From: a virus
IMG/VR virus record: IMGVR_UViG_3300018080_005856
Location: 32,001-96,000 of that record
DNA length: 64,000 nt
Strand: one strand, 5' to 3'
Part shown: positions 1-64,000 of the stretch, one piece after another
How positions within the stretch are numbered: position 1 is the stretch's first letter
How the letters are laid out: every line of letters begins with the position of its first letter
Program-made: the position numbers and the translations under genes
The notes under the pieces: generated by a model
What the model saw: the letters and a program-made list of their open reading frames with translations, nothing else
Told to the model about the DNA's origin: nothing
Databases searched by the model: none

Positions 1-70
1 ATAATCATGGTCACAAGAACATCCAAGCCACATTGTTGCCAGTAGTATTACGCATAGTTTTCTCATTTCT

Positions 71-259
71 TTATCTCCTTGCCTTGTCAGATGTACCTAT
101 CTGTTTATAATTATTATACCTTTCTGTTGCACTTATTCCTCGCCTATTGTTAAATATCCTTCTGTACCAATAGTTAACATCTTTTATGTGTCCACTAAAA
201 TCAGGTTGTTCTAATAAATATTCTACTTTGCATAAATGTAATAGTCTTTTATCTATCAT
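71..259 (-). CDS. hypothetical protein
   Basis: ORF 71..295; GGAGGG RBS favours the ATG at 259 (MIDKRLL). Confidence 0.6.
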   Translation of the reverse strand: MIDKRLLHLCKVEYLLEQPDFSGHIKDVNYWYRRIFNNRRGISATERYNNYKQIGTSDKARR

Positions 260-332
260 GTTTATCCCTCCGTATGATATTGAGCCGTCCTTCACACAAC
301 ATCACATATTGACTTCGGGCTTCGCCACATCG

Positions 333-698
333 TTAGTCGACATTGCCGCACTTTTTAGTTATGTTTGCAGCTAATTGATCTATATAGATTATTATTTTAT
401 TTCTCATTTCCTCCTGAGTATCCGCACGATACCTGTATTCGAGATAATCTTCTATCTGATTTATGGTATTCTGGTAACTGCGGCAACGGTCGTCTAGCAC
501 GGCATTTGAGTTCGCTTCGCACATTGCCTCATCCGGCTGTTTTTCCATGCATTCAGGACACTCAACATATGCATTGTCTTTTGTGGTATCATTTAATTTA
601 TCTTTATATTTGCCTCTTAATCCTTTAATAAATTCTTTCCTCATTTTATTCTCATCCTCTGATTCTAAAAAGTACTCGTGCTTACACTTTTTACTCAT
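333..698 (-). CDS. hypothetical protein with CxxC motif
   Basis: 121-aa ORF, co-oriented with neighbours, CPEC motif. Confidence 0.65.
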   Translation of the reverse strand: MSKKCKHEYFLESEDENKMRKEFIKGLRGKYKDKLNDTTKDNAYVECPECMEKQPDEAMCEANSNAVLDDRCRSYQNTINQIEDYLEYRYRADTQEEMRNKIIIYIDQLAANITKKCGNVD

Positions 699-729
699 AA
701 CACTTTCCCCATGTCCTTTCCTCTAATAT

Positions 730-802
730 TCGGGATAGAAGGATTCGAACCTTCGGACTCCTGGTCCCAAACCAGGCGTGGTGACCGCTCCACTATATCC
801 CG
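730..802 (-). tRNA. tRNA-Pro (anticodon TGG), CCA not encoded
   Basis: Minus-strand cloverleaf: acceptor CGGGATA/TATCCCG, D stem GTGG/CCAC, anticodon arm CCTGG-TTTGGGA-CCAGG, T arm GAAGG-TTCGAAT-CCTTC, discriminator A. Confidence 0.95.
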
Positions 803-1170
803 TTATCCCCGCTACTAGCATATCTTGACCAGACATTAACATTATGTGGTCCAAAACATGCTACTATGTTCCTGGCTGGGGTGTGTATAAATCCTTTCTC
901 TGAGTTCCCTTTATCATCCATTACATGTAACAATATTCTGACGGTATTGTTCTTGTCTATGCTCTGTATTTTACCTTCCACCCAGTGGGTTTTATGCAGC
1001 TTCTTTCCAGTGGTTGCTACTATTGGCGTGACCGCTTTATCAAAAGATATGGTAACTGCTTTATCCTTGTATTTTAACCAGCTATAGGCTCTCATAGTAT
1101 CAAACAAGCTAGGGGGCTCGCTAATGCACTTTGGACTGGGAGATTTCATCTTCCTTTTCCTCTTCCTCAT
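793..1170 (-). CDS. putative Sm/SH3-like beta-barrel protein (paralog family A)
   Basis: VEGKIQSIDKNNTVRILL...FIHTPARNIVAC pattern shared with other ~120-aa ORFs here; true start probably near 1149. Confidence 0.55.
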   Translation of the reverse strand: MRKRKRKMKSPSPKCISEPPSLFDTMRAYSWLKYKDKAVTISFDKAVTPIVATTGKKLHKTHWVEGKIQSIDKNNTVRILLHVMDDKGNSEKGFIHTPARNIVACFGPHNVNVWSRYASSGDNGI

Positions 1171-1633
1171 CCTTGTCTTCCTTCATTAGTTCTTCTAGTG
1201 TAATCCCCTTGGCACTCATTATAAGCTCGTTCAGCTTCATTCTGGCAAATGCATTATCTCCAGCTTCATCCTTCATCCTCCTTGCTATATCACGCAGCCT
1301 TTCCATAGGCATCTCACTGGCTATCTCTGTTGCTCTGCTCTCTAGCATACTCATAATGGACATGGGGCCACTGCTCGGTATGTTCTCTCTTAGGTCTGAC
1401 AAGAGCTCCATTCCATTTGCCAGCTTTCTGTATTGGTCTACGAACATTAGGGCGAATACTCTTATCCGGTTAGGGTCCTCGGTTATCATTTTCTCTATGG
1501 CCTCTACTCTTTCCGACTGAGTTTCAGCGTTTGTCATCATGTTGGATATTACCTCGGCCCCTTTCTCGGCTATTTCCTGGGTGATACCACAGGCCTCAAA
1601 CATTGACTCAGCATCATGGTTATAGTCTTTCAT
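1121..1633 (-). CDS. hypothetical helical protein with acidic tail
   Basis: 170-aa ORF with AAGGAGG RBS. Confidence 0.75.
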   Translation of the reverse strand: MKDYNHDAESMFEACGITQEIAEKGAEVISNMMTNAETQSERVEAIEKMITEDPNRIRVFALMFVDQYRKLANGMELLSDLRENIPSSGPMSIMSMLESRATEIASEMPMERLRDIARRMKDEAGDNAFARMKLNELIMSAKGITLEELMKEDKDEEEEKEDEISQSKVH

Positions 1634-1649
1634 ATCTTCCTCCTTGGGT

Positions 1650-1895
1650 CTATATAAATACTAGATCATTTGGGTTTGTTGCTACCCCTGTGTAGTTCAT
1701 AAACTCTTTCCAGTTGTTATCACAATGGAATACAACAAACACATACTTATCATTCCATGACTTTATTACGCCAACATCTACGCCATTCACATTCTTTGTT
1801 CCTTCTCTGAGTGCATCCAGTATGTTGACATGGTTAGCATGGTATAATACTGTCCTGCCTATGTCCCTATCTGTCAATGAATTTATCTCTATCAT
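1650..1895 (-). CDS. hypothetical SH3-like phage protein
   Basis: DIGRTVLY...GVIKSWNDKYVFV...ATNPNDLVF pattern common in small phage proteins. Confidence 0.7.
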   Translation of the reverse strand: MIEINSLTDRDIGRTVLYHANHVNILDALREGTKNVNGVDVGVIKSWNDKYVFVVFHCDNNWKEFMNYTGVATNPNDLVFI

Positions 1896-2323
1896 ATAAG
1901 TGCTCCATTATTGTCAGTAGCAGCTGGTTCAAATGTATAAAGGATGTCTTCTTCTCTTATCGTAGTTTCCAGAACATCAGCTATGTTATTCTTCAGAAAC
2001 GAGAGTGAGCATACCTTTTCCTTTATTGTTTTTGGAAGGAACATATCAAGGCACAGGGCGCTTCTAACAGCTCTGATCAAATGTATCTTGTCTATCCCCG
2101 TGAGGCTCCTGTTGGATCTCCAATTCCTCTTTGACCATTCCATAATGGCCCTTTCCCATTTCGCTATGTCCTTCGGGTACTTTCTAAACGATAACTGTCT
2201 TACCCCAAATACAGTCTTATGTACTGTAATCGCATATATATTATTAAGAAGACTAATAAATATTGCTCTTCCTCCAAGTTGTAATCCGGGTTGTGATCCA
2301 GATTGTTTATGTAGCTTGATCAT
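1892..2323 (-). CDS. hypothetical protein
   Basis: 143-aa ORF overlapping the next gene by 4 nt. Confidence 0.65.
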   Translation of the reverse strand: MIKLHKQSGSQPGLQLGGRAIFISLLNNIYAITVHKTVFGVRQLSFRKYPKDIAKWERAIMEWSKRNWRSNRSLTGIDKIHLIRAVRSALCLDMFLPKTIKEKVCSLSFLKNNIADVLETTIREEDILYTFEPAATDNNGALI

Positions 2324-2346
2324 CTCAATTCTCCAGGTTGTGAAAA

Positions 2347-2694
2347 CTACTCTTCATGTACCATGAAGCATTCTACCTCTAATGCTTCGTCCTCGTTCAA
2401 AACATCCAGATATTGATCCGGATATGGTACCAGATTTATATCTTCTATATTATGCTCAGGTACATCGAAGACTATTGATGGGTATACTGTACCCAGATTT
2501 GCAATCATAGTTACAGTTTCCCTTTCCGGAGATATTCTCTTCAACAAGACAGATAGTCTACGATATCCTCTGTTGTACGGGCCCATTCTAAAAGGACTAA
2601 ACTCTATTGGCATATAGAACCTAACGTTGCATATCTTGCCAACAAGATTGGTGAACCTTCCCATTCGGATAACCTTTGTTATGTCGTGACACAT
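2347..2694 (-). CDS. putative Sm-like protein (paralog family A)
   Basis: LVGKICNVRF...LLKRISPERETVTM...FDVPEHNIEDI. Confidence 0.55.
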   Translation of the reverse strand: MCHDITKVIRMGRFTNLVGKICNVRFYMPIEFSPFRMGPYNRGYRRLSVLLKRISPERETVTMIANLGTVYPSIVFDVPEHNIEDINLVPYPDQYLDVLNEDEALEVECFMVHEE

Positions 2695-3062
2695 TAACTA
2701 TTTCCTGCGAAATCCTTTATCTTAACGATCTTTATAAACCCCGTATGGTATAACTCTTTTAGGGTGTCCATATGTATGCCTTTACAGCTATAATGGTCTG
2801 GTTTACCACTCTCATCTATCAACTTCATTATATTAGTCATAGAGGTATGTTCTACAGCCTGGTAGAGTGCGGCTTTGGCATGGTGTTCCTTTCCCCATGA
2901 ATGTTTGCCCTTCAGTGTCTTGACTCTCTTACCGTCTACCACAATACAGTATCCATCTTCATCGTCCATGACTTTGGTACTACTTTCTATGGCTTTCACA
3001 ACGGCGGCTCTGAAGCTCTTCTTCCTTATTTCTTCTGTGATATTAACCTTATCATTACTCAT
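2694..3062 (-). CDS. hypothetical protein
   Basis: 122-aa ORF, TAATG coupling to the next gene. Confidence 0.7.
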   Translation of the reverse strand: MSNDKVNITEEIRKKSFRAAVVKAIESSTKVMDDEDGYCIVVDGKRVKTLKGKHSWGKEHHAKAALYQAVEHTSMTNIMKLIDESGKPDHYSCKGIHMDTLKELYHTGFIKIVKIKDFAGNS

Positions 3063-3068
3063 CTTTGC

Positions 3069-3440
3069 TTATTCTCCATTAACAATTGAGATTTCCGCCT
3101 CCCTCGCGTGACCTTCTCTGATCTCACGAATTATGTCTTTTACTGTGGTTGTGTTAAAGTCTACTACTGGATCTACTACTGGATTGTGGGTAATCCTTCT
3201 TATATACGTTGCTGGGATTCCCAAAAGAAGTACAATACCTTCAAAATATCCTGCTACATTAATTGTCCTAAGGTCTTCTGATATTTCCAGAACTACCACA
3301 TTCAAGGTGTCATATTGTCCAAACTCTTTGTATCCTGCTACCGTTATCATTACGTTCAAGTATATACGAGTGAAGCTATTAAGGTAGGGTTTAAAACCTT
3401 CAGCACGTAGTATATCTAATATATCCACACTTTGTTTCAT
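3069..3440 (-). CDS. putative Sm-like protein (paralog family A)
   Basis: VVVLEISEDLRTINV...GIPATYIRRI; clearly similar to the adjacent 3437..3769. Confidence 0.6.
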   Translation of the reverse strand: MKQSVDILDILRAEGFKPYLNSFTRIYLNVMITVAGYKEFGQYDTLNVVVLEISEDLRTINVAGYFEGIVLLLGIPATYIRRITHNPVVDPVVDFNTTTVKDIIREIREGHAREAEISIVNGE

Positions 3441-3769
3441 AGCAGGGACACCTCAGCTTTCTCGAAGGCTTCGCTCTTGAACATATCAATAAGACGTTTG
3501 CTGTGCATATCACCAAGGCTAAGAGGCTCCACTCTCCTTACAAATCTTATAGGAATATCAGACAGAATGTTACAAGAATACCCAAAGTCGTATATTAGCC
3601 TAACATGTGAACAATCTTCTGATATTCCTAGTATTACCCCTACAAGCTCAAGTCCCCGCCATACCTCTTTGTCAGCAACTACATTAGCCAGTTTAATGAA
3701 ACAAATACAGCACAGTCTATTACTAAGCTCGGTAAACTGTGCCGCACGTATTACATCAGTGATGTTCAT
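3437..3769 (-). CDS. putative Sm-like protein (paralog family A)
   Basis: LVGVILGISEDCSHVRL...DIPIRFVRRVEP. Confidence 0.6.
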   Translation of the reverse strand: MNITDVIRAAQFTELSNRLCCICFIKLANVVADKEVWRGLELVGVILGISEDCSHVRLIYDFGYSCNILSDIPIRFVRRVEPLSLGDMHSKRLIDMFKSEAFEKAEVSLL

Positions 3770-3774
3770 GGTGC

Positions 3775-4392
3775 CTATTTCATTATCTTCATAAGGTTAT
3801 CTTTTCCCATTCTCCTCAGGGCACGCTCCAGAAACTCTTGACTGTTGCAACGTATCTCTTGGGACGGTGGAGAATACCGACTGGAGAAAGTTACGGTGGC
3901 TAAGCTGTTAGTCTGGGTATCATAACAGATACCATACCTGCAACTTCTCCTGGGCTCTAGCTCGTCTAGTTCTTCTGCGAGGTCTCTAAGGCTTTGCGCT
4001 ATTATAAGAGCTTCTACATACTCTTCAGCTTCTTCCTCTGTCTTGAAGTAGTTTCCTATAGAGAATCTGAAATTATCTTCTCCACTTCTGGCATCTACAG
4101 TTTCCTCAATGGCTCCGTCATTTCCGACAAAGTGGTATGTGTCAAACCGTTTGCGCTTGCTGGTGCTCCGATGTTCTCCTCTCTCAAGCTTATCGATGTC
4201 CTCGCTCAGCTCTCTCACTTGCCTCTGATACATCAAAACACTATCTTCTAGAACTAGAAGCCTGTTGTCAATCTCCGATAGAGCATCTTTGATTTCCCTA
4301 TTTGAAAGACTCTTAGATATTGGTGCTTTAGATTTAGTGGGCATTATGTTCCTCCTTTTCTTCACAGATATTGTGCGTATATCTCTTGTCAT
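3775..4392 (-). CDS. hypothetical protein, coiled coil plus GNYF motif
   Basis: DNFRFSIGNYFKTEEEAE motif typical of small phage proteins; true start probably MPTKSK after the AGGAGG. Confidence 0.7.
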   Translation of the reverse strand: MTRDIRTISVKKRRNIMPTKSKAPISKSLSNREIKDALSEIDNRLLVLEDSVLMYQRQVRELSEDIDKLERGEHRSTSKRKRFDTYHFVGNDGAIEETVDARSGEDNFRFSIGNYFKTEEEAEEYVEALIIAQSLRDLAEELDELEPRRSCRYGICYDTQTNSLATVTFSSRYSPPSQEIRCNSQEFLERALRRMGKDNLMKIMK

Positions 4393-5101
4393 AGTTTGCT
4401 GTTGCTATTTCCAGAATTTCCCTGTTTATAGCTTTACCATGTTTATGAAACTCGAATGGTATATCACCAAACATATGAGATCCAAAACTACTAGAGAAGA
4501 ATTTCATCATATAGTTTTCTAGAATCCTGTTGTCTATTGATTGTACCAGTTCTACTAACAACGAAATGCCGTGTTTCCCTACAACCCGAGCTAGTGTTTC
4601 CACATCTTCCCTATTAGCAGCTCCACAAATTGTATGTATTGTAGGGCCCATGTGGCCCGTGTTTGCATATATCATGCATACATTCAGCATCCTATAACAG
4701 TTTTCACCAAACTTCTCTGCTTGATATGTTCTCAGTCTCTCGCCATATGTTCCTCTTCTGTAGAATACGTATCTATCTACGTCACCATCTAACATACCAA
4801 AGAACTTTAATGCTACCATGGTAGTCATCCACATGTTGATGTAATCTTCTTCCTTGCTTATGTATTTAAGCAGCTTCTTTGAAATCCATGGTATTTCATC
4901 TCCTGCTAGATCTGTTCTCTCGAAGAGTTCCAACATGGTTACCTCACTTTTGCCTCCGAATAGTTCCTCTACTCTTCTTCTTGGGTAGCCAGAACATGGC
5001 TTCCATGACATTATTAAACCTGGGGTCAGGGTTATCATATGATATTCCTCCTTTATTGTAATTTGTAGGTATAGAAACGAATAAACTATTCGAACGAACA
5101 C
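4334..5101 (-). CDS. hypothetical protein
   Basis: 255-aa ORF; AAGGAGG RBS favours a start at MITLTPG (~5038). Confidence 0.7.
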   Translation of the reverse strand: MFVRIVYSFLYLQITIKEEYHMITLTPGLIMSWKPCSGYPRRRVEELFGGKSEVTMLELFERTDLAGDEIPWISKKLLKYISKEEDYINMWMTTMVALKFFGMLDGDVDRYVFYRRGTYGERLRTYQAEKFGENCYRMLNVCMIYANTGHMGPTIHTICGAANREDVETLARVVGKHGISLLVELVQSIDNRILENYMMKFFSSSFGSHMFGDIPFEFHKHGKAINREILEIATANYDKRYTHNICEEKEEHNAH

Positions 5102-5454
5102 TTAACCATAGTTGGTTTTGTACCGGACTTAGGTTGCGAATGAGTCCATGTATACATTGAGGGTACAGTATGTATCTCTCCTATCTTATCAAAGGGTATC
5201 CACATTCTTACTCGTGGGTATCCATACATGAAGGAGGAGTACTCGAATAATAGTTCATAATTATCATTTGTTCTTATCACTATTCCGTCTAGCTTGGAGG
5301 ATCTGTATATTTGACTCTTTTGGTCCTTCTCCTGGAGGATATTAACCTTTATCGCCCCGGCTATATGAATAACCACATGCTGGCCTATCTTATCTTCTAT
5401 GGATACTCGCCTCAGTTCGTTGAATATGTTAGCCACAGTGTGTCTCCTTCTCAT
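5086..5454 (-). CDS. putative Sm-like protein (paralog family A)
   Basis: KIGQHVVIHI...LDGIVIRTNDNYELLF...WIPFDKIGEIHTV. Confidence 0.6.
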   Translation of the reverse strand: MRRRHTVANIFNELRRVSIEDKIGQHVVIHIAGAIKVNILQEKDQKSQIYRSSKLDGIVIRTNDNYELLFEYSSFMYGYPRVRMWIPFDKIGEIHTVPSMYTWTHSQPKSGTKPTMVKCSFE

Positions 5455-5855
5455 GCCGTAACGTAATATGTTGTTGTTTCATAGGACGCATACACTCCTC
5501 CAACATGGGCGGACATTTTGGAGTTGGTCCTAGGGTTGTCGTATAACATCTCCCAGGTTTCGCTACATCTTATCCTTCTTATACCGTAAATGAGATCTGC
5601 TGTTGTAGTATTTCTACCTGGAAAACCACTGCTGTGTGGCTGGATGAATATCTCAAACCCACTGTTGTATGCCAACTCGCGGATAGAGCTGATGTATACC
5701 CTAAATAAGTAATCTTGAATGAGCGATACATCTATATCTACAGGTCTTTTAGTAGATATAAGATTGCATAATCTTAAGGCCTGGCAGAAACCTATTTCAT
5801 CCACAAGGGCTTGCGGTAGCAAGCTGTGATTTGTCATGTCATTCCTCCTGCACAA
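5451..5855 (-). CDS. hypothetical protein
   Basis: ORF coupled to neighbours; start likely ~5837 after AGGAGG. Confidence 0.6.
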   Translation of the reverse strand: MCRRNDMTNHSLLPQALVDEIGFCQALRLCNLISTKRPVDIDVSLIQDYLFRVYISSIRELAYNSGFEIFIQPHSSGFPGRNTTTADLIYGIRRIRCSETWEMLYDNPRTNSKMSAHVGGVYASYETTTYYVTA

Positions 5856-6213
5856 ACTTATCTAGGGATTTGGCGTTTACTCCAACAATTACATCCCATT
5901 CTGCGACGGTTGGCTTTACCATGTGCCTTGGTACTATACTGCTTATAGCATCAAAAGGAATTACAGCTCTCAAATCAATACTACTAGAAATGATTTGGTC
6001 TGGGCCAACCCTTGAATCAACAGTGAAACTATTATTGTCTACATATGTTACAATCCCATCCATGCATTCCACATATATGTTGGCTCTACTGTCAGGAATT
6101 AGATCATTATCATTTGCTGGTACCAGTACACATCTTTTCCCAATGTACTGTTCCAGTGACTTTCTTCTAAGTACATTAAACACAGTGGGAGATCTTTTTG
6201 ACATGTCAACCAA
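5839..6213 (-). CDS. putative Sm/Hfq-like protein (paralog family A)
   Basis: YIGKRCVLV...MDGIVTYVDNNSFTV...VIPFDAISSIVP resembles the Hfq Sm2 motif (VYKHAISTVVP); ATG at 6204. Confidence 0.6.
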   Translation of the reverse strand: MVDMSKRSPTVFNVLRRKSLEQYIGKRCVLVPANDNDLIPDSRANIYVECMDGIVTYVDNNSFTVDSRVGPDQIISSSIDLRAVIPFDAISSIVPRHMVKPTVAEWDVIVGVNAKSLDKFVQEE

Positions 6214-6373
6214 GCTCCATTACCTTAGCTTTCTTCTTAGTTCTGTAATAGTCAAGCACAAATTCTATATTCTTACCTATAGACCATTTACCCATAGGGG
6301 CGCTCTCTACAACTATTCCGTTCTCTTCTCTCAGACCGAAGACCCCATAAGGTAACTCTATTCTGTACCACAT
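6206..6373 (-). CDS. small hypothetical protein (55 aa, not in ORF track)
   Basis: MWYRIELPYGVFGLREENGIVVESAPMGKWSIGK...; exactly fills the gap, with a GGAAGG RBS. Confidence 0.7.
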   Translation of the reverse strand: MWYRIELPYGVFGLREENGIVVESAPMGKWSIGKNIEFVLDYYRTKKKAKVMELG

Positions 6374-6374
6374 T

Positions 6375-6788
6375 TTATACCTTCCTAAACTTTATCCACT
6401 CTTTCCCATTCCATATCACATTATCATCCAATAAAGTTTCAGAGCTGCATTCCAATACATTGGCTAGATCTTCTTCATTGGGAGTATGTCTTCTCAGAAT
6501 ATCCTCATTTGTAACAGGGCTTACTGAGCGTATTTTGTCCACTGGTAGTGGTGCCAAAAAGGCAGTTCTTGTATCTATTAGTTTACCTTTTGGAGTTTCT
6601 CTCTTCCAGTGCATCACAAATAGTATACGGAGTTCTTCTCTATTTATGTCTAGTTGTTTGATAATAGCATAAAGGGAATACTTCGATTCTCTTAGTGATA
6701 TTAGACTAAGCATGTTCTTCATAGGGATATACCCAACCATTCTCAGGCAACTCATTGCGTTTATGTTACTATCCATCATACTCCTCAT
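6375..6788 (-). CDS. putative Sm-like protein (paralog family A)
   Basis: LYAIIKQLDINREELRILFV...APLPVDKIRSVSPV. Confidence 0.55.
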   Translation of the reverse strand: MRSMMDSNINAMSCLRMVGYIPMKNMLSLISLRESKYSLYAIIKQLDINREELRILFVMHWKRETPKGKLIDTRTAFLAPLPVDKIRSVSPVTNEDILRRHTPNEEDLANVLECSSETLLDDNVIWNGKEWIKFRKV

Positions 6789-7146
6789 TACATAGTATTC
6801 TGAGCCTGCACGGAGATATGCGTCTTATGGTTATTGTGTTGTTTATACCCATATAGTCGAAGGCATTTTCTGTTTCTACTATCCTGAAGCATTCCCCTAT
6901 ATGATCCTTTGAAAGTGTTCGCAGGAAGACAGCTGAGAACCTTTTTCCATCTATGACATATGTATCAGTCTCTGGTTCGTAAACCATGGTATCTTGTACT
7001 GATAGTAATGTTAACCATGGGAATAACAGCCAACGTAACCACGATGGTACTCTTTCTCCCTCTTTTCGTTTGAGTATCTTCCTGAAAATGACCCTGGCTA
7101 CAGTCCTCTTGTACTTCAGGTACTTATTGATAAGCTTGCTAATCAT
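6769..7146 (-). CDS. hypothetical protein
   Basis: 125-aa ORF in operon. Confidence 0.7.
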   Translation of the reverse strand: MISKLINKYLKYKRTVARVIFRKILKRKEGERVPSWLRWLLFPWLTLLSVQDTMVYEPETDTYVIDGKRFSAVFLRTLSKDHIGECFRIVETENAFDYMGINNTITIRRISPCRLRILCNEEYDG

Positions 7147-7150
7147 GGGA

Positions 7151-7675
7151 TTAACCTGCCTTCTTCTTTCTTAACGGTTTTCCTTTGACCTTGGCCACTT
7201 CCGCAGATAGTTTGTCCAAAATGGATACCGCCGCTTTGGAAACACGTGATAGTTTATCCTTCAGCAGTTGGATGTCATACTCTATCGATTCAAAGAACTC
7301 AGTTCTAAGGTCTTCATCGCTTATAACATCGGTATATTTCATATAGCCACGACCAGATGTTCTGTTTCCTGGAGTGGATACATATTCTCTTACCTCTATT
7401 GGCTTTGCTTGTTTTCCTCCAGGTATGACAACTATTTTCATTTCCCTTATGAGTTCTGACGCTACTCCTAGATTGTACTTCTCTGCCGCTTTCTTCGTAT
7501 CCCATTCAAACGCATGATACTTATGTGTATACGACTTAGGGTTCTTGGCCAGTTTGTAAACCATATACTGATCCAGGTAACCGTCGTTATTGTCGCAAAG
7601 TTCCTTCAGTTCCTTTCTTATCTGGGACCTCACGTTAGGACCACGCTTCTTTCTAGTTGCTTTCTCGTTCTTCAT
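7151..7675 (-). CDS. accessory protein of the RAMP/VIPR-like module (FEWD motif family)
   Basis: GYLDQYMVYKLAKNPKSYTHKYHAFEWDTKKAAEKYNLGVASELI matches a phage family (G.L....V...A....S..H..FEWD...AA..Y.L..A..LI) that I recall next to phage Cas7-like genes; strong CAGGAGG RBS. Confidence 0.7.
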   Translation of the reverse strand: MKNEKATRKKRGPNVRSQIRKELKELCDNNDGYLDQYMVYKLAKNPKSYTHKYHAFEWDTKKAAEKYNLGVASELIREMKIVVIPGGKQAKPIEVREYVSTPGNRTSGRGYMKYTDVISDEDLRTEFFESIEYDIQLLKDKLSRVSKAAVSILDKLSAEVAKVKGKPLRKKKAG

Positions 7676-7706
7676 GTTGTTCCTCCTGTTATATATTATA
7701 TATGTT

Positions 7707-7728
7707 AAAAGAGAGGCCGAAGCCTCTC
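7707..7728 (-). terminator. intrinsic terminator closing the periodic RNA
   Basis: GAGAGGC-TTCG-GCCTCTC hairpin followed by TTTT on the minus strand. Confidence 0.85.
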
Positions 7729-7741
7729 ATAACTTTGATGC

Positions 7742-7796
7742 AGACGAGTTGAATTGTGATGACTTGAACTGCTTCAAATCGTGACGCGAGGACCCG
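7742..7796 (-). ncRNA. 5-nt-periodic putative guide RNA (CRN-NN x11), VIPR-RNA-like
   Basis: Minus strand: CGG GT, CCT CG, CGT CA, CGA TT, TGA AG, CAG TT, CAA GT, CAT CA, CAA TT, CAA CT, CGT CT; C in phase in 10/11 units and a purine at the next position in 10/11; lies between a promoter-like motif (7816-7829) and a terminator. Confidence 0.7.
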
Positions 7797-7829
7797 GCAA
7801 CTATTATTCATAGTTCATATATATGGAAA

Positions 7830-8471
7830 CTACTTATCAGATATCTTAAATCTGCCATTCATTCCACCCTTTCCAGATTTAGCTTCAGCTCTTCCAACGC
7901 CCAAACCAACTTCAAGGCCGGCTCTGTGCATCAGTTCTGTCAGTGTTTTTACCGATATTGTATCGGCATCATACTCTACCCTTGCCTTGATGCTCCATGT
8001 TTCCCACATTGTGCATATTGACGCCACAGATTTACCTTGGTCAGTTCTCACTACCCTGGGTAAGCATACTGGTGTTCCAACTACCTCTATAACCGGTGTT
8101 CCACATCTCCTATCAACCCCATCAGCCAGAGAGAATACCGTTTGTTTCATCTGGTTCATGGTGAGATCCGTATTCCTTGCTGCAGAGATTAGAGCAGACC
8201 TTATGGATAATGCACTTATTCCTATCTTGCCTTTTCCAAAGGTGTACCTGCTTTCTAAGTATAAGTACTCAAGATCAGGTTTCTCCTCCGCACCTCTCCT
8301 TGCTCGCTTCCCCGGTTCCTTGTCGAATAGGGACTTTATAATTCTGTCCCTCGATTCCCCTGACATTCTGTGACATATCAGTGGAGAAATACCCTTAAGA
8401 TGAAATACAACTATCTTGTGGTTGGGCATCACAGATAGTACTTGTTCCTTACTTTTCTTTGATGGTGCCAT
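7830..8471 (-). CDS. Cas7/RAMP-like protein (Vipr-like), 213 aa
   Basis: First strand VVFHLKGISPLICH, ISALSIRSALISAAR helix, WSIKARVEYD strand and C-terminal glycine-rich loop AGLEVGLGVGRAEAKSGKGGMNGRFKI; GAAAGGAGG RBS sets the start at 8471. Confidence 0.8.
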   Translation of the reverse strand: MAPSKKSKEQVLSVMPNHKIVVFHLKGISPLICHRMSGESRDRIIKSLFDKEPGKRARRGAEEKPDLEYLYLESRYTFGKGKIGISALSIRSALISAARNTDLTMNQMKQTVFSLADGVDRRCGTPVIEVVGTPVCLPRVVRTDQGKSVASICTMWETWSIKARVEYDADTISVKTLTELMHRAGLEVGLGVGRAEAKSGKGGMNGRFKISDK

Positions 8472-8554
8472 GAGTGTCCTCCTTTCTATATTTTCAGGAA
8501 TATGGAAACTACAGATTGGGACATTGGGTTCCAGACCTTGGAAAGAAAGGGGAC

Positions 8555-8749
8555 CTAGTCCCCCTTGGTGTTGTCTTTCCTGACCTGACATAGCAAGTAT
8601 CTCTTTGCTATTGCCATGTTCATTTGATAACGGATGGCCCATGATTGAATATCCATAGCCGGCCGTTCAATTGATTTCTCATAATCAACTAGATCCGTTC
8701 CAAACATGGTCAGTGATTTAATGATATCTACTCTACCTGTCTTTGACAT
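8555..8749 (-). CDS. hypothetical protein
   Basis: 64-aa ORF followed by a GGGGACTAGGTCCCC hairpin and T tract. Confidence 0.65.
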   Translation of the reverse strand: MSKTGRVDIIKSLTMFGTDLVDYEKSIERPAMDIQSWAIRYQMNMAIAKRYLLCQVRKDNTKGD

Positions 8750-8752
8750 AAT

Positions 8753-9172
8753 CTATTCTCCGGCTTCTGCCTCCTTTAGCGCGCAGTTGATGCACACCAT
8801 GCGGCCGTCCCTATGCCTCTGAATCCTGAGGCTCTTTGGGGTGTTACTCCAGTATTCTCCACATACATCGCATTTCTCCATATCTGTAGCCCCAAGTTCG
8901 CCTTCCCTTTGATTCATGGCATCTGGGTCAGTTTTCTGGCAGCCACAGTTTTCGCATACCATGTACTCGTCTTCCAGCAACCACCCACAACGACACTCCC
9001 ACATAGGTATCAGGCATTCAGCATAACCAGTTTCCGCTTTTGACTGCCTCTCTTTCTTCCATTTGGAACACACTTCAAGAGCATCTTCCAAGTCGTAGAA
9101 TTCTCCCTTGTGCCATATATTAGAGGTAATGCCGTCTTTGTGATAGCCTATTGATACTACTTTGTACTTCAT
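8753..9172 (-). CDS. zinc-ribbon protein
   Basis: CRC, CENC, CDVC and CINC motifs; AAGGAGG RBS. Confidence 0.7.
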   Translation of the reverse strand: MKYKVVSIGYHKDGITSNIWHKGEFYDLEDALEVCSKWKKERQSKAETGYAECLIPMWECRCGWLLEDEYMVCENCGCQKTDPDAMNQREGELGATDMEKCDVCGEYWSNTPKSLRIQRHRDGRMVCINCALKEAEAGE

Positions 9173-9184
9173 TTAGGAACCTCC

Positions 9185-9376
9185 TTACTGTTCAAATGGG
9201 TTGTACTGCAGCAAACACCAATCTAGCCGTAGTTCTCTTCTCTTTCGCTTCTTCTTCTTCCATGGGAGCTTCTTTGATTCTTCCCATTCTCTGAAGATGC
9301 GTTCTTTCATAGATGCTTTGGCTTCTGCAAGGTCACATAGAGTTTGCGACATTATTTGCAAATAAGTTCTCCTCAT
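9185..9376 (-). CDS. small basic hypothetical protein
   Basis: AAGGAGG RBS; LPWKKKKRKRREL motif. Confidence 0.7.
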   Translation of the reverse strand: MRRTYLQIMSQTLCDLAEAKASMKERIFREWEESKKLPWKKKKRKRRELRLDWCLLQYNPFEQ

Positions 9377-9423
9377 AGTTTCTATTCCTCCTTTATATAG
9401 TCTATTCTATGGAATTGCTCCAC

Positions 9424-9669
9424 CTATAGTCCTTGTGGCATTGGCATCCAGCCAGCAACATCTTCGCATGCTATATATGCTGGAATGAATCCATCATCAA
9501 AGTATAATGCGTTCTTAAGCTGATCTCTATAGCATGTGCCACCAAATTCCTGGTCATCTTTGGACAGATAACCAACGGTGACCCGGTTGCGTGTCCTATT
9601 GGGATAGACCAGTGACAGTATAATTGTCTTACCCTCTATAGGGTCCCTATCCGTAATCCAGTCATTCAT
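9424..9669 (-). CDS. DUF551-like protein
   Basis: N-terminal WITDRDP and C-terminal VAGWMPMP motifs. Confidence 0.7.
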   Translation of the reverse strand: MNDWITDRDPIEGKTIILSLVYPNRTRNRVTVGYLSKDDQEFGGTCYRDQLKNALYFDDGFIPAYIACEDVAGWMPMPQGL

Positions 9670-9670
9670 G

Positions 9671-9991
9671 TCATGACCTCCTCTCTTTCATTTCGAGCCT
9701 CTCGAGTCTCTCGTTCTCAAGCATATCCACCATTCTTCTATAGGCCTCATCTAGCATCTCTATGTGATCCATCGGGTAGCCGGTCCAAGTCATCATCTCT
9801 GCTACTATTTGACCAAACCATTTTACCAAACCGCCCATACTTGAGAGATCGCGCCCGGCCATGTCTAGTGGGCTACCTTGCACTTTTGTGCTGTTGACAA
9901 CCCCGATTAGATCCTCGAGGAAGCTAGCCTTGTTAGCTAATTCCCTAATGACATTACTCATGTCCTCGATCAGTTCGTCTTTTATTACCAT
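9671..9991 (-). CDS. hypothetical protein
   Basis: AAGGAGG RBS, 106 aa. Confidence 0.7.
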   Translation of the reverse strand: MVIKDELIEDMSNVIRELANKASFLEDLIGVVNSTKVQGSPLDMAGRDLSSMGGLVKWFGQIVAEMMTWTGYPMDHIEMLDEAYRRMVDMLENERLERLEMKERRS

Positions 9992-10009
9992 TGTTCGTCC
10001 TCCTTACTA

Positions 10010-10375
10010 TTATATGTTACTATTAGCATAGAAGATAATAGTGTTAGGTTTATCCAAGGATTCTGCCAGATCTAGTGAGTGCTTTGTTCCTCTGCTTTCT
10101 CCATCCCAGAATGCCAGAACCATGTCACAATGATCCACTATGAGCTTATTCCTCTTGTATCCCGCTGATTTGCCGTACTTGTTCCACTCAGCTCTGAATA
10201 CTGTCAAGGGTATATTGTTCTCATTCGCATATCTTGCTCCCAGGGAATCAGCTCCCCTGGCACCGCCAGATACTATTTCCTCTATTTCGTGACCGTTTCT
10301 TATGAGCTCTTCAACACTCTGCTTGAGTAATTCATAGTCGTCGAATTCTCTTGATCCTATTATTGCTAGTATCAT
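10010..10375 (-). CDS. SLOG-family (YspA/DUF2493-like) protein
   Basis: IIGSREF...IVSGGARGADSLG...AEWNKYGKSAGYKRN...AFWDGESRGT motifs. Confidence 0.9.
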   Translation of the reverse strand: MILAIIGSREFDDYELLKQSVEELIRNGHEIEEIVSGGARGADSLGARYANENNIPLTVFRAEWNKYGKSAGYKRNKLIVDHCDMVLAFWDGESRGTKHSLDLAESLDKPNTIIFYANSNI

Positions 10376-10499
10376 GTTACATCCTCCTTAAGTTATATTC
10401 ATATATATAGAAAGGCGAATCTTAAGCCATGTGTTCCAGAGTACCAGTAAAAGAAGCGGGCGTTAGCCCGCGGTTGTTTCTCACTATGATGACCTATTG

Positions 10500-10781
10500 C
10501 TACTCGGGGTAGCTGTTGTCGCCCTCGGCTTCAGCTTCCTCGGGTTGCTCTTTATTAGCTTCAGCAACAGAGCCACTTACCTTCTCAAGATACTCCTTTG
10601 CAGGTATTGTGACTTCATAGGTCGGAAGTATGATGGTCGTCCTCATGATGTCTTCACCGGTTGACTTGTTCTTATAGTCACCCTTACGCTCTCTGAACTC
10701 ACATTTCTTGAGAACTTCCTCATCAAATAAGCCCATCTTCTTTAGCTGAACGAATTGGCCTCTAGTAATCGTACATTGCAT
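10500..10781 (-). CDS. hypothetical protein with acidic tail
   Basis: CAGGAGG RBS; followed by the GCGGGC-TAAC-GCCCGC terminator. Confidence 0.7.
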   Translation of the reverse strand: MQCTITRGQFVQLKKMGLFDEEVLKKCEFRERKGDYKNKSTGEDIMRTTIILPTYEVTIPAKEYLEKVSGSVAEANKEQPEEAEAEGDNSYPE

Positions 10782-10981
10782 GACGATACCCTCCTGTTTG
10801 TGATTCGCGAATCAAGAATGATTCACGCGAGATATTTCTATCTCATATGTATGGAAAGGAAAGGGCCTTTCGGCCCTTAGGGATCATAGCGTTTATCAAA
10901 CAAGGGATGACCCCTTATCAATCATCATACTAGGAGATACCATAAATATGGAAAAAGAGAGCTGGCCTGCTCTCTTAATCC

Positions 10982-11104
10982 GTGCGTGTTATAGTATTGG
11001 CTTTGTTCCTGCGGTCAGCCTACCCAGCAGTTGAGCAGTTACAGGAACTATAAGTGCTCACCACCGGCTCCTCTGGATCCGCGAAATCCTTCGGGATAAC
11101 ACAC
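10982..11104 (-). ncRNA. candidate structured ncRNA with kissing loop
   Basis: Closing stem GTGTGTTAT/ATAACACGC; hairpin CCGGTGGTGAGCA/TGCTCAACTGCTGG whose loop GTTCCTGT complements loop GCAGGAAC of the next hairpin; has its own promoter motif and terminator. Confidence 0.55.
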
Positions 11105-11139
11105 CTCTGTATTATACCACGAGTAAGGAATCGAAGAAA

Positions 11140-11340
11140 CTATCCTCCGGCTCCATGCTTACAAAGACAGTCCTTAGACACACACTTACCTGTGTGATCA
11201 ACCTGACATGGGCCGCAGCCTTCACATATAACTACGGCATACATGCCTTTCCTGGTATCCTCTTCTGATGATAAACCGGATAGATCGCCTAGATCTTCAC
11301 CAAAGTGATCTATACTGCACTGCTTACAGAAATCAGCCAT
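11140..11340 (-). CDS. small Cys-rich protein
   Basis: MADFCKQC...CEGCG...VDHTGKC; CAGGAGG RBS. Confidence 0.75.
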   Translation of the reverse strand: MADFCKQCSIDHFGEDLGDLSGLSSEEDTRKGMYAVVICEGCGPCQVDHTGKCVSKDCLCKHGAGG

Positions 11341-11398
11341 AGCTATTCCTCCTGTATTATAGTCACAGTTATGGAAAAGATGAGAGCCAGAGGCTCTC

Positions 11399-11677
11399 TT
11401 ATCCGAGATGTATGGGTCTGTTCTTCATATAGATATAGGCAACAAGTCCAGCTACGGCTACACATCCGAATCCTGTGAGGAACAGGTACAGAATAGTAAG
11501 CCATATGCTTCCAGTTCCTATCAAGAACAGAACTATTGAGCCTGTAGCCATGGCCCCTACTATCCATAGTTTCTTATCGTAGATATTCGGGTTGTTTCTC
11601 TTTACATTCACTGAGAATGCCCACCAGCTTACTACGATAGAAGCCACATAAACCAGAACGGCTAGAAATGTAATCAT
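11399..11677 (-). CDS. membrane protein (3 TM)
   Basis: Three hydrophobic segments; GGAGGAGG RBS. Confidence 0.75.
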   Translation of the reverse strand: MITFLAVLVYVASIVVSWWAFSVNVKRNNPNIYDKKLWIVGAMATGSIVLFLIGTGSIWLTILYLFLTGFGCVAVAGLVAYIYMKNRPIHLG

Positions 11678-11722
11678 GATAACACCTCCTCCATCTATTC
11701 TATCAGTAAGGAAAGAAGGGGA

Positions 11723-11923
11723 CTACTCGTCCCCGAAGATGTTGTCCTGGCATTTCTGGCACAACCCTGATATTTCGTACTCTTTCCGAGATAGATCATC
11801 TCTGAAGCTATTCGGATTAGGGAGTACTACTTGATGGCAAATAGGACATCTACGTGACTCTATGTCCTTCTTTGCCTCAGGGAATACCTTGAATACGGGT
11901 TTGTTAAGATCTGGTTTATTCAT
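11723..11923 (-). CDS. small zinc-binding protein
   Basis: CPIC...FRDDLSRKEYEISGLCQKCQD motif. Confidence 0.75.
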   Translation of the reverse strand: MNKPDLNKPVFKVFPEAKKDIESRRCPICHQVVLPNPNSFRDDLSRKEYEISGLCQKCQDNIFGDE

Positions 11924-11978
11924 GTCTAAACAGCCTCCAGACTAACCATATTATGAATATTACTATCAACAATTCCAT
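11916..11978 (-). CDS. 20-aa hydrophobic micropeptide
   Basis: TAAGGAGG RBS then MELLIVIFIIWLVWRLFRHE*. Confidence 0.5.
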   Translation of the reverse strand: MELLIVIFIIWLVWRLFRHE

Positions 11979-12009
11979 GACTGGCCTCCTTATCATAAGT
12001 ATGAAATTT

Positions 12010-12641
12010 ATCCCCCTTTCCTGTATCCGGGGTACCATTGTCCCTTCAGACTCGCGCCCCTCTTGAGGAAGCTTAATAATAACAGAGCGCACCATTCCAG
12101 ACATCTGCGAGCGAACGGCGCCAGCCGGCCGGAGATGCACAGCTATGCCTGTCATTCTACCGTGCGTCATTCAAGAGATGGAATTAAGCCTCGCGAGGGA
12201 CTAAAGAGAAATACTCTGACGGCTACTCGTCAATAGTCTAATAAGGGATTATCGCCCGGGAAAATAGCCCTGTAACCCAGTACATTTCCCTATGGCTCCG
12301 GCTATTGCTCGGTCACTCTCCCCCTCAAGGGGGCCGGACGCCTCTTACAATCCTATTTCTCAGCTGTTTTCATGTACATCCCTCTCCTGTACATGAATGC
12401 TGTCGACACTTCCATAAATCCTCCGGGGAAAGGGTAATCACCCCCAGATATCCAGTATAAATACTGATATATCCAGGGACGGGGGAGGAAATCCCCCGGA
12501 CCCCCTCTATTCCTAGCCAATCAAGATCCTGAACCGGTAAAATATATAGATCGGGTATGAGCCGATCCATATATCTGTCACAGAAGCGTCAGCCACACCC
12601 CTGCCGGTCGGCCCCACCAATGGCTGAAATGGGAAGGCCCC
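12010..12641 (-). ncRNA. candidate large (~630 nt) structured ncRNA
   Basis: No RBS-led ORF; GC-rich; many stems including long-range GACGCTTCT/AGAGGCGTC and a pseudoknot; starts right after the promoter motif at 12647. Confidence 0.6.
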
Positions 12642-12671
12642 ATTTGTATGGAAAAGAAGAGGCCGTAGCCT

Positions 12672-12938
12672 CTATTCATTGCTAGTTGATATGACTATTC
12701 GCCCTTCATCATCAAACTCGTTGTTGTGTTCGTATGGGTTATACCCCATCCTCTTTAAATCATGTAAGGCGGCACGGCAGGATTTTATCTCGCCGTTGCA
12801 ACTAAAGACGATAAGTATGGTGATATGGTCACCAGTATGCTCGTCCACCGCGCAGAGGTCAACGTTAGTATGGACGGACTTCTCCAGCACTATACACCAG
12901 TGCTTGTTTTCTTTATGTTTTCCTTCAAACATTCTCAT
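12672..12938 (-). CDS. hypothetical protein
   Basis: AAGGAGG RBS; terminator AGAGGCTACGGCCTCT overlaps the stop. Confidence 0.75.
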   Translation of the reverse strand: MRMFEGKHKENKHWCIVLEKSVHTNVDLCAVDEHTGDHITILIVFSCNGEIKSCRAALHDLKRMGYNPYEHNNEFDDEGRIVISTSNE

Positions 12939-13058
12939 CTCTATTTCCTCCTTGTTTTATCATAGCCAATTTGGGGGGTCTACCAAAGCAGAACACCCCC
13001 AAAGTAAGCTATTATGATCAACGTCCTCATAAATATAGAAAAGAAGAGGCCGTAGCCT

Positions 13059-13334
13059 CTATACTCGCCAGGTTCTTATATCATTGACGGCCTTACTAAT
13101 ATCAACGTGTTGAGCCAGAATATCTCGGGCTACGTCTATCTTTCCCTGTCTGTAGGCCTCGTACCATATGGCCTGAGTAAGCTCAGATATTGCTTTTATA
13201 TCCTCATCTTTTACATCCTTTCCCATATGTACTACCTTATCCAGGAACTGGAAAGCGCATCTGTGGATTTGAACTCGGTGCAGCTCACTATCCTCTGAAA
13301 ACGTTACTTCACATAGAACTAAAGAATCGTCCAT
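13059..13334 (-). CDS. hypothetical protein
   Basis: AAAGGAGGT RBS sets the start at 13334 (MDDSLV); same terminator sequence as the next gene. Confidence 0.7.
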   Translation of the reverse strand: MDDSLVLCEVTFSEDSELHRVQIHRCAFQFLDKVVHMGKDVKDEDIKAISELTQAIWYEAYRQGKIDVARDILAQHVDISKAVNDIRTWRV

Positions 13335-13408
13335 GTATATTACCTCCTTTAATGTAGTTGACTTATGATCAATGTCCTCGTAAATATGGAAAAGAGGGCT
13401 ATTAACCC

Positions 13409-13816
13409 TCAGTGTGAGCATGGTGCCCCTGTAGCAAGGCGCGCCTCAGCGTCAGCGGGGTTCTCACCCGCATTTACATGGACAAACTCTATTTCTATTT
13501 GGTCCTTCACACGAGTTATCCACTCCTGGTACTCTTTTGTGGCCGGTTTCTTAGCCTTCCAAGAGCCATTCGCCCAAGCAGATACACCTTCGTAGTAGTG
13601 TTTAATGACTACTTTCTCGTACCCCTTGGAATGAGCATATCTGACAGCCTCTATGGCTGCCTTGATTTCGCCCCCTACGTTCCTCATAGAGACAATATCG
13701 TCCCTAACTAAGGCGCCATGGGCTTTATACCCATCAGAAGCCACTATCCCCCAACCCACAAGGGTTGGATTATTAATAGTAAACGAGCCGTCAGTATAAA
13801 CCTCTATAGTTCTCAC
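13409..13816 (-). CDS. RNase HI-fold protein (possibly catalytically altered)
   Basis: VYTDGSF, RNVGGEIKAAIEAV, EGVSAWANGSWKAKK and NPADAEAR motifs; GGAGGTG RBS with GTG start. Confidence 0.85.
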   Translation of the reverse strand: MRTIEVYTDGSFTINNPTLVGWGIVASDGYKAHGALVRDDIVSMRNVGGEIKAAIEAVRYAHSKGYEKVVIKHYYEGVSAWANGSWKAKKPATKEYQEWITRVKDQIEIEFVHVNAGENPADAEARLATGAPCSH

Positions 13817-13864
13817 AACATCACCTCCAATACAGATATATAACAAATCTCATATATATAGAAA

Positions 13865-14245
13865 CACGCTATATTACCTCTTTTATTACCTTTACATACT
13901 GAGATATTACCCTCACTACATACATCTCATTGCCCTTACATACAATATGGGGGTGCGTCCCTCTATACAGTACTCCCCTTCTATGCCATTACAATACCTA
14001 TACCGGGTACAATACAATACAATACTAGATACAATACCAGGTACATGAACTTGACAGGGCTAGGACGCTCATTATTTATATACTGAGCTATTATTTGTGA
14101 CCTGACTTATGCAGGTCATTATATGGGTTTAAGACCCATATTATTGGCAAAACTGTCAGATTCTTGACAGTAATTTGCTTATGGGTTCCCCTCCCTAAAG
14201 GGCACCCTCCCCATGTGTTCCTTATGTGTTTTTATGTTAAAAGGG
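13865..14245. repeat. non-coding region with CAATA/TATTAC short repeats and hairpins
   Basis: tacaatacaatacaatac at ~14008-14025, tattacc x3, inverted repeats TGACCTG/CAGGTCA, ATATGGGT/ACCCATAT and CTGTCA/TGACAG. Confidence 0.5.
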
Positions 14246-14248
14246 GGC

Positions 14249-14584
14249 CTAGTGGCCCCAGATCTTATGGTCTTGATACTTCCATATAGGCAGTGATATG
14301 CTATATACTAGGGCGCCTAGCACCGCAGTATTTCTACAGTAGTACCAGAGACACTTCAATATGGCCGGATAGCCGTAATAATACGCTACCAGGGTCCATA
14401 TTCCGAATATGAAGGAACAGGTATATGCCAGCATAGCTAGCGTTTCACTTTCCCTCCATGTTGCCATTCCTATCAGGAATAGCACCGCAGTTATAATATG
14501 TAACCCATACGCTACAGATAGGACACTTCCGTATTCTGTAGACTGACTCAGTATGGGCCTTCCCTCTATAATGAACCAATCCAC
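14249..14584 (-). CDS. membrane protein
   Basis: Three hydrophobic segments; GGAGGT RBS with GTG start. Confidence 0.7.
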   Translation of the reverse strand: MDWFIIEGRPILSQSTEYGSVLSVAYGLHIITAVLFLIGMATWRESETLAMLAYTCSFIFGIWTLVAYYYGYPAILKCLWYYCRNTAVLGALVYSISLPIWKYQDHKIWGH

Positions 14585-14764
14585 GATTACCTCCAGTAAG
14601 TATGATTATATTGTACTTTCTTGCTGTTATGGGCTGTCACAGCAAGGAGACGAGGGGGTAGCCTAAGTACATAGGCATCCAGATTCCGAGTCAGGTACTG
14701 GCTAAACGACAGTCCTGATTCTCACCCATGGGTATGGAAACGTAAAGGGGAGGGCCTTAGCCCT

Positions 14765-14944
14765 CTATTCTAATGTGGTTACGATCTCTTTTACCAACTC
14801 CATTCCCTCTTTCCCATACTCTATGAGTTTAGGGAGTTCATCTCCGGAGATCTCATATTTGAGATCTACTTTGGCGCCTGACAGGCTGAACTTCTCGTCC
14901 GGGACTTCAAGGGACTTTACTTCGAATGTCATTTGCATGATCAT
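14765..14944 (-). CDS. small hypothetical protein (59 aa, not in ORF track)
   Basis: AGGAG RBS; MIMQMTFEVKSLEVPDEKFSLSGAKVDLKYEISG...; flanked by a promoter motif and a terminator. Confidence 0.7.
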   Translation of the reverse strand: MIMQMTFEVKSLEVPDEKFSLSGAKVDLKYEISGDELPKLIEYGKEGMELVKEIVTTLE

Positions 14945-15035
14945 GATATATACTCCTGTTAGTATGATTTGGGACTCTATATCCCACTATTATGGAAAGA
15001 TGAGGGCCTATTAAGCCCTCTATGTTTACTCGGTT

Positions 15036-15308
15036 TTAACCCTCTCTGACGGTAGCTGTCTGCCGGGACAATTTCTCCATCTTTACGAGGGCTTTCTGCT
15101 CTTTCCTGTATGCGTTTACAGCATTAAGCAGGTGCTGCCTGCAGACGTGGCAGGACATGATATGATCGATTGTTTCGATGTTATCATGAATGAGCTTCTC
15201 GCTCTTCTCTGCATTGTTACAGGTATTATGTTCGACCCACTTCTTCTCCAGTTTGTGAGAAGTGTTTGCGAGTCCTGTTACGGCGTTAGTTACTATGTTC
15301 TTAAACAT
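15036..15308 (-). CDS. hypothetical protein
   Basis: TAAGGAGGT RBS; 90 aa; H..SC..C motif. Confidence 0.7.
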   Translation of the reverse strand: MFKNIVTNAVTGLANTSHKLEKKWVEHNTCNNAEKSEKLIHDNIETIDHIMSCHVCRQHLLNAVNAYRKEQKALVKMEKLSRQTATVREG

Positions 15309-15347
15309 AGTGGTACCTCCTTAGGTAATATTCATGAGTATGGAAAA

Positions 15348-15473
15348 GAGAGGCGAGCCGGTGCAATATCCTGCGTGCCCTCGTTAACTTTCAGATGTTT
15401 CGGGAGTAACCCTATCAACTGTTGGTATGGAGTGACGCATTCCCTTTCCCCGTTGGGACACCGTGATCCTCTC
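15348..15473 (-). ncRNA. candidate ~125-nt structured ncRNA
   Basis: Nested stems GAGAGG/CCTCTC, CGGTGT/GCACCG and TGCGT/ACGCA; begins at the G of the promoter motif and ends in a T tract; no ORF. Confidence 0.5.
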
Positions 15474-15495
15474 ATTTATATGGAAAGAGAAGGGG

Positions 15496-15684
15496 CTATG
15501 CCCCTAGGATTGACATTCCTGTGTATTTCCCTTTCTCCAGGGTTTCTACCACCGCTTTCTTTATAAGATCAGTAGGCCTGCCAAGGATAACACCCAGAAA
15601 CAGAACGAAGTCTGCCTCTTTCTTGTTTACCTCTGGGGCACCAGATTCTCTGATCTTCCGCTTCCAAATTGACATTGATATCAT
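15496..15684 (-). CDS. hypothetical protein
   Basis: GAGGAGGT RBS; terminator overlaps the stop. Confidence 0.65.
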   Translation of the reverse strand: MISMSIWKRKIRESGAPEVNKKEADFVLFLGVILGRPTDLIKKAVVETLEKGKYTGMSILGA

Positions 15685-15896
15685 CTCAGTACCTCCTCAA
15701 TATTGATATGAATCCCGGCTTCCTCAAAACGTCTTACTGTCTCGAGGTTATCTATGAACCCGGGTAACTCTCTCTTTACCTGCTGTAGCATGCGGGTGAG
15801 CTTTTGCCTCGCTACAACATTCCTACGAATCTTATCAATATCAGAGTCATTAAGGCCCTGTATAAAGCGTATAGCTTTAATCATATCTATTTTCAT
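15681..15896 (-). CDS. hypothetical protein
   Basis: AAAGGAGG RBS. Confidence 0.7.
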   Translation of the reverse strand: MKIDMIKAIRFIQGLNDSDIDKIRRNVVARQKLTRMLQQVKRELPGFIDNLETVRRFEEAGIHINIEEVLR

Positions 15897-16439
15897 GATA
15901 TTGCCTCCTTTGCACCGCCCACTATTCTAGAGGTGGGACAATGCATATATATGGAAAAGGAAGGCCGTGCACAGCCTCCCATACGGGATACATGGATTAC
16001 AGTTGGGCTAGGCACCTCGTCATTTCAGACTGTCTATTTACGCTCAGAGTGGACCATCTCTTCATCACGCACGTGACCGTCTTCTTGGTACCATTCCCAC
16101 GCTTATCTCCAGGGGATCCAGACCTGAAGATTATAGCTTCACCCAAGGACTTATCCGATTGTATGAAGCAGGTAGGGCGCCCCCTGAACGAATCCAGAGA
16201 ACGCCCTTTCAGTGGGTTTCACAGAAGAATACAACGGGGTATTAGGAAGGATTAAATATAATACCGCTAGTATGGAACCCCAAACAGAACCCCGGTAATA
16301 TAGTAATAACCCCCTATAAAGGGAAGGGTAGCCTCTTACCGCCGTTAATCCTCCCTGTAATGCGCATGGTAACGACCTTAAGTTGTTACATTATGTGAGC
16401 AGGGTAGGTCTGAACCTACCACTCACCATAAGGCCTGCT

Positions 16440-16610
16440 CTACTTGGCTACTTTATGCAGTAATTTGCCAAGCTCTGAAGCACTGATATTAGTGCCACCT
16501 CTCTTGATCTCATTTAACAACAGCCAGAAGGATGTATCTCTCATACCTCTGGACTTCTGCCATTTTCTGAGTTCAGTAAGTCTGTCATTAAGTACCTTTG
16601 GATTCAACAT
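16440..16610 (-). CDS. small hypothetical protein (56 aa, not in ORF track)
   Basis: AAGGAGGTG RBS; MLNPKVLNDRLTELRKWQKSRGMRDTSFWLLL... Confidence 0.7.
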   Translation of the reverse strand: MLNPKVLNDRLTELRKWQKSRGMRDTSFWLLLNEIKRGGTNISASELGKLLHKVAK

Positions 16611-16611
16611 A

Positions 16612-16926
16612 TTACACCTCCTTTTCTGCCCAATAGATGACTTTTCCTACCATTGGTTTAAGTGTAATGTGCACCTTACACCCACCACATGTACCCGTGT
16701 ACATGTTTTGAGATGGGTGTTTCTTAAGCACGTACAGACCCTTGCGAGTCTTCATTTTAACAGACTCGCCACCTGCTACATTCGTAACTACTACAGTAAG
16801 CTTTTCATTTCTGTAATAGTACACCTGTCCTTCAAGAGAGCAGTTGTTTGATGTAACCGGTTCGCCATGCTCCTCAATGCCTGTTACAATGTACTTCTTG
16901 AGACTGATTTGTTGTACCTGTTTCAT
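16612..16926 (-). CDS. hypothetical protein
   Basis: CAGGAGGT RBS, 104 aa. Confidence 0.75.
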   Translation of the reverse strand: MKQVQQISLKKYIVTGIEEHGEPVTSNNCSLEGQVYYYRNEKLTVVVTNVAGGESVKMKTRKGLYVLKKHPSQNMYTGTCGGCKVHITLKPMVGKVIYWAEKEV

Positions 16927-17013
16927 AAGGTACCTCCTGGTTTAATTATTTCCCCTATTACGCTACGGGGATATGCCCCCTGAGATCGCGAGTCCCAGGG
17001 GGCAACGAGATTA

Positions 17014-19458
17014 TTAGCCAAGTAACCTCTCCGCATAGAGGCATGCCATACCATTCATACCTCTTACGTTGGAAACCTCCTTTCTCTCTACGAGTGCTTG
17101 CACGAACACCGCATATAGAACGATAGCCCTTTCGATCTTAGATACATCGAGTGTATCTATTATCTCTGGGTTATCATGGAGTTGTTTCCTGGTAGTTCCG
17201 ACAATCTTCTCAAGAAGAGTATCCACAACTACCATGTGGACATGAGCCATAGGCTTATGAGCTAACGCCCACATCTGCAGCATGACCTCTCTTTCTTCGG
17301 CGGAGATCAAAGGCTTAGCCGCTTTAATGTTGTCAGCACGAAACTCGCCAGCAACATCAAAGATCTTGTCGGTATCAAGCTCTACTCTATACACCTGACG
17401 TATAGCCTGAGCGAAGGATTCTGCAGTTCCTTCTCTCCAGCCGACAAGTTTACCACTGATGACAGTAGCGGTAGGGGACTCCCTGTCACCAATGAGAAGT
17501 TTACCAAGAACTGTGTCACACAGTTCATAGGCTTCATTGACCCCAACAGATAGGCCAACATACTTCTTAATCCCTTGGACACTGTCCTGGATAGACTGTG
17601 CCAGAGGTAGAAGATCACTCATAGCAGATTCTAAAGCATCTGACCGGAAATCATAGACAGTAGCCAGACATTTCATGTAAGCCGCTACAAGTATAGCTGT
17701 TCTCTCTTGACACCACCTGCCATGCATACAGGCTGTCCAGGGAGTAAGCTCACCTTCAGCAGGTACCGATGATTTATCTATCATTCCGAAATCATCAGTA
17801 GCCCGCACCATGCTTCTATACCCCGGGAGGAATAGAGCATGATCATCACAGTCAGACTGCCAACCAACTGTGGCTTCCAAACACACTACAGCCACGACTC
17901 CATCTACATCATCCAAGGTATGCTCAGATAGACGTAGATCTAAGAAGGAGCCCTTTGTAGTATTTGGATACCTGACCCCAGCAACAAAGTCAGATATTTC
18001 TCCAGTCCGAATAGTAAACTGAGTAAATCCAGACTGAAGTGCATCCCGCATTTCACGAGATGGTACAAACTCCCCAGGAAGAAGCTTGTGAACGTGACCA
18101 CCATCCACAACCACATGAGTCCTGTGTATTATTGCTGCATATACAGAACTCGGGGCATTGGCACTCATAAGAGCCTTAGACCTCTTATTAAGTCCCATTA
18201 TGACTCCCGGATCGTTTGCAGGAAGATATCCAAGAACATACTTAGACAGATAGCTATCTATAAGTACATCCTCTTCATCATTGGATAGACCCATATCCAA
18301 GTGACGATACATGGATCCCCTGAGATCATTCAGAGCTGCAGTCTTACCAAATGCCTCTTTACGGAGAAGAGCCATGATATCTTTCCGTGTGACCTTATCC
18401 CACTGTCCAAGAACCATATAGAACAGGTTCAGGCGATAAGCCTCCTTCTGTTCATGGTTCTCAATCTTGGACAGCCCGATAGTCATGTCGAGAACTACGG
18501 AGTCTTTCCCGGCATAATCTACCTTTATCCATTTGATAGCCGAGTCATAACACCAACCATCAAACTCCTCTGGAATAGGCTTTCCATCTGGTCCTATAGA
18601 AGCCTGTGCTGGGGAGTGGAGCAGCCTCCCCTTCACTATTCCAGTCTTTCCATCCATAGGAACAAGACCTCTTACAAGACCAAAGTCCCCGGATTGTAGG
18701 ATACTTGCTCTGCGGACTAAGATCACACCATCCGCATCCAGAGTATTACCTACTTCAGAAAGCTCCTCTGGGAATACCTTTATCTTGAGCTGATCAGGCA
18801 TTCCGAGGATCTCAGACCAACCGTCTTTACCCGCCCTTATGCGAAGGACGTTGACCTCTTGATCTGATACGTTGCCACACGCTTCACGGATAACGTCAGC
18901 AAACATGTCCCTATTCACCGAAACTATTCCATTCAGAATGGTTTCAGCTCTCCTGGAGGATATCCAGGAAGGATGTGCCGGGAATGCTACACCCTTAACA
19001 CCTGTCATCTTGAGGGCATACTCAAAGAGTCTACCTCTCAGAAAGGTGCTACATGAAATCAGGTTGAGATTAAAGCGCTCCTTTCCCTTCTGATTCCGGT
19101 TCCTTTTAGCTATCTGTTGACCGTTGTACTTTAAGCCAGCACAATAGCTACGGCCTGCACGAGATCTCCGCATATCCCTTGCGAGCTCGACACCGAGGAC
19201 TTCTGCCAGTGCTGCAGCTGTAAATGTCTTAGTAACATCTACAGCCACCTGACGAAGCTCTCTTTTCCTGAAGGCCTTAAATGCCTTAAAGACATAAGAC
19301 CCAGGGAGGACGATCTGATTCTTTATATACGGTGATACAAAGAACCTGTCCCCGTTCCAAACAAGCGTCTTTCCAGGCAATGGCCTGAAGTCAGCTTGCT
19401 CAGATGCCCGGAGAGATGACCCTCCGAGTAACAACTTAAGTAACCCATGATTATCCAT
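17014..19458 (-). CDS. putative single-subunit two-barrel RNA polymerase (YonO / QDE-1 RdRP-like) with DCDD motif
   Basis: Ordered motifs DADGVILV, FGLVRG...IVKGRL, SAIKW, YRLNLF, LLPGEF, GVRYP, QSDCDD and LAQSIQDSVQGIKK parallel the cellular RdRP/YonO series DG.G.I, QIR...KG.L, S..KF, LN.Q, L..GEV, RxP, DxDGD and AVD..K; CAGGAGGT RBS. Confidence 0.7.
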   Translation of the reverse strand: MDNHGLLKLLLGGSSLRASEQADFRPLPGKTLVWNGDRFFVSPYIKNQIVLPGSYVFKAFKAFRKRELRQVAVDVTKTFTAAALAEVLGVELARDMRRSRAGRSYCAGLKYNGQQIAKRNRNQKGKERFNLNLISCSTFLRGRLFEYALKMTGVKGVAFPAHPSWISSRRAETILNGIVSVNRDMFADVIREACGNVSDQEVNVLRIRAGKDGWSEILGMPDQLKIKVFPEELSEVGNTLDADGVILVRRASILQSGDFGLVRGLVPMDGKTGIVKGRLLHSPAQASIGPDGKPIPEEFDGWCYDSAIKWIKVDYAGKDSVVLDMTIGLSKIENHEQKEAYRLNLFYMVLGQWDKVTRKDIMALLRKEAFGKTAALNDLRGSMYRHLDMGLSNDEEDVLIDSYLSKYVLGYLPANDPGVIMGLNKRSKALMSANAPSSVYAAIIHRTHVVVDGGHVHKLLPGEFVPSREMRDALQSGFTQFTIRTGEISDFVAGVRYPNTTKGSFLDLRLSEHTLDDVDGVVAVVCLEATVGWQSDCDDHALFLPGYRSMVRATDDFGMIDKSSVPAEGELTPWTACMHGRWCQERTAILVAAYMKCLATVYDFRSDALESAMSDLLPLAQSIQDSVQGIKKYVGLSVGVNEAYELCDTVLGKLLIGDRESPTATVISGKLVGWREGTAESFAQAIRQVYRVELDTDKIFDVAGEFRADNIKAAKPLISAEEREVMLQMWALAHKPMAHVHMVVVDTLLEKIVGTTRKQLHDNPEIIDTLDVSKIERAIVLYAVFVQALVERKEVSNVRGMNGMACLYAERLLG

Positions 19459-19541
19459 AGGGTACCTCCTGTATTTATTGTATGCCTCTGTGAGACACCC
19501 TCATAGTATTGAACTCAATAGTTCAATACCCAGAGGCTGCC

Positions 19542-19634
19542 TCATAAACACATACTACAGGGTATAACAAGTTGTTTGGCACAGTCACGATGTGAAGACT
19601 CACAACTGTGCATGCGTCGGTGTCGATATACCAT
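19542..19634 (-). CDS. 30-aa Cys/His-rich micropeptide
   Basis: TAGGAGGTG RBS then MVYRHRRMHSCESSHRDCAKQLVIPCSMCL*. Confidence 0.5.
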   Translation of the reverse strand: MVYRHRRMHSCESSHRDCAKQLVIPCSMCL

Positions 19635-19682
19635 AATGACACCTCCTATTGTTAATGCACTGTACCGATCTCAGCTACGGTA

Positions 19683-19725
19683 TGCGTCCGCCCGGGAGTC
19701 GAACCCGGGTAAGCGCCATTCGGAC
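19683..19725 (-). ncRNA. tRNA-like minihelix (acceptor-like stem + T arm)
   Basis: GTCCG-AATGGCGCTTA-CCCGGG-TTCGACT-CCCGGG-CGGAC immediately after a stop codon; no D or anticodon arm. Confidence 0.55.
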
Positions 19726-20034
19726 TTACTTCCACTCAGACAGGGGTGGCCCCTCCAGAGCGAGGTGTTCCCCCATCATATCTCTGGCATCATCCAGCAA
19801 CTGATCAAGATCAATCACTGGTTTGCCTACTTCCGCCTTAAGCTCGGTAGGAATATCAGCTACAGCCATGATGTGATTCCATGACTGTAAGAACTGTTCT
19901 GCCTCCTTCTTACTTAAGGCCTTCCCACTATACGCTTCAATAAGCAGCATAGTGTCCTTCACTGCAGTGGTTACCTGCTCCATCCTTCTCTTCATCCTTC
20001 TTGTGACTTCTTGTAACTCTATTGCCTTTGACAT
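19726..20034 (-). CDS. hypothetical early protein
   Basis: CAGGAGGT RBS directly 3' of hammerhead 1. Confidence 0.8.
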   Translation of the reverse strand: MSKAIELQEVTRRMKRRMEQVTTAVKDTMLLIEAYSGKALSKKEAEQFLQSWNHIMAVADIPTELKAEVGKPVIDLDQLLDDARDMMGEHLALEGPPLSEWK

Positions 20035-20050
20035 AGAGTACCTCCTGTGA

Positions 20051-20106
20051 TATGTTTCGGATCCCGCTACAGATCCTCATCAGTGGGCTTAAGCTACCCA
20101 TACATA
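20051..20106 (-). ncRNA. type III hammerhead ribozyme 1
   Basis: UAUGUA^UGGGU-AGCUUAA-GCCCA CUGAUGA GGAUCU-GUAGCG-GGAUCC GAAACAUA; complete core, cleavage predicted between 20101 and 20100. Confidence 0.92.
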
Positions 20107-20135
20107 GGGACAGTTTTACATCATGTCCCAGGATG
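20107..20135 (-). ncRNA. H-type pseudoknot 5' of hammerhead 1
   Basis: CATC-CT-GGGACA-T-GATG-TAAAAC-TGTCCC. Confidence 0.7.
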
Positions 20136-20141
20136 TAATGC

Positions 20142-20330
20142 TTAACGATATTGAGATAGATCTATACCTTTAACATTAAACCTACCAAATACTGCTTCAC
20201 GCTCAGCATTAACAGCCTTAAGCTTTCTTAAAGCCATCTGCACCTTTGCAGCGTGATACGGGTGAGCCTTGCAGAATTCAGCTATCTGCTCTGGGCTCAT
20301 TTCGAGTAAAGTTTTAACTAGTTCGACCAT
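20142..20330 (-). CDS. hypothetical early protein flanked by two hammerheads
   Basis: TAGGAGGT RBS, 62 aa. Confidence 0.8.
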   Translation of the reverse strand: MVELVKTLLEMSPEQIAEFCKAHPYHAAKVQMALRKLKAVNAEREAVFGRFNVKGIDLSQYR

Positions 20331-20348
20331 AATGGACCTCCTATAGTA

Positions 20349-20405
20349 GTGTTTCGGCTCTTGCTTAGGGAGCCATCTTCAGTGGGCTTAAAGCTACCCA
20401 GACAC
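20349..20405 (-). ncRNA. type III hammerhead ribozyme 2
   Basis: GUGUC^UGGGU-AGCUUUAA-GCCCA CUGAAGA U GGCUC-CCUAAGCAA-GAGCC GAAACAC; one extra U after A9; cleavage predicted between 20401 and 20400. Confidence 0.88.
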
Positions 20406-20406
20406 C

Positions 20407-20433
20407 GGGTAGTTTTACATCATACCCAGGATG
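20407..20433 (-). ncRNA. H-type pseudoknot 5' of hammerhead 2
   Basis: CATC-CT-GGGTA-T-GATG-TAAAAC-TACCC; stem 2 differs from copy 1 yet pairing is kept. Confidence 0.7.
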
Positions 20434-20440
20434 CTTGAGC

Positions 20441-20614
20441 TTACTTCTGTGTAGATACGCACTGGCCAGTAACTTTGTTGCAGACTACTTTGCCTTTGAA
20501 AGCATCACTAATCTGCTTGTCCTGCCTTGCTGCCAAAACTACAAACAGAGCCAAGAAAGCTACTGTAGCTACACCAACCATAAACTCTCCAAACTTCTCT
20601 TTTCTTGTATTCAT
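20441..20614 (-). CDS. small membrane-anchored protein (57 aa, not in ORF track)
   Basis: TAGGAG RBS; MNTRKEKFGEFMVGVATVAFLALFVVLAARQ...CNKVTGQC. Confidence 0.7.
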   Translation of the reverse strand: MNTRKEKFGEFMVGVATVAFLALFVVLAARQDKQISDAFKGKVVCNKVTGQCVSTQK

Positions 20615-20898
20615 ACTGATTCTCCTAGTTGCGGACTATACCCATTGATTCTGCAGGGGATTTAACTGCAGATCTCATACACTGTTATCCAGGTGGTATG
20701 AGTTACCTGTACGGCTCCATTGACTGATCCCAATGGCGCGCTATACTTGTCTACTCGTCCAATACGGTGTATAGCAACCTCTTGGCGCGAGGGTAGAAGT
20801 ACCCGGGGGCTCGAACCAAGCAGATCCGATCCTCTCTAATACTCACCTGGTCCCGTTATACCCAAAACCGGGTTTGGCCCCCTATAGGGATTTTTGTC

Positions 20899-20927
20899 TT
20901 GACTCCTGGATATGGTTCTTGTAATCT
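20899..20927 (+). promoter_or_regulatory. sigma70-like promoter for the rightward operon
   Basis: TTGACT-N17-TAATCT in the divergent intergenic region. Confidence 0.5.
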
Positions 20928-20992
20928 TATGGGTGATAACCCTACGAACTTTTCTGGAACCCTGTAGATGGTATAAAGAGATCCTATGATTT

Positions 20993-21661
20993 TTGATACA
21001 GGTGGGGATTATGATAAAGAGTAAGATAGTATCCTTTGATTCTTTTACTTTGGGGGCAATCCGGGCCAGTCGCTTTGAATGGGACCGTGGTGACTCGATA
21101 GTTACTATGGCAATATCCAGGAATCTTAATCCCAAACCAAATATGATGGTAATACCCCTGGATGTTTCTATAGTAAAGGGAAATACCTTAGAACCCAGCC
21201 CTAATGCCAACATGGGTTACGGGAGTAAAGTAATAGGTAACGGGTATGTCTATACAATATATCCACAACCCGATTATATTGATGTATGGAACGAGATAGA
21301 TATGAAGGACAGAACGAACCTCGTGACCGGTCTTACTGAAAGAATAATAGTACCCCGATCTACTAAAGAACATAAGAAAGCCCAGTTTCACGCCCTGGAT
21401 ATTGATATAAGAGATGAGGTAATGATGCGTCTTAAATATAAAGCCGGCCGTATACAAGTATTATGCCCGGGCAATAATCAACTGTTAGTAAGCAGGGACG
21501 GAGGGATGTTCATGTCAGCCATTCATATATACAATAATATCGGACAGATTAACTCTTTAGTGGGTAAGCTAATATCTTCATGGGATTATCCAGAAGATCA
21601 CGTTAGCCGCCGGGCCTGGTATTTGTGGCACAGCCGATGGTGTAGATCATGGGAAAAGTAA
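20993..21661 (+). CDS. paralog family B protein 1
   Basis: LDIDIRDEVMMRLKYKAGRIQVLCP...VSRDGGMF motif. Confidence 0.75.
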   Translation: MIQVGIMIKSKIVSFDSFTLGAIRASRFEWDRGDSIVTMAISRNLNPKPNMMVIPLDVSIVKGNTLEPSPNANMGYGSKVIGNGYVYTIYPQPDYIDVWNEIDMKDRTNLVTGLTERIIVPRSTKEHKKAQFHALDIDIRDEVMMRLKYKAGRIQVLCPGNNQLLVSRDGGMFMSAIHIYNNIGQINSLVGKLISSWDYPEDHVSRRAWYLWHSRWCRSWEK

Positions 21662-22368
21662 AGTACAACATAATAAGCAGAACGGCTATAATAATGGAAG
21701 CCCTGCTGTTACCTAGAGAAGATCCCGAGCACTGTGGGGTGCAAGTATATCCCTCCCTGGGTGGTGGGTTTATTAGCAGCTGTTCTCCAAAATACATAAA
21801 GGAAATCGTAAAAGATTACAAGCGGATGCTTCTCACTGTAGATATACGATTAAGGGAGAACAAGAATGGTGATTATCAGAGTAATTATAGTCACTATACT
21901 ACAGAGGAAACCCATATAGGCATAGTAACCCGAATGACTGGTGACTCATATATTTACCGTGTAAGGCCCTTTGATGAATATCTCGCGATGTGGAATGAAA
22001 TGACCTATACGGGAAAGAAATCCCTTCTGAGTGAGGTGAGTGAGTATATATCTATATTATCAAGCAAAAGAAATGCGTTTCCGGCATTCGCTATAATGGA
22101 GCTATACCTGGGTCGGGAAGTAACACATATTCTGAGATATAGGGCCTCTACTATAAGTATACTGGCGCCAACTCCTAGGTGCCCGTTCATAAGCCTTGAC
22201 GGGAAACCTTTCGTACCCTGGTTCCGTATATATAATGATATTCAGCCCTTATTCGAGCTCATAAATAGCTTGCTTCCGAAAGAACCGGGCTTGTTCTCTA
22301 ATCCTGGTAAAGAACATTACGTATTCTGGGCGGCCTGGAAAGAACTAATGGAGAAAACAGCATGGTAG
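21649..22368 (+). CDS. paralog family B protein 2
   Basis: IMELYLGREVTHILRYRASTISILAP...ISLDGKPF. Confidence 0.75.
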   Translation: MGKVKYNIISRTAIIMEALLLPREDPEHCGVQVYPSLGGGFISSCSPKYIKEIVKDYKRMLLTVDIRLRENKNGDYQSNYSHYTTEETHIGIVTRMTGDSYIYRVRPFDEYLAMWNEMTYTGKKSLLSEVSEYISILSSKRNAFPAFAIMELYLGREVTHILRYRASTISILAPTPRCPFISLDGKPFVPWFRIYNDIQPLFELINSLLPKEPGLFSNPGKEHYVFWAAWKELMEKTAW

Positions 22369-23039
22369 TAACAGTTGAAAGAACACAGATAATAGAAGTA
22401 TTAGCTAATGTATCTGTACCTGCATCCCATGATGAGAACTGCCGTGTGGTTTATATACCTTATAACCAACAGAGCGAACCCATTCGTAAAGTAGTAAGCA
22501 TTATTGTAGGGGTATCTACTATTCCTCATAGTTCCTGGAAAGATGAATGGGGCTTCAGATATCGGCATACTCAGGAAGATCCAGGACCCGTTCCCTTCTA
22601 TACCTATATGATGCGCACCCGGGAGGATTATGAGCTGTGGTTAGCTTCAGATCGCGTAACCCGTAAAGACTTTATGCGCTCCATGGATAATTACGTTCAC
22701 GCCCACCGGGAACACGTTGACAGAGAGTTTTACATACCCGTGCTTAACATAGACCTGGAAGACGACATCATGACTCGCCTAAAAGTAGGGGCCCGTATAT
22801 TAAAGATAGCGGCCCCCGTATACCCTACATCCAATGTTACAATGTTAAGCCGGAATAACGGCCCCTACGGTTTCTTACCAATTGAGTCCGCCACTATTCC
22901 ACTCCACCTGGTCATCTTCAAAGCCATAGGATATGCCAGGAGATCTGACTACACGTCTCCGTGGAGAACTTGGAGAAATTCCAAGATGGCTCAGTATAAT
23001 CTGGAAGGAGCGGTAAAGGCCAGAGGGGGTACCGTATGA
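22362..23039 (+). CDS. paralog family B protein 3
   Basis: LNIDLEDDIMTRLKVGARILKIAAP...LSRNNGPY. Confidence 0.75.
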   Translation: MVVTVERTQIIEVLANVSVPASHDENCRVVYIPYNQQSEPIRKVVSIIVGVSTIPHSSWKDEWGFRYRHTQEDPGPVPFYTYMMRTREDYELWLASDRVTRKDFMRSMDNYVHAHREHVDREFYIPVLNIDLEDDIMTRLKVGARILKIAAPVYPTSNVTMLSRNNGPYGFLPIESATIPLHLVIFKAIGYARRSDYTSPWRTWRNSKMAQYNLEGAVKARGGTV

Positions 23040-23743
23040 AAGTATCATTTCACATGGCAGAAAGTGTAAGATTCAGGGCCTGTGTAAATACAGCAAAACA
23101 CCTTACCGGTAGAAGAACTATCAACATATTCCATAGGGTAGTAGGATCTGAACCGTACCAAATAGATGCTTATAATAATCATTCAGCAACTACCGTGGAA
23201 AAGTACAAGGATATAATTGTAGAGTACCACGCTAATCTCATAGACTTATCCAGCAGATGTCAGATACTTGAAGATATCCATGGTGACCCCGCTACTCATA
23301 AAACTGAAGAGGACGCTCTCAGGCAGTTCGAAAACAGCCTGGTTGCCAATATAAGGATAGTAACAGACAACGACAAGAATATCCACATGTTCCCTATAAT
23401 GGAGATAGACATAAGCAACGATGTTATGTTCAGATTAAAGACAGGCTGCCGTACTATAAGAATGCTGTGCCCTAACAATTACAGTGGGGGAATGATAAGC
23501 CGGGACGGTGGCCTATTTGAAAGATTCATGGGAAATGTTTCTACTTCACATATCAAACCCATCTCAGCCGCAGATTGTTCTATTAAACTAAGTTACCATA
23601 TAGGAGAAATAGTCCATAGGGCTATAAAGTATACGATAACCGAGGGTATTAGGGCCCCCAGCTGGCCGTCGTGGGATAACTGGCGGGATACCTACGAATT
23701 CGTCAAAGGGGAACAAATAAATGTAGGGGTGCTTAAGATATGA
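23036..23743 (+). CDS. paralog family B protein 4
   Basis: IMEIDISNDVMFRLKTGCRTIRMLCP...ISRDGGLF. Confidence 0.75.
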   Translation: MKVSFHMAESVRFRACVNTAKHLTGRRTINIFHRVVGSEPYQIDAYNNHSATTVEKYKDIIVEYHANLIDLSSRCQILEDIHGDPATHKTEEDALRQFENSLVANIRIVTDNDKNIHMFPIMEIDISNDVMFRLKTGCRTIRMLCPNNYSGGMISRDGGLFERFMGNVSTSHIKPISAADCSIKLSYHIGEIVHRAIKYTITEGIRAPSWPSWDNWRDTYEFVKGEQINVGVLKI

Positions 23744-24426
23744 GAGTATCATTCTATCAGACAGAGCACATTGAAATATTAGCCGGTGTACAACGTCATG
23801 GATTGAACAATCAAACTCTAATACTCCCTAAAACAGTACGGTTATATGGTTTTGACCAGACAGACAATACCATTACTCTCCTAGTAACATACTACGCTGG
23901 CGATAAAAACACTATCTCGCAAACCAGGATCAGGATGGTGGAAGGATATGAAAAGGAATCACCGTTGTTTTATGACGCTTCCGAGGAGAGGCAGGCCTTA
24001 CGTCGGTTCTGGCATCAGGTATCTGAGACCATTAAGCCTATGTGGAATAGCGATAAAAATCGATATGAAGTTACTATAATGGAAATAGACCTTAGGGATG
24101 ATGTTATGGCTATGGTAAAAACCGGATGTAAACACCTCAGGATGGTATGCCCGGGATCATACTCCCGGGGGCTTATAGTAAGCGAGGACGGGGGTCCTTT
24201 TCTTAATAGGCTGCCCCCTGGGTTTTATTATCCCAACTATAGGTGGGGTGTTAGCCATCCCATGGTAGAGTGCCATAGGGACAAAGACATAGTAGAGGTT
24301 TTGTATAAGTCCGTGCGTGATTACCTGCCAGATGAGATTGAGATGGTATATTGGCAATGTTGGCTGGATTGGAAGAGTAGCTATGAAGAAGAGTTGGGCA
24401 TGTTGGAGAATCCTATCCCCTTATAA
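23740..24426 (+). CDS. paralog family B protein 5
   Basis: IMEIDLRDDVMAMVKTGCKHLRMVCP...VSEDGGPF. Confidence 0.75.
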   Translation: MRVSFYQTEHIEILAGVQRHGLNNQTLILPKTVRLYGFDQTDNTITLLVTYYAGDKNTISQTRIRMVEGYEKESPLFYDASEERQALRRFWHQVSETIKPMWNSDKNRYEVTIMEIDLRDDVMAMVKTGCKHLRMVCPGSYSRGLIVSEDGGPFLNRLPPGFYYPNYRWGVSHPMVECHRDKDIVEVLYKSVRDYLPDEIEMVYWQCWLDWKSSYEEELGMLENPIPL

Positions 24427-24438
24427 TGGAGGCAAATA

Positions 24439-24894
24439 ATGTCACGTGATCTTGAGTACGATAGAGACAGTTACGGTGACCCCTTCAATGCGTTCAGAGG
24501 AGATACTAAGATGTCCGCTTACCTGGATGTAGATTCTGGTATGTTTGATAATGTAATGGATAGGTTGTATATAGGGAGGGCTCGACATATCAAAGTAAGC
24601 TTGAGCCTTGTAATGTATTATACTGATAGTGTTTCCACGGCCATGTGTGATCTCAGCATTTCCAGGGCCCTAGAGATATATAATATAGAGATAGGAAAAC
24701 AAGAGATAGGAAAACGTAGATATGGGAATAGTAGACTTATATGGTATAACACTGAGTATAAGCCCCCGGTTAAAGGTTCATTTGCCTACAAATGTCTGGA
24801 AGCCGCAGCAAGAATAATAAAGGACCAATCATTGAGTAATGACACTATATTGGACATTGTATACGGTGGAAATAGTGTTATAAGAGTAAAATAG
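24439..24894 (+). CDS. hypothetical protein (possible truncated family B member)
   Basis: GGAGG RBS; LDVDSGMFDNVMDRLYIGRARHIKV weakly matches the family B motif. Confidence 0.65.
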   Translation: MSRDLEYDRDSYGDPFNAFRGDTKMSAYLDVDSGMFDNVMDRLYIGRARHIKVSLSLVMYYTDSVSTAMCDLSISRALEIYNIEIGKQEIGKRRYGNSRLIWYNTEYKPPVKGSFAYKCLEAAARIIKDQSLSNDTILDIVYGGNSVIRVK

Positions 24895-24903
24895 GAGAAA
24901 ACA

Positions 24904-25866
24904 ATGGACGATAATAAAGAACAGAACGAGCTCAAACATCTTGCTCACAATTATACCCCTTATCACGGCTCCGGGGGTACTACCACCCAGGTTTCCTCTG
25001 ATGATGATAAAGAGACCACAGCCAATATGGTACTGGTTAATCTCATGAAAAGAAAGAACGACCTGATAAGGAGCGAGATTCTAAGAACCATATACGAGGG
25101 AACCGGAGATGGTGATGATTATGTAGTAAGGGGAACCAAAGCAAGGAAGTTACTCGATAGTATATCGTATTCTAATGGTGAATGTTATCTGATGCGAGAG
25201 GTCTACGCCACGGACGAAGATTATGAAGAGATTATGTTATGGCCCGAAGAGGAAGCTTTGAAAATAGCATATGAGATCTTACACTGGCTTACATTACATA
25301 CCCCAGATTCCAAGGCTAAATATGAGAAGGAAAATCCTGGGTGTAATATTGCACATGGTGAAATGGCCAGTGGGATCACCCAGAGTACATGTCCATTCTG
25401 TGTACGAGAAACACTACACAAGCAAATTTCCTGTGTGATGTGTGGTTATGGTAAGAGAAATGGAATATGCGTACGTCAGTACTCACGTATACGGTTCCTT
25501 TCTACCATAATAAATATTAACGATGCTATAACTACGGAATCATATATAGCGATACGGGATGAAATGGAGAGGGATCTTTCTGTGATTTATGCCACCCGAT
25601 TCCCAGAACACCGTGATCGTATTTGCAAGCCTAGATACCGACCGCTAGAAGCAAAGGATCTTGATAGCGTCATGGGAAAAGTAATAGAACGCACATTGTC
25701 TTCTGGGTATACTGTAATGCATACCCTGTCGAGTGCTGTAGTGGATAAAGATGGAAAGCTGTTAAGCATTGCCAGTATAAGCATGAAAGACCTGGAAACA
25801 GAGGGATGGGTGTTCAGGGATACTCATGAACCTGTAGCCGTGAAAATTATCACCGGAGAGAAGTAG
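24904..25866 (+). CDS. hypothetical protein with Cys cluster
   Basis: CPFC...CVMC...GIC motifs; AGGAG RBS. Confidence 0.75.
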   Translation: MDDNKEQNELKHLAHNYTPYHGSGGTTTQVSSDDDKETTANMVLVNLMKRKNDLIRSEILRTIYEGTGDGDDYVVRGTKARKLLDSISYSNGECYLMREVYATDEDYEEIMLWPEEEALKIAYEILHWLTLHTPDSKAKYEKENPGCNIAHGEMASGITQSTCPFCVRETLHKQISCVMCGYGKRNGICVRQYSRIRFLSTIININDAITTESYIAIRDEMERDLSVIYATRFPEHRDRICKPRYRPLEAKDLDSVMGKVIERTLSSGYTVMHTLSSAVVDKDGKLLSIASISMKDLETEGWVFRDTHEPVAVKIITGEK

Positions 25867-25872
25867 GTTGAC

Positions 25873-26211
25873 ATGGAGATATTGTTCATAATTCTTGTTA
25901 TTATTTCAGCGGGATACATGTTTGTTTGCGTAACAAATAATAGACCGCCTACAAAACTCATTTATGCTATCATATCAACAGCGGTTCTCGTAGTGTCTAT
26001 ACTGTCAATATTATACATTGCTGTGAACCGTTATGATGGAATAAGTATATCAGAAATATCTGTAGATCATATATCAGAGGGGGATATGACAATAACGTTT
26101 GAGAAACCAACACTGTGTCGATTTACAGTAGAAGTATATAAGTCTTGGTCTTTTGTGGAGGACAGGATAATATCCATCCATGTGATTGGAGACAAGGAGG
26201 TAAGAAAATGA
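25873..26211 (+). CDS. membrane protein (2 N-terminal TM)
   Basis: Hydrophobic segments. Confidence 0.7.
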   Translation: MEILFIILVIISAGYMFVCVTNNRPPTKLIYAIISTAVLVVSILSILYIAVNRYDGISISEISVDHISEGDMTITFEKPTLCRFTVEVYKSWSFVEDRIISIHVIGDKEVRK

Positions 26212-26591
26212 CAATACTATCTGACTTTATAGAAACAAGGGGGCTGTATAGTGATATCAGGAATACAAGCGGAGATATAGCCGTAGAGTATAAGAAAGAC
26301 TTTCGTGGTATAGGTAGAATGTTCCTCAGAAGAGTAGCAGAAAGACTGGATCTGGTAGAATATAGAATATCCTACAATGCTGCAGGTATTGCCTGTTCTG
26401 GTGATCACATTCTAATGGGTATGAAAGGAGAGAAGGGCATATATGTTTCCTTCAACACAGACGGGATGAAGGAAATACTGTACCGAAGTATAACAGACAT
26501 GCAGGACTTCACAGGTGGCCAGAATAACTACGTGCCCATTGTAGCTGACTATGATGAGATTGTAAGTAAACTGGAGAAATTGCTTGAATGA
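26208..26591 (+). CDS. hypothetical phage protein
   Basis: AAGGAGGT RBS sets the start at 26208; NAAGIACSGD and DFTGGQNNY motifs. Confidence 0.75.
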   Translation: MTILSDFIETRGLYSDIRNTSGDIAVEYKKDFRGIGRMFLRRVAERLDLVEYRISYNAAGIACSGDHILMGMKGEKGIYVSFNTDGMKEILYRSITDMQDFTGGQNNYVPIVADYDEIVSKLEKLLE

Positions 26592-27364
26592 TACCCATAT
26601 TTTACGATAGTATGAACATTTCCTACAGTACTCCATATGATAACGTTCCGGACGAAGTCAGTTCAGATTCCGGTGTTACTACCAAAATGCTAAGGAATAT
26701 CCATAGGATAATTCCTGGGGAAATCAGGGTAAATGAAGGAGCTAGTCGGGATATTACAGTCAGCTACAATTACTCTGTAGGAGTATGTGTTACTACTCCT
26801 ATGGATGTAATGTTCAGAAACCATATTGGTATAATTCGCAATAACAGTTACCTAATGTGGATGACGGCCGACCAGGAAATACATGGTGATATATCTGGAA
26901 ACCTAACATATAGTCTAGCGGAAGGAGCACAGTGGCAGTTCCTGCAGTTGTGCAATATAGATAACAAGATAGATATGTTGAAAGTAATGTATAATCCCAT
27001 GGCCGCGAGTGATCCCGTTTCAGCAAGAATGCATACACAAAGACATTGTCTATCTGATAGTTTCCGCCAGTTTGTGCATAATAATGGTTATGGTATTAGT
27101 GATTCATTATTAAAGGCAGCAGCTACTGTGGAAAGTATCCTGGCCCCGTTTGCAATACGGTCATACAATAAAGAAGAAGGGGAGACAGGTACGGTAACGA
27201 CTTTGCAAGAGTTTAGTGAGCTGCTTGATCTGAAATATGGCGTATTGAAAAGGTGTTTATCTGGTTTATCCTGTGGAGTAAACGCTCTCAGGGCCAAAGA
27301 TGATATGAAAGAATGGAAGAAGGAAGCCGATAGCTTGGCTGAGTACTATGGGAGAAAGATGTGA
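26588..27364 (+). CDS. hypothetical protein
   Basis: 258-aa ORF with 4-nt overlaps at both ends. Confidence 0.7.
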   Translation: MIPIFYDSMNISYSTPYDNVPDEVSSDSGVTTKMLRNIHRIIPGEIRVNEGASRDITVSYNYSVGVCVTTPMDVMFRNHIGIIRNNSYLMWMTADQEIHGDISGNLTYSLAEGAQWQFLQLCNIDNKIDMLKVMYNPMAASDPVSARMHTQRHCLSDSFRQFVHNNGYGISDSLLKAAATVESILAPFAIRSYNKEEGETGTVTTLQEFSELLDLKYGVLKRCLSGLSCGVNALRAKDDMKEWKKEADSLAEYYGRKM

Positions 27365-27852
27365 TGAATACGGATGTATTACCATACATTGCAGTAGTAG
27401 ATGATTTAGTCCTGCATAAACGTGTCTTGGCTAGCCCTGTAGGCGCTCTTATTGCGCATAAAGAGTTCAAGTCGGTTTTATATGAGTGCCGTGACAGTAT
27501 AGACACCAGAGCACGTACCTTATTATCAGAAGAGTTTGCCCCATGTGACGTGTCGTTTGGAGAACCTGAAGCGAATATTCTGCGTGATCATCTTATTTCC
27601 AAGATATATAAGTTGTTTATTCCAAGCATGGAGTGTGCAAAAGCAAGGGGGCTGTTGACAGAAAACTATGAGATAAGTATAGATTATCACAGGTTCCGGA
27701 ACGGAGATATAACAGATAATAAGAAAGTGATGAGACATCTCAATGAAGATATGAAAAACACATGGGTTAAAGATATCCTTGAAAATGAGTACTGTATCGT
27801 AGATCTCATTACTGTGTCAATACATAAAGAAGGAGAGTTACATAATGCCTAA
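27361..27852 (+). CDS. hypothetical protein
   Basis: 163-aa coupled ORF. Confidence 0.7.
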   Translation: MMNTDVLPYIAVVDDLVLHKRVLASPVGALIAHKEFKSVLYECRDSIDTRARTLLSEEFAPCDVSFGEPEANILRDHLISKIYKLFIPSMECAKARGLLTENYEISIDYHRFRNGDITDNKKVMRHLNEDMKNTWVKDILENEYCIVDLITVSIHKEGELHNA

Positions 27853-28294
27853 AGATCATGAGAAAACCGAAAGCACGATGGAGAGATACCATCATCTTAC
27901 AGAGAGTATAGGGCAGTGGCGGAGAGCCATGGATCTATTACACTCAGAATTATGCAATCTTATAACTGATCAATTGAGAGTCCTGAAGATGCCGGCCATA
28001 AAGATAGATCTTACTATAATAGAAAAGACGGAAAGTGAGCCGGAACCGGATGACCTCCTGTCTGTAGTAAATCTGGACAGGCTGGTAACAAGTGGACTTG
28101 ATACCAAGGAGATAGAGGTTTCATTAGAGTGGAAATATGGTGATGATGATTGTGATGAAGACCGATACAGTATAAGACTAGAGGAATTAACCATAGACGA
28201 GTTGCATAAGCTATCTACACAGATTATACTTGGAGAGAAGGCACCATATCATAGTAACAATGATGATGAAGGTCTGGAATATACTGAACAATAG
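27845..28294 (+). CDS. acidic hypothetical protein
   Basis: AAGGAG RBS. Confidence 0.7.
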   Translation: MPKDHEKTESTMERYHHLTESIGQWRRAMDLLHSELCNLITDQLRVLKMPAIKIDLTIIEKTESEPEPDDLLSVVNLDRLVTSGLDTKEIEVSLEWKYGDDDCDEDRYSIRLEELTIDELHKLSTQIILGEKAPYHSNNDDEGLEYTEQ

Positions 28295-28321
28295 TAGGAT
28301 GCATTAAATGGAGGTGAGACT

Positions 28322-28675
28322 ATGATGGATATATGTTACTTTATGGCAAACAATATAGAGGGCCTGGGTGAGGTTCATAAGTTCCCTCTCTACGCATCAC
28401 CAGAAGGATATGTATTTGAATGCCAGGGTTGGGCTACTCAAGATGTAATAGACAACAACGTAGACGACCCCGTAATGACAGAGTGGTATATCTTTGCGGA
28501 GACATATAAGGAAGGAGAGGTAGAGTATTATGGTGCTATATCATCTCCCGAGGGAATAAAACTATGTCATTTCAAGCATTCAGATCTCAAGAAGATCCCA
28601 CATATTCTGATAGAGAGGGACGTGAGGATACTGAATGATATTCAGCCCCCGGAAACATGGAGAAAGCTAGGCTAG
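28322..28675 (+). CDS. DUF2958-like protein
   Basis: FPLYAS...EWYIFAE...YYG...IERD pattern; GGAGGTG RBS. Confidence 0.55.
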   Translation: MMDICYFMANNIEGLGEVHKFPLYASPEGYVFECQGWATQDVIDNNVDDPVMTEWYIFAETYKEGEVEYYGAISSPEGIKLCHFKHSDLKKIPHILIERDVRILNDIQPPETWRKLG

Positions 28676-29442
28676 CCGTATATTTTGCCGTTTACTATAG
28701 CTTTACCATATCTGAATAATACAGGTTGATAGAGAAAGTTATTCCCGACTTTAGGAAGATAAAAGATTCCAGCCGATGCCGACCAGTTGCTTGTAACAGG
28801 ATGTTTCATATAGTTATCTTTATGATCGATATCCTCAAAGGTGCCCAGTTGTATCGCGAATAGTTCCCCTCTCATGTGTTTATGTATTTCCACACCGGTA
28901 ACATGTGTATGATACCGTACTACGGAGATCCCATTAGTTTGTACTAACTTTCTGACACGATTTGAGGGACAATCGCCACTTCCGTTCTTATCATCACCAT
29001 GCATAAAGAATATAGTGTTCTTCCATACATATTCCTTCATGGCTTCCCATCCTAGTTCTTCCAATTTCAGCAACTTGGCACCGTCGGTAGCGTCAAGATC
29101 TTCCAGCCATAGTTCTCCCTTCTTCTTACTCTCTAACCTTCTCCAAAAGTGGTTATCCTTGAGAAGTATCTTCCTCGCTGCCGGCGCCGCGGCGTTCACT
29201 TGAGTCATCCAGTTAAATGCTAGATCCAGTTCATATTGTAGTCCTGTTAGCTGGTAAGAGTTCTTTGGGTACATTGACAGACAATCGGCACATATTATAT
29301 CTCCCCCATCCAAGATAGTATCAGGCTCTATATCTTGTATAATTTCCAAGAGAAGATTACATGCTTTCTTATCATGTCTTGGTATATGAATATCTCCGTA
29401 TGTAAACAGTATCCTGTAATCATCTCTTATAGATTTTGCCAT
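28672..29442 (-). CDS. calcineurin-like metallophosphoesterase
   Basis: GDIH, GGDIIC, DNH (variant of GNH), MHG and YHTH motifs. Confidence 0.85.
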   Translation of the reverse strand: MAKSIRDDYRILFTYGDIHIPRHDKKACNLLLEIIQDIEPDTILDGGDIICADCLSMYPKNSYQLTGLQYELDLAFNWMTQVNAAAPAARKILLKDNHFWRRLESKKKGELWLEDLDATDGAKLLKLEELGWEAMKEYVWKNTIFFMHGDDKNGSGDCPSNRVRKLVQTNGISVVRYHTHVTGVEIHKHMRGELFAIQLGTFEDIDHKDNYMKHPVTSNWSASAGIFYLPKVGNNFLYQPVLFRYGKAIVNGKIYG

Positions 29443-29464
29443 TACGTTACTCTCCTATGATATA

Positions 29465-32400
29465 TTAGTTACATGCGTTATATAGTCTGTTCAATGTAGA
29501 TGATCCTGTTGTGTAGAAATGTCCCCCTCTACGTTGCTGATTGAACATGAACTCCCTTGATATTAGTTCTAGTTTCTCATCATGCCCACTCGGTCTTTGT
29601 GTCCTTGTTGAAGCAGGAACCGGCATTATTGTAGGAGTTGGTAGAAGAGAAGAAGGGGATACAGCCTTTGTTCTTGATCCTACTAGGAACATACCCCCCG
29701 CTTCTGTTAATCTGTCTGCTGCTGATCTTGTGCTTACTGTGAATTCTTCTGGGCTCAGTGTTGGTGAAACCATTTCGTCGAAAACTATTCCAGGGTATCT
29801 ATCGGAGAGTCTTGTAGTATTGTTCTTTATCTCTTCATAATAAACATCGTTGACCTTTGCTCTCCGATCAAATGACCTGCTTACCCTGGGATCCTTTCTC
29901 GTGTTGAATCCCATCTCCATCTTTGTTCTGACCTGTGATGGCCTCTCTCTGGTCTTTGGGATTACTGGCACTATGGAAGTAGCGTCCAACAGATCTCCAG
30001 CTTTCTTCCCTACAGTTGACTGGGTGATACTCGACAGTTTCTCTCTTGCAGTATCCATAGTAGACTTTAGATCTGACTCGGCCAGTTGACTTTCCTGGGC
30101 ATACTTCCCCACTTTGGCTTTCTCTGATCTTAATGTTGTAGCCAACTTCCCTTTTGATGCATTATACAGCTCGGCAGATTTGGATTGTATTTCTCTGGCA
30201 GCTGACTCCACGTGTTTTATGGCCTTTGCCATTGGGGCGGTGCCCATTACTTCCGATGTCTTCTTAGCTATGTCTTCAGCTAGGCCTGTAACGGTTTGCC
30301 ATAAATCGCTTCTTAAGAATACATTTCTGGCAGTGTTTATAAGACCCTTCCATTCCTTTAATACTTCCTCTGCTGGTAAGCTTCTCAGACCTTTGAATAT
30401 TGCGTGTGCCTTTTCTATTGGAGAACCCATAGGACTATGCGCTTTGTAACCCATCCTCAGTTGTGACTCTGGCTCAATAGAAGGGGACGAACTACTCCAC
30501 TGTACTTTCTTTAATCTCTTAAACCTCTCCTGTCTTTCTCTTATGCTCCTTCTTATGTCCTTGTCACTTTTGATATGTGGTAATATGCCGAACGTAGCAA
30601 TGCCTGCTATCCCACCAGCTACTATATATCTTGGGTTCTGTATAGCAAGGTCTGCTCCTTTTATGAGTTTCTTAACCTGTTCTGACACACCTACGCCAGT
30701 GCTTTTCAGTATATTATTGAATTCCCCTCTGCTCTGGTTGGCGCTGCGACCTATCGCAACAGAATACATGTCTTTGAAATAGCTTCGGAATGCCTTAATG
30801 TGGCGGTTTACTGTTTCTCCTCTTCCCAGTACTTTCCTCCACCTGGAACCAAAGTCACTGTACATTAATCTTCGTGATACCGTATATATGGAGGCGTGTG
30901 AACCGTCATCTACTCTGTCCCGGTTGTGAGTAAGATAGAACTTCAGTTTCTCATACTTATTCTGGATTGCGGTCCTTACATTGTTTGCTCCAGCTATATA
31001 TGATAGTAGTCCTGCTATCATAAGGGTACCAACTGGAAACCTTGGAGCCCCTCTCCTAGCCTTCCCAACAATGGTGCCAAACGAGTTGTTCTTTGCCACC
31101 TGGGCCAGGAACATATCAGGACTGGACTCTAGAAGATTTCTATCCGTTAGTGCTCCTGTTATGGCTTTAAGAGGTAGGTCTTTTGTGTTTATGCCCATCC
31201 GTATAAGCTTATCATTGGATGTATTCAGGAGATGGCGGGTAAACTCGGTGTTTAGAGAATCTTGTACAGCTACTCCTACGTTTCTATCTATAGTTTTACT
31301 ATATTGTCTTAAAGCAAATTGGAAGTCGGATTCAAGTGTGGGATGGTTCTTTCCATACTTGCCCAGTGAGTAACCTAGTTCTGATAACCTTTTCTCTGTA
31401 TTAGTCATCATCAGTTTGTCAAGATGAGCAGCCAGTTCTCTATCTTTGAAAACGTTATCCAAGACCGTTTCAGTAGCAAAGTCTTTCCCTATATCGAAAG
31501 ACTTGGCCAGGTTCTCTATATATGTAGTAGAGTATGCCTGTATGTTCCTCCTTACCTGTGGACTCATCCACCTAGCGGTTGCTTCTGGATCTAATATGTT
31601 GAACATTAGCTTGGACCTAGCTGCAGCTGCACTTGCTTTTAGCCGGTCTTGGAAAAGACCTCTTCTATGGTACTTAAGGGCCTCTATGTCATTTGACAGA
31701 ACGTTGGCATCGCTCTCTGCAGTAAGTCTTATTACATCGGGGCTGAGGTCGAACTCCTCACTAAGTTCCCGCATACGGGTCTTGGTGAATTCCTCTTTCC
31801 TCCAGTTCCGTGACCTCTGGTATGTCTTCGAACTTTCCGCTATCTTCTGCTGGTCATCTACGTTCTTCAGCATATGAAGCTCAGAATCAAGGAACCTTTC
31901 ACCGTTCGAGGTACGCCTTGCTTCTTCAACAAATGTCTTGAACCGGCACTGATATCTCATCGGGCAGCTTGCGCAAGCGTAGGGATTACATGCCCCTTTC
32001 TCCATCTTTAGTAGGGCTTTCAGAGAACTTGCTTTCTTATCTCTAGTAAGGAGGGTAGTCCCCTCTCTCATTGTTGATGTTGTTCGTGATACTGCGTCTG
32101 CTACCTGTGACCGCAGTAGTGCATAATCTTCCTGCCTGCTGAATATAGTTGAGACTTTCTTACGCCTTGGTGCGTCTACACCGTTATCTTGATATATATC
32201 GTAAGTAAATTTGATAGTGTTTATATCGGGTCGGTTGTCGAATATAGAAAGAGCATATACCCTGGGTTGTATCTGTTCTTTCGGGTCTTTCAAGACGGAC
32301 AACAGGTCACTGCCTATATCGGCGCCCCTAGCCCGGGCATACTTGTAGTCTACTATCTCAGCTACGTCAGAATTGTCATAATGAAGTAATAGGTCTGTTA

Positions 32401-32896
32401 TACCTGCTGCTTGTTCTTTGAGAGGGAGTGTCATTGTACGAACTGGTAACTCTGTAAGCAGCGATAGTCTACCCCCTGATCTTAGGAACCGTTTACCATA
32501 GTCCCTTACCATCTTCTTGACAGCTCGACTTGGTTCTGCTAAAGCTGCTTCGCCCAAAGGAAGATGTTGTCTCAGAGCTTCCTGAGAATATGCTGTGGCT
32601 TCATCAAGTAACCTTTTTACATTGCTAGCACCAGGGAAAGTCTTGTCACTCTCTGCTGTTCTCTTTAAGAATCCTAGTCCGTCTTCTATGGCTTTATGAA
32701 CTGCTACCCCGTATGCATCAGCTGTGGATTTAACGTACGCATCATATGTTGATGTTCCGAGACGTTGCATCATTGCCCTAGCTGGACAAAGGTTCATTGA
32801 CGTCACAAATGACGGGGATATATCTCTGCTTGTACTTTTAGGAAAGGATTCCCAGGGGGTCTTTAGGGTTGTGTTTTCGTGAAATAAATCTGCCAT
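29465..32896 (-). CDS. large protein with N-terminal PD-(D/E)xK (Cas4/RecB-like) nuclease and long helical C-terminus
   Basis: SPSF...CPAR, GITDLL, IVDYK, QPRVYAL and CNPYACASCPMRYQC in aa 1-320; two hydrophobic segments later. Confidence 0.75.
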   Translation of the reverse strand: MADLFHENTTLKTPWESFPKSTSRDISPSFVTSMNLCPARAMMQRLGTSTYDAYVKSTADAYGVAVHKAIEDGLGFLKRTAESDKTFPGASNVKRLLDEATAYSQEALRQHLPLGEAALAEPSRAVKKMVRDYGKRFLRSGGRLSLLTELPVRTMTLPLKEQAAGITDLLLHYDNSDVAEIVDYKYARARGADIGSDLLSVLKDPKEQIQPRVYALSIFDNRPDINTIKFTYDIYQDNGVDAPRRKKVSTIFSRQEDYALLRSQVADAVSRTTSTMREGTTLLTRDKKASSLKALLKMEKGACNPYACASCPMRYQCRFKTFVEEARRTSNGERFLDSELHMLKNVDDQQKIAESSKTYQRSRNWRKEEFTKTRMRELSEEFDLSPDVIRLTAESDANVLSNDIEALKYHRRGLFQDRLKASAAAARSKLMFNILDPEATARWMSPQVRRNIQAYSTTYIENLAKSFDIGKDFATETVLDNVFKDRELAAHLDKLMMTNTEKRLSELGYSLGKYGKNHPTLESDFQFALRQYSKTIDRNVGVAVQDSLNTEFTRHLLNTSNDKLIRMGINTKDLPLKAITGALTDRNLLESSPDMFLAQVAKNNSFGTIVGKARRGAPRFPVGTLMIAGLLSYIAGANNVRTAIQNKYEKLKFYLTHNRDRVDDGSHASIYTVSRRLMYSDFGSRWRKVLGRGETVNRHIKAFRSYFKDMYSVAIGRSANQSRGEFNNILKSTGVGVSEQVKKLIKGADLAIQNPRYIVAGGIAGIATFGILPHIKSDKDIRRSIRERQERFKRLKKVQWSSSSPSIEPESQLRMGYKAHSPMGSPIEKAHAIFKGLRSLPAEEVLKEWKGLINTARNVFLRSDLWQTVTGLAEDIAKKTSEVMGTAPMAKAIKHVESAAREIQSKSAELYNASKGKLATTLRSEKAKVGKYAQESQLAESDLKSTMDTAREKLSSITQSTVGKKAGDLLDATSIVPVIPKTRERPSQVRTKMEMGFNTRKDPRVSRSFDRRAKVNDVYYEEIKNNTTRLSDRYPGIVFDEMVSPTLSPEEFTVSTRSAADRLTEAGGMFLVGSRTKAVSPSSLLPTPTIMPVPASTRTQRPSGHDEKLELISREFMFNQQRRGGHFYTTGSSTLNRLYNACN

Positions 32897-32911
32897 GCTA
32901 GTACCCGTATG

Positions 32912-33799
32912 TTAAATTTCATCGTCACTACCATTATCCTCCACTATCTCGGCATCTACAACGGTGCGATTTTCCACTCCGGATACTACTTTCTCCAGCC
33001 TATCTACAAGAGCTGCCGTTCTGGCCAAAGCGTCTTGGCCAGCTTTCTTCTTATACTTTTCAGCCATTTCAGGAGTAGCAAGAAGTTGACGGTATATCTG
33101 GTCCCTCTGTCTCCTTACCCTCTCCTTTATACGTATAGAAATGGCCTCCTCCTCCTTGTAGTACACCTCTCCAGTTTCTTCATTTACTACCGTAGGTACC
33201 TGGGTTGAAAACCCTTCAGCTGCAAGAGTACCATCAGCCCTCATGGATAATAGGTCGGCCTCTATTAGACCCATGATAAGGTTGTGTGGTATTATATCCT
33301 CTTTAAGCCTTTCAGGTTCTGTTCCTAGTCTTTCAGATACTGAGTCTACATATTCATCATACAACATTGTAACCATCTTTGATTCTATAGGGCATCTTTC
33401 TCCCACTGGGGCCCGGCCTATGATATCATATGGGCAGTTGTCTTTGTTGGAACATTTAGGACCACATACTTGTATTATAGCATTAGCAAGAGTATTTCTT
33501 GGGGATGTTATAGCCTTGCTTAGTTTCTTCAGGACAGACAGGGTCCACTTATTATCCCTGAAGAATTCCTCTCCGTATATACTTATTATATTATCCTTCA
33601 TATATGCGGGGATCTTATAGTGGGGAACAACTCTGTTTGGATCCTTTACACGATACACAGGTTCATCTGATTCCAGCTCGACAGTGATTATTTCCTCTGT
33701 TATGTCGGCATCTCTTATACTGGGAACCTGAGAATCTTCGTGCTCTAGATTCTCATTTGTTCTCCGCTGTCTCTTGGTTTTAGTAGGTTGATCTGGCAT
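32912..33799 (-). CDS. Cys-cluster protein, possible terminase small subunit
   Basis: CGPKC...CPY...CPIE, helical C-terminus, near terL; function is a guess. Confidence 0.45.
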   Translation of the reverse strand: MPDQPTKTKRQRRTNENLEHEDSQVPSIRDADITEEIITVELESDEPVYRVKDPNRVVPHYKIPAYMKDNIISIYGEEFFRDNKWTLSVLKKLSKAITSPRNTLANAIIQVCGPKCSNKDNCPYDIIGRAPVGERCPIESKMVTMLYDEYVDSVSERLGTEPERLKEDIIPHNLIMGLIEADLLSMRADGTLAAEGFSTQVPTVVNEETGEVYYKEEEAISIRIKERVRRQRDQIYRQLLATPEMAEKYKKKAGQDALARTAALVDRLEKVVSGVENRTVVDAEIVEDNGSDDEI

Positions 33800-34100
33800 T
33801 TGCCTCTTTGCGTGAGATCTCGTTGGCTTCTTTATTGAACCAGCCTATTGGGTCTTTTCCTATTTCCCGATTGATGGTTTCCCTCAGTTCTATTTGGTCC
33901 AATGATGGTGACATGGATGGTTCCTTCTCCAGTGCGCCAGTCATCAGCTTCCTGAAGGTATCTCTGTGTATGAACACAGACTTTAGCTCCCCTTTAGGTG
34001 AGAGAAAAGATATAGTTGCGGCATCCTTGACATTACTGAAGTCTACCATTCTTAGAGTTAAATCCTTATTAGCCATGCAATCCTCCAAGTCATTGTGCAA
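33780..34100 (-). CDS. hypothetical protein
   Basis: GGAGG RBS before MANKDL (~34076). Confidence 0.65.
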   Translation of the reverse strand: MHNDLEDCMANKDLTLRMVDFSNVKDAATISFLSPKGELKSVFIHRDTFRKLMTGALEKEPSMSPSLDQIELRETINREIGKDPIGWFNKEANEISRKEANARSTY

Positions 34101-34270
34101 TATAATGTGGACATTTTAGCATATTGGTCATAAATATACCACTATTTCATCAATGTCAAGCATTTATTCCAGTTCTATATGAATATTTGAGCATAAAACG
34201 TTATAAATGTGTTGACTAATAGGGACCTACCTGGTAGGCTATATTAAATGAGACATATAGGTGGGGATAT

Positions 34271-34501
34271 ATGGCACTTCTTCATAAACCAGAAGGTTCC
34301 AAAGAAGAAAGACTAGAAGAAGCAGAACGTAAACACGGAAAGACAATGCATACCCTTATGAGCTATGGATGGAGTAATAAATCTATAGCGGCATATCTAG
34401 GGCTGGACGAGTGGACTGTGAGAAGGTTTCGCTGGAGGCATGATTTATCTAGAGAGTATAGACCTGATGGTATTCCGGTTTCCCAGTCTAGTGGTACATA
34501 G
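34271..34501 (+). CDS. helix-turn-helix DNA-binding protein
   Basis: GWSNKSIAAYLGLDEWTVRRF. Confidence 0.75.
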   Translation: MALLHKPEGSKEERLEEAERKHGKTMHTLMSYGWSNKSIAAYLGLDEWTVRRFRWRHDLSREYRPDGIPVSQSSGT

Positions 34502-35945
34502 GGGCTTCATTCCCCATCAGATATCTGGCATTCATATGGGCATTTTGTATGGCTGCCACCGCCCTCTGTCTTTCGGTAGCCAATCTGGCATTGCTCAATA
34601 CATCCATTTCATTACCAAACTCTGTGCGGAATAATCCTTTTACTGTTGGTGCTAATCTGGTTATGAGTTCTTCACTCTTTCGGATACCCCATACTGCGGC
34701 TTTGAGACCTTGGGGTATAAGGAAAGCAGCCATTGCACCGGCCTTAAGGCGTTTGGCCATAGCTACTCTTCCAGCATAGTTATCTCCGACGTCTTTTGCA
34801 AAGTTCTGCAGAAGTTTGTAGTCTTGTACTGAAGCTAGTCCTGTTTCCTGAGCTGCTCTCAATGTTGCCTCAGTAGCAGTACCATACGCTCTACCATAAA
34901 GCGCTTTGTTGTGTTTTAGTACAGCTCTAGTAGATACTAGCCTCCGTTGTGCCATATCGTTTCCGGTTAATCTTATAGCATCTTTTCCAAAGAGCATTCT
35001 CTTTCTAGCAGCAAGCCTTTCTTTAGATAGGATATGCCTGCCCTCAACCGGTTTACCTGGCTCTATTCCCCTAACTATATCAGCTATAGAGGTGCGCTTG
35101 AATTCTTTCACACTTCGATCATAGAATTCTCTCAGTTCTCTAGTAGTCCTGGGCCTTTCTCCTCCCCAGGCTGTTCTCCTTGCCTTTATATCTGGCCATA
35201 TCTCACTAGGCATAGGTCTAGTTTCAGTAGGGAAAGGACCGCCAGTAATATCCACTATCTCCCTTGTTATCTTCTTGGCAAGCTCGTCATTCTCAGTAAG
35301 AGCATTGTACACATCAGAAGATATGTGGCCGCTATCTAGGAGGCGCTGAAGACCTCTGTTTATATTCTTGGGTGAGACATAGAACTTATCAAGGCTACCA
35401 TACTTCCATATACCCATGGCTCTGAGGTATTCTACTTCCCCCTCTTTTGTATATATGTGCTTCCATGGTTTTATAGGAGTTACATGTCTATTAGGTGCCT
35501 TCAGGGTTTCCCGGAACTTCTGCAGGCTCTTGAAAACGTTGTCCCTTGTTCCCTTTGTGAAAGAGTCTTTTATTGCTTTTGCACTACGGGCTATGTCCTT
35601 GGTTTTCCCAAATGTGAATGCTTCCCCTCGATATAGACGAGTAGCAGTTGTCTGTATACCATATAATGCTTTACCTAGGAGACCATCAACTGTGGTGGCG
35701 CGATATCCATGCACCATGGATCTCCGCTGGTATCTCCTGTTTATCTCAAAAGGAGATTTCGACATATGGTATGTAGATCTTATAGTATTGGCGTAAAGGC
35801 TAAGCTTCAAAGGAAGCATTGCCACGGATGCGAAGTCAGGAAGTATCTCATGATAGTCAGGCATACGGAATGGGTCAGTCCTGACTTCTCCCATACTGTT
35901 TGCTATTCCTACTAGGTTCTCGCTACTGAGAGGATTGAGTGGCAT
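34488..35945 (-). CDS. basic protein, possible virion internal protein
   Basis: 485 aa, R/K-rich, C-terminal TERQRAVAAIQNAHMNARYLMGNEA; AGGAGAAGG RBS. Confidence 0.6.
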   Translation of the reverse strand: MPLNPLSSENLVGIANSMGEVRTDPFRMPDYHEILPDFASVAMLPLKLSLYANTIRSTYHMSKSPFEINRRYQRRSMVHGYRATTVDGLLGKALYGIQTTATRLYRGEAFTFGKTKDIARSAKAIKDSFTKGTRDNVFKSLQKFRETLKAPNRHVTPIKPWKHIYTKEGEVEYLRAMGIWKYGSLDKFYVSPKNINRGLQRLLDSGHISSDVYNALTENDELAKKITREIVDITGGPFPTETRPMPSEIWPDIKARRTAWGGERPRTTRELREFYDRSVKEFKRTSIADIVRGIEPGKPVEGRHILSKERLAARKRMLFGKDAIRLTGNDMAQRRLVSTRAVLKHNKALYGRAYGTATEATLRAAQETGLASVQDYKLLQNFAKDVGDNYAGRVAMAKRLKAGAMAAFLIPQGLKAAVWGIRKSEELITRLAPTVKGLFRTEFGNEMDVLSNARLATERQRAVAAIQNAHMNARYLMGNEAPMYH

Positions 35946-35951
35946 AAATTG

Positions 35952-36224
35952 TTACCTTCTCCTGAAGTTGAACTTCAAACCATCTATGCCGGCCTGGTTT
36001 CTATTTGTTCTTATTCCGAATCTTCCAGACTCCATGGGGAATGCACTTCCTGGATAAAGTCCCTTCATCATATTCTCTCTCCAGCTATTAGCTCCTCTTA
36101 TCATAGCGCCACCTGCTACTGTAGCTCCAAGAGTGTATAACGCCCCACGGGATACAGTTGATCCAGCTATTGACCCCATTGTGCGCCTTGTTCCCTTGAA
36201 TATTCCCCTGATAATATCAGACAT
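35952..36224 (-). CDS. small basic Gly-rich protein
   Basis: GGAG RBS; hydrophobic Gly/Ala stretch. Confidence 0.65.
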   Translation of the reverse strand: MSDIIRGIFKGTRRTMGSIAGSTVSRGALYTLGATVAGGAMIRGANSWRENMMKGLYPGSAFPMESGRFGIRTNRNQAGIDGLKFNFRRR

Positions 36225-36297
36225 TCTTTCTCTCCAGTGGTATATTATGCGATAATATTCTACAATATATACCTGTAATATACCATAAGAGGTCTAA

Positions 36298-37992
36298 ATG
36301 GGAAGACGCTTCACAGAGAACCAGCTTGCTGCGTTAAAGAAAGAAGTAACCGATCCCGAGGAACTACAGCTTTTATTACTCGCGGATGATCCTGTATTGT
36401 GGGGAGAAACATACCTATATGATCCAGACACAGGAGAAGATAAGTTTGAATGTAAAGAACAGTTCCTAGATCTTTTAAGGTGTCCTAGGCTTAATAGGGC
36501 TGCCCGGGTTGGCCGGCAACAGGGCAAAACTGTTCATCTCTGTGTTGACATTCTATACAAATGTGCCACAACCCAGAGGAATGTTATCCTTGTCTTTATC
36601 CCATCAAAGAAACATATGAACCGGATGCTTGAGATTGTCAGTAACCTACTTCGGACATCAGAATTAAAGGGTTCATATAAGATGGGGAAGAAGATAAAAG
36701 CCAGGGACTCTCTGGAGCCCGAATATGATTATGAGATAAGATGTAGCACTGGGTCGGTTGCAAGGTTCTTCTTTATGGATCAGAAACCAGATAAGGCGCG
36801 TGGACAGGCTGCAGATAGCATATACATAGATGAGGCAGAGTATCTTCCTGAGAAAGCATGGCCAGTTATAAATGGTATCATAAAGGGTGATCCTAACATT
36901 CCTATATGGGCATCATCAACTCCTTCCGGTCTAGAGGACACATGGTTCAGAAACTTCTGTGACAGGTGTAGTGACCCAAAGAACATAAACGGAGAGGAAT
37001 TTCACCTCCCGTCGAATAAGGAGAAGAACTGGCCAGAAATAGAGAAGAGATTGAGAGATCTCATATTTGACGAAGTAACTTGGAAACTAGAGGTCTTGGC
37101 GGAATGGGCGGAGGCAAGAGGAGCAGTATATAAGAAGGACATAATAGATAGATCCATAGAAAGGGCTACAATAGGGGGGATATACCCTACCATGGAGGAT
37201 CTGAGATCAACACTAGAGTATCAGCAAGGACGCAAGTTCATAGGCGTTGATTGGAACAACCCCCAAAATGGTGTCAGAATAATAGAACTTACCGAAATGT
37301 ATGATATGCTATGGCTCACTCGTCATGAAACGATAGCATACGAGAAATATACCCAACTATCATCTGTGGATACCCTACTAGCCTTGGAAGATGAAAACAA
37401 GTACACTGTAATATCAGTAGATATGGGATATGGTGAAACTCAGATAGAACTTCTCACAAAGGGATTGTCTGACAGGCGGCTGGATCCGGCAAAGCTGCTA
37501 AATGTAGTTGACTCAGCAAAGAAGGAAACTGTTAATATCGTATATACTTCTCCTGAAGGAGGAAGACGCAGAGAGACAATTTCAGTGAGGGTAAAGACTA
37601 AGCTAGTTGGTCTAGTAAGCAAGTACTTGGAGACCAAGCTAGTTATCCCAAAGGAAGAGGACGAGTATAGGGAAGGGCTTGTTAAGGAAGTAAGGAACTT
37701 CAAGAGAAAGGAATCACTGCGAGAAGGAGGGTTCGTATACTCTGATAAAACCCATTCACTGTCTGCCCTTCAGATGTGTCTTCATGGGTATGATAAGGTT
37801 GATTCCAACATAGTAAGCGATAATACTATAGGTAGAGTAGCTACTGGTGACTTGGTAGAAATGGTAAAAGCAGCTAGGCCTGAAAGGTCAAATACATACG
37901 CTATAGCAGCAGGAAATCTGAACTATCGAGGAAATAGAGGAGGGAGAACAGCAGGGTTAAGTTATGGCAGACAAAGACGAACTGTTTTATAA
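36298..37992 (+). CDS. terL: terminase large subunit
   Basis: Walker A GRQQGKT, Walker B YIDEAEY, coupling motif ASSTP, nuclease FIGVDW and DMGYG. Confidence 0.93.
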   Translation: MGRRFTENQLAALKKEVTDPEELQLLLLADDPVLWGETYLYDPDTGEDKFECKEQFLDLLRCPRLNRAARVGRQQGKTVHLCVDILYKCATTQRNVILVFIPSKKHMNRMLEIVSNLLRTSELKGSYKMGKKIKARDSLEPEYDYEIRCSTGSVARFFFMDQKPDKARGQAADSIYIDEAEYLPEKAWPVINGIIKGDPNIPIWASSTPSGLEDTWFRNFCDRCSDPKNINGEEFHLPSNKEKNWPEIEKRLRDLIFDEVTWKLEVLAEWAEARGAVYKKDIIDRSIERATIGGIYPTMEDLRSTLEYQQGRKFIGVDWNNPQNGVRIIELTEMYDMLWLTRHETIAYEKYTQLSSVDTLLALEDENKYTVISVDMGYGETQIELLTKGLSDRRLDPAKLLNVVDSAKKETVNIVYTSPEGGRRRETISVRVKTKLVGLVSKYLETKLVIPKEEDEYREGLVKEVRNFKRKESLREGGFVYSDKTHSLSALQMCLHGYDKVDSNIVSDNTIGRVATGDLVEMVKAARPERSNTYAIAAGNLNYRGNRGGRTAGLSYGRQRRTVL

Positions 37993-40525
37993 ACCAGATA
38001 TACAAGAGCCTATAAGAGAAAGAGACCAGGCTCCAGACAAGGTAGTAGAGGAAAGGATATATAAGTCCCAGTTACAGGAAGAACTGGGCATACGCCCAGA
38101 AGATATACCAGACCCGTTAGCATCCTATGAAAGCAAATTCGAGGAGTATAGAAAAGTAGCCCTGGAGATAAAGGAAAGGGCTACATTCCTCCTGGACAAG
38201 ACTATAGAAGACCTAGATCTCTATGTCGGAGATGCTCCAGTACATATCTTGGAGCTTATAACAGACCTTACTGATATAAGTTTTGTAGATGAAAACAACA
38301 ATCTTAAACCCCCTACTGACCCTGTCTATACGTTACCAGTAGAAGTAGCGAAGTGCATCTTCAGAGTAGCTGGAAAGTATGAGCCGAAGGGTAGAGAAAA
38401 GGATCTACTAGCGTCGGCTAAAAGCTTCGACAGTAAATCCTTTACCGATACTGTAAAGAAGAAGATGGAGAGTAGGAGTTATACACAGTCAATTATGTAT
38501 GGACTTCAGCTTCTCCTTACTGTTCTGAAACTGTCCCACGTTATAGCTGTGCACTATTCTGTAGGCTATCTGTGTGGTTTCTTCAAGGGGAAGATAAAGA
38601 TAAAGATACGCTTTAAGATTCCCAAACCTGTAAATAAGAGAATTACCGTATTCAATAAGTGTGTAGGAGATTGGATTTCTAACGAAGTAATAGCTCCAGT
38701 AGAGAGAAAACTCCTTACGGTAGTTGGATATAGTTGCAAGACGAAACAGAAACCAATAAAGAGATGTGACTCTGAGAGTTGGAGAAAGATTGATTTCACA
38801 GAAGTAAACTGTTGTGAAATGTCACCTATAAACTTCGGTGGGACATCAAACCCAGATAAATTCATACAAACGAGCTGCTGGAAGAGAATAGTAAGATCCG
38901 AACTAGATCCTAACTATACCGCAAAGAGAACTATATGCAGTTATGCAACAGCTAAGCAGATAGATTGGACAAGTGAAGGATCTTCCTCCAGGTCTTCTGG
39001 TACAACTGGTATATCGGGCCCGGGGTCGTGGGAAGACGAAGTGTCAGAGTATGAGGCCCAGGCTGCAAACATAGTAGGAGCTTATATAGAGACTAGGCCA
39101 TCCTCATCCGGGAACATGGATCCTCAAAACATACCTACGTTATCAAAATCAATTGAAACGGCAGATGCCGGCGTGGTAATGACTGATAGTGTTCTCAGTT
39201 CTATAAAGAACAACAGGAGATATGAGAGAACAGGATACAGCGAGGAACCGTGGGATTGTTTTGGCATGGAAGATTCTGATCAAAGGACCCCGGAAGAGCG
39301 AATGATGGCTGCCATAAACGATGCAGCAGGTAAGTGGCTTCCGAAAAGTGGGGTTCCCATAGAGGGTAAATCCTATTTCCAGTTTCTAGAGTCTATAGAC
39401 TCAGTACTATCTACTATATTGATGTACGCTGATAAGATAGTATCTGCTGTTGCAAATTTGTCGAAATGGGGGTCATCTAAGCAACTATGCTGTTTCGTGT
39501 ACCTTCTCACAGCGTTTGCTACAATATGGCATTCTCTCGTGAAAAGAGGAACATTTTGTCCTGATATGGCCTATGCTGATGCCTTCAGAAATGAACTGAG
39601 GTGGGCATATAACCTTAGAAATAACAAGGATATGCAAGAGCTTACAAAGCTGCTTCAGGTTATAAAGAATATAGTAGATATATTCATAAACAAGATGAAG
39701 CGCCAAATAATGATCTCTGGGTTCGTTCTTCCACTTGGTGAGATGTGGCAAATGATCAAAGTGGTAGTATCAAATGGTCTGTCAGAGTTCCTTGATATAC
39801 TATTTGGGCCCCTTGATGAAGTGCTGGCCGGCATGCAGACTATTCCTGAAGTAAGACATATGATGAATAATAACTGCTTTGGTTTTGGGGACTTCCTAAA
39901 ATTCCTGCTATGTTTACTGGGCAACCTTAAATGGGGAATAATAAACAACATAATGAGTGTTCTTGACTTTACTCTTCCTGACATTGTTCTGCTGCAGGAC
40001 ATTATGTTGTCCAGAATGAGGTTAAAATCTCTTGAATCCCTATCCAAGTTGCTCGGAAACGTTATAGCGCTTATACTAGGGTTGAAAGACTGCTATGATC
40101 CTAATGAGTTGCCTTCTCAGATAGTACAAGAAGAGCTTAATAATGAGTACAGTAACGCGGAAAGTCTGGCCCAGCTCATGGGTCTAGAGGGACTCGAAAA
40201 GTTAGACGAATATAGTACTCCTATACTATCTGATTCTGCTCTTTTCACTCCGGACGAGCAAGATGCCATTGATAATAAACAAGGTGGGATAGCTCGCCAG
40301 TTTGGAGACTTTGGGCACGCTGCCAAAGAAATAGCAGACAATGTCATGTCTGGCAAAGATCTCTCTGTACAGAGATTCATAGACCCAGAAACAGGGGAGA
40401 TTGTTTCCTTCGGATCGTTTGTAACGATGATGGAAGATATGAGTGGGGTAACTGTAAGCGAAATCCAGGAGTCTATGCTGCATATATTTGATATACTCAG
40501 AGGATATGGTGACGAAGATGTTTGA
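37964..40525 (+). CDS. large hypothetical virion-associated protein
   Basis: 853 aa between terL and portal, helical, with Cys and hydrophobic segments. Confidence 0.65.
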   Translation: MADKDELFYKPDIQEPIRERDQAPDKVVEERIYKSQLQEELGIRPEDIPDPLASYESKFEEYRKVALEIKERATFLLDKTIEDLDLYVGDAPVHILELITDLTDISFVDENNNLKPPTDPVYTLPVEVAKCIFRVAGKYEPKGREKDLLASAKSFDSKSFTDTVKKKMESRSYTQSIMYGLQLLLTVLKLSHVIAVHYSVGYLCGFFKGKIKIKIRFKIPKPVNKRITVFNKCVGDWISNEVIAPVERKLLTVVGYSCKTKQKPIKRCDSESWRKIDFTEVNCCEMSPINFGGTSNPDKFIQTSCWKRIVRSELDPNYTAKRTICSYATAKQIDWTSEGSSSRSSGTTGISGPGSWEDEVSEYEAQAANIVGAYIETRPSSSGNMDPQNIPTLSKSIETADAGVVMTDSVLSSIKNNRRYERTGYSEEPWDCFGMEDSDQRTPEERMMAAINDAAGKWLPKSGVPIEGKSYFQFLESIDSVLSTILMYADKIVSAVANLSKWGSSKQLCCFVYLLTAFATIWHSLVKRGTFCPDMAYADAFRNELRWAYNLRNNKDMQELTKLLQVIKNIVDIFINKMKRQIMISGFVLPLGEMWQMIKVVVSNGLSEFLDILFGPLDEVLAGMQTIPEVRHMMNNNCFGFGDFLKFLLCLLGNLKWGIINNIMSVLDFTLPDIVLLQDIMLSRMRLKSLESLSKLLGNVIALILGLKDCYDPNELPSQIVQEELNNEYSNAESLAQLMGLEGLEKLDEYSTPILSDSALFTPDEQDAIDNKQGGIARQFGDFGHAAKEIADNVMSGKDLSVQRFIDPETGEIVSFGSFVTMMEDMSGVTVSEIQESMLHIFDILRGYGDEDV

Positions 40526-42098
40526 TAGTATGTCCAGGAAAAGAACAGAGAGGAAGTTCAACAAGCTATATGATAAAGCTATTTCGGAGAAGCAAAGAGA
40601 TATCACACCTAAGCTATTTGAGGAACATTCAAATGGGGTGGGTGATGATTTCCATGTAGTAGTAGGAAAGAGTTTATTCTCTAAGGATCGACCTTCTACT
40701 AGGAAAGTATCCAAGTATCTTACGGAAAGAAGAAGATCGCAATCTGTGAGTTTGCTTAACAGTACTATCATGAGATCCCCATACCTATACGAAAGGATAG
40801 ATACCTTCTATGATAGGGAATCCTACTTCTCGAGATCTCTCATTAGACAAGTAGAAACAATGATGAGGAATGGATATGAGTTCACATCAGAAGATCCCAG
40901 GAAACTAGCTACTACCAAACAGGAATTTACCAGGATACAGATGGATAGTGGGATGCCTCTAAACCAGTTCCTATTCACAATGGGCATGAACCTGCTGAAA
41001 TACGGCATAGCCATAGTTCATAAGGTAAGAGAGAGGGTAAAAGACCCAGTAGCGGTAGATGACAAGAGGAAAAGTAGAGTTACTAGATTGAGATTCGTAA
41101 AACCCCACACAGCAAATTTCTATGTGAACAATAAAGGAAAGATAATAGGGGTATGGGATGGGAACTCAAATTATATATCTCAGGCGATACAGGGATATCT
41201 GGCTAATAATAAGCAGCAGAAGTTCAACGGTATATTAGCAGAAGATCTATTCATAGCCTACATGAGTGACCCCGGGGATGATATATTCCCAGAACCTCCC
41301 TGTTTTCAAATGCTGGATGATGTTCTTACTCTCAGATCTATAGAAGAAACTGTAGAACTACTATGTTTTCAATATGGATCCCCGCTGCTTCATGCCAAGG
41401 TAGGTAATGATGACTATCTTCCAACACCAGATGAGATAGATATTGTAAATGACCAACTTGTAAATGTAGCTCCGAATGGAATGATTACTACGGACCATAG
41501 GGTGAAAATAGACGTTGTCAACATCCAGGATGGAATAGCAAATCTCATACCGTTCTTGGAACACTTCAAGAATAGGGTACTAATGGGGTCAGGCAGTTCT
41601 CCCATATCTATAGGAGAAGGTGATACTGCTAACAGGAACACTGCTGAGAGTATAGATGATGCTCTCGCTGACCACTGTACCTATGTAGCTAACGCAATAT
41701 GCGATCCAATCAACCATAATCTCATACCAGATCTACTGGTAAGATCGGAAACACCATGGTCTGAAACAGACCTTTTCGATGTGAACGGAGAGCTAAACGT
41801 ACGTCTAGAGTTCAATGAAACAAGGTTAGAAAAGCAAATAGCCAGGGACAATAATGTCATAAACCTATGGGAGGGTAATCTATTAAGATTCCCAGAGGCA
41901 AGACGTATCCTGAAGAAGGGCCCGCTAAGGCGTGGTGAAGAGAAGGAATTATATGTTAATATGGTTCAAATACCACTGAAGGAAGCGGGAGTTAAAGATC
42001 CTTTTGCTGATACTTCAGTGAAGAATAAGACTACATCCCAGAACCAGCCTACTAACCAGTATGGTACAAAGGCCGGCCCGGGATCTAGAAAAGACTAA
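40488..42098 (+). CDS. portal protein
   Basis: Position and size (536 aa); NLLKYGIA, GSPLLHAKVG and GEGDTANRNTA motifs; true start probably the ATG at ~40518. Confidence 0.85.
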   Translation: MIYSEDMVTKMFDSMSRKRTERKFNKLYDKAISEKQRDITPKLFEEHSNGVGDDFHVVVGKSLFSKDRPSTRKVSKYLTERRRSQSVSLLNSTIMRSPYLYERIDTFYDRESYFSRSLIRQVETMMRNGYEFTSEDPRKLATTKQEFTRIQMDSGMPLNQFLFTMGMNLLKYGIAIVHKVRERVKDPVAVDDKRKSRVTRLRFVKPHTANFYVNNKGKIIGVWDGNSNYISQAIQGYLANNKQQKFNGILAEDLFIAYMSDPGDDIFPEPPCFQMLDDVLTLRSIEETVELLCFQYGSPLLHAKVGNDDYLPTPDEIDIVNDQLVNVAPNGMITTDHRVKIDVVNIQDGIANLIPFLEHFKNRVLMGSGSSPISIGEGDTANRNTAESIDDALADHCTYVANAICDPINHNLIPDLLVRSETPWSETDLFDVNGELNVRLEFNETRLEKQIARDNNVINLWEGNLLRFPEARRILKKGPLRRGEEKELYVNMVQIPLKEAGVKDPFADTSVKNKTTSQNQPTNQYGTKAGPGSRKD

Positions 42099-42115
42099 TT
42101 ACAGCAGGTGCCGTT

Positions 42116-42529
42116 ATGGCAAAACTCACTACAAAGAAGAGGAAAAGACTACCAGATTCAGCATTCTGCGGCCCAAATCGCTCGTTCCCGGCTCATGATT
42201 GCAGCCATGTAAAGGCTGGCCTATCACTGTTGGGAAGGTATAAGGGCCCCGGGAGTAAGGCAAGCATACGAGCATGCCTTTACAGAAAGGCGAAGAAGAT
42301 GAACTGCTTCAAGTCTGATTCAATAGCTATGGCAGAAACTAGTGTCCTCATAGAGCTTGTAAAGATGTATGAGGATGATGCAATAGGATTTGCTGACATA
42401 GCATCCTTGGTATCGGAAATGTGCAATGGTAAAGTACTACCTAAAGATATGTCCAACATATTGGTTATGATGGAGAAGGGATATGTCGAAAGGGGTTTTT
42501 CCTTATTGAATAAGCTTTTGGCGGGATAA
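42116..42529 (+). CDS. DUF6582-like head-associated protein
   Basis: LTTKKRKRLPDSAFCGPNRSFPAHDCSHVKAGLSLLGRY motif. Confidence 0.65.
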   Translation: MAKLTTKKRKRLPDSAFCGPNRSFPAHDCSHVKAGLSLLGRYKGPGSKASIRACLYRKAKKMNCFKSDSIAMAETSVLIELVKMYEDDAIGFADIASLVSEMCNGKVLPKDMSNILVMMEKGYVERGFSLLNKLLAG

Positions 42530-42605
42530 TAGGCTTCTGCAGTAATCCCGTTGTACACTATCACATAGATAGTATAAAATATAACTTTACTAATGAGGTA
42601 TTATT

Positions 42606-44069
42606 ATGCGCCTGAGTATATTCAATTATGGTTTGGATCCTAACGCTACAGTCCCAAGGGCGGCCAAAGCCGAGGATGACAAACTAGTATCCCTGGCTGA
42701 AGAAGTCATAGAGAAACATAACTTTGGTAAAGGTGCTGTAGTAGTATCAGAAGCATTTCATACCGGATTACCTAACTTCAACAAGAGAATTTACATGGAG
42801 AAGGGTATGAAAGAGGCAGTAAGCACCTTTTATACTCCCCATATCACTCCATTTCTCATGCATCATGAGATGGGAGGTGGTAGTTTTCTTTCTGATGGTA
42901 ATCCTACTCTGATATCTGTAGGTTCAAACTTGTTTGCGGCTTACTATAGGAAGAAAACCGAGACGGCCACTGGACTAGCTTCTGGGTATGGAAAGGTAGC
43001 CACCTTTGTACCAGAAACTTCCAAAGTTGGCGAACAGAGTGCTATAGACGCACTACAATCTCGGAGACTTCTCACTGTTTCTATAGGTGCAAAAGTAAAC
43101 GACAGTGATTATAGATGTTCCATATGTGGCCTATCCAGGTATGATAGCGAGTGTGCTCATACACTTGGAGAAGAGTACGATAGTGAGATATGCTACGCGG
43201 AAGTGTATAACCCGTTGTTTAGAGAGTACTCTGTCGTGTATAATCCATCTGACATCAACGCTATTATACGAAGAGTTGATGTTATGGAAGGCGAAGATAA
43301 GAATGATCAGAGGCAAGAAATAGACCAGAATCCTGCTATGGGATATATAAATATCTACGATAGTGTAGGAAAGAGGTTTTACCCATCTGCTTCTACAAGT
43401 ACAAAAGAAGGTGGTGATACGATGAGTGATACTAAACCCACGGCATCCGAGATTGATAAGCTTTTGGTACAATATCAAGAGACAATAAAGGCAAAGGATG
43501 CTATTATAGCAGACAAGGACCTTGTTATTTCCGCTCTAGCAAGGGCTTTAAGTGACAAACTGAGTGCGGAAGTTTCTATTCCCGATGAAGACATAATTCC
43601 TGAATCAGATGACACTGATGAAACGGATCCCGGGGATGAAGAGGAAACTACCGATGATGGTGAGCCTGAAGGAGACGAGACTCCTGAAGAGGAGCCAGCA
43701 GACGAGGAACCAGCGGGGGAAAGTGACGATCCTCCTGAAGGAGAAACCGATTCTGATGGTAGTGATACAGATGAGACTGGTAATAGAGCCGATGGCTCTC
43801 CAGATAACGGCCAGCCTGGTGAGAGCTCAAGTGCGGGTGTAGCTACTGATACGGCTGAAGAGTCGGATCAGGCCGGACAAACTCAAGAGGCAGCTCCTCA
43901 ATCAGAAACACCTGATGAGGGCGACGGCAGTACAGATACTAAGGCACCTAGTGTCAAGAGTGTCAGGGAAATGCTGTTAAGTGGGCGCTTTTCGAGGCAA
44001 CTTCCACCGACCAGCAGACCCAAGGGACTCCCTAGGAGACCCATAACGGTTGCCAAAGCAGCCGAATAA
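42606..44069 (+). CDS. prohead protease / scaffold fusion
   Basis: PFLMHH, LTVSIG, CSICG...CAH and EYSVVYNPSD followed by a coiled coil and a long acidic tail. Confidence 0.85.
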   Translation: MRLSIFNYGLDPNATVPRAAKAEDDKLVSLAEEVIEKHNFGKGAVVVSEAFHTGLPNFNKRIYMEKGMKEAVSTFYTPHITPFLMHHEMGGGSFLSDGNPTLISVGSNLFAAYYRKKTETATGLASGYGKVATFVPETSKVGEQSAIDALQSRRLLTVSIGAKVNDSDYRCSICGLSRYDSECAHTLGEEYDSEICYAEVYNPLFREYSVVYNPSDINAIIRRVDVMEGEDKNDQRQEIDQNPAMGYINIYDSVGKRFYPSASTSTKEGGDTMSDTKPTASEIDKLLVQYQETIKAKDAIIADKDLVISALARALSDKLSAEVSIPDEDIIPESDDTDETDPGDEEETTDDGEPEGDETPEEEPADEEPAGESDDPPEGETDSDGSDTDETGNRADGSPDNGQPGESSSAGVATDTAEESDQAGQTQEAAPQSETPDEGDGSTDTKAPSVKSVREMLLSGRFSRQLPPTSRPKGLPRRPITVAKAAE

Positions 44070-44092
44070 ACCAATAAAGTCGAGGTGAAGAC

Positions 44093-45208
44093 ATGAGTTC
44101 AGATCTCTTCTACAATCCGACTGGTAGCGACTTTACCGGCAAGCTTCCTATGAAGACTGTCAGTAAGCTTGCATACCTTGACAGTATTGAAGACCTTTAC
44201 AGATACAATGGAGAAGTATCAGTAGGTGCATATTATCCTGTTAGGGTTCTCCCCTCGGTGTCTATTGATTTAGATGCTGAGTGGCCGGTAGTTATGCCTG
44301 CGGGAACAATCGTAAGCGTTGTTCCTATAAAGGATGCTCTAGGTTATACAGCGGATGATAATGAGTCTGGTATTCGTCAGAGCGGCACAGTTTATGTATC
44401 CATAAGTGCAATCGACAGCACAGCTTTGGAAAAGAATATTAATTTCCTCTATACCAAAGAAGTGGCTGGGTTGCTGGTGCCAGCAAATGGCGGAACTCAG
44501 ACGAACGACGCATACACTGACGATTGCGGGACATATGGTATTCTCACAATGTCTGGGACTGTTGCTGAAGCTGGTGATACGTTCACCAGAGCGGCAAACT
44601 ATCCAATAGGCATTGTCAACAACTCAGTGTACGCAGACATGAGGTACAGGTACCTCAACTATGACGCTAGGCAAGGAAGTAACAGTCAGGCTGTTGCTCT
44701 GGACGGCGTTATCACAATTCCATATATCACAATATATGGTGCTGGTGTTACAGACACAGTTCTCGCGGCCGTAAGAACAGCTGTTGATGCAAAACATCAA
44801 TATGCATGGTTCACTGGTGCAGATGCTGACACTGTAAATGCCTACATCAAACCTGGTTGCTTCTTGATGCCAGACATCAAGGGTAAGTTCACCAACTATG
44901 ATTCGGTTGATGAACACCAGAAGTTTGCAAAGATAATCGAGACCAAACACAGGGTCCCATGGGCTCTTGATGAGTTGATAGACTCGATTCCTAATTCTGG
45001 CATGAAGGGTACAGATACTGGCGGTCTTAAAGCCAGGATGTATCATTTCATCAAACAGATCCTGACTCAAACAGCAGTCAAGGGTGCCACTTATGCGGCT
45101 GTAAAGGCCAACCAAAAGAGCATTCTCCATACTGCTGTACTAACTGACACCGCCAACGTCACGATTGCCATAGGCATGATGGATGTTGCGTTCGGTAGCT
45201 TGAAATAA
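44093..45208 (+). CDS. head decoration / capsid cement protein
   Basis: Between protease and MCP; VVMPAGTIV and NYPIGIV motifs. Confidence 0.65.
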   Translation: MSSDLFYNPTGSDFTGKLPMKTVSKLAYLDSIEDLYRYNGEVSVGAYYPVRVLPSVSIDLDAEWPVVMPAGTIVSVVPIKDALGYTADDNESGIRQSGTVYVSISAIDSTALEKNINFLYTKEVAGLLVPANGGTQTNDAYTDDCGTYGILTMSGTVAEAGDTFTRAANYPIGIVNNSVYADMRYRYLNYDARQGSNSQAVALDGVITIPYITIYGAGVTDTVLAAVRTAVDAKHQYAWFTGADADTVNAYIKPGCFLMPDIKGKFTNYDSVDEHQKFAKIIETKHRVPWALDELIDSIPNSGMKGTDTGGLKARMYHFIKQILTQTAVKGATYAAVKANQKSILHTAVLTDTANVTIAIGMMDVAFGSLK

Positions 45209-45232
45209 GAGAGATAAGGGGGTAATCATACA

Positions 45233-46687
45233 ATGAGAAACGTAAAGGCTAACAGCCCATTGCGCCACGTCGAATCCTATGATCCGAACAAATCTCTCGA
45301 GAGAGCGGAAGCCAGTCTTGAAAAGGAAGGGTATTGTGTTAAAGACGAAAACGGCGAATACACCGACGAGTTCGTCCGCAGCGTTACAGAACGTGACGCA
45401 GCTGACATAAACGAGATCCTTAACGCTTTCGCTACAGGCAAGCTAGCCGGAGAGAATGTGACGCTCAAAGAGATCATGACCTCTGTGGATTTCCCGCAGC
45501 TGTTCTATGCAGCTACAGAAATCCTTATGAAGAGCAGGATAGTCCCGGATAGACTTATATCCAGGAACCTTTTCGAAACAATTCCCTACGCAGGTAACGC
45601 GATCAACGTAACGATCAGGACCCTGGGTGGAGTAGAAGTTGAGGAAGTTCCGGAAGGATCTAAGTATCCCGAAACCTCTAGTGCTGTTTCTGACCAGGCA
45701 TTCAGGATCTACCTGGAAATCAAGAAATATGGTGCTAAGGTAGCAGGAACAAGGGAACTCCTTGAGTCTGACAACTGGGGAATATTCGCCTACACAGTGA
45801 AATCCCTGGCAGATGAGCTCCTTAACAAGAAAGAGGCCCTCTGTGTTAAGATGCTGAATGAAATGGCAGGGCATACCCTTAAAGACAATGCAGACGCTGC
45901 AAATGTCCAGCTGGGTTCCTGTACAGGCCGCGGCATTGACGGTGCCCAAAATGGCGCCCTCGGTTTAGATGACATCATGGAAATCCTGGCATGGATGGAA
46001 ATGAGGGGGTATATGATAGACACTATCATGATACACCCATTCGCATGGGCTCTATGGGCTCGTGATACCGAGATCAGGGAAGTCATGATGGGTAATGGTG
46101 TAACCTACATTCCTCAGGGTGGACCAGCTCCTGGCTGGGATCCAATGCCATGGGGTTCGCTAGGTCAGCCATGGAGTAAGTACGGTGGAGCTGGAACACA
46201 GTCCCTTACGCCTGCAGCAGCTAATGCAGCCGGCGCTTCGAGCTGGAACGCTCCTGATTCACTGTATGGCAAGCTCGGTATAGGCACAGGTTATGCATGG
46301 CCTAACCTGACTCCTTTCGGAGCTACATACTACACTACTCCAAAACACGTTGATCGTCCTTTCAAGATCCTTGTTACTCCTCTGGTGCCTTACTACCAGA
46401 TATCAGGAGGAAGCAAGGCCGGTAAATATGCGTGCAATATCGTGTTTGCTGACTCGAGAAAGTGCGGTCTTATACTGCAGAAAGAGAATCCAACCATGGA
46501 ACAGTGGGCAGATATAGAGAGAGAAATCAACTATATCAAGATCCGCGAGAGATATGGTATGGCCCTCCAGGAGCAGGGTAGAGCCGTAGCGGTTGCAAGG
46601 AATGTTGTTATTGACAGGACCTATGCTTTTGACAATGTCAACAGCCAGACTCTGTCAGCACTAACGACAACCACCAACCTGGTGTAA
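45233..46687 (+). CDS. major capsid protein
   Basis: EVPEGSKYP, KKYGAKV...RELLESDNW, IMIHPFAW and KIRERYG HK97-fold motifs; followed by a terminator. Confidence 0.92.
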   Translation: MRNVKANSPLRHVESYDPNKSLERAEASLEKEGYCVKDENGEYTDEFVRSVTERDAADINEILNAFATGKLAGENVTLKEIMTSVDFPQLFYAATEILMKSRIVPDRLISRNLFETIPYAGNAINVTIRTLGGVEVEEVPEGSKYPETSSAVSDQAFRIYLEIKKYGAKVAGTRELLESDNWGIFAYTVKSLADELLNKKEALCVKMLNEMAGHTLKDNADAANVQLGSCTGRGIDGAQNGALGLDDIMEILAWMEMRGYMIDTIMIHPFAWALWARDTEIREVMMGNGVTYIPQGGPAPGWDPMPWGSLGQPWSKYGGAGTQSLTPAAANAAGASSWNAPDSLYGKLGIGTGYAWPNLTPFGATYYTTPKHVDRPFKILVTPLVPYYQISGGSKAGKYACNIVFADSRKCGLILQKENPTMEQWADIEREINYIKIRERYGMALQEQGRAVAVARNVVIDRTYAFDNVNSQTLSALTTTTNLV

Positions 46688-46720
46688 GATAATAAAGATC
46701 AGAAGATCTTGATTATAACG

Positions 46721-46753
46721 GAAGCCGACCCCTTAATTGGGGCCGGCTTTCTT
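46721..46753 (+). terminator. intrinsic terminator after MCP
   Basis: GAAGCCGACCCC-TTAATT-GGGGCCGGCTTT-CTT. Confidence 0.8.
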
Positions 46754-46816
46754 GTATCTAATACGGTATTTATGGTAGAATATCTCAGACTAACACACTA
46801 TAGGAGGACTTGAAAC

Positions 46817-47299
46817 ATGGGAACAGGTAATCAACAAGCTTTAAAGCCGGCTATACCAGCCGAGGAAGTAACCCCAGATGTAGTAAGAGATGGAGTTACT
46901 ATAGCTCTGGGAAACAGGGATGTCTTTTGGAAAACTGACTCAGGTAGCGTGTCCCTGAACGCATTCACCGGTGACATATCTACCAAGGTTGCTGGAAGAG
47001 GCCTGTCTGATATGGATGTTATGGCTATAGTTAATGGTGTAAGATCTGGGAGAATAATGATAGTAGACAAATTGATAAAGGGCGATCCAGTGGATACTAC
47101 TCTTTTAACGTCTGAATATGCTCCCGGGGCCCGTAAACTGTTAGATTATAACGATGGAGAATTCAGGGAAGCAGTAGAAAGCAATTTCTCTATCAAACTT
47201 CTAAAAACAGCTCTATCACTTGAGAAGAGTGGAGCAAATCGGAAGGAAAGGATAAAACTACTGGGCGATAAGTTGCTCGAGATTATGGAAAGCAGATAA
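46817..47299 (+). CDS. hypothetical head-associated protein
   Basis: AGGAGG RBS; C-terminal LEKSGANRKERI motif. Confidence 0.7.
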   Translation: MGTGNQQALKPAIPAEEVTPDVVRDGVTIALGNRDVFWKTDSGSVSLNAFTGDISTKVAGRGLSDMDVMAIVNGVRSGRIMIVDKLIKGDPVDTTLLTSEYAPGARKLLDYNDGEFREAVESNFSIKLLKTALSLEKSGANRKERIKLLGDKLLEIMESR

Positions 47300-48558
47300 T
47301 GGCAATAACCGTTGTAAGCACCACTCCGGCCTCAGGGTCAACAGAACAGTATATTGATTACAGTATCTTTGTACAGTTTAGTGCTGAAATAGAGTCGTCA
47401 TATCTAGACAGTACGTATTTCAAGATATATCGTACAAACGAGTCCCACACATCGTTCTATGAGCTAGTTGCAGTTACCGTGTCTAAAGATGGGGCCGTTG
47501 TAGAAATAGACCCTATGTCGAACCTGAGACCGTCAGAGTACTACACTCTGATTATAGTTGGGGGCACAGCGGGAATACAGTCTATAACTGGGGATACTCT
47601 GGGCTCTAACTCTGTTATCTACTGGAAAACAGCAGCTACGATATCCCCGGTTACTAGTACACCCGGGGTAATACCCGATGTAGTACTATATCAAGATGGG
47701 GATCGTACTGACGACGAATATGAGCCTTCTTCTGATGCATTCTCAGCTACCGGTTCCGGCGCCGCGATTTCTCTGGTATCTACTTTCCCTACCAATAAGA
47801 GTGTTGGAGTTACTACTCTAGATAATCTGATATTCCTGTATAACGACGATATAGCTTCGGATTTAACTGTACCAGTCAACATTCTGAAAGGCAGATATAA
47901 TGATCTACCTGTTGATATGGATCCGTTTGGGGATAGAAGTATTACAATAACTGGAGTAGTTTCGTACGATAACCAGGTTGTTTTCTCCATGTCCGGGATT
48001 GTTGATAGTGAGAACAAAGAGTACACTTTTACAATGGCTCCCGGTGTAATACGAGGAGAAACACGTGAAGGGGTGGATTCTAGAACTCATGAAATAAAGC
48101 TCATGGGCCCACTAGATCCTGTTTATGCTACTCCTGACCAAATATCCACCAGGGTTACGGGTTGGGACGCAGAGGTAGACACATCATTCACAGACTATGA
48201 CCTATGGAAACTTATCCTTGAAGCATCAACCTGGGTTAGGGATGTCTACGGTGCTACTATGACTGAAGACAATATGATCCAGGTGAACAAGCTTACCATT
48301 TGTCTGGTTCTTCTAGAAATGTTCATACGTGGATTCATCTTATCTGGAGGAGTCAGAGCCAGAACTCTTCTAGCTATCAGAGTGGATTATGAGCAAACGG
48401 ATTGGAATACGGTAGTAGATGAGCTAGAGAAATGTATAAGAGATTCTATGCCTGATGATGTTGCATCTGCCGGTGGAGTAGCTATAGGGATTAAATCCGG
48501 TGCCGGATTAAACAGTATAGCTGGCTTTAACACCAAGAGATATGGGATATACCGATAA
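47299..48558 (+). CDS. Ig-like (Big_5) domain head-tail adaptor
   Basis: Two VSTxP...I.V.F Ig-like repeats plus a C-terminal PVYATPD adaptor-like domain. Confidence 0.7.
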   Translation: MAITVVSTTPASGSTEQYIDYSIFVQFSAEIESSYLDSTYFKIYRTNESHTSFYELVAVTVSKDGAVVEIDPMSNLRPSEYYTLIIVGGTAGIQSITGDTLGSNSVIYWKTAATISPVTSTPGVIPDVVLYQDGDRTDDEYEPSSDAFSATGSGAAISLVSTFPTNKSVGVTTLDNLIFLYNDDIASDLTVPVNILKGRYNDLPVDMDPFGDRSITITGVVSYDNQVVFSMSGIVDSENKEYTFTMAPGVIRGETREGVDSRTHEIKLMGPLDPVYATPDQISTRVTGWDAEVDTSFTDYDLWKLILEASTWVRDVYGATMTEDNMIQVNKLTICLVLLEMFIRGFILSGGVRARTLLAIRVDYEQTDWNTVVDELEKCIRDSMPDDVASAGGVAIGIKSGAGLNSIAGFNTKRYGIYR

Positions 48559-49064
48559 TGCCTAGATGGATTAACATGAGGAGGCACGCCCGGGCCCTCA
48601 CCAGAGGGGATCGTATAACTGTTTCCCAGGGTAAGTGGATAGTTCTCAGACTCATGAGAATTGGCCATTATTCAGAATACTGGAATAATGATAGGCAAGA
48701 AGCTATCGGTGGGCCAAAATGGCTATACGATGATATTGTCTTGAGGGCAATTTCCAGGCCCGGTTCAGTACAGGCAGCGCTCCCGGGAATATCCCAGACA
48801 GCAGAAAACGTCATAGGGACTGCAGGTATAGAAGATGTCTCCCAGATGATATACGCTATAGAGATAACAGAGGATCTAGTAAGATATCCTATGGAGGGAG
48901 ACAGAATATATGAAATAACTGATTTTGCCAGCAGAACTAAACCTATTCCGCCACTGACTGCCACCAGTATGTACGAGGTACTCAATATGATACCGGATAT
49001 AGGAGACCATGGTAGAGTAGAAATCCTGTATCTTCATACCATAAGGAGAGCAGGGGAGTCATAG
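48558..49064 (+). CDS. putative neck / head closure protein
   Basis: Position; PMEGDRIYEI motif. Confidence 0.55.
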   Translation: MPRWINMRRHARALTRGDRITVSQGKWIVLRLMRIGHYSEYWNNDRQEAIGGPKWLYDDIVLRAISRPGSVQAALPGISQTAENVIGTAGIEDVSQMIYAIEITEDLVRYPMEGDRIYEITDFASRTKPIPPLTATSMYEVLNMIPDIGDHGRVEILYLHTIRRAGES

Positions 49065-49066
49065 AA

Positions 49067-49813
49067 ATGGCTATTAACTATTATGGAATTCCACAGAATC
49101 CTGCTTTTGATATGGATTCTTACCTAGAATTAAGGGACAAAGTAGAGGCATATAGACACCATATATGGACTTCTGATATCCTGGACCATCTAAGACTCCC
49201 AGGGCAAACAAGTATATGGGATCTTCTGATATATGTGGGAAAATGCCTAGAAGAATGGTTGGAAAACGTAGGCTATTCTGGTGAAAACATACTGTATTCG
49301 CCAGCCTATCCTGATATCATATATTCATTGCATGGGAGTTCTACTGCTACACAGGACTCTCCGCATAGAAAGGTTCAGCCCATCATAAGCTACATGGTGG
49401 AAAGAAGAGAGCCGGATTCCCAAGGTAAAAGCCCCTTCTCAGGAAAGGGTAAAATGTGGAAATTCAGGAACTGCGGAGAGTATAAGAGCCCTACAGGTGA
49501 AACTTATAGGGTAAGATACAAGTCCTGGGAAAGTCAAGTGAACTTTTCCTGTATACATAGGTCTGGGACAGAAGCGGAGGCATTGTGTATCGGATTTGAA
49601 CAGTTTATGGATCTGAACGAGAAGCACTTCCTGGAGGCTGGTATGAATAGAATGGTAGCCATGGGAAGATCTCCAGAACCAAACGTAGTTCTGCAGAATG
49701 CTGGAGTTCATTATCGTGAAACAAAGTTCTGGTTTAGAACACAGGAGTTCCAATTCGCTGGACCGTTTGCTAATATTACTGACGTCGATCTTGACGTCTC
49801 AGTTCAGACTTAA
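49067..49813 (+). CDS. putative tail terminator / completion protein
   Basis: Directly upstream of the sheath gene; 248 aa. Confidence 0.55.
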   Translation: MAINYYGIPQNPAFDMDSYLELRDKVEAYRHHIWTSDILDHLRLPGQTSIWDLLIYVGKCLEEWLENVGYSGENILYSPAYPDIIYSLHGSSTATQDSPHRKVQPIISYMVERREPDSQGKSPFSGKGKMWKFRNCGEYKSPTGETYRVRYKSWESQVNFSCIHRSGTEAEALCIGFEQFMDLNEKHFLEAGMNRMVAMGRSPEPNVVLQNAGVHYRETKFWFRTQEFQFAGPFANITDVDLDVSVQT

Positions 49814-49845
49814 GGGTCTGGACTATCTTCTCTGGGAGGTAAAAT

Positions 49846-52275
49846 ATGAGCCTTGAAGAATACAACGGTGTACGCTCAACGATCATAGATCAGAAGACTA
49901 ACCCTCCTGTTGGTAATGTATCCAGACAAAGTACATTCATCTTCGGGACGGCCAAGTCAGGCCCAAGACATACCCCTACTAGAGTAACCACAGATAGTGT
50001 CAGAAGTATATTCGGGGAGGTTCCCATAGACTCCAGTTTTGATACTTCTCTTGTACGTGGTTACTATGAGTACATACAGTCATGTAAGGGCACTCCTGAT
50101 GTTTCTTTGATCAGAGTTGGTACCACATCACCGGCCAGAATAGACCTATACGAGAATGTAACTACCCTATCTGGGGAGTTAAGCTATACTCTAGACGGAA
50201 GTACTCCATCTAAATCCATGTATATTCAAGCTTTGACCGAAGGGTCAGAGATGAATGCTACAACTGTGGAAGTCACAGAGGATGATACAACTGGATTACC
50301 TTCGTATATGGAAATAGAACTTCCGGACGGGACTGTAGCTGGCTATAATCTTTCTCCATCTTCCAGTGCGGCTGGAGTGGTTACACGTGTTTCAGAACTA
50401 TGCGCGTATATAAACTCCAATTCCTCATTGAATGAGTACATAGTAGCAGGGTTCACTGCTCTAGAAGAGACAATTGAACTCACTATTACAGCCGTTAGTG
50501 GAGAATTAACAAGAACATATGAGATAGAGCCCGATGCCCCGGCTGTTAACGAGTCATGGGGAGATAAACTCATAGCTGTAAAAGAAGCATATCAATCACA
50601 AACTATTTCAGGAGAAGTAGATGCTGGCGATATGACTGCAGAATTACCTGTTATTCCTGTAAAGAGTATGAACGAAGGAGTTCCGACAATAACGGACTTT
50701 ATAAGGTTCTCTACTCTTGAAACCGTTGTAACAGTAACGCCTGATCTTGTGGGTCAAACAAACTATGAGGCAGATCTGTACTGTGCATCAGTTACTGGAT
50801 GGGATAATAGCTACGACATTTCAGGAAACTCTGAGCATGGATGGAGCTTTAAGCTCTATGTTAAACGTTCAGGTTCCACTTCCAACACAGAACTTACCGT
50901 AGATACAGATTATACTATCGACTCTACGAATGGGGCGGTAACTATAATAGCTGCTCTTCAGGTAGGGGATGTGTATTATGCGACTTACCGGTATGAGGTT
51001 TCTTACTCTGAGGCCAAGAGGCGGTCAGAGTTAACTAGTGGATCGGCTAGGAGCTACTTCATTACTGGAGATGAGATCATATTTGGTGCGGCTCAGCCGG
51101 CCGATATGTTGGTATACTATACTACCAACGTATATATGGATTCATCTGATATAACTATCAACAGCTTTCTTGACCCTGTTATCACGTTCAACAATGCTGA
51201 TAATCTGCCGGAAGAAGGTGGTACGGTATACCTCACTATACAGTATGAGCCAGAACTACCGGCGGCCAGTGGGAAAGTATTGCCTGGTAGTGTAACACAG
51301 CCGGGTTCACTAAGTGGTGGATCAGATGGTCGTATCCTGAGCAAGAAAGACTACGAAGACGCTGTAGTAGATGCTCTTGTAGCAGTCGACCTTTACCCAA
51401 GGCGCCATAACGTAATTATGGGGTGTTACCTTGACGATACTGTATCAGGATACAACGCTGAAACAGGTCTTGCAGAGAATCAAGCTCTCAATATGTGGTC
51501 AACATTCTTGCCATATATAGATAGGGCATCTAATCTTACCAATGAGTGTGATATGGAGATTCCAGTTAGACCATGTGCAGACCTGACACAGGATAATGTA
51601 AACACCTGGATCGGTAAGCTGATAAACAACTCGGATACAGACCCAAATAGACCAGCTAATATCATAGACTCGGTCAACAACTTCCGTGCTGAAGCTCCTC
51701 TAGGGGTTCTCATTGTGACCATTCCAGAAGTAAACGGCGGTAGAAGGTACTTTGCTAACCCTGGCTGTATATATGCCGGCTACAAGCAAAATATGCCATA
51801 CGATAGGTCAGCTACCCATGACTTCCTTCCTGGTAATATTAAAGACCTTGGTGTCAAGATCTTTAACGCGGAGACAATAGGCAAGTTAAACCTGAAAAGG
51901 TATACAACTGCTATACTTGACTACGCGGGGAGATTCATATGGGCAGATGCTCCTACTCTCGGTATAAAGTACCGGTCCCAGTTTGACAGACAGTTTGTCA
52001 GGGATACCGTATACCTTGCGGTAGGTATGGCACGAGAAGTAGCTGAGAAGTACATTGGTAAACCAAGGCTACCTCAGTATATAATATCTATGAAGAAGGA
52101 TGTTTCGAAAGCTCTGGACATGCTAGTTCCGGATGTTCTCAACGACTTCTATGTAGATGTTGTACCAGTAGTTGATGGATACATCACTGGTAAGACTAAA
52201 CTGAGAATGATGCTGGTAACAGCTAAAGAAATCAGGACGGTCGAGATAGAGACTTCCGTCAGCTTGGTACAGTAA
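49846..52275 (+). CDS. tail sheath protein
   Basis: FIFGTAKSGP...P...FG N-terminus, LSGGSDG, and C-terminal KEIRTVEI sheath motifs. Confidence 0.9.
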   Translation: MSLEEYNGVRSTIIDQKTNPPVGNVSRQSTFIFGTAKSGPRHTPTRVTTDSVRSIFGEVPIDSSFDTSLVRGYYEYIQSCKGTPDVSLIRVGTTSPARIDLYENVTTLSGELSYTLDGSTPSKSMYIQALTEGSEMNATTVEVTEDDTTGLPSYMEIELPDGTVAGYNLSPSSSAAGVVTRVSELCAYINSNSSLNEYIVAGFTALEETIELTITAVSGELTRTYEIEPDAPAVNESWGDKLIAVKEAYQSQTISGEVDAGDMTAELPVIPVKSMNEGVPTITDFIRFSTLETVVTVTPDLVGQTNYEADLYCASVTGWDNSYDISGNSEHGWSFKLYVKRSGSTSNTELTVDTDYTIDSTNGAVTIIAALQVGDVYYATYRYEVSYSEAKRRSELTSGSARSYFITGDEIIFGAAQPADMLVYYTTNVYMDSSDITINSFLDPVITFNNADNLPEEGGTVYLTIQYEPELPAASGKVLPGSVTQPGSLSGGSDGRILSKKDYEDAVVDALVAVDLYPRRHNVIMGCYLDDTVSGYNAETGLAENQALNMWSTFLPYIDRASNLTNECDMEIPVRPCADLTQDNVNTWIGKLINNSDTDPNRPANIIDSVNNFRAEAPLGVLIVTIPEVNGGRRYFANPGCIYAGYKQNMPYDRSATHDFLPGNIKDLGVKIFNAETIGKLNLKRYTTAILDYAGRFIWADAPTLGIKYRSQFDRQFVRDTVYLAVGMAREVAEKYIGKPRLPQYIISMKKDVSKALDMLVPDVLNDFYVDVVPVVDGYITGKTKLRMMLVTAKEIRTVEIETSVSLVQ

Positions 52276-52286
52276 GGAGGTAATAA

Positions 52287-53087
52287 ATGAGTGTAGAAGG
52301 TTCAAACAGCGTAGTATCTCAGTTTACACAAACATATACTACGTTTAGTGGTGTCGATATAACGGCCCTGTTTGATGATATGACAGTAATGACTGTTCAG
52401 GGTATTGCAGTGTCAATTACCCGAGAAAAGGTCCCTGTCTACGTTTTCGGAAGAGCAAGGCCAGTCTCCATATCGCGTGGAAAGAGAGGTATAGCTGGAA
52501 CTTTACAGTTCGTTCTGTTTGACAGAGACGCGCTATACCATCTCATGCAAAATCCAGATCACTTCTATTACGCACATGCGGATGAAGTAAACTGGCTCAC
52601 AAATGCGGCAAATATGGCCAATTACCCAGGTCAACAGGGTACTGCTCAGATGGAAGACGGAACACAGCGTCCAGCTGGAGTTGCCAGGTCCCAAACAGCA
52701 ATACCCGACTACATGGATCAAATATGGCCATTTGACGTAACTCTGGTTGCCCAGAATGAGTATGGGCAAGGAGCATGGTCAGCCATAATAGGTCTGGAGA
52801 TCATAAACGAAGGTGGTGGTATCAGTATGGATGATCTCACCAATGAAGAGCAAGCGACATATATCGCGTTGCATAGAGTCCCATGGACAACCCTCTCACC
52901 TCTAGATAGAGATGAAGGTAATACCGACTACTGGGTATCTCAAGTACAGCTTTCAACAGATGGCAGGCTTGGTATATTTGGTGGCCGTCCTGGTGAGGAT
53001 TCTACCTTCGTTCCTGCTGGATATAACGAGGATGCGTATACTTATACAGCTAATCCTACTGAAGACGTTGTATATCCCAGCACCTAA
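52287..53087 (+). CDS. tail tube protein
   Basis: Directly after the sheath gene; TFSGVDI, REKVPVYVFG, SRGKRGIAGTL and DQIWPFDVTL. Confidence 0.88.
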   Translation: MSVEGSNSVVSQFTQTYTTFSGVDITALFDDMTVMTVQGIAVSITREKVPVYVFGRARPVSISRGKRGIAGTLQFVLFDRDALYHLMQNPDHFYYAHADEVNWLTNAANMANYPGQQGTAQMEDGTQRPAGVARSQTAIPDYMDQIWPFDVTLVAQNEYGQGAWSAIIGLEIINEGGGISMDDLTNEEQATYIALHRVPWTTLSPLDRDEGNTDYWVSQVQLSTDGRLGIFGGRPGEDSTFVPAGYNEDAYTYTANPTEDVVYPST

Positions 53088-53148
53088 CAATTAAGGCAGT
53101 TCCTCCTTTCCGTTAGTCCTCCACTCTCCATCTAACAAGATAGAGAGC

Positions 53149-53179
53149 GAAGCCGGGTCAGAAATGGCCCGGTTTCTTT
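53149..53179 (+). terminator. intrinsic terminator after tail tube
   Basis: GAAGCCGGGTCA-GAAA-TGGCCCGGTTTC-TTT. Confidence 0.85.
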
Positions 53180-53270
53180 ATATTACAGTTGCAAAAAGCT
53201 ACAGTATACGTTAACTTTTGCACTTAGAATATCATAGGTTGCGCATTATTGCGCTATGGTGATATAATTC

Positions 53271-53462
53271 ATGAGAGGTATGACATATATGAGAAAGAGG
53301 GGAAACTACGTCAAATGCCCACTATGTGGGGGAAAGGGACAGGTGCAAGACAAGGATACTAAGGAACTGCTACCGTGTCCCAAATGTGACAGAGGCTTTA
53401 TCCATGTGTCTGATGTTGGTTCAACAATGATATTTGATGAGGATGATGGTTATATAGACTAA
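53271..53462 (+). CDS. small zinc-finger protein
   Basis: CPLCGGKG...CPKCDRG (DnaJ-like CxxCxGxG). Confidence 0.7.
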   Translation: MRGMTYMRKRGNYVKCPLCGGKGQVQDKDTKELLPCPKCDRGFIHVSDVGSTMIFDEDDGYID

Positions 53463-54856
53463 TGGCTACTACAGATATTGACTCTCGTATAGCTAATATC
53501 GATCCAGATAAGGTAGATGATTATATATCATCACCGATGTATCCTACAGTAATGGACTACCCTGAGTCTATATCCGTTGGGGATAAGCTGTTTCCGTTGC
53601 TGTATATATACTATTTTGGGAACCCAACAGATTATTCAAAGATATCAAACACCAATCTATTCACCAAAGGTATGGAAGACTATATAGAGTTGATATCTGC
53701 GGTAGGTGGTTATTCTGAGTCTAAAAGTGCCCAGATGATAACAACATGGGTCAAAAGCACACAGGCGCTGAAGAAGTTCCGTCTTATGTTTGACTCAGCA
53801 TGCAAGAATAACCCGCAATTCGTATGGCTTATGGCAAACGCAGCATCTGCAGCAATGAAGAAGTACTCTAGTAGATTAAGTTACGATGATGAGAGGCCTC
53901 TACCTGGGTCAACATATTACAGACAACATTTGCCCAACGGGAAAACAAAGTTCTCATCTGTCCCTGCTATAAATGGAAATACTGGTACTGATATAGGAAC
54001 CTCCATGGAAGCTCTCAGAATACTATTTGAGAACGGACTTCTTACCTACGACTATGACCTGGGGATAAGGCCAATCAACATATTCACTGGAGAAATGTCA
54101 GAGGAGAAAGAGGAACTAAACAAGGAAAATGTTACTGCAAGATACTTAGGCCTCCCGACAAGAGGAATATTCACTGCCAGTAAAACCAAGAAGGGGTCCT
54201 CTATGTATCATACCTTTTCCGGTATAGATATAAATGCCCTAGCGTCTCTAGACACCAATGTTGCTGACCTGAACCAGCTGCTCTCATTATCCTGGTCCAT
54301 ACATAGGGGAACAACCTCTCTGAGAACTGTTGGGAAGGCTTCTCCCGGAGGTAGAGTTAAAGGGGGCAGAACTGTTGCTGGCACTATGGTATTCGCGCTA
54401 ACTGACCATCACCCACTACGGGATATTATCCCTGATACCTGGGAGGGGAGAAAGACTCAAGTGCTTAATGATCCAGACAACTGGAAGCCCCTTGTAATGG
54501 CGGACGAGATTCCAGGGTTTGATCTAGTATTAACCCTTACCAACGAGTACGGGTTTGCTGCTATCACTACGCTGTATGGTGTTCAAATAGCTGACGAGGG
54601 TGGGGTCTTCGGAATGGATAACCTTATGACTGAAATGGTACTACAGTATACAGCTGTAGCTATGGATCCTATAATGGAAGTATCTCTGGATGAGAATGGG
54701 GTCATAGATCCTTTTGGTATCCTACAGGGGGGTTATTCCAAAATGTGGAGAAAGCGGGAACTCATATCAGCCGGCGCTGGATTCTCAGACTTGGAAGCAG
54801 CATATGAGAGGTATTATGATACAGTACTATTCACTCCGAAAGTAAGAAGTAAATAA
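53462..54856 (+). CDS. tube-like domain protein (baseplate/tube initiator)
   Basis: C-terminal half paralogous to the tube protein: TFSGIDI, KGGRTVAGTMVF, DEIPGFDLVLTLTNEYG. Confidence 0.75.
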   Translation: MATTDIDSRIANIDPDKVDDYISSPMYPTVMDYPESISVGDKLFPLLYIYYFGNPTDYSKISNTNLFTKGMEDYIELISAVGGYSESKSAQMITTWVKSTQALKKFRLMFDSACKNNPQFVWLMANAASAAMKKYSSRLSYDDERPLPGSTYYRQHLPNGKTKFSSVPAINGNTGTDIGTSMEALRILFENGLLTYDYDLGIRPINIFTGEMSEEKEELNKENVTARYLGLPTRGIFTASKTKKGSSMYHTFSGIDINALASLDTNVADLNQLLSLSWSIHRGTTSLRTVGKASPGGRVKGGRTVAGTMVFALTDHHPLRDIIPDTWEGRKTQVLNDPDNWKPLVMADEIPGFDLVLTLTNEYGFAAITTLYGVQIADEGGVFGMDNLMTEMVLQYTAVAMDPIMEVSLDENGVIDPFGILQGGYSKMWRKRELISAGAGFSDLEAAYERYYDTVLFTPKVRSK

Positions 54857-54952
54857 CTATAATGGCCACAATCAAAGATGCTACTGGCCCTAGGGCCGCC
54901 AGCAAGGCAAAGCCTATTAACGCACCTATTACATGTCCAAAAGCTGATAACA

Positions 54953-55957
54953 TTAGGGGTACTCCCAGTTAATACCATCAGTAGTGTATCTGTTGTATAA
55001 AACGTAGTAGTGCTCCTGGTCGTCTGAATTCCACTCATAATAACCACCAACGATGTTCCATATTTTATCCTTGTATACTATTGCACTATAAGCCGGAAAC
55101 GAGAAATTGTATGGGCAACCCGTACCGTAAAGTGAATCCATGGATACTCTGGACCAGTTCTCTAAATCGTCTATAGTGGTATTCCATATATCATATAACT
55201 TTTGAGGAACTGTACCATATGCTTCTCTTCCTCCCATTACCCAGAACTTATTGTTATAAACAAGAAACGCATGGCCTGTTCTATGCGGGACCAGCGTGTC
55301 TAGAGTTATGGCTTCCCACGTAACAGCATTATCTGATACAAACAGACCACTGCCTGAAGATATATATATTCTACCGTCATATACGACACATCTAGGATGT
55401 CCAGATTCTAGGTTAGAATTATAACATCGCCAGGTTTCTCCATCGGTAGATGAACAAGCTGTACTGGCAGCTTCTAAGGAAGTGTGCATTCCACCTATGA
55501 CCCACATCGCACCATTGAAAACTATGAGAGAATGATATGCTCTTTTCCCGAAGGGGGCATGTTCTGTTACACAAGTCCAGTCTTTGCCATTAGAGGATGA
55601 CCATACGTCGTCTTCATATTCGTAAGCTGGTGTAGGACCATCTGATAATTCTCCACCAGTGATCCATAGCTTCCCATTGTACTCTACTATTCCATCCATC
55701 ACCCTGGGAGGAAATTCTGGTTTGTCCTTTATAAGAGTCCAGTCTTTGCCATTCTTCGAAGAATATATTCCACCATAGTCTACTACTCCGCCGTACTCTG
55801 TGTGGTAACCACAGTGGACAAATATCTTGTCCTTGAATATTGTGACTGTAGGCCAGCTCAATGCCGGAAGTTCGTCGTATATTACTTCCTCTTCCAATCC
55901 ACATCCTGGCAACAGAATGATAATGATGGCTATAATCTGAAATATCACTGGTTTCAT
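54953..55957 (-). CDS. Kelch-like beta-propeller lipoprotein
   Basis: Lipobox LLPGC after a signal peptide starting at 55957; repeats of (Y/F)NGKLW.GG...WSS.(N/D)G..W. Confidence 0.8.
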   Translation of the reverse strand: MKPVIFQIIAIIIILLPGCGLEEEVIYDELPALSWPTVTIFKDKIFVHCGYHTEYGGVVDYGGIYSSKNGKDWTLIKDKPEFPPRVMDGIVEYNGKLWITGGELSDGPTPAYEYEDDVWSSSNGKDWTCVTEHAPFGKRAYHSLIVFNGAMWVIGGMHTSLEAASTACSSTDGETWRCYNSNLESGHPRCVVYDGRIYISSGSGLFVSDNAVTWEAITLDTLVPHRTGHAFLVYNNKFWVMGGREAYGTVPQKLYDIWNTTIDDLENWSRVSMDSLYGTGCPYNFSFPAYSAIVYKDKIWNIVGGYYEWNSDDQEHYYVLYNRYTTDGINWEYP

Positions 55958-55967
55958 AACTTTCACC

Positions 55968-57941
55968 TCACCTATACCAAATGTCCCATGCCCAGCGGTC
56001 AGCTCCTTCACCTGTCAGCATAATAAGCTTATCTTTAAAAGATTCCATAGTATGCCCGCGTCTGGGTATAACTTCGCTATTAAAGCTTACAGGATTCCAT
56101 GTTATACCGTCAGATGACGACCAGGTGTCGTCACGGCGGCCAAAGGTGTAAGGGCTTTCATCATCAAAATGTACCCTTAAACATACAGCAGTACAGTAGG
56201 CGTCATGTGTATATTCAATAGTGCCGTAACTTACCAGTGTGACCCCAACTTCCAAATCTGTAATTTCCGCCCAGGTCCAGGGCACCCCGGTGTCCGGGTT
56301 GTCTGTCCAGGTGTATGTTCTGCCTTCATAATTGCCTGTTGTAGATATTATTGGATCCAGATCTGTAGATTCAAATATAGAACCGTTTGTCATTATAGCT
56401 GCCCTCGCATTTGCAGAGGAACCGCTCCTTCTCACAGAAACAAACACCTCTATGCTTGCTATATAGCCGCCCCAGGCCAGAGGATTGTCCTCTACCTCGT
56501 AGAGGTCCCTGTAAGTGCCTCCGGATGGAGGACCGCCTTCAGTAGATACCCTGGTTATATCACCATCTATTTCTCCCGGATCATTTACACTGCTGTAATG
56601 CGGAGAAGATGGGGGATACGGCATGCTGGTTTCTGAACCATCGCCAGTCACCATCAGTACACCTACTGCCGGGATCCCATACTCTCCGCCGTTGATCCAT
56701 AACTTCCCGTCATGCACTGCGGAAGCAAACATTGCTCGTGTTCCAAAACCTATACCAGCTGGAGGTACTTTGTCCCATACAAGGCCGTCAGACGAATGCC
56801 ACACTTCTGAACTATAGGTATAGCCAGTTATAAGACCATACGAAGACGGTGAAGAACTGTATGAGCATGACATGCCGCCGATAAGCCACATCTCATTATT
56901 GAATACCCGCAACTCAAATAGGGTCCTGCTGGTGAATATGTCCCTGACGTGAGCCCAGTCTGCTGCATTGAATGGATAAGAAGGCCCATGGTCAACTATG
57001 CACGTGTAATGAGAATTATAGTGTGTGACAATATCGCCTACAGAGTAGGACATATCGTACCGCCATCTTGGCGGAGTTACAAGCTCCCAGTCTACTCCGT
57101 TTGTAGACCGCCATACATCATTCTCAAATCCCATTCCGATACAGCCGCCTATAACCCACATGTAACCATCAAAAGAGACAGCTTTATGGCCGGCCCTACC
57201 GCAGAACCCGGGACTGTTCGTTGCTCTGTGCCAGTCTGTGCCATCATAAGAGTACCATACGTCATCGTTGTATGTAGTATCCAGAGACCGGCCTCCTATG
57301 TTCCATATTCTGCCATCATATACGCATGCTGCACTTGCATGGTTGGATATGTTTTCAAAGACAGGATGTTCTGTAGCCAGATACCAGTTGACAGCGTCAT
57401 CTGTATACCATATATCATTAATGAAGTTACCCGAATCGAAGGTGGCTGTATTTACATAGTTCTGGTACCCATTAAAACCACCTATAACCCATAACTTGTC
57501 ATCAAATATAACTGACTGGTACAGACTTCTGGATCTGAACCATGACATTGAGGAAAGAGAAGCCCAGTTATCACCAACTTTTAGAGTATGGCCGGCAGCC
57601 ATTTGACTGTAATCACTGTACCCCTTACTATCACAGTATGCCTGAACCTGGTAGTAATAAAAGTATCCGTCTTTTACGTCAGTGTCAGTAAAGGACAGCT
57701 CTGTAGTTTCACCGATGTAATCTACAACTTCACAAGCTGCCCCGCTCCTGTAAATATAGTAGAGTTCAGCATACTCTACAGCATCCCAGGTTATTACTAC
57801 TCTATCGGCATAATCACCGCAGGTAGCGTGTATGTTTTCCGGTGCCAGATAAGGGGGCTCCTCTTGCTCTATGTCATCATGGCATAGACATCCTGAAAGG
57901 AGAATTAGTAGGAATTGACATAATATTGTTGCAGTCTTCAC
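55968..57941 (-). CDS. lipoprotein with FN3, Kelch-like propeller and CBM5/12-like insert
   Basis: GGAGG + GTG at 57941, lipobox LLSGC, FN3 (VVITWDAV...YYYQVQA), Kelch-like repeats, WRYDMSYSVGDIVTHYNSHYTC insert. Confidence 0.8.
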   Translation of the reverse strand: MKTATILCQFLLILLSGCLCHDDIEQEEPPYLAPENIHATCGDYADRVVITWDAVEYAELYYIYRSGAACEVVDYIGETTELSFTDTDVKDGYFYYYQVQAYCDSKGYSDYSQMAAGHTLKVGDNWASLSSMSWFRSRSLYQSVIFDDKLWVIGGFNGYQNYVNTATFDSGNFINDIWYTDDAVNWYLATEHPVFENISNHASAACVYDGRIWNIGGRSLDTTYNDDVWYSYDGTDWHRATNSPGFCGRAGHKAVSFDGYMWVIGGCIGMGFENDVWRSTNGVDWELVTPPRWRYDMSYSVGDIVTHYNSHYTCIVDHGPSYPFNAADWAHVRDIFTSRTLFELRVFNNEMWLIGGMSCSYSSSPSSYGLITGYTYSSEVWHSSDGLVWDKVPPAGIGFGTRAMFASAVHDGKLWINGGEYGIPAVGVLMVTGDGSETSMPYPPSSPHYSSVNDPGEIDGDITRVSTEGGPPSGGTYRDLYEVEDNPLAWGGYIASIEVFVSVRRSGSSANARAAIMTNGSIFESTDLDPIISTTGNYEGRTYTWTDNPDTGVPWTWAEITDLEVGVTLVSYGTIEYTHDAYCTAVCLRVHFDDESPYTFGRRDDTWSSSDGITWNPVSFNSEVIPRRGHTMESFKDKLIMLTGEGADRWAWDIWYR

Positions 57942-58233
57942 AATGTACCTCCAAGGTAGCATGATCTAGATTTACTACCGGTGGGTTCCAGAAGTGAGCT
58001 ATGTGAGATACATATCTTAATGAAGCCGTCTCCAGGGACCCATCGCGTTGTTCCCGCACGGACTCGTACTTATTAGTCATGAGTAGTTGTTCACTATGAT
58101 TTGTGAACAAATATATCCAGTCAGTATCTGACTGTAATGCCTATCTCACATATGTAGGAAAGCTTTCCTAGTTGGAACTATATTTCGCGTTTCCGAGTGT
58201 TAGACCAGAAGCATCTTCTGGTTAGTGCCTTTC

Positions 58234-58650
58234 CTATCTTGCTTCTTTACAAGCTTTATCCATTTCTTCGTTAAACTCCCGATTAACATGGACAGCTGTT
58301 ATTGTTACATCATTCTCCTTCTCTATTTTAGATATTCTATCTTTATATGGTCTTAGCTTTCTACTCTTTACATTGTATACTCCGGTTAATTGGAGAACAA
58401 CAAGTTCAGAGTCACCTATTACCCGTATCAATGTAGCATCTGGATCAGCAACCATGAGAGTTTCGATCCCAACCGTAACAGCTTCCCACTCAGCTTCATT
58501 GTTTGTATGGATCCCATCCATTCTCCAGCTCTGTTCTATGATTGCACCAGAATCTGAAGTTGCTTTGAACGCGCAGCTGGCTTTCCCAGGATTGGGACTA
58601 GCGCCTCCATCAAATCTCAGTGTCCATACGTGTAGCTTCTTCTGTTCCAT
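58234..58650 (-). CDS. rnhA: ribonuclease HI
   Basis: FDGGASPNPG, TNNEAEW, GDSELVV and HVNREFNEEMD; all four acidic catalytic residues present. Confidence 0.9.
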   Translation of the reverse strand: MEQKKLHVWTLRFDGGASPNPGKASCAFKATSDSGAIIEQSWRMDGIHTNNEAEWEAVTVGIETLMVADPDATLIRVIGDSELVVLQLTGVYNVKSRKLRPYKDRISKIEKENDVTITAVHVNREFNEEMDKACKEAR

Positions 58651-58819
58651 TGACAGCCTCCTTATTGGAATCCTTGGCTTCCAGAGGTTCTGTCTTCTTC
58701 CTACGTACTACTAGACGTTTTCCACACTTCAGACATTCCTTCTGACTTGGGTCATCTATGAAGTTCTTTACTCCGCAGCTGCATAGTATTTCCCTGTATT
58801 TATATCTTATCTCTTCCAA
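58610..58819 (-). CDS. small zinc-ribbon protein
   Basis: CSC...CLKC. Confidence 0.6.
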   Translation of the reverse strand: MEEIRYKYREILCSCGVKNFIDDPSQKECLKCGKRLVVRRKKTEPLEAKDSNKEAVNGTEEATRMDTEI

Positions 58820-58829
58820 TGCAATCCCT

Positions 58830-59123
58830 CTAGTTGTATTTTATAAGTGATGTAACGGTATAGGAAAAGAACGAGGTAAGGAATCCTTGTAGCACGGGAT
58901 ACAGCCATGTGTCTATCCCTTCGGGTTTGATGATGAAGGATCCAAACACCCCTACCCAGAAACCTATACATTGTGAACAGTATAAGAACTTGGATAGGTA
59001 CGTATCTACGGGAGGAGATACCATCTCTATTATCTTATCTTTAATACCATCAAGGAGAAAGGCATTACTCATAGAAACAGTTACAGCTACCCATATAGTA
59101 TTTACTATTATAAACTTAGTCAT
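58830..59123 (-). CDS. DUF1360-like membrane protein
   Basis: LYCSQCIGFWVG motif with hydrophobic segments. Confidence 0.65.
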   Translation of the reverse strand: MTKFIIVNTIWVAVTVSMSNAFLLDGIKDKIIEMVSPPVDTYLSKFLYCSQCIGFWVGVFGSFIIKPEGIDTWLYPVLQGFLTSFFSYTVTSLIKYN

Positions 59124-59535
59124 TTGACTCTTCTTCTAATAATGGTTTCAAAGCCAACCTCACCAGTCTGGCTATGTTAAAAGCCACGTCGAGAAATGAC
59201 CCCTCCTTTATAGCTTGTTTCACTCCGTCGTATTGATTACCACAGCCTGTCATTCCTGGCTCTTTCAGCACACAACCTTCACATCTATCCTTGATATATA
59301 TATGACATAGCGGGCACATTTCCTCAGTCGTAACGTGTCCTATATGTTGTCTGATACTCTTGTCTAAAACGGCTATAGTAAGATATTTACCAACAAGAGA
59401 ATAAGCCTGGAGAAGCTCATCAGGGTACTTTCCTCTCATCTCATTTACAGTATCTACGGACAGCTGTGCGATACGTCTTATAAGTTCTTCTCCATGCATC
59501 CGTTGCGGCACCTCCTTACAACCGGGAGTTCCCAT
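59116..59535 (-). CDS. Cys-cluster hypothetical protein
   Basis: CPLC...CEGCVL...GC. Confidence 0.65.
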   Translation of the reverse strand: MGTPGCKEVPQRMHGEELIRRIAQLSVDTVNEMRGKYPDELLQAYSLVGKYLTIAVLDKSIRQHIGHVTTEEMCPLCHIYIKDRCEGCVLKEPGMTGCGNQYDGVKQAIKEGSFLDVAFNIARLVRLALKPLLEEESND

Positions 59536-59551
59536 CTCTTTCTATATACTC

Positions 59552-59788
59552 TCATTGTCCTGGGTCAAGCTCAATAATGCTGGATATAGTATGATAGTCT
59601 ATCACAGCTTTTGTATTCAGTATTATACTACTTTCCGTTATCTTTATTACTATTCCTGTCGCTATGTTTGTTGTCGGTGCTAGTTGAGTTGTAAAAGTAT
59701 TGTACCATATTCCTACAATCTTTCCCACTAGACCAGAGTACCTGACTATACTCATTAAACCGCTGCTGCCAGTGTGTTCAATCCTCAT
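59552..59788 (-). CDS. putative Sm-like protein (family A-like)
   Basis: LVGKIVGI...ATGIVIKITESSIIL...VIDYHTISSII. Confidence 0.55.
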   Translation of the reverse strand: MRIEHTGSSGLMSIVRYSGLVGKIVGIWYNTFTTQLAPTTNIATGIVIKITESSIILNTKAVIDYHTISSIIELDPGQ

Positions 59789-59796
59789 GGTGTTTC

Positions 59797-60063
59797 CTAT
59801 CCAATAGAAACATCTATTTTAAGCTCAACTGGAACTACCTTACAATATCGAACGTTATTGGCTCCCCACTTTTCAACCGCCGTAACATATATGGCCTTCT
59901 TTATCTTCATGTCTTGTGGTGATGATGAATATTCATCAAAACTCACAACCGTCTGCGTCTGGCCCTTCGGCGTCAGCTTTCGTATCAGAAGGAACTCCAC
60001 TGTCGGGAGGTCCACCATTAGCTCCTCCTTGGTCTGGTTCTGCTCCTTTATCTTCCCCGCCAT
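59797..60063 (-). CDS. hypothetical protein
   Basis: AGGAGG RBS; overlaps the 3' end of the upstream ORF. Confidence 0.6.
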   Translation of the reverse strand: MAGKIKEQNQTKEELMVDLPTVEFLLIRKLTPKGQTQTVVSFDEYSSSPQDMKIKKAIYVTAVEKWGANNVRYCKVVPVELKIDVSIG

Positions 60064-60382
60064 CTTCTGGTTTCCTCCTTCTTATAGCTGATATCTCTTC
60101 TTTCATGGTATGTGTGTCCAACCATCTCTCCTTTTCCTCTTCCATAATACTATTGAGTGCCTTAGACAGAGCATACTGGAGTACCTTAGCTGGTGCTCTA
60201 TTGTCACTCTTTACACTCATTCCTATGGATAACTTTCTTGTTATCCTCGACCCAGGCCCGTCTGGGCTGTCTGGGTCAGGAACAATAATATCGATAGATT
60301 CCTGATATGTTTGCCATAAGGAATCTGTCCATAGATTATCCCGCATACCTCTGGTAGCGTCATCAAGTTCATTATCACCCAT
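59936..60382 (-). CDS. hypothetical protein
   Basis: GAGG RBS directly after recA. Confidence 0.6.
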   Translation of the reverse strand: MGDNELDDATRGMRDNLWTDSLWQTYQESIDIIVPDPDSPDGPGSRITRKLSIGMSVKSDNRAPAKVLQYALSKALNSIMEEEKERWLDTHTMKEEISAIRRRKPEDGGEDKGAEPDQGGANGGPPDSGVPSDTKADAEGPDADGCEF

Positions 60383-60389
60383 ATAATCC

Positions 60390-61484
60390 TCACATTATTT
60401 CCTGTTGTTGTTCTGCAGACATCAGCTTGGTGTTGAGTACATTTGGATCCCTGCATATCGCAGCAATCTCATCTAGGATTGGCTTGTTGTTCAGAAGGAA
60501 TTCTGTGACATTAGCCGCTCCCTGCCCCAGTCTTTCGCCATTGTATGAATACCAAGTACCAGCCTTGGTTATGACTCCCAATTTGGAGCCCATATCTACT
60601 ATTCCAGATGCTACTGTCTTCTTGGCATCATAGTACATTGTGAACTCTTCAACAGCATAGGGAGGACCCACTTTATTCTTTATAGCTTTTACCTTTACAG
60701 TGTTTGCATACGCATCACTTCCAGATGTAAGCACACCAGTCTTTCTCATATCAAGACGAAGTGATGAGTAGAATTTCAGTGCATTTCCTCCAGTGGTTGT
60801 TTCGGGGCTACCAAACATAACCCCTATTTTGTGCCTTATCTGGTTTATGAATATGACACATGTCTTACTCTTGGCAATATTTCCGGTGAGTTTCCTTAGT
60901 GCCTGACTCATCAGCCTAGCCTGGAGACCCATATGGGAATCACCCATACTACCTTCCAGTTCAGCTCTAGGCACAAGAGATGCTACAGAGTCTATTACTA
61001 TTACATCTATTACTCCCGACTTTACACCGTCCTCTACCATACTCAGAGCGTCTTCTCCAGTATCTGGTTGAGCAATGTTCAGCTTCTTTACTCCTATATT
61101 GCTTACGTGTCCAGGTTCCAGAGCATGCTCCATATCAACATATAGATGTTTTCCACCCATGGCCTGTGCCTGCTGTATCACATGTAAACATAGGGTTGTT
61201 TTGCCAGACATTTCTGGGCCTATTATCTCGGTTATTCTTCCTCTGGGTATTCCTCCCACCCGGGTTACCCTGTCTACTGGAAGGATACCGGTGGGTATTA
61301 CTTCTACCTTAGAAGTAGTTTCTTCAGCCTCTTCAGCACTATCACCGAATACCATAATAGAACCATCTCCATAGGTCTTACGCATCTTGACAAGAGCCTC
61401 TTCATACAGTTCCTCTCTGCTCTTGTCTTTGTTTGGAGCCTCCTCAGGGGCTTTAGTAGTTTTACCTTTTGTTGCTTTACTCAT
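60390..61484 (-). CDS. recA: recombinase RecA
   Basis: GGIPRGRITEIIGPEMSGKTT, IDSVASLVP, GLQARLMSQALRKL, FINQIR and ETTTGGNALKFY. Confidence 0.97.
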   Translation of the reverse strand: MSKATKGKTTKAPEEAPNKDKSREELYEEALVKMRKTYGDGSIMVFGDSAEEAEETTSKVEVIPTGILPVDRVTRVGGIPRGRITEIIGPEMSGKTTLCLHVIQQAQAMGGKHLYVDMEHALEPGHVSNIGVKKLNIAQPDTGEDALSMVEDGVKSGVIDVIVIDSVASLVPRAELEGSMGDSHMGLQARLMSQALRKLTGNIAKSKTCVIFINQIRHKIGVMFGSPETTTGGNALKFYSSLRLDMRKTGVLTSGSDAYANTVKVKAIKNKVGPPYAVEEFTMYYDAKKTVASGIVDMGSKLGVITKAGTWYSYNGERLGQGAANVTEFLLNNKPILDEIAAICRDPNVLNTKLMSAEQQQEIM

Positions 61485-61605
61485 TAGTGTTCCTCCTTGT
61501 TTATTTCCCTCTATAAGTTCCAGACCTCATAGTCTTTGTATCCTCAATATGATACAATACACCATGTAACTATATATTGTCAAGCACATATCAACGGAGA
61601 AATAT

Positions 61606-64000
61606 ATGGGTAATAGACCCTCTAATTCTGAGAATATAATACTTCCTGACCCTATAACCTATGACGCATACAACCGTGGCTATAAAAGCGGAGCTCAAAC
61701 ATCCATCTTTATAGGCCCTATATGGGTAGAGGAGCTCGTCTCAGTACAGGTAAGAAGTCAGACAACCGATGTACCAGTATGGGGATACTCGAATCCTTAC
61801 TATGGTGACATACTTCAAGGAAACTATCAGGTAACAGGACAACTAGCTGTTTCTTATACTGAACCAGATTATCTGTTGAGAATAATAAACACAGCCAGGA
61901 ACGCGAGTATTCAAGACGATGAACTTGCTGCTCTCATAGAGCAAAGGAAAAGCATATTTCTGGACACTGTGAAGTATAAGCTTATCCAAGAACAAAAGAT
62001 GCAGGGTAATCTGGATATAGATGATATCTCTACCATACAAACTGCTGAAAGGTTTGTTCAAAGAATAACAAGAGAGGTAGAAACAACTGTTCTGAACACT
62101 GGTGGGACTGTAAGGAATAATGCGTTCGAGATAACCATAATAACTGGGAACATAGAATCTGGTGACTCGTCCATAGACATATATGAGGGCGTTAAGATAA
62201 TGGGTACTGGTAAAGTAATCAGTACAGATGATACTGCCATTATAGAAATGTATGAGTTCATGGGTAGAAAGAAACCAGATCTTAAAAAGCCAATAGTAGT
62301 CCAGGCAATATCAAATAGACTGTCTAAAGCCAATCTCATGTCTATGGCTAAAGAAGTTACAGATAAACTTATAGATAGGGTAATGGAGCCGCCAACGATG
62401 TTGGCGTCAAGCCTAACACCGCGGGCAATGGAATTAGGATCCACGGACAAAATTGCTATAGCCGGGCATCTACCAAGGAAACCAAGGTTTTATGGAAAGG
62501 AATGCTCTTTCTCAGAAATATCATTCGCTATGGAGCACCCAGATACATTTACAGAGTATACCGATGAGAATGATGAAGTAACACCAATAGTATCGGATTC
62601 AAAGCTTAAGATATACAATAAAGACAGTATAACTCCCAGTGAAGTAGACATAAAGCTGACGTGCCCATTCGTAGATCCTGTTAATGAGGGGCAGCGGAAA
62701 GGGTTTGACAATAGATTCGGTAGACTGGTATCACCAGATAGAGAACATACTGCAAACCATGTAAATGCTGTGGCCCCTATAGAACCGGCAAGCATAATAG
62801 ACCATGTAGGTGGCTCTATAGTAATGCCAAGATACGAAAGCAAAGAGTTTGAGATAGGATCATATTATCCGCCAGAAATAGTAGACATAAGTACATTTGA
62901 ATACGATGAGGAAGACCTCCCTACTCTTACTGCAGGAACATTATGGTGCAATACACTTGGGTTCAGATCTAGTACATCTAAATATGTTAGAGCAAAAGAC
63001 CTGACACCGGAGGAACTTGCATCTGATGCAAGAATAGGAGATATAGCTCAGCCGATGAACACCCTGGCCATAATAGGTGGAGTAATGGCAGAGTGGGAAG
63101 AAGATGAAGACACATTCTCATTTAAGATAGATGTTCCTAGGGCTATTGACTATGTAAATACACATAAGGGTTCTGATAAAGTGACAAAGAGAGAAATGCT
63201 CCTAGGCAAGCCCGGACATTTCCTAAATATAAGAATGGATGCCTCAACCGAGGAATTTGACAGTGCATCCACAAGAAGAACAAACTACGACAATGACTCG
63301 TCAGAAACAGCCACATATGATTGGATCTCAATTGAAGGACCATTGGTAGATGAGAGCAACAGTGCTGTAGAGAATACACAGGCTGATGATACTTCTACTA
63401 CTACCCCTCCGCCCGTTAATGACTGGAAGATATATGAGAACTCTGAGTTCGCTATATCATATGAGTCAATAGATATGCCACTTCCCTCTACAGGAGATCC
63501 TGATACATTGTCTCCACACTACTTTGAGATAACTCTTAATATAACTCAGGCTGATCTAGCTACCTCACTGAATAAGACCCTGTATATTACACCATTTATA
63601 TTTATGGATAATGACTCAGCAGAGTCTACACTTACATCATACGGGCCTCCTCCAGAATATGGTATAACAGTAACCCCGGAGAAAACTCCATCTGGGACCG
63701 ATATAGATAGCTACTTTGGAAGCGACGATAAATCATCTTTTGACAGATTAGCATATTTCCTTAGCAGCAGAAATGGCAACGATGATAGTTGTGATGTAGA
63801 AATAGTGTTTGACTGTGTAGTAGCAGACCAGGCTGGGTATTATAGTACAGATGGAAGGGTAAAAATATATGGCATATATTTTATCAAAACACCAAACGAC
63901 TATGATACAGTGGTAGCTGATGATGGTTCTTCTCAGAGCAGAACCAGTCTGGGAGAACCCAGACAGGTAAGAGTGTTCTTCCTAGCCGGTATAATGCCGC
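61606..64000 (+). CDS. tube-like domain baseplate/tail protein (3'-partial, not in ORF track)
   Basis: GGAG RBS, ATG at 61606, frame appears open to the window end; N-terminal SGAQTSIFIG...VPVWGYSNPYYG...GNYQVTGQL...YL tube-like domain. Confidence 0.75.
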   Translation, partial: MGNRPSNSENIILPDPITYDAYNRGYKSGAQTSIFIGPIWVEELVSVQVRSQTTDVPVWGYSNPYYGDILQGNYQVTGQLAVSYTEPDYLLRIINTARNASIQDDELAALIEQRKSIFLDTVKYKLIQEQKMQGNLDIDDISTIQTAERFVQRITREVETTVLNTGGTVRNNAFEITIITGNIESGDSSIDIYEGVKIMGTGKVISTDDTAIIEMYEFMGRKKPDLKKPIVVQAISNRLSKANLMSMAKEVTDKLIDRVMEPPTMLASSLTPRAMELGSTDKIAIAGHLPRKPRFYGKECSFSEISFAMEHPDTFTEYTDENDEVTPIVSDSKLKIYNKDSITPSEVDIKLTCPFVDPVNEGQRKGFDNRFGRLVSPDREHTANHVNAVAPIEPASIIDHVGGSIVMPRYESKEFEIGSYYPPEIVDISTFEYDEEDLPTLTAGTLWCNTLGFRSSTSKYVRAKDLTPEELASDARIGDIAQPMNTLAIIGGVMAEWEEDEDTFSFKIDVPRAIDYVNTHKGSDKVTKREMLLGKPGHFLNIRMDASTEEFDSASTRRTNYDNDSSETATYDWISIEGPLVDESNSAVENTQADDTSTTTPPPVNDWKIYENSEFAISYESIDMPLPSTGDPDTLSPHYFEITLNITQADLATSLNKTLYITPFIFMDNDSAESTLTSYGPPPEYGITVTPEKTPSGTDIDSYFGSDDKSSFDRLAYFLSSRNGNDDSCDVEIVFDCVVADQAGYYSTDGRVKIYGIYFIKTPNDYDTVVADDGSSQSRTSLGEPRQVRVFFLAGIMP

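What the first reader, a model, noticed from the sequence alone, without database searches (positions are those of the whole stretch)
7742..7796. Readable gapped guide code in the periodic RNA
Seen: plus-strand G at 7746, 7751, 7756, 7761, 7766, 7771, 7781, 7786, 7791 and 7796 (10 of 11 in-phase positions), and a pyrimidine at the preceding position in 10 of 11 units. The other positions vary, so this is not a tandem repeat. Inference: with a CRN scaffold the variable dinucleotides read GT,CG,CA,TT,AG,TT,GT,CA,TT,CT,CT, predicting a target like GTnCGnCAnTTnAGnTTnGTnCAnTTnCTnCT. With an NCR scaffold they read GG,TC,TC,AT,AA,GT,AG,TC,AT,AC,TC. Skipping every third base could make recognition tolerant of codon wobble.
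Basis: partly seen in the sequence, partly recalled or inferred. Interest (0 to 1): 0.75.

Follow-up and report, generated by a model that had tools for sequence, protein, structure and literature searches.

The report
Divergent phage VIPR guide RNA
The 5-base rhythm is real and is most likely the single guide RNA of a phage VIPR system (a CRISPR-like, RNA-guided DNA silencer first described in 2026), here with an unusually weak fixed motif in place of the published GGY.

Summary
Plus-strand G sits at 10 of 11 in-phase positions, with a pyrimidine before it in 10 of 11. It is the strongest period-5 signal in the 150-kb phage record; no simulated genome out of 100 matched it.

The tract lies between two minus-strand genes:
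- a 213-aa RAMP/Cas7-fold protein, whose family profile matches the solved SUSP1 Vipr protein (E 6e-9);
- a 174-aa protein homologous to the gene that follows vipr in four related loci (an accessory "vap").

On the vipr strand there is a phage promoter motif, a 5' hairpin, 11 units of C-R-N-N-N and a UUCG terminator, giving an RNA of about 111 nt. This is the anatomy of a VIPR guide RNA (vrRNA; bioRxiv 2026).

Differences from known systems:
- There is no GGY. Only C (10/11) and the following purine (10/11) are constrained.
- The Vipr residues that hold the two G's in SUSP1 are replaced (R138 equivalent is Cys, D177 equivalent is Val).

Unresolved:
- The guide register is not settled; I favour C as the Y3 position.
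- No target was found in the phage itself, IMG/VR, JGI metagenomes or GTDB genomes.
- All other copies are identical, so there is no comparative evidence.

The scan has already found VIPR arrays on at least 12 other genomes.

The parts
7830..8471 (-). vipr: 213-aa RAMP/Cas7-fold protein (P0001), a homologue of the VIPR effector
   Evidence: The family profile A1 hits PDB 36pp_D 'SUSP1 Vipr protein' at E 6.3e-9 and the SUSP1 genome at E 2.8e-11. The AF2 model has pLDDT 92 and its best Foldseek hits are Csm3/Cas7 chains. It matches phrog_4652. There are 1035 representative relatives. The residues equivalent to SUSP1 R138 and D177 are C153 and V192.
8495..8508 (-). Promoter-like motif TTTCCATA-N4-TG ahead of vipr, followed by an RBS and ATG
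   Evidence: Motif scan of the genome.
7816..7829 (-). Promoter-like motif TTTCCATATATATG directly after the vipr stop codon; predicted start of the small RNA near 7816
   Evidence: The same 14-mer occurs at two other minus-strand sites. Twelve copies of the motif lie between 7.8 and 16 kb, most placed right after hairpins.
7799..7815 (-). 5' hairpin (6-bp stem, 5-nt loop) at the start of the RNA
   Evidence: Minimum-free-energy and centroid folds. Other cassettes also begin with a stem just after the motif.
7742..7796 (-). Guide region: 11 units of 5 nt, C-R-N-N-N on the minus strand (C 10/11 plus one U; R 10/11; fifth column U 7/11)
7706..7741 (-). 3' tail: 13-nt linker, 7-bp hairpin with a UUCG loop (7711-7728), then UUUU (7707-7710)
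   Evidence: The tail has only 4 U, so the consensus terminator scan did not list it.
7151..7675 (-). vap-like accessory gene (174 aa); RBS AGGAGG at 7682-7687; no promoter motif of its own
   Evidence: BLASTP E 9e-17 to the gene after vipr in L006 and 2e-11 to that in cyanophage Cy-LDV1. It aligns with the equivalent genes in L005 and L008. Both it and the L006 gene match phrog_15946. It is not similar to SUSP1 vap1. The AF2 model is helical with a long C-terminal helix and has no PDB fold match.

Best explanation
The tract is the guide region of the single vrRNA of a divergent VIPR locus, arranged vipr, vrRNA, vap, all on the minus strand.

Inferred mechanism, by homology with SUSP1 and P. 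fulva VIPR. An RNA of about 111 nt is made from the phage promoter motif at 7829-7816 and ends at the UUCG hairpin. One Vipr protomer binds each 5-nt unit, so about 11 protomers form a helical filament. Part of each unit is sequestered by the protein, and two bases per unit are presented for pairing. These pair with double-stranded DNA of a competing mobile element while one target base is skipped per unit, which silences transcription.

This lineage has lost the GG of the canonical GGY. Only a pyrimidine (C in 10 units, U in one) and the purine after it are constrained.

My preferred register puts C at canonical position Y3. The guide is then the next two bases (GG CU GU GA GA AG AA AU AA AA GU), and the predicted target is GGxCTxGTxGAxGAxAGxAAxATxAAxAAxGT.

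Shown: the periodic tract, the Vipr and vap homology, the transcription signals, and the residue substitutions. Inferred: expression of the RNA, filament formation, the register, the one-base skip, and the target.
For: (1) The adjacent protein belongs to the Vipr family. Profile against PDB 36pp_D gives E 6.3e-9 and against the SUSP1 genome 2.8e-11. The fold is RAMP/Csm3-like with pLDDT 92.

(2) The downstream gene is homologous to the gene that follows vipr in L005, L006, L008 and Cy-LDV1.

(3) In those relatives and in SUSP1, 5-nt arrays (GGC/NN or GGT/NN) lie in the spacers flanking vipr and vap, always on the vipr strand. In Cy-LDV1 one array sits between vipr and vap, as here.

(4) The dimensions fit published vrRNAs: 11 units (published range 9-16; about 10 in non-canonical clusters), an RNA of about 111 nt (published about 100), and a repeat tract followed by a structured 3' end (papers 10.64898/2026.04.26.720920 and 10.64898/2026.10.21.760802).

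(5) The tract is the top period-5 signal in the genome, and no GGY/NN array exists anywhere else in the record.

(6) A promoter motif and a terminator flank it on the vipr strand.

(7) The protein changes match the RNA change. The SUSP1 contacts to G1 and G2 (D177, R138) are E and R in 46 and 56 of 60 family members, which use GGC, but V192 and C153 here. The Y3-pocket positions (A93, L94, V188, L190, R194) match the family.

(8) Register with C as Y3: the column is pyrimidine in 11 of 11 units. The following dinucleotides resemble codon positions 1-2 (log-likelihood ratio +3.9 bits), and 67% of first codon positions in this phage are purines, which can account for the R bias.
Against: The fixed motif is weak: one base plus one purine class. 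It matches neither GGY nor the published alternatives NNNGG, YNNNG and NNNNG. It resembles, but does not equal, the reported GAC, CAC, TGH and WGT types.

All five copies of the spacer found in metagenomes are 100% identical, so there is no evidence that scaffold positions are conserved while guide positions vary.

The nearest Vipr relative is only 35% identical.

The protein lacks two residues whose alanine substitution abolishes SUSP1 function. The locus could therefore be decaying or doing something else.

The purine at 10 of 11 falls in a supposedly free guide position under my preferred register.
Confidence: 0.75

Rival explanations
1. The periodicity is a chance or historical residue, for example a decayed former vrRNA. 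The spacer would then be only a 5' leader plus partial terminator that sets how much transcription reads through into the vap-like gene, with no guide function.
For: The constraint is weak: C, plus a purine class. The statistic was chosen after the fact. The vap gene has no promoter motif of its own, so it must be expressed by read-through. Two G-contact residues essential in SUSP1 are substituted. There is no variation among copies.
Against: The genome's strongest period-5 signal coincides with the 154-nt vipr-vap spacer, about 0.1% of the genome. The unit number and RNA length fit vrRNAs. Vipr is intact with a confident fold. The RNA has its own strong promoter motif.
Confidence: 0.12
2. The guide RNA is transcribed from the plus strand, antisense to vipr. 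It would read Y-G-H/NN, a relative of the reported non-canonical TGH/NN or NNNNG repeats with the second G retained.
For: On the plus strand the conserved base is G, as in all published variants. The base before it is a pyrimidine and the base after it is A, C or T in 10 of 11 units. TGH/NN and WGT/NN clusters are reported in 10.64898/2026.10.21.760802.
Against: There is no promoter-like site or U-tract terminator on the plus strand. All neighbouring genes and about a dozen promoter motifs are on the minus strand. In SUSP1, Cy-LDV1, L005, L006 and L008 the arrays are co-oriented with vipr. The residue that holds G2 in SUSP1 (R138) is Cys here. The position after G is mostly a purine, although the pyrimidine pocket is unchanged.
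Confidence: 0.07
3. The tract is a binding site for another multimeric RNA-binding protein, acting as a TRAP-like attenuator: 11 spaced short motifs upstream of a terminator that control the downstream gene.
For: There are eleven units of about 5 nt followed by a terminator and then a gene, which recalls the trp leader bound by the 11-mer TRAP (my own knowledge).
Against: The units are not (G/U)AG triplets on either strand. No alternative antiterminator pairing stands out in the fold. The Vipr homology gives a specific and sufficient explanation.
Confidence: 0.04

Closest known systems
Type II VIPR of Escherichia phage SUSP1 (Vipr + vap1 + four vrRNAs; PDB 36pp; bioRxiv 10.64898/2026.04.26.720920 and .720927)
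   Same: A small single-RRM RAMP protein. Guide RNA of about 100 nt made of about 11-12 tandem 5-nt units followed by a structured 3' end, on the vipr strand in a flanking spacer. A two-gene locus in a phage. I confirmed GGT/NN tracts beside SUSP1 vipr.
   Different: The repeat here is C-R-N-N-N, not GGY/NN. The residues at the SUSP1 G-contacts R138 and D177 are Cys and Val. The accessory gene is unrelated to vap1. There is one vrRNA, not four. The 3' end is a plain UUCG hairpin, not the SUSP1 pseudoknot. The promoter is a phage-specific motif.
The Vipr/vap family of Cy-LDV1, L005, L006 and L008 (phrog_4652 + phrog_15946) with staggered GGC/NN arrays
   Same: This is the closest protein family for both genes (28-35% and about 30% identity). 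The gene order vipr then vap is the same, and Cy-LDV1 also has an array between the two genes.
   Different: Those loci have long GC-rich arrays of many canonical GGC/NN units joined by GGCAGGC junctions. Here there is one 11-unit tract without GG, with its own promoter and terminator.
Non-canonical VIPR arrays (GAC/NN, CAC/NN, WGT/NN, TGH/NN; bioRxiv 10.64898/2026.10.21.760802). Earlier scan notes report CGC and GAY types on other DNA.
   Same: Period 5, about 10 units, next to a Vipr-like fold, and a fixed part that is not GGY. Several types keep C at the third position or C-R at positions 1-2.
   Different: Those have a fixed or nearly fixed trinucleotide shared across a cluster. Here only one base and one purine class are constrained, and the locus is a singleton lineage.
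Class 1 CRISPR Cas7 backbone on crRNA
   Same: RAMP fold with a thumb and a glycine-rich loop. One protomer binds per fixed number of guide nucleotides, with periodic interruption of pairing (and the structural preprint).
   Different: Period 5 rather than 6. No CRISPR array or other cas gene was seen near the locus. The guide is non-contiguous.

Membership tests
VIPR system | Vipr protein: a minimal RAMP (RRM core, glycine-rich loop, thumb) homologous to characterised Vipr | tested here: met
   Profile E 6.3e-9 to PDB 36pp_D and 2.8e-11 on the SUSP1 genome. Foldseek matches to Csm3/Cas7 at probability 1.00.
VIPR system | Tandem 5-nt repeat tract (9-16 units) in a spacer flanking vipr, on the vipr strand | tested here: met
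   11 units at 7742-7796 between vipr and vap. Promoter and terminator lie on the vipr strand.
VIPR system | Repeat consensus GGY/NN, or the published variants NNNGG, YNNNG, NNNNG | tested here: not met
   The vipr strand reads C-R-N-N-N. There is no GGY array anywhere in the 150-kb record. Only the plus strand would give NNNYG.
VIPR system | Base-contact residues of SUSP1 Vipr: H17 and D177 for G1, R138 for G2, R179 pocket for Y3 | tested here: inconclusive
   The H17 and R179 equivalents are kept (H34, R194). The D177 and R138 equivalents are V192 and C153, against E and R in most family members. This is consistent with loss of GG reading, but it is not proof of function.
VIPR system | Adjacent accessory gene (vap) | tested here: met
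   The 174-aa gene is homologous to the genes next to vipr in four relatives. The published vap class could not be assigned.
VIPR system | Conserved structured 3' tail capping the repeat tract | tested here: inconclusive
   A UUCG hairpin follows the tract, but no divergent copies exist to test conservation.
VIPR system | Natural target matching the NN positions under the one-base-skip rule, usually in a competing mobile element | tested here: inconclusive
   No match above chance. The searches of large collections were exact-pattern only.
VIPR system | The RNA is expressed and co-purifies with Vipr; repression is programmable | not testable with these tools
   Needs experiments.
TRAP-type attenuator leader | About 11 (G/U)AG triplets separated by 2-3 nt, overlapping an antiterminator | tested here: not met
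   The units are not GAG/UAG on either strand.

The most novel reading that the evidence does not exclude
This Vipr lineage has stopped reading the two guanines and holds each unit by a single pyrimidine. More than two bases per unit might then be free to pair, or the purine might be read by a new contact. That would be a different non-contiguous code (different skip or pairing arithmetic) from the published 2-pair/1-skip rule, and it would show how the scaffold and the code can evolve.
Probability: 0.12. Interest if true: 0.7.

Novelty: new variant of a known kind. Interest (0 to 1): 0.4.

Why it matters
VIPR is a newly described RNA-guided DNA-recognition system and a proposed precursor of CRISPR. 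Its programmability rests on a fixed GGY scaffold read by defined residues. This locus pairs a Vipr in which two of those residues are replaced with a guide-like RNA that has no GG. If functional, it would show how far the scaffold can degenerate. It would also give a natural test of which contacts set the register, and could widen the sequence space usable for engineered guides. For annotation, phrog_4652 and phrog_15946, both listed as 'unknown function', can be read as Vipr and a vap family. As a discovery it is modest: the kind is known, non-canonical repeats are already reported, and the scan has met VIPR many times.

Tried and rejected
- DNA similarity to known phages: none.
- Relatives of the 270-aa ORF in IMG/VR by peptide patterns: none. 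Alignment A1 was too diverse for the search for related loci.
- Rfam: only a tRNA in the window.
- Pfam: no family for Vipr, vap or the 814-aa ORF. PHROGs found nothing for the 814-aa ORF, so the polymerase that would use the promoter motif is unidentified.
- Self-targeting: all five dinucleotide registers with 0-3 skipped bases, both strands, reached at most 17 of 22, the same as shuffled guides.
- External targets for the register with C as Y3. Full 22-base pattern: 0 hits in IMG/VR, JGI metagenomes and GTDB genomes. The two 16-base halves gave 21 and 117 IMG/VR hits whose extensions follow a chance distribution, best 20 of 22. The 20-base pattern gave 0 metagenome hits and 5 genome hits in unrelated taxa, best 21 of 22 in a Saprospiraceae MAG. 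About 4-5 such hits are expected by chance in 596 Gb.
Full patterns: 0 hits. The 18-base core of the NCR register: 0 hits. The 18-base core of the CRN register: 10 hits in 4 sequence groups, with about 2-4 expected. The best is 20 of 22, at the start codon of a 78-aa membrane-protein gene in one IMG/VR phage group, with the skipped base at codon position 1. Those contigs share no genes with this phage. I judge this to be at chance level.
- No matches in the fetched VIPR loci.
- Comparative test: four other contigs carry the identical spacer. Contigs of relatives lacking the R and E residues were too short or had no DNA.
- The vap fold had no PDB match.
- Host: not identified. The best terminase match is 28% identity to a Moorella phage, and sample accessions gave no host.
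- TRAP-like attenuator idea: dropped once the Vipr homology appeared.

Full report
**1. The observation**

The sequence at 7742-7796 is as described. The plus-strand units are NNNYG, with G at 10 of 11 in-phase positions and a pyrimidine before it in 10 of 11. On the minus strand this reads C-R-N-N-N. Column 1 is C in 10 units and U in one. Column 2 is a purine in 10 of 11. Column 5 is U in 7 of 11. Columns 3 and 4 are mixed.

Tandem Repeats Finder does not call the tract. It is the only G or C hit at period 5 in the window. With 9 of 11 in-phase YG/CR dinucleotides it is the maximum in the whole 150,487-bp virus record for periods 4-7, and none of 100 first-order Markov genomes reached 9.

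**2. Context**

The window is part of an IMG/VR phage record with no close DNA relative among known phages. All genes around the tract are on the minus strand. The tract lies in the 154-nt spacer between a gene at 7830-8471 and a gene at 7151-7675.

A minus-strand motif TTTCCATA-N4-TG recurs twelve times between 7.8 and 16 kb. It usually sits just after a hairpin and just before either an RBS plus ATG or a stem. One copy (8508-8495) precedes the upstream gene. Another (7829-7816), identical over 14 nt to two other copies, starts immediately after that gene's stop codon.

Downstream of this second motif, in order, are:
- a 6-bp hairpin;
- the 11 units;
- a 13-nt linker;
- a 7-bp UUCG hairpin followed by UUUU;
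- AGGAGG and the ATG of the downstream gene, which has no promoter motif of its own.

The predicted RNA is therefore about 111 nt, on the minus strand. The plus strand has no promoter-like or terminator-like site here.

**3. The flanking proteins**

The upstream product is 213 aa (P0001; the 270-aa ORF is an upstream extension). It has no Pfam family but matches phrog_4652, and an exhaustive HMMER search found 1035 representative relatives.

A profile of 60 of these relatives (A1) matches one solved structure, 36pp chain D, 'SUSP1 Vipr protein', at E 6.3e-9. It also finds the corresponding gene in the SUSP1 genome at E 2.8e-11. The AlphaFold model (pLDDT 92) is closest to Csm3/Cas7 RAMP subunits of type III and type VII CRISPR complexes.

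The downstream 174-aa protein (phrog_15946) is homologous to the gene that follows vipr in relatives: L006 (E 9e-17), L005, L008 and cyanophage Cy-LDV1 (E 2e-11). It is not similar to SUSP1 vap1. Its model is helical and has no PDB match.

**4. What the literature says**

Three 2026 preprints describe VIPR systems.
- A minimal RAMP, Vipr, polymerises one protomer per 5-nt unit on a vrRNA of about 100 nt.
- The vrRNA is made of 9-16 YNNGG units, that is GGY/NN, followed by a structured 3' tail.
- The GGY is sequestered. G1 is held by H17 and D177, G2 by R138 and W178, and Y3 sits in a purine-excluding pocket that includes R179.
- The NN dinucleotides pair with double-stranded DNA while every third target base is skipped, usually the codon wobble position.
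- Natural targets are competing phages and satellites, and no self-targets are seen.
- Alternative repeats NNNGG, YNNNG and NNNNG are mentioned.

A fourth preprint reports 21 clusters with non-canonical cores (GAC, CAC, WGT, TGH) of about 10 units beside Vipr-like folds.

I checked the basic claim directly. SUSP1 carries GGT/NN tracts on the vipr strand on both sides of vipr-vap1. The relatives L005, L006/L007, L008 and Cy-LDV1 carry GGC/NN arrays on the vipr strand, and in Cy-LDV1 one array lies between vipr and the vap homologue, as here.

**5. Interpretation**

The position, strand, unit length, unit number, RNA size and flanking genes all fit a vrRNA. There is no canonical GGY/NN array anywhere else in the record, so this tract is the only candidate guide for an intact vipr. 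I put 0.75 on this reading.

**6. What is different here**

The repeat has no GG. In the family alignment, the positions equivalent to SUSP1 R138 and D177 are R in 56 of 60 and E in 46 of 60 members. In P0001 they are C153 and V192. Several other near-invariant glycine-loop and thumb residues also differ (S197A, S200G, G204M, W205N, D149V, R151S).

By contrast, H34 (equivalent to H17), R194 (equivalent to R179) and the other pocket positions (A93, L94, V188, L190) match the family. So the contacts for the two guanines are gone, and the pyrimidine pocket is unchanged.

**7. The register**

Three readings remain on the minus strand.
- A: C is Y3, and the guide is columns 2-3.
- B: C-R-N is the scaffold, and the guide is columns 4-5. 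It has a precedent in the CAC type and in the CGC type noted earlier by this scan.
- C: N-C-R is the scaffold, and the guide is columns 3-4.

I favour A for three reasons.
- The C column is pyrimidine in 11 of 11 units and the pocket is unchanged. Under B the Y3 position would be a purine in 7 of 11 units.
- The substitutions are of a loss-of-contact kind.
- Columns 2-3 resemble codon positions 1-2. The log-likelihood ratio is +3.9 bits for A, against -3.4 and -2.9 for the two orientations of B. Purines occupy 67% of first codon positions in this phage's ORFs. A purine in 10 of 11 units then has a probability of about 0.08 if the guide mirrors a coding strand.

Register C scores equally well in the antisense orientation, so this evidence is not decisive.

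**8. Targets**

No self-target exists in any register or skip, as the papers report for other systems. Searches of IMG/VR, JGI metagenomes and GTDB genomes were limited to exact patterns. They found nothing beyond chance; the details are under Tried and rejected. The host is unknown.

Four further contigs from other samples carry the locus with a 100% identical spacer, so variation of the NN positions could not be tested.

**9. Verdict**

This is a real feature. It is very probably a member of a known, very recently described kind of system. Its interest lies in the degenerate scaffold and the matching protein substitutions. The same scan has already reported VIPR arrays on at least 12 other genomes, including CGC-type and GAC-type variants.

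Noticed in passing
window 7816-15957, minus strand: Twelve copies of TTTCCATA-N4-(T/C)G sit in intergenic gaps, most directly after a hairpin and before an RBS-led gene or a stem. Four more lie upstream of the window start. They look like promoters of one class.
   Followed up: partly
L159 = BK059895.1 (Cyanophage Cy-LDV1), locus 1998-3603: This published cyanophage genome carries an unannotated VIPR locus: a Vipr homologue (g34), a vap homologue (g33) and two GGC/NN arrays at locus 2625-2848 and 3431-3603, all annotated only as hypothetical proteins.
   Followed up: partly
L006 / L007 (JGI 3300017989; ENA ERZ27256778): A second, unrelated, GC-rich phage with a canonical GGC/NN VIPR locus occurs in the same ENA sample (ERZ27256778) as this phage, and in JGI 3300017989, whose accession neighbours this phage's JGI sample (3300017987). 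Neither guide set was found to match the other locus.
   Followed up: partly
L009 versus window 8753-9172: One metagenomic copy of the phage (L009) lacks the 139-aa zinc-ribbon gene upstream of the 64-aa gene and vipr. A YAcAr/SLOG gene sits closer instead. This is structural variation just upstream of an otherwise identical VIPR locus.
   Followed up: no
L003 / L004, locus 2033-2501: Upstream of another Vipr homologue lies a degenerate array punctuated by a recurring ATCGCAGGC motif, with many units departing from GGY. It may be a different array architecture.
   Followed up: no
I judge this to be chance level, but it was the best hit for that register.
   Followed up: partly
window 55968-57962, minus strand: A 664-aa protein with Kelch repeats (Pfam E 1e-14), which is unusual in a phage.
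   Followed up: no
I did not check this.
   Followed up: no

Follow-up and report, generated by a model that had tools for sequence, protein, structure and literature searches.

The minus-strand stretch that runs from position 12641 down to 12010 is a real, unusual non-coding gap in the genome of an environmental phage, and on purely compositional and thermodynamic evidence it is a plausible but unproven structured RNA. It begins at a promoter-like motif, contains no ORF led by a Shine-Dalgarno (SD) sequence, exceeds the rest of the genome in GC content and opens with a 200-nt domain whose predicted fold is both stable and strand-specific. The stretch may well be a long structured 5' leader of the small genes that follow it, acting in cis, and this is the reading that we tentatively prefer; what we infer for it is that transcription starts at the motif and extends through the downstream genes, and that the RNA has a stabilising or regulatory role. 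The present value of the stretch is that of a flagged candidate and not of a discovery. Should the stretch prove to be a functional RNA, an almost unsampled phage lineage would gain an orphan large RNA, and the phage, with early-region cassettes that are partly ORF-less, would provide a compact system for the study of phage-encoded non-coding RNA.

The phage and its early-gene cassette array

The window, i.e. the whole 64,000-nt piece of DNA analysed, comprises bases 32001-96000 of the 150,487-bp IMG/VR virus record IMGVR_UViG_3300018080_005856, which has an estimated completeness of 79%. The source phage is very novel: among nine of its large proteins, PHROGs matches were obtained only for the terminase, a sheath-like protein and one family of unknown function. 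All genes leftwards from ~19.5 kb of the window lie on the minus strand, and at ~20 kb of the window, where the minus and plus gene blocks diverge, the cumulative GC skew of the whole record reaches its minimum. Upstream of the cassette array lies the gene of an 814-aa RNA-polymerase-like protein (17014-19458, minus), which matches no family in Pfam or PHROGs; 5.8 billion protein clusters contain only five relatives of it (34-65% identity). Among its invariant residues are Q534, S535, D536, D538 and D539, as well as a run of 13 invariant residues, Q621 to K632, with the motif QGIKK. Around the stretch itself, Pfam gave no family for the neighbouring genes except RNase H (13409-13846). The only tRNA that ARAGORN found in the window is a tRNA-Pro at 730-802, and neither a tRNA nor a tmRNA was found in the stretch.

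The initial annotation, made by reading the sequence, had described the stretch as GC-richer than its flanks, free of ORFs with a ribosome-binding site and beginning at a promoter motif, and each of these three points was borne out. The GC content of 51.8% is the maximum of all 637-nt windows of the 150-kb phage (mean 42.4%, sd 2.5), corresponding to an excess of 3.7 sd over the genome mean. No SD-led ORF was found on the minus strand between 12641 and 11979. All six frames over 12171-12641 are closed by a mixture of TAA, TAG and TGA; since every frame has two or all three of these stops, no single codon reassignment opens any of them, and an alternative genetic code for the stretch was thus ruled out. 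No Pfam or PHROG family was found for the in-region ORFs, their codon scores are low, and only 6-8% of the genome windows have as little period-3 power as 12010-12641. One of these ORFs, of 66 aa (12370-12570), has a codon score of -0.03 to -0.08, which is non-coding, and no period-3 signal. Apart from an ambiguous 84-aa ORF at its 3' side, the stretch lacks, as a protein-coding gene, the start signal, the codon bias, the periodicity and the homologues that would mark one. The features discussed here and below are collected in Table 1.

Table 1 Features in and around the stretch, in window coordinates, with the basis or details of each
Feature	Position	Strand	Basis or details
Intrinsic-terminator-like hairpin	12658-12673	minus	Terminator scan; ends upstream 88-aa gene
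Promoter-like motif TTTCCATA-N4-TG of the cassette array	12641-12654	minus	Motif and PWM scans
Structured 5' domain (predicted)	12442-12641	minus	MFE -92.9 kcal/mol, z -4.80; 0 of 200 shuffles as good
Middle part, GC-rich, poorly defined	12206-12441	minus	z -1.31; 19 of 200 shuffles as good; entropy 0.7-1.5
3' arm, irregular long hairpin (predicted)	12036-12205	minus	z -1.76; 10 of 200 shuffles as good
3' strand of predicted long-range closure	12014-12030	minus	Boltzmann ensemble
84-aa ORF, doubtful status	11916-12170	minus	No SD; overlaps 3' arm of the stretch
Strong Shine-Dalgarno sequence AAGGAGG	11985-11991	minus	Read directly; 6 nt before the ATG at 11978
20-aa hydrophobic sORF, SD-led	11916-11978	minus	Read directly
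66-aa CxxC...CxxC zinc-ribbon gene	11723-11923	minus	First conserved gene of the unit; 106 relatives, ≤67% identity

The promoter-like motif in front of the stretch occurs 25 times in the window, compared to 6.2 ± 2.7 matches expected from shuffles, and 15 minus-strand copies lie between 7816 and 15957. When a PWM was built from the motif copies and applied to the whole genome, 19 strong sites were obtained, 18 of them on the minus strand; the copy at 12641-12654 scored 25.2 bits and ranked fourth among the 19. Most copies precede SD-led start codons by 20-60 nt. The canonical terminators of the array are strong GC hairpins with a T-tract that leads into the next motif, and the T-tract of the terminator-like hairpin 12673-12658 likewise continues into the motif of the stretch. 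No hairpin precedes four of the 15 copies, which shows that the motif exists as a separate element and is more than the tail of a terminator. A transcript start at or near G12641 is likely.

The terminator-promoter junction at 12638-12675, 38 nt in length, is duplicated at 13025-13062 with 87% identity, the terminator hairpin being identical in both, which suggests shuffling or duplication of cassettes. The array also contains complete minus-strand cassettes without an ORF, at 15347-15486 and 10858-10954, in which the motif is followed by 70-110 nt and by a terminator hairpin that leads into the next motif. These two fold at z -1.1 and -2.5, respectively, and are candidates for stand-alone small RNA genes.

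Predicted folding of the stretch

The 5' domain of 200 nt is, in the fold predictions, the well-defined and convincing part of the stretch. Two hairpins, of 9 bp (12603-12581) and 15 bp (12576-12540), are enclosed by a predicted closing stem in three parts (12640-12621 with 12519-12498); downstream of this stem there are two more hairpins, at 12497-12481 and 12478-12442. The helix probabilities are 0.93-0.99 and the positional entropy is 0.1-0.46. The opposite strand of 12442-12641 reached only -65.6 kcal/mol (z -2.47) and is thus 27 kcal/mol less stable, a difference in keeping with G-U pairing in an RNA of minus-strand sense.

A highly structured RNA of ~630 nt had been proposed initially, and this description is appropriate for the first 200 nt (z -4.8), but not for the remaining ~430 nt, which fold no better than shuffles. 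Positional entropy is high in both the middle part and the 3' arm. The defined elements of the middle part are a 10-bp hairpin (12397-12369, P 0.97) and a C5/G5 hairpin (12333-12320, P 0.62), and in the 3' arm the pair probabilities are 0.17-0.6, save for an inner 9-bp helix (12121-12113/12097-12089) at 0.99. The predicted long-range closure pairs 12021-12014 with 12434-12427 (8 bp, P 1.0) and 12030-12027 with 12426-12423 (4 bp, P 0.83). By our estimate, chance alone would give ~3 perfect 8-bp complements in 637 nt, so the closure is no evidence by itself.

All complementarities named in the initial annotation were found at or near their places by minus-strand reading and a repeat scan, but not all of them form in the predicted ensemble. 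The hairpin 12576-12540, with 13-15 bp including G-U pairs, is present with P 0.996, and the 10-bp and C5/G5 hairpins of the middle part had also been pointed out correctly. The 7-nt pair 12627-12621/12595-12589 and the 9-nt long-range pair 12590-12582/12345-12337 are complementary, but both have an ensemble P of ~0, and forcing them costs +8.5 and +11 kcal/mol, respectively; other pairings, at P 0.98-0.99, prevail over them. Of the proposed pseudoknot, the complementarity of the two helices is real (12192-12183/12077-12068, 10 nt, and 12177-12171/12066-12060, 7 nt), but their coexistence is not predicted: at P 0.17 and 0.49, one helix competes with the other. On geometric grounds a 2-nt linker is unable to span a 10-bp helix as an H-type pseudoknot, and the helices therefore look like alternatives. 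The 6-nt pair that was thought to close this 3' domain (12201-12196/12045-12040) is present as a complementarity.

Taken as a whole, the stretch folds at z -2.6 to -3.0, which is ordinary for this genome and within the range of coding control windows: eight of 15 control windows of the same length and strand scored as low or lower, among them three inside the polymerase-like gene (z -4.0 to -5.8). The MFE topology of the whole stretch shifts when its ends are moved. Its hairpin density, with four distinct perfect stems of at least 9 bp, is in the top 2% of windows. Three minus-strand controls, 14600-15236, 10400-11036 and 13900-14536, gave z values of -6.8, -6.7 and -5.2, lower than the stretch itself; they contain intergenic gaps at 14585-14764, 10782-11139 and 13847-14248, respectively.

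Searches for relatives and likeness to known RNA systems

The stretch is an orphan in all collections searched and belongs to no described RNA family. When the whole window was compared with Rfam 15 by cmscan at gathering thresholds, a tRNA was the only match and nothing was reported in the stretch; when the 1.4 kb from 11600 to 13000 were scanned at E ≤ 10, three junk hits were obtained, none of them to ROOL, GOLLD or OLE. The cmscan check suggested initially has thus been negative, and so was the comparison with the ROOL/GOLLD/OLE class that its size had brought to mind. Group I and II introns, self-cleaving ribozymes, tmRNA, RNase P, 6S and omega RNAs were rejected by the same lack of a match at E ≤ 10. 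The ORFs that flank the stretch are complete, i.e. there is no interrupted host gene. Elsewhere in the window, the scan at gathering thresholds reported no hammerhead ribozyme at 20051-20434.

Collection of homologues, also proposed initially, yielded no diverged homologue; the six other copies compared are 100% identical over the stretch. The protein of the upstream 88-aa gene has no relative among 5.8 billion clusters and occurs on eight contigs. Six of these contigs are 98.8-99.3% identical overall, with 0 substitutions across 11589-13441, and these strain copies therefore carry no covariation information. No match to the stretch was found by blastn against phages and plasmids or in the whole records of five related viral contigs, and a self-search of the phage genome revealed no paralogue. 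Exact-pattern scans of IMG/VR and of prokaryotic genomes gave chance matches only, of 17-29 nt, and a covariance model of the 5' domain (R1) found only itself.

Among the relatives of the polymerase-like gene, those more distant than the closest one (65% identity) were examined in their DNA flanks, and no similar element was found by BLAST, nhmmer or eye; the junction motifs of these relatives differ from those of this phage. One of the contigs (L019, with a 44%-identical polymerase-like gene) has a 309-nt GC-rich gap at 5075-5383 before an SD-led gene, with 50.5% GC compared to 39.2% for the contig. This gap was rejected as a homologue of the stretch, the alignment score being that of shuffles. 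The junctions of the L019 contig carry a different motif, a hairpin plus a T-rich segment.

Among known RNA systems, OLE RNA is chromosomal in extremophilic Firmicutes and is encoded beside the gene of its partner protein. The stretch resembles it in being a GC-rich outlier gap of ~0.6 kb in a genome of lower GC, but it has no Rfam match and lies in a cassette array of phage early genes. The ompA leader and the hairpins at the 5' ends of T7 late mRNAs are examples of long structured 5' leaders and 5' stabiliser stem-loops. The order of elements in the stretch is similar, namely a promoter, a stem from about +1, an untranslated region and an SD-led ORF, with no intervening terminator; its 630 nt are, however, several-fold above the typical length of a stabiliser, and no ligand-binding or sRNA-binding element of the kind found in structured leaders is recognisable in it. 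With ColE1 RNA II and the T4 R-loop origins it would share a promoter-led, structured and untranslated transcript of ~0.55-0.65 kb with G-runs and an RNase H nearby, but not a skew switch, iterons or an unwinding element. The likeness to ROOL and GOLLD RNAs consists in being phage-borne, 0.5-0.8 kb long, without a known associated protein and located among small early or accessory genes. ROOL and GOLLD RNAs are often found near tRNA islands (PMC12286853), and a tRNA island lies upstream of the homologous zinc-ribbon gene in one relative (L005), whereas in this phage the nearest tRNA (730-802) is ~11 kb from the stretch. The stretch further differs from both in matching neither Rfam model even at E ≤ 10, in having no ornate fold supported by covariation (only 200 of its 630 nt are well defined) and in showing no sign of a separate 3' end.

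A proposed long 5' leader and the competing readings

The 20-aa sORF that follows the stretch overlaps with its end the start of the zinc-ribbon gene by 8 nt, an overlap from which translational coupling of the two may be inferred, and its product is likely a small membrane peptide or a leader peptide. Seven loci of the zinc-ribbon gene were found in IMG/VR. Upstream of its relatives (≤67% identity) there are ordinary genes and no gap, with the exception of the locus L005, in which a 10-tRNA island (3069-3898) lies directly upstream of the relative, in the slot equivalent to the stretch. In another locus (L004), ARAGORN predicted a permuted tmRNA at 5622-6016, ~1.4 kb downstream of the zinc-ribbon relative.

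No strong terminator was found inside the stretch: the only two candidate hairpins reach -8.2 kcal/mol (z about -1) and -7.1 kcal/mol (z about 0). From 12641 down to 11364 the minus strand contains no further PWM site above 8 bits, and a degenerate second promoter immediately ahead of the SD sequence was rejected for scoring less than 8 bits on the PWM. The arrangement of a long leader, i.e. an upstream promoter with neither a terminator nor a second promoter before the first SD-led ORF, is therefore what the sequence points to. With no terminator or second promoter in front of the downstream genes, a free-standing large ncRNA is no more likely than a long 5' leader.

For the stretch as a leader, we envisage that transcription begins at the cassette promoter-like motif (12654-12641), that a stable domain of several hairpins forms in the first ~200 nt, its closing stem starting at about +1, and that ~430 nt of GC-rich, loosely defined RNA follow. 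The same transcript would run on into the 20-aa sORF, the coupled 66-aa zinc-ribbon gene and a 92-aa membrane-protein gene. The 5' domain may protect the transcript against 5'-end-dependent decay, the leader may set the timing or the yield of the downstream small genes, and part of it could possibly be released by processing as a stable RNA. Sequestration of the SD sequence by the 5' end over long range was considered, and is absent from the predicted fold. Several observations argue against a leader. The ~430 nt fold no better than shuffles and the whole-stretch z is ordinary, neither covariation nor a diverged homologue was found, and few bacterial or phage leaders are as long as 630 nt. The period-3 signal of the 84-aa ORF also speaks against it, as do the ORF-less mini-cassettes, which run from promoter to terminator in the same array and indicate that stand-alone RNA genes occur there.

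The mini-cassettes count at the same time for a free-standing, trans-acting large ncRNA of a new class, 0.43-0.63 kb in length and transcribed from the phage's own promoter class, which we nevertheless regard as rather unlikely. Weak termination near 12216 or 12013, or else processing, would set such an RNA free, and it might act in host takeover as a ROOL/GOLLD-like multimeric scaffold, a sponge or a decoy of host nucleases or defence. It would agree with the stretch being the GC-richest long gene-free gap of the genome, a classic signature in searches for large ncRNAs, with the promoter-like motif of its own, with the well-defined 5' domain and with the 10-tRNA island in the equivalent slot of L005, considering the frequent position of ROOL and GOLLD near such islands (PMC12286853). 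The lack of an Rfam match even at E ≤ 10 and of any homologue by BLAST, nhmmer or covariance model in the loci and records searched is against it, as is the 3' end, which has no canonical terminator-promoter junction, unlike the other cassettes. Two thirds of the stretch also fold no better than chance, and this would also agree with a non-functional spacer, a decayed remnant of foreign DNA of higher GC (a gene or an RNA island) that is merely read through. The orphan status in every search and the composition foreign to this genome fit such a spacer, and the faint period-3 signal at the 3' side could then be a coding fossil. We still find it distinctly improbable: the 5' domain is strongly and strand-specifically stable from the predicted +1, no similarity to the tested phage, plasmid or prokaryotic sequences and no remnant of a tRNA or other RNA at E ≤ 10 was found, and phage genomes are compact.

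The same period-3 signal (11978-12170, P=0.004 compared to shuffles) could instead mean that the 3' quarter is coding, the 84-aa ORF (12170-11916) being a tail-anchored small membrane protein and the untranslated part then being ~470 nt (12641-12171). The coding status of this ORF is ambiguous, and we take its being a gene as decidedly unlikely. Its codon score of 0.06-0.10 compares with 0.108-0.30 in real small genes, the upper value being close to the 0.117 of the neighbouring real 88-aa gene, and the JGI gene callers annotate it in two of six contigs. On the other hand, its ATG at 12170 has no SD sequence, unlike those of the neighbouring genes, and codon-position composition does not favour its frame. 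Its last 20 codons are those of the SD-led sORF, and the perfect internal SD sequence would have to be two tandem AGG codons. Among 1.84 billion representative proteins it matched only itself, and a random ORF of 84 codons would be less surprising at 52% GC. Only a very small chance is given to an origin of transcription-primed replication, in which the phage RNase H, whose gene lies ~0.8 kb upstream, would process a structured pre-primer transcript rich in G-runs. The promoter-led untranslated RNA of ~0.6 kb, the 25-27-fold enrichment of G5-containing 6-mers in the stretch over the genome frequency and the Pfam RNase_H gene at 13409-13846 would agree with it. The cumulative GC-skew minimum is, however, at ~20 kb of the window, away from the stretch, repeat and k-mer scans revealed no iterons or enriched repeated protein-binding site, no AT-rich unwinding element was found after the stretch, and RNase H genes are common in large phages.

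The RNase H gene differs in another respect from its surroundings. Over 13442-13776 there are 34 substitutions in 335 nt relative to the contigs L009-L014, strains that are otherwise near-identical, and in the next 1.85 kb (11589-13441) there are none. This cluster of substitutions beside an invariant segment looks like a recombination mosaic.

Follow-up and report, generated by a model that had tools for sequence, protein, structure and literature searches.

A Single-Chain Two-Barrel RNA Polymerase Homologue with a Contracted D-x-D-D Metal Loop from an Uncultured Marine Phage

RESULTS

An uncultured marine phage encodes an 814-amino-acid protein that has the fold of a single-chain two-barrel RNA polymerase (RNAP) and belongs to a family in which three aspartates of a contracted metal-binding loop, D-x-D-D, and several arginines and lysines are invariant. 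The protein is probably an active, non-virion, DNA-dependent transcriptase that uses the motif TTTC(C/T)ATA-N3-ATG. Its source is a myovirus-like genome of about 150 kb from sediment and seawater. Coordinates refer to the window, the 64,000-nucleotide stretch that was analyzed, unless genome positions are specified.

The polymerase gene (P0001) occupies positions 17014 to 19458 on the minus strand, as defined by its open reading frame, its translation, an AF2 model, and fold matches. The frame starts with ATG, and a Shine-Dalgarno sequence, AGGAGG (19465 to 19470, minus strand), can be read directly 6 nt before it. One homologue is 65% identical over its full length, and four others are 34 to 47% identical; since these relatives exist, the open reading frame is not a product of chance. 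Ahead of the gene lies a leader operon (19459 to 20900, minus strand) in which the sequence, the open reading frames, and Rfam searches revealed four small open reading frames, two hammerhead-like elements, and a tRNA-like minihelix. The Hammerhead_3 matches in this operon fall under the Rfam gathering score; Hammerhead_II in the operon of one relative scores above the Rfam threshold, and the same layout is found in the relatives L004, L009, L010, and L011. Another motif seen where the operon begins, TTTATACC/A, showed no genome-wide enrichment.

An earlier note, made from the DNA sequence, had described eight polymerase motifs, and all eight are present in the translation in the order that it gave: DADGVIL (residues 241 to 247), VRG..VKGRL (262 to 279), SAIKW (306 to 310), RLN (342 to 344), LPGEF (460 to 464), RYP (496 to 498), SDCDD (535 to 539), and DSVQGIK (625 to 631). 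Six of them hold residues conserved across the family, since the invariant positions described below fall within them, and RLN and LPGEF are conserved in the close subfamily only. Codons 17842 to 17853 (minus strand) encode D536-C537-D538-D539, as had been read before; translation, family conservation, and alignments to YonO and gp66 identify this stretch as the metal-binding loop, here contracted, of the beta-prime-like barrel. The same barrel carries R496-Y-P498...S504 (17947 to 17973, minus strand), an RxP...S motif recognized by its conservation and by alignment to RRP..S of gp64 and RIP..S of gp66. The beta-prime counterpart of this motif is R-x-P-x-x-H-x-x-S.

The beta-like barrel region (residues ~204 to 345; 18424 to 18849, minus strand) was delimited by DSSP strands at residues 218 to 344 and by conservation. 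It contains R208/K211/D212, D243-G244, K276/R278, and K309, which may bind the nucleoside triphosphate (NTP). The basic residues K276, R278, K211, and K309 lie in this first barrel and may be equivalent to beta-subunit lysines. Positions 17563 to 17742 (minus strand) encode a long, putatively bridge-helix-like helix (residues 573 to 615) and the invariant Q628-G-I-K631-K632 element, judging from DSSP, from the alignment of residues 428 to 666 to beta-prime/Rpb1, and from conservation.

The AF2 model of the protein had a pLDDT of 92.4 and a pTM of 0.89. When the model was compared with the PDB using Foldseek, the matches were QDE-1 (E = 1.8e-10), gp62/gp64 (2.8e-9), RDR2 (2.5e-7), gp66 (1.3e-5), and P23-45 gp96 (1e-4), followed by beta-prime chains. 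VIA-align gave a Z score of 17.5 for gp64 (8f72_B; 419 residues at 5.0 A), 17.1 for 8f5m_A, 16.2 for QDE-1 (486 residues aligned), and ~9.9 for beta-prime/Rpb1, the last over model residues 428 to 666. With both programs, the matches to QDE-1-type and gp64-type RNAPs span model residues 15 to 814, and two-barrel RNAPs were the best and nearly the sole significant matches of the model. Its neighbors in BFVD and the ESM Atlas were phage and cyanobacterial "RdRP" clusters (TM up to 0.56/0.62). No PolD chain was among the fold matches listed, which speaks weakly against a PolD-like DNA polymerase. The pair of double-psi beta barrels (DPBBs) on which the earlier reading was staked is supported by the model and its fold matches: a beta-like and then a beta-prime-like DPBB lie in one chain, with the bridge-helix-like element next. 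The model supports the placement of the protein in a structural clade with Thermus-phage gp64, QDE-1 and the RDRs, YonO, and crAss gp66, and the solved fold to which the model is closest is that of the gp64 type.

An exhaustive profile search retrieved 41 relatives; every one came from a metagenome, and 13 had E values of 1e-30 or less. Searches with tblastn returned no relatives of the polymerase from INPHARED phages, IMG/VR, or GTDB genomes. The P0001 sequence matched nothing meaningful in Pfam (no match at E <= 10), PHROGs, NCBIfam, or PDB sequences, and no match to the PF05183 RdRP family was obtained at E <= 0.01 in any of 38 family members. With hhalign, the family profile aligned to YonO at an E value of 0.5 over 26 columns, which does not amount to significant similarity, and to gp64, represented by a single sequence, at an E value of 0.076. 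The designation of the protein as a YonO/QDE-1-like polymerase holds for its fold but not for membership in YonO or PF05183 by sequence, where it falls in a separate family. At the sequence level, the D-x-D-D polymerases are a previously unnamed family with a variant active site on an otherwise familiar type of enzyme; this separateness was judged against Pfam, PHROG, NCBIfam, the PDB, YonO, and a single gp64 sequence, and the family may fall among the 23 published two-barrel families.

Conservation was assessed over 38 aligned representatives with no more than 50% identity to each other. D-x-D-D was found in every one (38/38), so that the check on homologues proposed in the earlier note came out with all three aspartates invariant. 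The residue at position x was Gly in 23 representatives, Cys in 5, Asp in 4, Ser in 3, and Asn in 3; what is conserved of the "DCDD" loop is D-x-D-D, and the Cys itself, usually replaced by Gly, is not. Also invariant were R208, G244, L261, K276, P498, Q628, K631, and K632, alongside D536, D538, and D539, and conservation reached at least 90% at R496, S504, R278, K211, and K309. The 38 lineages are otherwise just 16 to 25% identical. Two distant members are fusion proteins, one carrying RNase H and the other an SF1 helicase. From the conserved R-x-P...S, K276/R278, and Q-x-x-K-K beside D-x-D-D, we infer that the D-x-D-D enzyme is catalytically active.

To our knowledge, the DxDGD loop has been regarded as a universal feature of two-barrel RNA polymerases, from the bacterial enzymes through Pol II; every characterized two-barrel RNAP that we know of has five positions in its metal loop, and the sole relaxation of DxDGD known to us is Ile/Val for Gly in crAss-like phages. 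The D-x-D-D loop does not match the canonical DxDxD (DFDGD-type) signature, having four positions rather than five while keeping three acidic residues. In a local alignment of YonO QFDNDGDKALII with QSDCD-DHALFL, the loops are in register, and DNDGD is set against D-C-D-D, a gap of one residue standing where Gly usually is; when gp66 is aligned, the Ile of DFDID falls as an insertion. Both alignments are weak and nonsignificant alone, as are the sequence alignments to known RNAPs generally (E values from 0.076 to 0.9), but they fit the earlier description of a loop one residue shorter than DxDGD. All three alignments, to YonO, gp64, and gp66, assign both the loop and the RxP..S motif to the catalytic barrel. 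A full-text literature search found no published account of a DxDD loop in a double-psi barrel. Because all characterized two-barrel RNAPs have five loop positions, a three-Asp, one-Mg geometry is an assumption for D-x-D-D.

In the 150-kb genome, 17 of the 18 strict matches to TTTC(C/T)ATA-N3-ATG are on the polymerase strand, at genome positions 19868 to 47957, and all 17 lie downstream of the polymerase gene. Matches with at most one mismatch numbered 25, compared to 6.2 +/- 2.7 expected. Within the window, a motif scan located 14 copies of TTTC(C/T)ATA-N3-(A/G)(T/C)G, candidate promoters or terminator-promoter cassettes, clustered in the downstream small-gene region (7816 to 15957, minus strand); three further copies lie to the left of the window. 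Neither the structural module nor the region upstream of the polymerase operon contained a copy. At 10 of the 17 sites, the next 60 nt include GGAGG and a start codon. A GC-rich hairpin directly precedes the motif at 11 sites, the six sites without one keep the full 14-nt motif, and the conserved part reaches 10 nt past the T-run. The motif region contains 25 terminator-like sites (9.2 expected) and 28 sigma-70-like sites (28.7 expected), the latter showing no enrichment. In L011 and L004, related cassettes of a hairpin and TTTTTATAC-N3-ATGG occur solely downstream of the polymerase gene. No RNA sequencing run was listed as containing the polymerase locus. The distribution of the motif suggests that TTTC(C/T)ATA-N3-ATG sites are candidate cognate promoters of the 814-amino-acid polymerase.

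About 60 kb from the polymerase gene, the genome encodes a 2,121-amino-acid protein (P0044) with an invariant RxPELS...DxDxD. P0044 had no sequence match in the PDB or PHROG, an AF2 model of residues 500 to 1480 built from four sequences was unusable (pLDDT of 41), and its profile, compared with the D-x-D-D family by hhalign, gave a nonsignificant alignment in a different segment. At the level of motifs, P0044 is a candidate polymerase.

DISCUSSION

The reading that we favor is that of a single chain that runs from a beta-like DPBB through a beta-prime-like one and a bridge-helix-like helix to a helical C-terminal domain; D536, D538, and D539 would hold the catalytic Mg2+ and K276, R278, K631, and K632 would contact the NTP and the nucleic acid. 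The polymerase would be made from its short leader operon, beside a divergent control region, and would then transcribe the leftward small-gene block, and possibly small RNAs, from the compact motif, which would often abut the hairpin that ends the preceding unit.

The best structural match is the non-virion RNAP of Thermus phages, gp64 of P23-45 and gp62 of P74-26 (PDB 8f72 and 8f5m), with ~420 to 450 residues aligned. Like the 814-amino-acid protein, gp64 carries both barrels in a single chain, and its RxP..S motif and metal loop align with those described here. Both genes point leftward, each heading a block of small genes (early in P23-45) beside the structural module. In P23-45, early and middle genes are transcribed by gp64, which uses a motif of its own (Chaban et al. 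2024, PMC10770324). However, gp64 has 616 amino acids and a canonical DYDGD loop, whereas the protein described here is ~200 amino acids longer, with a larger C-terminal helical domain. P23-45 is a siphovirus of a thermophile and has a second, virion-borne polymerase; the source genome is that of a marine myovirus-like phage and has only the 2,121-amino-acid candidate.

Neurospora QDE-1 and plant RDR2 (PF05183) align with VIA-align Z scores of ~16 over up to 577 residues, including the C-terminal region, but at 11 to 13% identity and without a PF05183 match on the phage side; QDE-1 is a eukaryotic RNA interference (RNAi) enzyme with a DYDGD loop that acts on RNA and single-stranded DNA. SPbeta YonO is a phage single-chain two-barrel RNAP of similar size (839 amino acids) that keeps the loop Gly, which the 814-amino-acid protein lacks. 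YonO transcribes the late genes of a temperate phage, and all three of its loop aspartates are needed (Forrest et al. 2017, PMC5467207), as they are in gp66 (bioRxiv 10.1101/2020.03.07.982082). The virion RNAP gp66 of crAss-like phage phi14:2 (PDB 6vr4) is both a fold match and the top PDB match of the barrel subprofile. Its DFDID loop is a precedent for a non-Gly fourth position in an active enzyme, the position that is deleted in the D-x-D-D family, but gp66 is a packaged, injected virion protein of 2,180 residues and retains five loop positions.

An active two-barrel polymerase could serve other genes, such as late genes as YonO does, with the TTTCCATA motif being a terminator or processing signal or the promoter of another polymerase; this we regard as possible but doubtful. 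The motif could be a termination or processing signal because it overlaps the T-rich tail of hairpins, and the excess of terminator-like sites and the conserved termination motif of the P23-45 virion RNAP (PMC10770324) fit such a role. Host RNAP acting with a phage factor, or the 2,121-amino-acid candidate virion polymerase, could likewise read it. On the other hand, the hairpin-less sites keep the full motif, its conserved part exceeds the T-run, and a ribosome-binding site and start codon follow most copies. The motif is missing from the structural module and from the sequence upstream of the polymerase operon, sigma-70-like sites show no enrichment, and the identity of the 2,121-amino-acid protein as a polymerase is unsupported by searches, model, or hhalign.

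The polymerase could also work mainly on RNA templates or as a primer-making enzyme, of the QDE-1 kind, for example copying ribozyme-processed operon transcripts or priming replication rather than serving as the transcriptase of the phage. QDE-1 and the RDRs rank with the best structural matches, and QDE-1 has both RNA- and DNA-templated activity (PMC9508822); the hammerhead-like elements flank the small genes of the polymerase operon, and the RNase H and helicase fusions would be in keeping with such roles. We nevertheless consider this unlikely: the characterized phage members of the clade, YonO, gp64, gp66, and gp96, are all DNA-dependent RNAPs (PMC5467207, PMC10770324), the genome is double-stranded DNA (dsDNA) and has a class of promoter-like motifs, the ribozyme matches in the window are below the gathering score, and the fusions occur in distant members only. 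A bolder version, in which D-x-D-D polymerases are RNA- or dual-template enzymes that, in this phage group, copy or amplify small RNAs cut by self-cleaving ribozymes from their own leader operon, is very unlikely; if true, it would place a viroid-like RNA amplification loop within a dsDNA phage, driven by a metal site that no characterized two-barrel polymerase shares. Least probable is a catalytically dead two-barrel protein kept as a nucleic acid-binding protein, decoy, or regulator. The broken five-position loop would allow it, but invariance of three acidic residues and of R/K/Q residues of both barrels over 38 lineages that elsewhere share so little identity is what one would expect of a working site. 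The earlier note had left open a new clade with a remodeled active site or a repurposed inactive enzyme; the separate family and variant loop bear out the former, and conservation disfavors the latter.

With the protein read as an active transcriptase, the family is a natural test of how fixed the Asp-x-Asp-x-Asp magnesium loop is. It deletes a loop position and yet keeps three aspartates under strong selection, suggesting that the catalytic Mg can be held by a loop of different shape, and this bears on models of the origin of an ancient active site and on the limits of its variation. About 40 clusters of "hypothetical" proteins from marine and sediment phages gain an annotation. If P0044 is also a polymerase, this phage would repeat a two-polymerase cascade so far shown for P23-45 only. 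Compact at ~90 kDa, the candidate single-chain transcriptase, together with its short candidate promoter, may also be of use as an orthogonal expression tool.

P0001 gene and its phage

The P0001 gene (17014-19458, minus strand) starts with ATG 6 nt downstream of an AGGAGG sequence and encodes 814 amino acids, making it the longest ORF in its neighborhood. The eight polymerase motifs listed in an earlier note were all found in the translation, in the order claimed, and the D-C-D-D loop placed there at codons 17842 to 17853 translates as D536-C537-D538-D539, inside WQSDCDDHA. The source record (IMG/VR, 150,487 bp), of which the window covers bases 32,001 to 96,000, is classed as linear and 79% complete. 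Because its genes include those for a large terminase, portal, major capsid protein, and tail sheath, the phage is, judging from gene content, a tailed, myovirus-like one. Metagenomes with near-identical DNA came from sediment and seawater in four studies.

The window also encodes a 664-aa Kelch-repeat protein (55968-57962, minus strand), a full-length RecA (60390-61484, minus strand; Pfam E value, 6e-101), and a tRNA-Pro(TGG) (730-802, minus strand). Beyond it, a 2760-aa protein (G000:C1:118767-127049 of the full record; L007:2035-10317), probably with a tape-measure or ejection role, contains an M23 peptidase region at residues ~233 to 429 and weakly matches PHROG tape-measure families, among them phrog_23188 with its 5002-position profile.

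P0001 is predicted to fold as a two-barrel RNA polymerase

The P0001 sequence had no meaningful match in Pfam, PHROGs, NCBIfam, or PDB, tblastn against 50,697 GenBank phage records returned zero matches, and pattern-guided scans of IMG/VR and 185,579 prokaryotic species genomes found no relative. An index of 5.8 billion proteins yielded five full-length homologs with 34 to 65% identity, and when 1.84 billion cluster representatives were searched exhaustively with an HMM, no more than 41 proteins were retrieved (13 with E values of ≤1e-30). Thirty-eight of the 41, most pairs of which are merely 16 to 25% identical, were aligned. R208, G244, L261, K276, P498, D536, D538, D539, Q628, K631, and K632 are invariant in this alignment, and K211, D243, R278, K309, R496, and S504 are kept in at least 90% of it. 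In the distant members P0029, P0032, P0035, and P0037, the polymerase domain is fused to further domains: NADAR plus DUF1848, an N-terminal RecD2-like SF1 helicase, RNase H, or DUF4326.

An AlphaFold2 model built from the 38-member alignment had a mean pLDDT of 92.4 and a pTM of 0.89, with 677 residues at a pLDDT of at least 90. Foldseek against PDB gave 26 matches at E values of ≤0.001, all of them two-barrel RNA polymerases. QDE-1, a comparison target named in the earlier note, ranked first (best E value, 1.8e-10). P74-26 gp62 (2.8e-9) and the entry "P32 gp64" (4.6e-9) were followed by plant RDR2, crAss-like phi14:2 gp66 (1.3e-5), P23-45 gp96 (1e-4), and bacterial RNAP beta-prime chains. VIA-align gave Z scores of 17.5 and 17.1 for gp64-type enzymes (419 to 454 residues, 5.0 to 5.6 Å), 15 to 16 for QDE-1 (up to 577 residues), 12 to 14 for RDR2, 11 for gp96, and ~9.9 for beta-prime, Rpb1, and A190 over model residues 428 to 666. 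A viral structure library matched the model to gp64 itself, to entries from uncultured phages named "RNA dependent RNA polymerase," and to parts of giant crAss-like proteins. In the ESM Atlas, the model matched a mostly cyanobacterial, 517-member "RdRP domain" cluster (TM score, 0.56/0.62) and a phage PF05183 cluster (0.55).

Domain limits were read from the DSSP string of the model. A beta-like barrel (residues ~204 to 345) holds R208, K211, D243-G244, K276, R278, and K309 and is followed by a helical insert (346 to 431). The beta-prime-like barrel (432 to 545) holds R496-Y-P498 and S504 as well as the Asp loop, located between a helix (529 to 533) and a strand (540 to 545). Next come a 43-residue bridge-helix-like helix (573 to 615), the invariant QGIKK element (628 to 632), and a helical C-terminal domain. 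By modeled fold and homology, P0001 is almost certainly a two-barrel polymerase. The earlier note called it YonO/QDE-1-like; by sequence, P0001 belongs to neither PF05183 nor the YonO family and is not demonstrably one of the gp64 family.

The metal-binding loop is a D-x-D-D variant

The five-position Asp loop of two-barrel RNAPs has been described as universally conserved, and each of its aspartates is essential in YonO (PMC5467207) and gp66 (bioRxiv 10.1101/2020.03.07.982082). Its fourth residue is Gly in all earlier-studied RNAPs, with Ile/Val as the crAss-like exception (bioRxiv 10.1101/2020.03.07.982082). P0001 does not match the canonical DxDxD signature. D-x-D-D, whose conservation the earlier note had left to be checked, is present in 38/38 representatives. 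Because the second position varies, with Gly commonest (Gly, 23; Cys, 5, including P0001; Asp, 4; Ser, 3; Asn, 3), the family signature in this alignment is [QG]-x-D-x-D-D-H and not "DCDD."

Profile alignments, each nonsignificant alone, all land on the right elements. YonO aligns QFDNDGDKALII with QSDCD-DHALFL, leaving a one-residue gap that faces Gly (E value, 0.5). In gp66, the top PDB match of the barrel sub-profile (E value, 0.9), RIP..S and DFDiD are matched, and the Ile counts as inserted when set against the profile of the family. For gp64, RRP..S and ADYDGD are matched gap-free (E value, 0.076). A loop one residue shorter, as first proposed, agrees with the YonO gap and the gp66 insertion. 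Since the fourth position is deleted while all three aspartates are strictly selected, D-x-D-D is, as read from these sequences, a real active-site variant and not a decayed site.

The leader operon contains small ORFs and RNA elements

Within a leftward operon beginning in a divergent region at ~20.9 kb, the P0001 gene comes fifth among the ORFs. In all four relatives' contigs compared (L004, L011, L009, and L010; polymerases 19 to 43% identical), a few ORFs of 50 to 115 aa precede the polymerase gene; they adjoin the divergent junction in L004, L009, and L011, the three reaching far enough upstream. Where the contig continues, more small ORFs with gaps between them follow the polymerase gene.

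Two type III hammerhead-like elements (20049-20108 and 20346-20408, minus strand) with intact CUGAUGA/CUGAAGA...GAAAC cores flank the 62-aa ORF of the leader operon. Their Rfam Hammerhead_3 scores (31.7 and 23.5 bits; E values, 2e-4 and 0.043 in a 1.7-kb stretch) are under the gathering score of 48.5. On L009, a Hammerhead_II match (2267-2337, plus strand; 41.4 bits versus a threshold of 37) lies in the operon upstream of the gene for P0011, a distant D-x-D-D homolog, and a twister-P1-like match (6308-6360, plus strand; 34 versus 67.2) lies just past that gene. By eye, L010 also has a CUGAUGAG...CGAAAC element. Self-cleaving ribozymes apparently turn up repeatedly near polymerases of this family.

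Between small genes of the leader operons are tRNA-like minihelices (window ~19683-19725, minus strand; L004:5070-5110; L009:2181-2230, 3208-3330, and 3618-3670), each combining an acceptor-like stem with a T-arm, GGTTCGA(C/T)TCC. ARAGORN and Rfam call no tRNA there, and the minihelices may be RNA-processing signals. At the divergent junction (20802-20889), a unique palindrome, CCCTATAGGG, is followed ~60 nt beyond by TTCGAGCCCCCGGG; both recur at the equivalent place in L004 and L011, and together they may act as a first-stage promoter or leader element.

A compact motif recurs downstream of the P0001 gene

With up to one mismatch, TTTCCATA-N4-TG occurs 25 times in the window versus 6.2 ± 2.7 times in shuffles, none of 100 reaching 25. 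The strict form, TTTC(C/T)ATA-N3-(A/G)(T/C)G, has 18 copies in the entire 150 kb; 17 are on the minus strand at genome positions 19,868 to 47,957, exclusively downstream of the P0001 gene and co-oriented with it. Sigma-70-like sites showed no enrichment at 7 to 21.5 kb (28 seen versus 28.7 expected). L011 has three copies of a hairpin plus TTTTTATAC-N3-A(T/C)GG, only downstream of its polymerase gene, and L004 has similar cassettes.

These features are what would be anticipated of a phage-encoded polymerase that had its own short promoter, laid out as terminator-promoter cassettes. GGAGG and a start codon follow within 60 nt at 10/17 sites, and several of the remaining sites precede structured, ORF-poor sequence. 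A GC-rich hairpin stands directly before the motif at 11/17 sites and is missing at 6/17; the motif could instead be a termination or processing signal. It could also be read by an enzyme other than P0001. That TTTCCATA is the promoter of P0001 is a possibility we hold at slightly less than even. The arrangement would parallel that of P23-45, whose early and middle genes carry a motif of gp64's own that this enzyme reads (PMC10770324).

The segment at 10375-12679 is 2.3 kb without an ORF of at least 100 aa and has five TTTCCATA copies, several preceding structured sequence instead of a ribosome-binding site; it may encode small-RNA genes. Five or six clustered, iteron-like GTATTGTA repeats (13990-14045, minus strand) may form an origin or regulator-binding array.

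A second polymerase candidate and the role of P0001

P0044 (2121 aa; G000:C1:110367-116732, L005:6321-12686), encoded beyond the window, 60 kb to the right, has no Cys and contains VRAPELS at residue 1328 and DQDMD at residue 1390. In three homologs (~2110 to 2125 aa) with the same surrounding gene order, the RxP-like and DxDxD motifs (S-P-E-x-S...D-x-D-x-D-P) are invariant, the latter reading DFDFD or DFDAD. These features make P0044 a candidate injected virion RNAP. Because sequence searches (zero matches), an AlphaFold2 model (pLDDT 41, unusable), and profile comparison with the D-x-D-D family (uninformative) gave no support, a two-polymerase cascade of P0001 and P0044 is a lead and not a finding.

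P0001 is probably a catalytically active RNA polymerase and, with slightly less confidence, a DNA-dependent phage transcriptase. Its family, classed here as a new one with an active-site variant, may already be among the 23 published two-barrel families. P0001 itself is predicted to fold and work like the single-subunit two-barrel RNAPs.

Follow-up and report, generated by a model that had tools for sequence, protein, structure and literature searches.

Two type III hammerhead ribozyme motifs flank a single small gene in a metagenomic phage

Clustered hammerhead ribozymes have been described in prophages, where they flank single genes (Perreault et al. 2011, PLoS Comput Biol, PMC3088659). In the sections of that report drawn on here, the processing of long transcripts into single-gene mRNAs is proposed, circular or spliced products are raised as well, and native polycistronic RNAs of ~2 kb from three arrays are reported to cleave in vitro. 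What hammerheads do in prokaryotes has yet to be settled (PMC6155905, PMC6765202), and a 2019 review describes their purpose as still undefined.

The DNA analysed here, referred to as the window, is a 64,000-nt stretch covering positions 32,001-96,000 of the IMG/VR record IMGVR_UViG_3300018080_005856. It carries two hammerhead motifs, HH-up and HH-down, which lie together with their flanking genes on the minus strand throughout. Read 5' to 3' on that strand, a 57-aa ORF is followed by a 110-nt gap, a 62-aa ORF, a 107-nt gap, a 102-aa ORF and an 814-aa ORF. Both gaps have an identical cassette plan: after the stop codon come a small hairpin and a type III hammerhead, then AGGAGG and ATG. The arrangement that marks clustered phage hammerheads, two same-strand copies in intergenic gaps that flank a single gene, is found at this locus, and the pair matches the published picture of such clusters (PMC6155905 and the cited sections of PMC3088659). 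The features, in transcript order, are:

20441..20614, minus strand: 57-aa ORF on the 5' side of HH-up, containing a hydrophobic segment (ORF list).
20405..20434, minus strand: upstream element 1, a hairpin CUGGGUA/UACCCGG with an 11-nt loop, UGAUGUAAAAC (cassette alignment, folding, comparison with contig L010).
20346..20408, minus strand: HH-up, type III hammerhead (sequence, Rfam model RF00008, class model R2, minimum free energy fold).
20101..20400, minus strand: predicted excised RNA of exactly 300 nt (from the cut sites).
20142..20330, minus strand: 62-aa ORF between the ribozymes, with the RBS AGGAGG at 20342-20337 and the ATG at 20330 (ORF list).
20107..20137, minus strand: upstream element 2, a hairpin GGGACA/UGUCCC with the same loop as element 1 (cassette alignment, folding).
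20049..20108, minus strand: HH-down, type III hammerhead (sequence, RF00008, R2, minimum free energy fold).
19726..20034, minus strand: 102-aa ORF 3' of HH-down, with the RBS AGGAGG at 20046-20041 and the ATG at 20034 (ORF list).
17014..19458, minus strand: 814-aa ORF, further downstream (ORF list).

On balance, the two motifs are probably genuine self-cleaving type III hammerheads that process a polycistronic RNA into single-gene mRNAs. The motif, its structure, the covariation of its class, and the position and spacing of the two copies are observed; cleavage itself, co-transcription and the effect on mRNA stability and translation we infer.

The conserved core (C3 U4 G5 A6 N7 G8 A9 ... G12 A13 A14) is intact in both copies. 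HH-down has the core CUGAUGA...GAAAC with a G-C pair directly after A9. HH-up has CUGAAGA, where the A occupies the variable position N7, followed by an extra U between A9 and stem II and then GAAAC. The triplet of HH-up is GUC at 20403-20401, which places the predicted cut at 20401|20400; that of HH-down is GUA at 20103-20101, with the predicted cut at 20101|20100. GUA triplets are found in natural hammerheads (PMC1636495). A15.1 pairs with U16.1 in HH-up (20352 with 20402) and in HH-down (20055 with 20102), closing stem III, and the core-adjacent stem II pair N10.1-N11.1 is present in both copies, in HH-up after the one inserted U. Stem III is 5 bp long in each, GGUGU/ACACU with one G-U pair in HH-up and UAUGU/ACAUA in HH-down. 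Stem II is GGCUC/GAGCC in HH-up and GGAUC/GAUCC in HH-down. Stem I is common to both copies, UGGG(U)/(G)CCCA, and has an 8-nt loop in HH-up. Between the two copies, stems II and III have changed on both strands with pairing kept, and stem I and the core are unchanged. A sequence-only reading of this DNA had already described two type III hammerheads with full cores and GUA and GUC triplets, sharing stem I and differing in paired stems II and III, each just 5' of an AGGAGG RBS and with cuts 300 nt apart around the 62-aa gene. This description, which gave no strand, holds in every detail that can be checked.

Full-length alignment to RF00008 gives both motifs the three-helix topology in which stems I and II are loop-closed and stem III is open. 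The minimum free energy structure of each isolated element of 63-66 nt is the three-stem hammerhead fold. Contact between loops 1 and 2 usually stabilises the tertiary structure of hammerheads and confers activity at low Mg2+. Here the two loops are complementary over only 4 bp in HH-up (GCUU/AAGC) and 3 bp in HH-down (GCU/AGC); across the class this complementarity is not significant, as 69/1000 shuffles reach the observed mean. When ~35 nt of upstream context are included, folding favours, by 3.5 kcal/mol for HH-up and 2.7 kcal/mol for HH-down, structures in which the 5' strand of stem III is sequestered, with a stem III pair probability of 0-2%, in a nearest-neighbour model that omits pseudoknots, tertiary contacts and co-transcriptional order. 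These predicted folds are a caveat for efficient cleavage, and they are also the basis of the idea, taken up below, that the ribozymes are gated or locked.

RF00008 aligns both sites end to end, HH-down at 31.7 bits and HH-up at 23.5 bits. Over the 150-kb record these scores correspond to E-values of 4.2e-6 and 9e-4, and the two sites are the sole matches there. Both lie under the RF00008 gathering score of 48.5 bits, which is a curated cut-off and not a biological feature. A default Rfam scan misses both sites because their scores fall below this curated value, and at gathering thresholds a tRNA is the sole Rfam match in the window.

A search of IMG/VR with the exact stem I and core pattern returned no match. 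A stem I and core pattern matched 26 places in IMG/VR, and in ~17 of these stem III pairing of 3-8 bp comes after a GUC triplet, far above chance. A first covariance model, R1, was built from 13 IMG/VR sequences aligned with both window copies (15 members), and scanning with it found further copies in the same contigs. The second model, R2, was rebuilt from 17 non-window hammerheads of other phage contigs only. With filters off, R2 scores HH-up at 48.4 bits (E ~9e-11) and HH-down at 32.6 bits (E ~2e-6); the next best match in the 64-kb window scores 12.7 bits. In the class alignment of 19 sequences, 86.8% of cells pair, against 67.4% in shuffles, and 54 cells have changed on both sides. None of the 500 shuffles reaches any of the five covariation measures (0/500), and in slid-partner controls pairing falls to 33-53%. 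An apparent array in contig L027, built from weak R1 matches, was not counted; Rfam finds nothing in L027.

An extra base after A9, between A9 and G10.1, is found in 9/15 aligned class members; it is U, A or C, and mostly U. Members with the inserted base occur on the IMG/VR contigs L009, L010, L015, L017, L019, L026, L029, L032 and L033. The same insertion site reportedly occurs in a viroid hammerhead (De la Pena & Flores 2001, a paper cited by PMC2632901 and PMC6155905). Both window motifs probably belong to a phage-borne subtype whose stem I resembles UGGG/CCCA and in which A9 and stem II are often separated by one additional base. Like both window copies, most class members have a Shine-Dalgarno sequence and a start codon ~5-25 nt to their 3' side. 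The 45 nt upstream of class members are more structured than random windows of the same contigs (lowest decile in 8/19, KS p ~5e-4). Three contigs (L019, L025 and L032) carry at least two same-strand copies each, 1.1-3 kb apart, and four other records that were scanned whole carry a single copy each. The order hairpin, hammerhead, RBS is a recurring module, of which the two in the window are unusually close together. The subtype with the extra base after A9 can be recovered by a simple pattern and a covariance model. As the window copies fall below the Rfam threshold, routine annotation may miss this subtype.

It is unlikely that the motifs cleave poorly or no longer do so and are kept as a repeated, structured intergenic spacer, such as a nuclease site, a translational insulator or a 5' stabiliser, or as boundaries at which recombination swaps small gene cassettes. 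The scores below the Rfam threshold, the core insertion of HH-up, the short loop-loop pairing and the competing folds would all fit such an account, as would the slow cleavage of some phage hammerhead variants described in the cited sections of PMC3088659. The lack of hammerheads in the more distant relatives treated below would fit mobile or recently acquired cassettes. Against it, no invariant core position is altered in either copy, A15.1-U16.1 and the core-adjacent base pairs are all present, and the compensatory changes between the copies keep exactly the hammerhead helices. The insertion of HH-up is moreover the majority state in a natural class that covaries.

The 57-aa ORF opens the leftward gene string at the divergent intergenic region 20615-20992. 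The sequence-only reading spoke of the earliest transcript, a label for which the position beside this region is the only support. No terminator-like site was found between the genes of the leftward string, and their shared orientation together with this absence suggests that they are co-transcribed. A sigma-70 scan of 19400-21100 returned no leftward promoter-like site, the count being no higher than in shuffles. The 62-aa protein has no match in Pfam or PHROGs and matches only itself or near-identical sequences in the protein collection. The 814-aa protein has no sequence match in Pfam, PHROGs or the PDB; its family is known from metagenomes only, through five homologues (P0002-P0006). Across the six members, a QSDxDD motif (residues 534-539) and many other positions are invariant. 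The AlphaFold model of the 814-aa protein has a mean pLDDT of 49.8, a low confidence that is too poor for a fold search. The sequence-only reading called this gene the polymerase gene, a label that neither these searches nor the model confirm.

Two further features lie between the 102-aa and 814-aa genes. At 19657-19714 on the minus strand lies a tRNA-like module made up of an acceptor-like stem, a D-arm-like hairpin and the T-arm CCGGG-UUCGACU-CCCGG. Its match to the tRNA-like portion of YrlA is weak and below threshold (18.9 bits, E 0.16), and no tRNA is called there by ARAGORN. In the related contig L151, its T-stem has one two-sided change (G-C to A-U) and a C-G to U-G change. The module could serve as a signal for RNase P/Z-type processing of the same transcript. 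The 176-nt stretch 19479-19654 on the minus strand is missing from L151, an 86%-identical relative, and has the look of an insertion immediately 5' of the 814-aa gene. It contains an AGGAGG RBS, a 30-aa Cys-rich ORF (19634..19542) and then a long hairpin of ~85 nt (19559..19476), which surfaced as a spurious miRNA-type match.

In the mechanism that we favour, the ribozymes would act in the intergenic gaps of the leftward, co-transcribed 57-aa, 62-aa, 102-aa and 814-aa genes. Each would fold as it is transcribed and cut after its triplet, after GUC at 20401 or GUA at 20101, so that a polycistronic RNA would be converted into single-gene mRNAs. Each mRNA would begin with a 5'-OH and a compact ribozyme body a few nucleotides before the Shine-Dalgarno sequence, and each upstream product would carry a 2',3'-cyclic phosphate at its 3' end, immediately past the small conserved hairpin or pseudoknot element. 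The phage would probably benefit in that the stability and translation of neighbouring genes are uncoupled. Self-processing of the transcript, as the sequence-only reading had it, is plausible given credible ribozymes, co-oriented genes, no terminator-like site between them and published precedent.

The predicted 300-nt RNA contains the body of HH-up, the RBS, the 62-aa ORF (nt 71-259), upstream element 2 and the 5' strand of stem III of HH-down. Hammerhead cleavage leaves 5'-OH and 2',3'-cyclic phosphate ends, which RtcB joins. The earlier reading went on to suggest that an RtcB-type ligase circularises the excised unit, and the ends could also be joined by the reverse reaction of the ribozyme; the 62-aa protein would then be encoded by a circular mRNA. 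Many bacteria and archaea have RtcB, which was matched in 10/14 control genomes, and tandem ribozyme pairs 186-399 nt apart have been linked to small circular RNAs elsewhere (PMC13725137). We nevertheless regard a circle as very improbable. As the stem III strands of the two ribozymes differ, the junction would retain only three contiguous stem III pairs, and its minimum free energy structure lacks stem III and has no hammerhead fold. No pairs are predicted between the first 60 nt and the last 60 nt of the linear 300-nt RNA. All six frames of the circle have stop codons (5-12), leaving no endless ORF, and the multiple-of-three length therefore has no such meaning. RtcB is not encoded in the 150-kb record, which is ~79% complete; the host might encode one. 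Finally, in the sections of PMC3088659 cited here, Perreault et al. report seeking circular or spliced products from comparable arrays and detecting none. The junction, the ends, the viral record and the 2011 result thus leave the circular mRNA of the sequence-only reading without support.

Each ribozyme is preceded by a small element that begins 5-8 nt past the upstream stop codon. The two elements share an identical 13-nt loop core, AUGAUGUAAAACU, and their hairpin stems have changed on both sides. The 3' strand of element 1 overlaps stem III of HH-up by 2 nt. In element 1, CAUC on the 5' side of the hairpin could pair with GAUG of the loop as an H-type pseudoknot. In element 2, ACAUC and the loop sequence GAUGU could form the corresponding pseudoknot pairing. 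The third loop of such a pseudoknot would be A-rich. The same architecture is found in L010, an unrelated 66-kb phage, in which the first pseudoknot stem, S1, is AGUC/GACU in place of CAUC/GAUG, two positions having changed on both sides. The contig L015 may hold a shorter version of the element. The evidence for a pseudoknot is suggestive but thin: the proposed pairing is 4-5 bp, and three or four sequences carry the element.

Several searches with the element returned nothing further. The pattern 'AAACT ... TGGG ... CCCACTGA', written for composites of element and hammerhead, matched the known L010 and 79 new loci, of which none has a hammerhead (0 in 79) and which are chance matches. The element matches no Rfam family. 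Its stability as a nested hairpin does not exceed that of random windows, with percentiles of 0.46 and 0.78 for the window copies (0.45-0.78 when L010 is included). A preQ1-I-like pseudoknot has a similar topology, with an A-rich loop 3, and was rejected when no Rfam match appeared at E up to 10.

Such an element might gate cleavage by competing, as a hairpin or pseudoknot, with stem III and, in HH-up, also with stem I. Cutting would then depend on folding kinetics, on a bound factor or ligand, or on a ribosome finishing the upstream gene, and the element would afterwards trap the freed 3' end and block re-ligation. The identical loop core on a stem changed on both sides, the covarying S1 of L010, the stem III-hiding folds favoured by ~3 kcal/mol in both copies and the distance of only 5-8 nt from the upstream stop codon all point this way. 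Set against these are the few carriers of the element, the composite scan that yielded no hammerhead, the lack of an Rfam family, the ordinary stability of the nested hairpin and the shortness of a pseudoknot seen in very few sequences. We consider gated cleavage distinctly unlikely. The specific form in which the order S1a - S2a - U - S1b - (N)AAAC - S2b makes an accessory H-type pseudoknot that gates cleavage through stem III competition is more doubtful still. If it were true, the locus would hold a natural gated hammerhead in which severing of the mRNA is coupled to translation of the upstream gene, and the switch would be a factor, a ligand or the ribosome that terminates 5-8 nt upstream. 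The element offers a concrete candidate, open to experimental test, for a means by which such ribozymes could be insulated, locked or regulated, and it is the only part of the locus that might repay experiment.

The conservation of the locus was followed in relatives of the phage. A blastn search of 4 kb against deposited phages returned no match, and the phage proteins matched nothing in Pfam or PHROGs. The phage occurs in the JGI sample 3300029258, and a relative in 3300017989. The contig L153 (Ga0309772_1002298), a 27-kb JGI contig from another sample, is 100% identical except for a 78-nt deletion at window 20211-20134 (L153 position 762). Through this deletion the 62-aa gene loses its stop codon and 3' end, and upstream element 2 its first bases; neither hammerhead is affected. 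As this natural variant shows, the genome can persist without the C-terminus of the 62-aa protein. The shortened ORF of L153 reads through HH-down, giving a 104-aa call.

Two more contigs, L151 and L152, are ~86% identical to the window, starting at window 20112, and carry an 86%-identical homologue of the 102-aa ORF. A stretch of 121 nt comprising HH-down, the RBS and the first codons is without substitution in them, whereas ~10% of positions differ in the rest of the 102-aa gene, which also has indels. The unchanged block is consistent with constraint on the ribozyme. As it runs into coding sequence, it could instead be the product of a recombination mosaic and not of selection on the ribozyme. 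In L151, at about position 122 (window 19980-19991), a 12-nt in-frame deletion in the 102-aa gene removes one short internal repeat unit (AGGATGAAGAGA / AGGATGGAGCAG).

Searches of IMG/VR for close relatives of the 814-aa protein, made once with the single protein and once with an alignment, found none. No hammerhead lies near the gene in the four distant relatives that have DNA (L004-L007, 36-50% identity), of which L005 holds 495 nt upstream of the match to the 814-aa protein and L007 holds none. Being absent from these relatives, the hammerheads are therefore not an old fixture of the 814-aa gene block. The closest relative, P0002 (65% identity), encoded on an 8.7-kb contig of ERZ1426843, has four suggestive gaps of 114-139 nt in the corresponding places.

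The layout has been known in phages since 2011, and the pair described here is a sound but ordinary example of it. It adds one clean case to the phenomenon of phage hammerheads between genes and extends the arrangement to a phage lineage without characterised relatives. Like the arrays in the cited sections of PMC3088659, it consists of same-strand hammerheads in the gaps of a phage operon that bracket small genes of unknown function. It differs from those arrays, as described there, in the very short spacing of 300 nt, in that both copies are type III, in the conserved hairpin or pseudoknot-like element before each copy, and in a host phage that has no relatives among deposited phages. The haloviruses HF1 and HF2 carry a hammerhead, 'HHphage', upstream of an early helicase gene; according to the same sections of PMC3088659, and unlike the pair described here, it has atypical core insertions, is salt-dependent, occurs as a single copy and belongs to an archaeal host. 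With the type III hammerheads of RF00008, the window copies share the core, the NUH triplet and a three-helix junction in which stems I and II are loop-closed and stem III is open, but they score below the gathering threshold and HH-up has an additional U separating A9 from G10.1. Retrozymes and viroid-like circular RNAs likewise have two type III hammerheads a few hundred nucleotides apart and ends that can be ligated. In those systems, however, the repeats are identical and the circle re-forms the ribozyme, whereas the junction here keeps three stem III pairs, and the RNA between the cuts has the make-up of an ordinary mRNA, in which an RBS precedes an ORF that ends in a stop codon.
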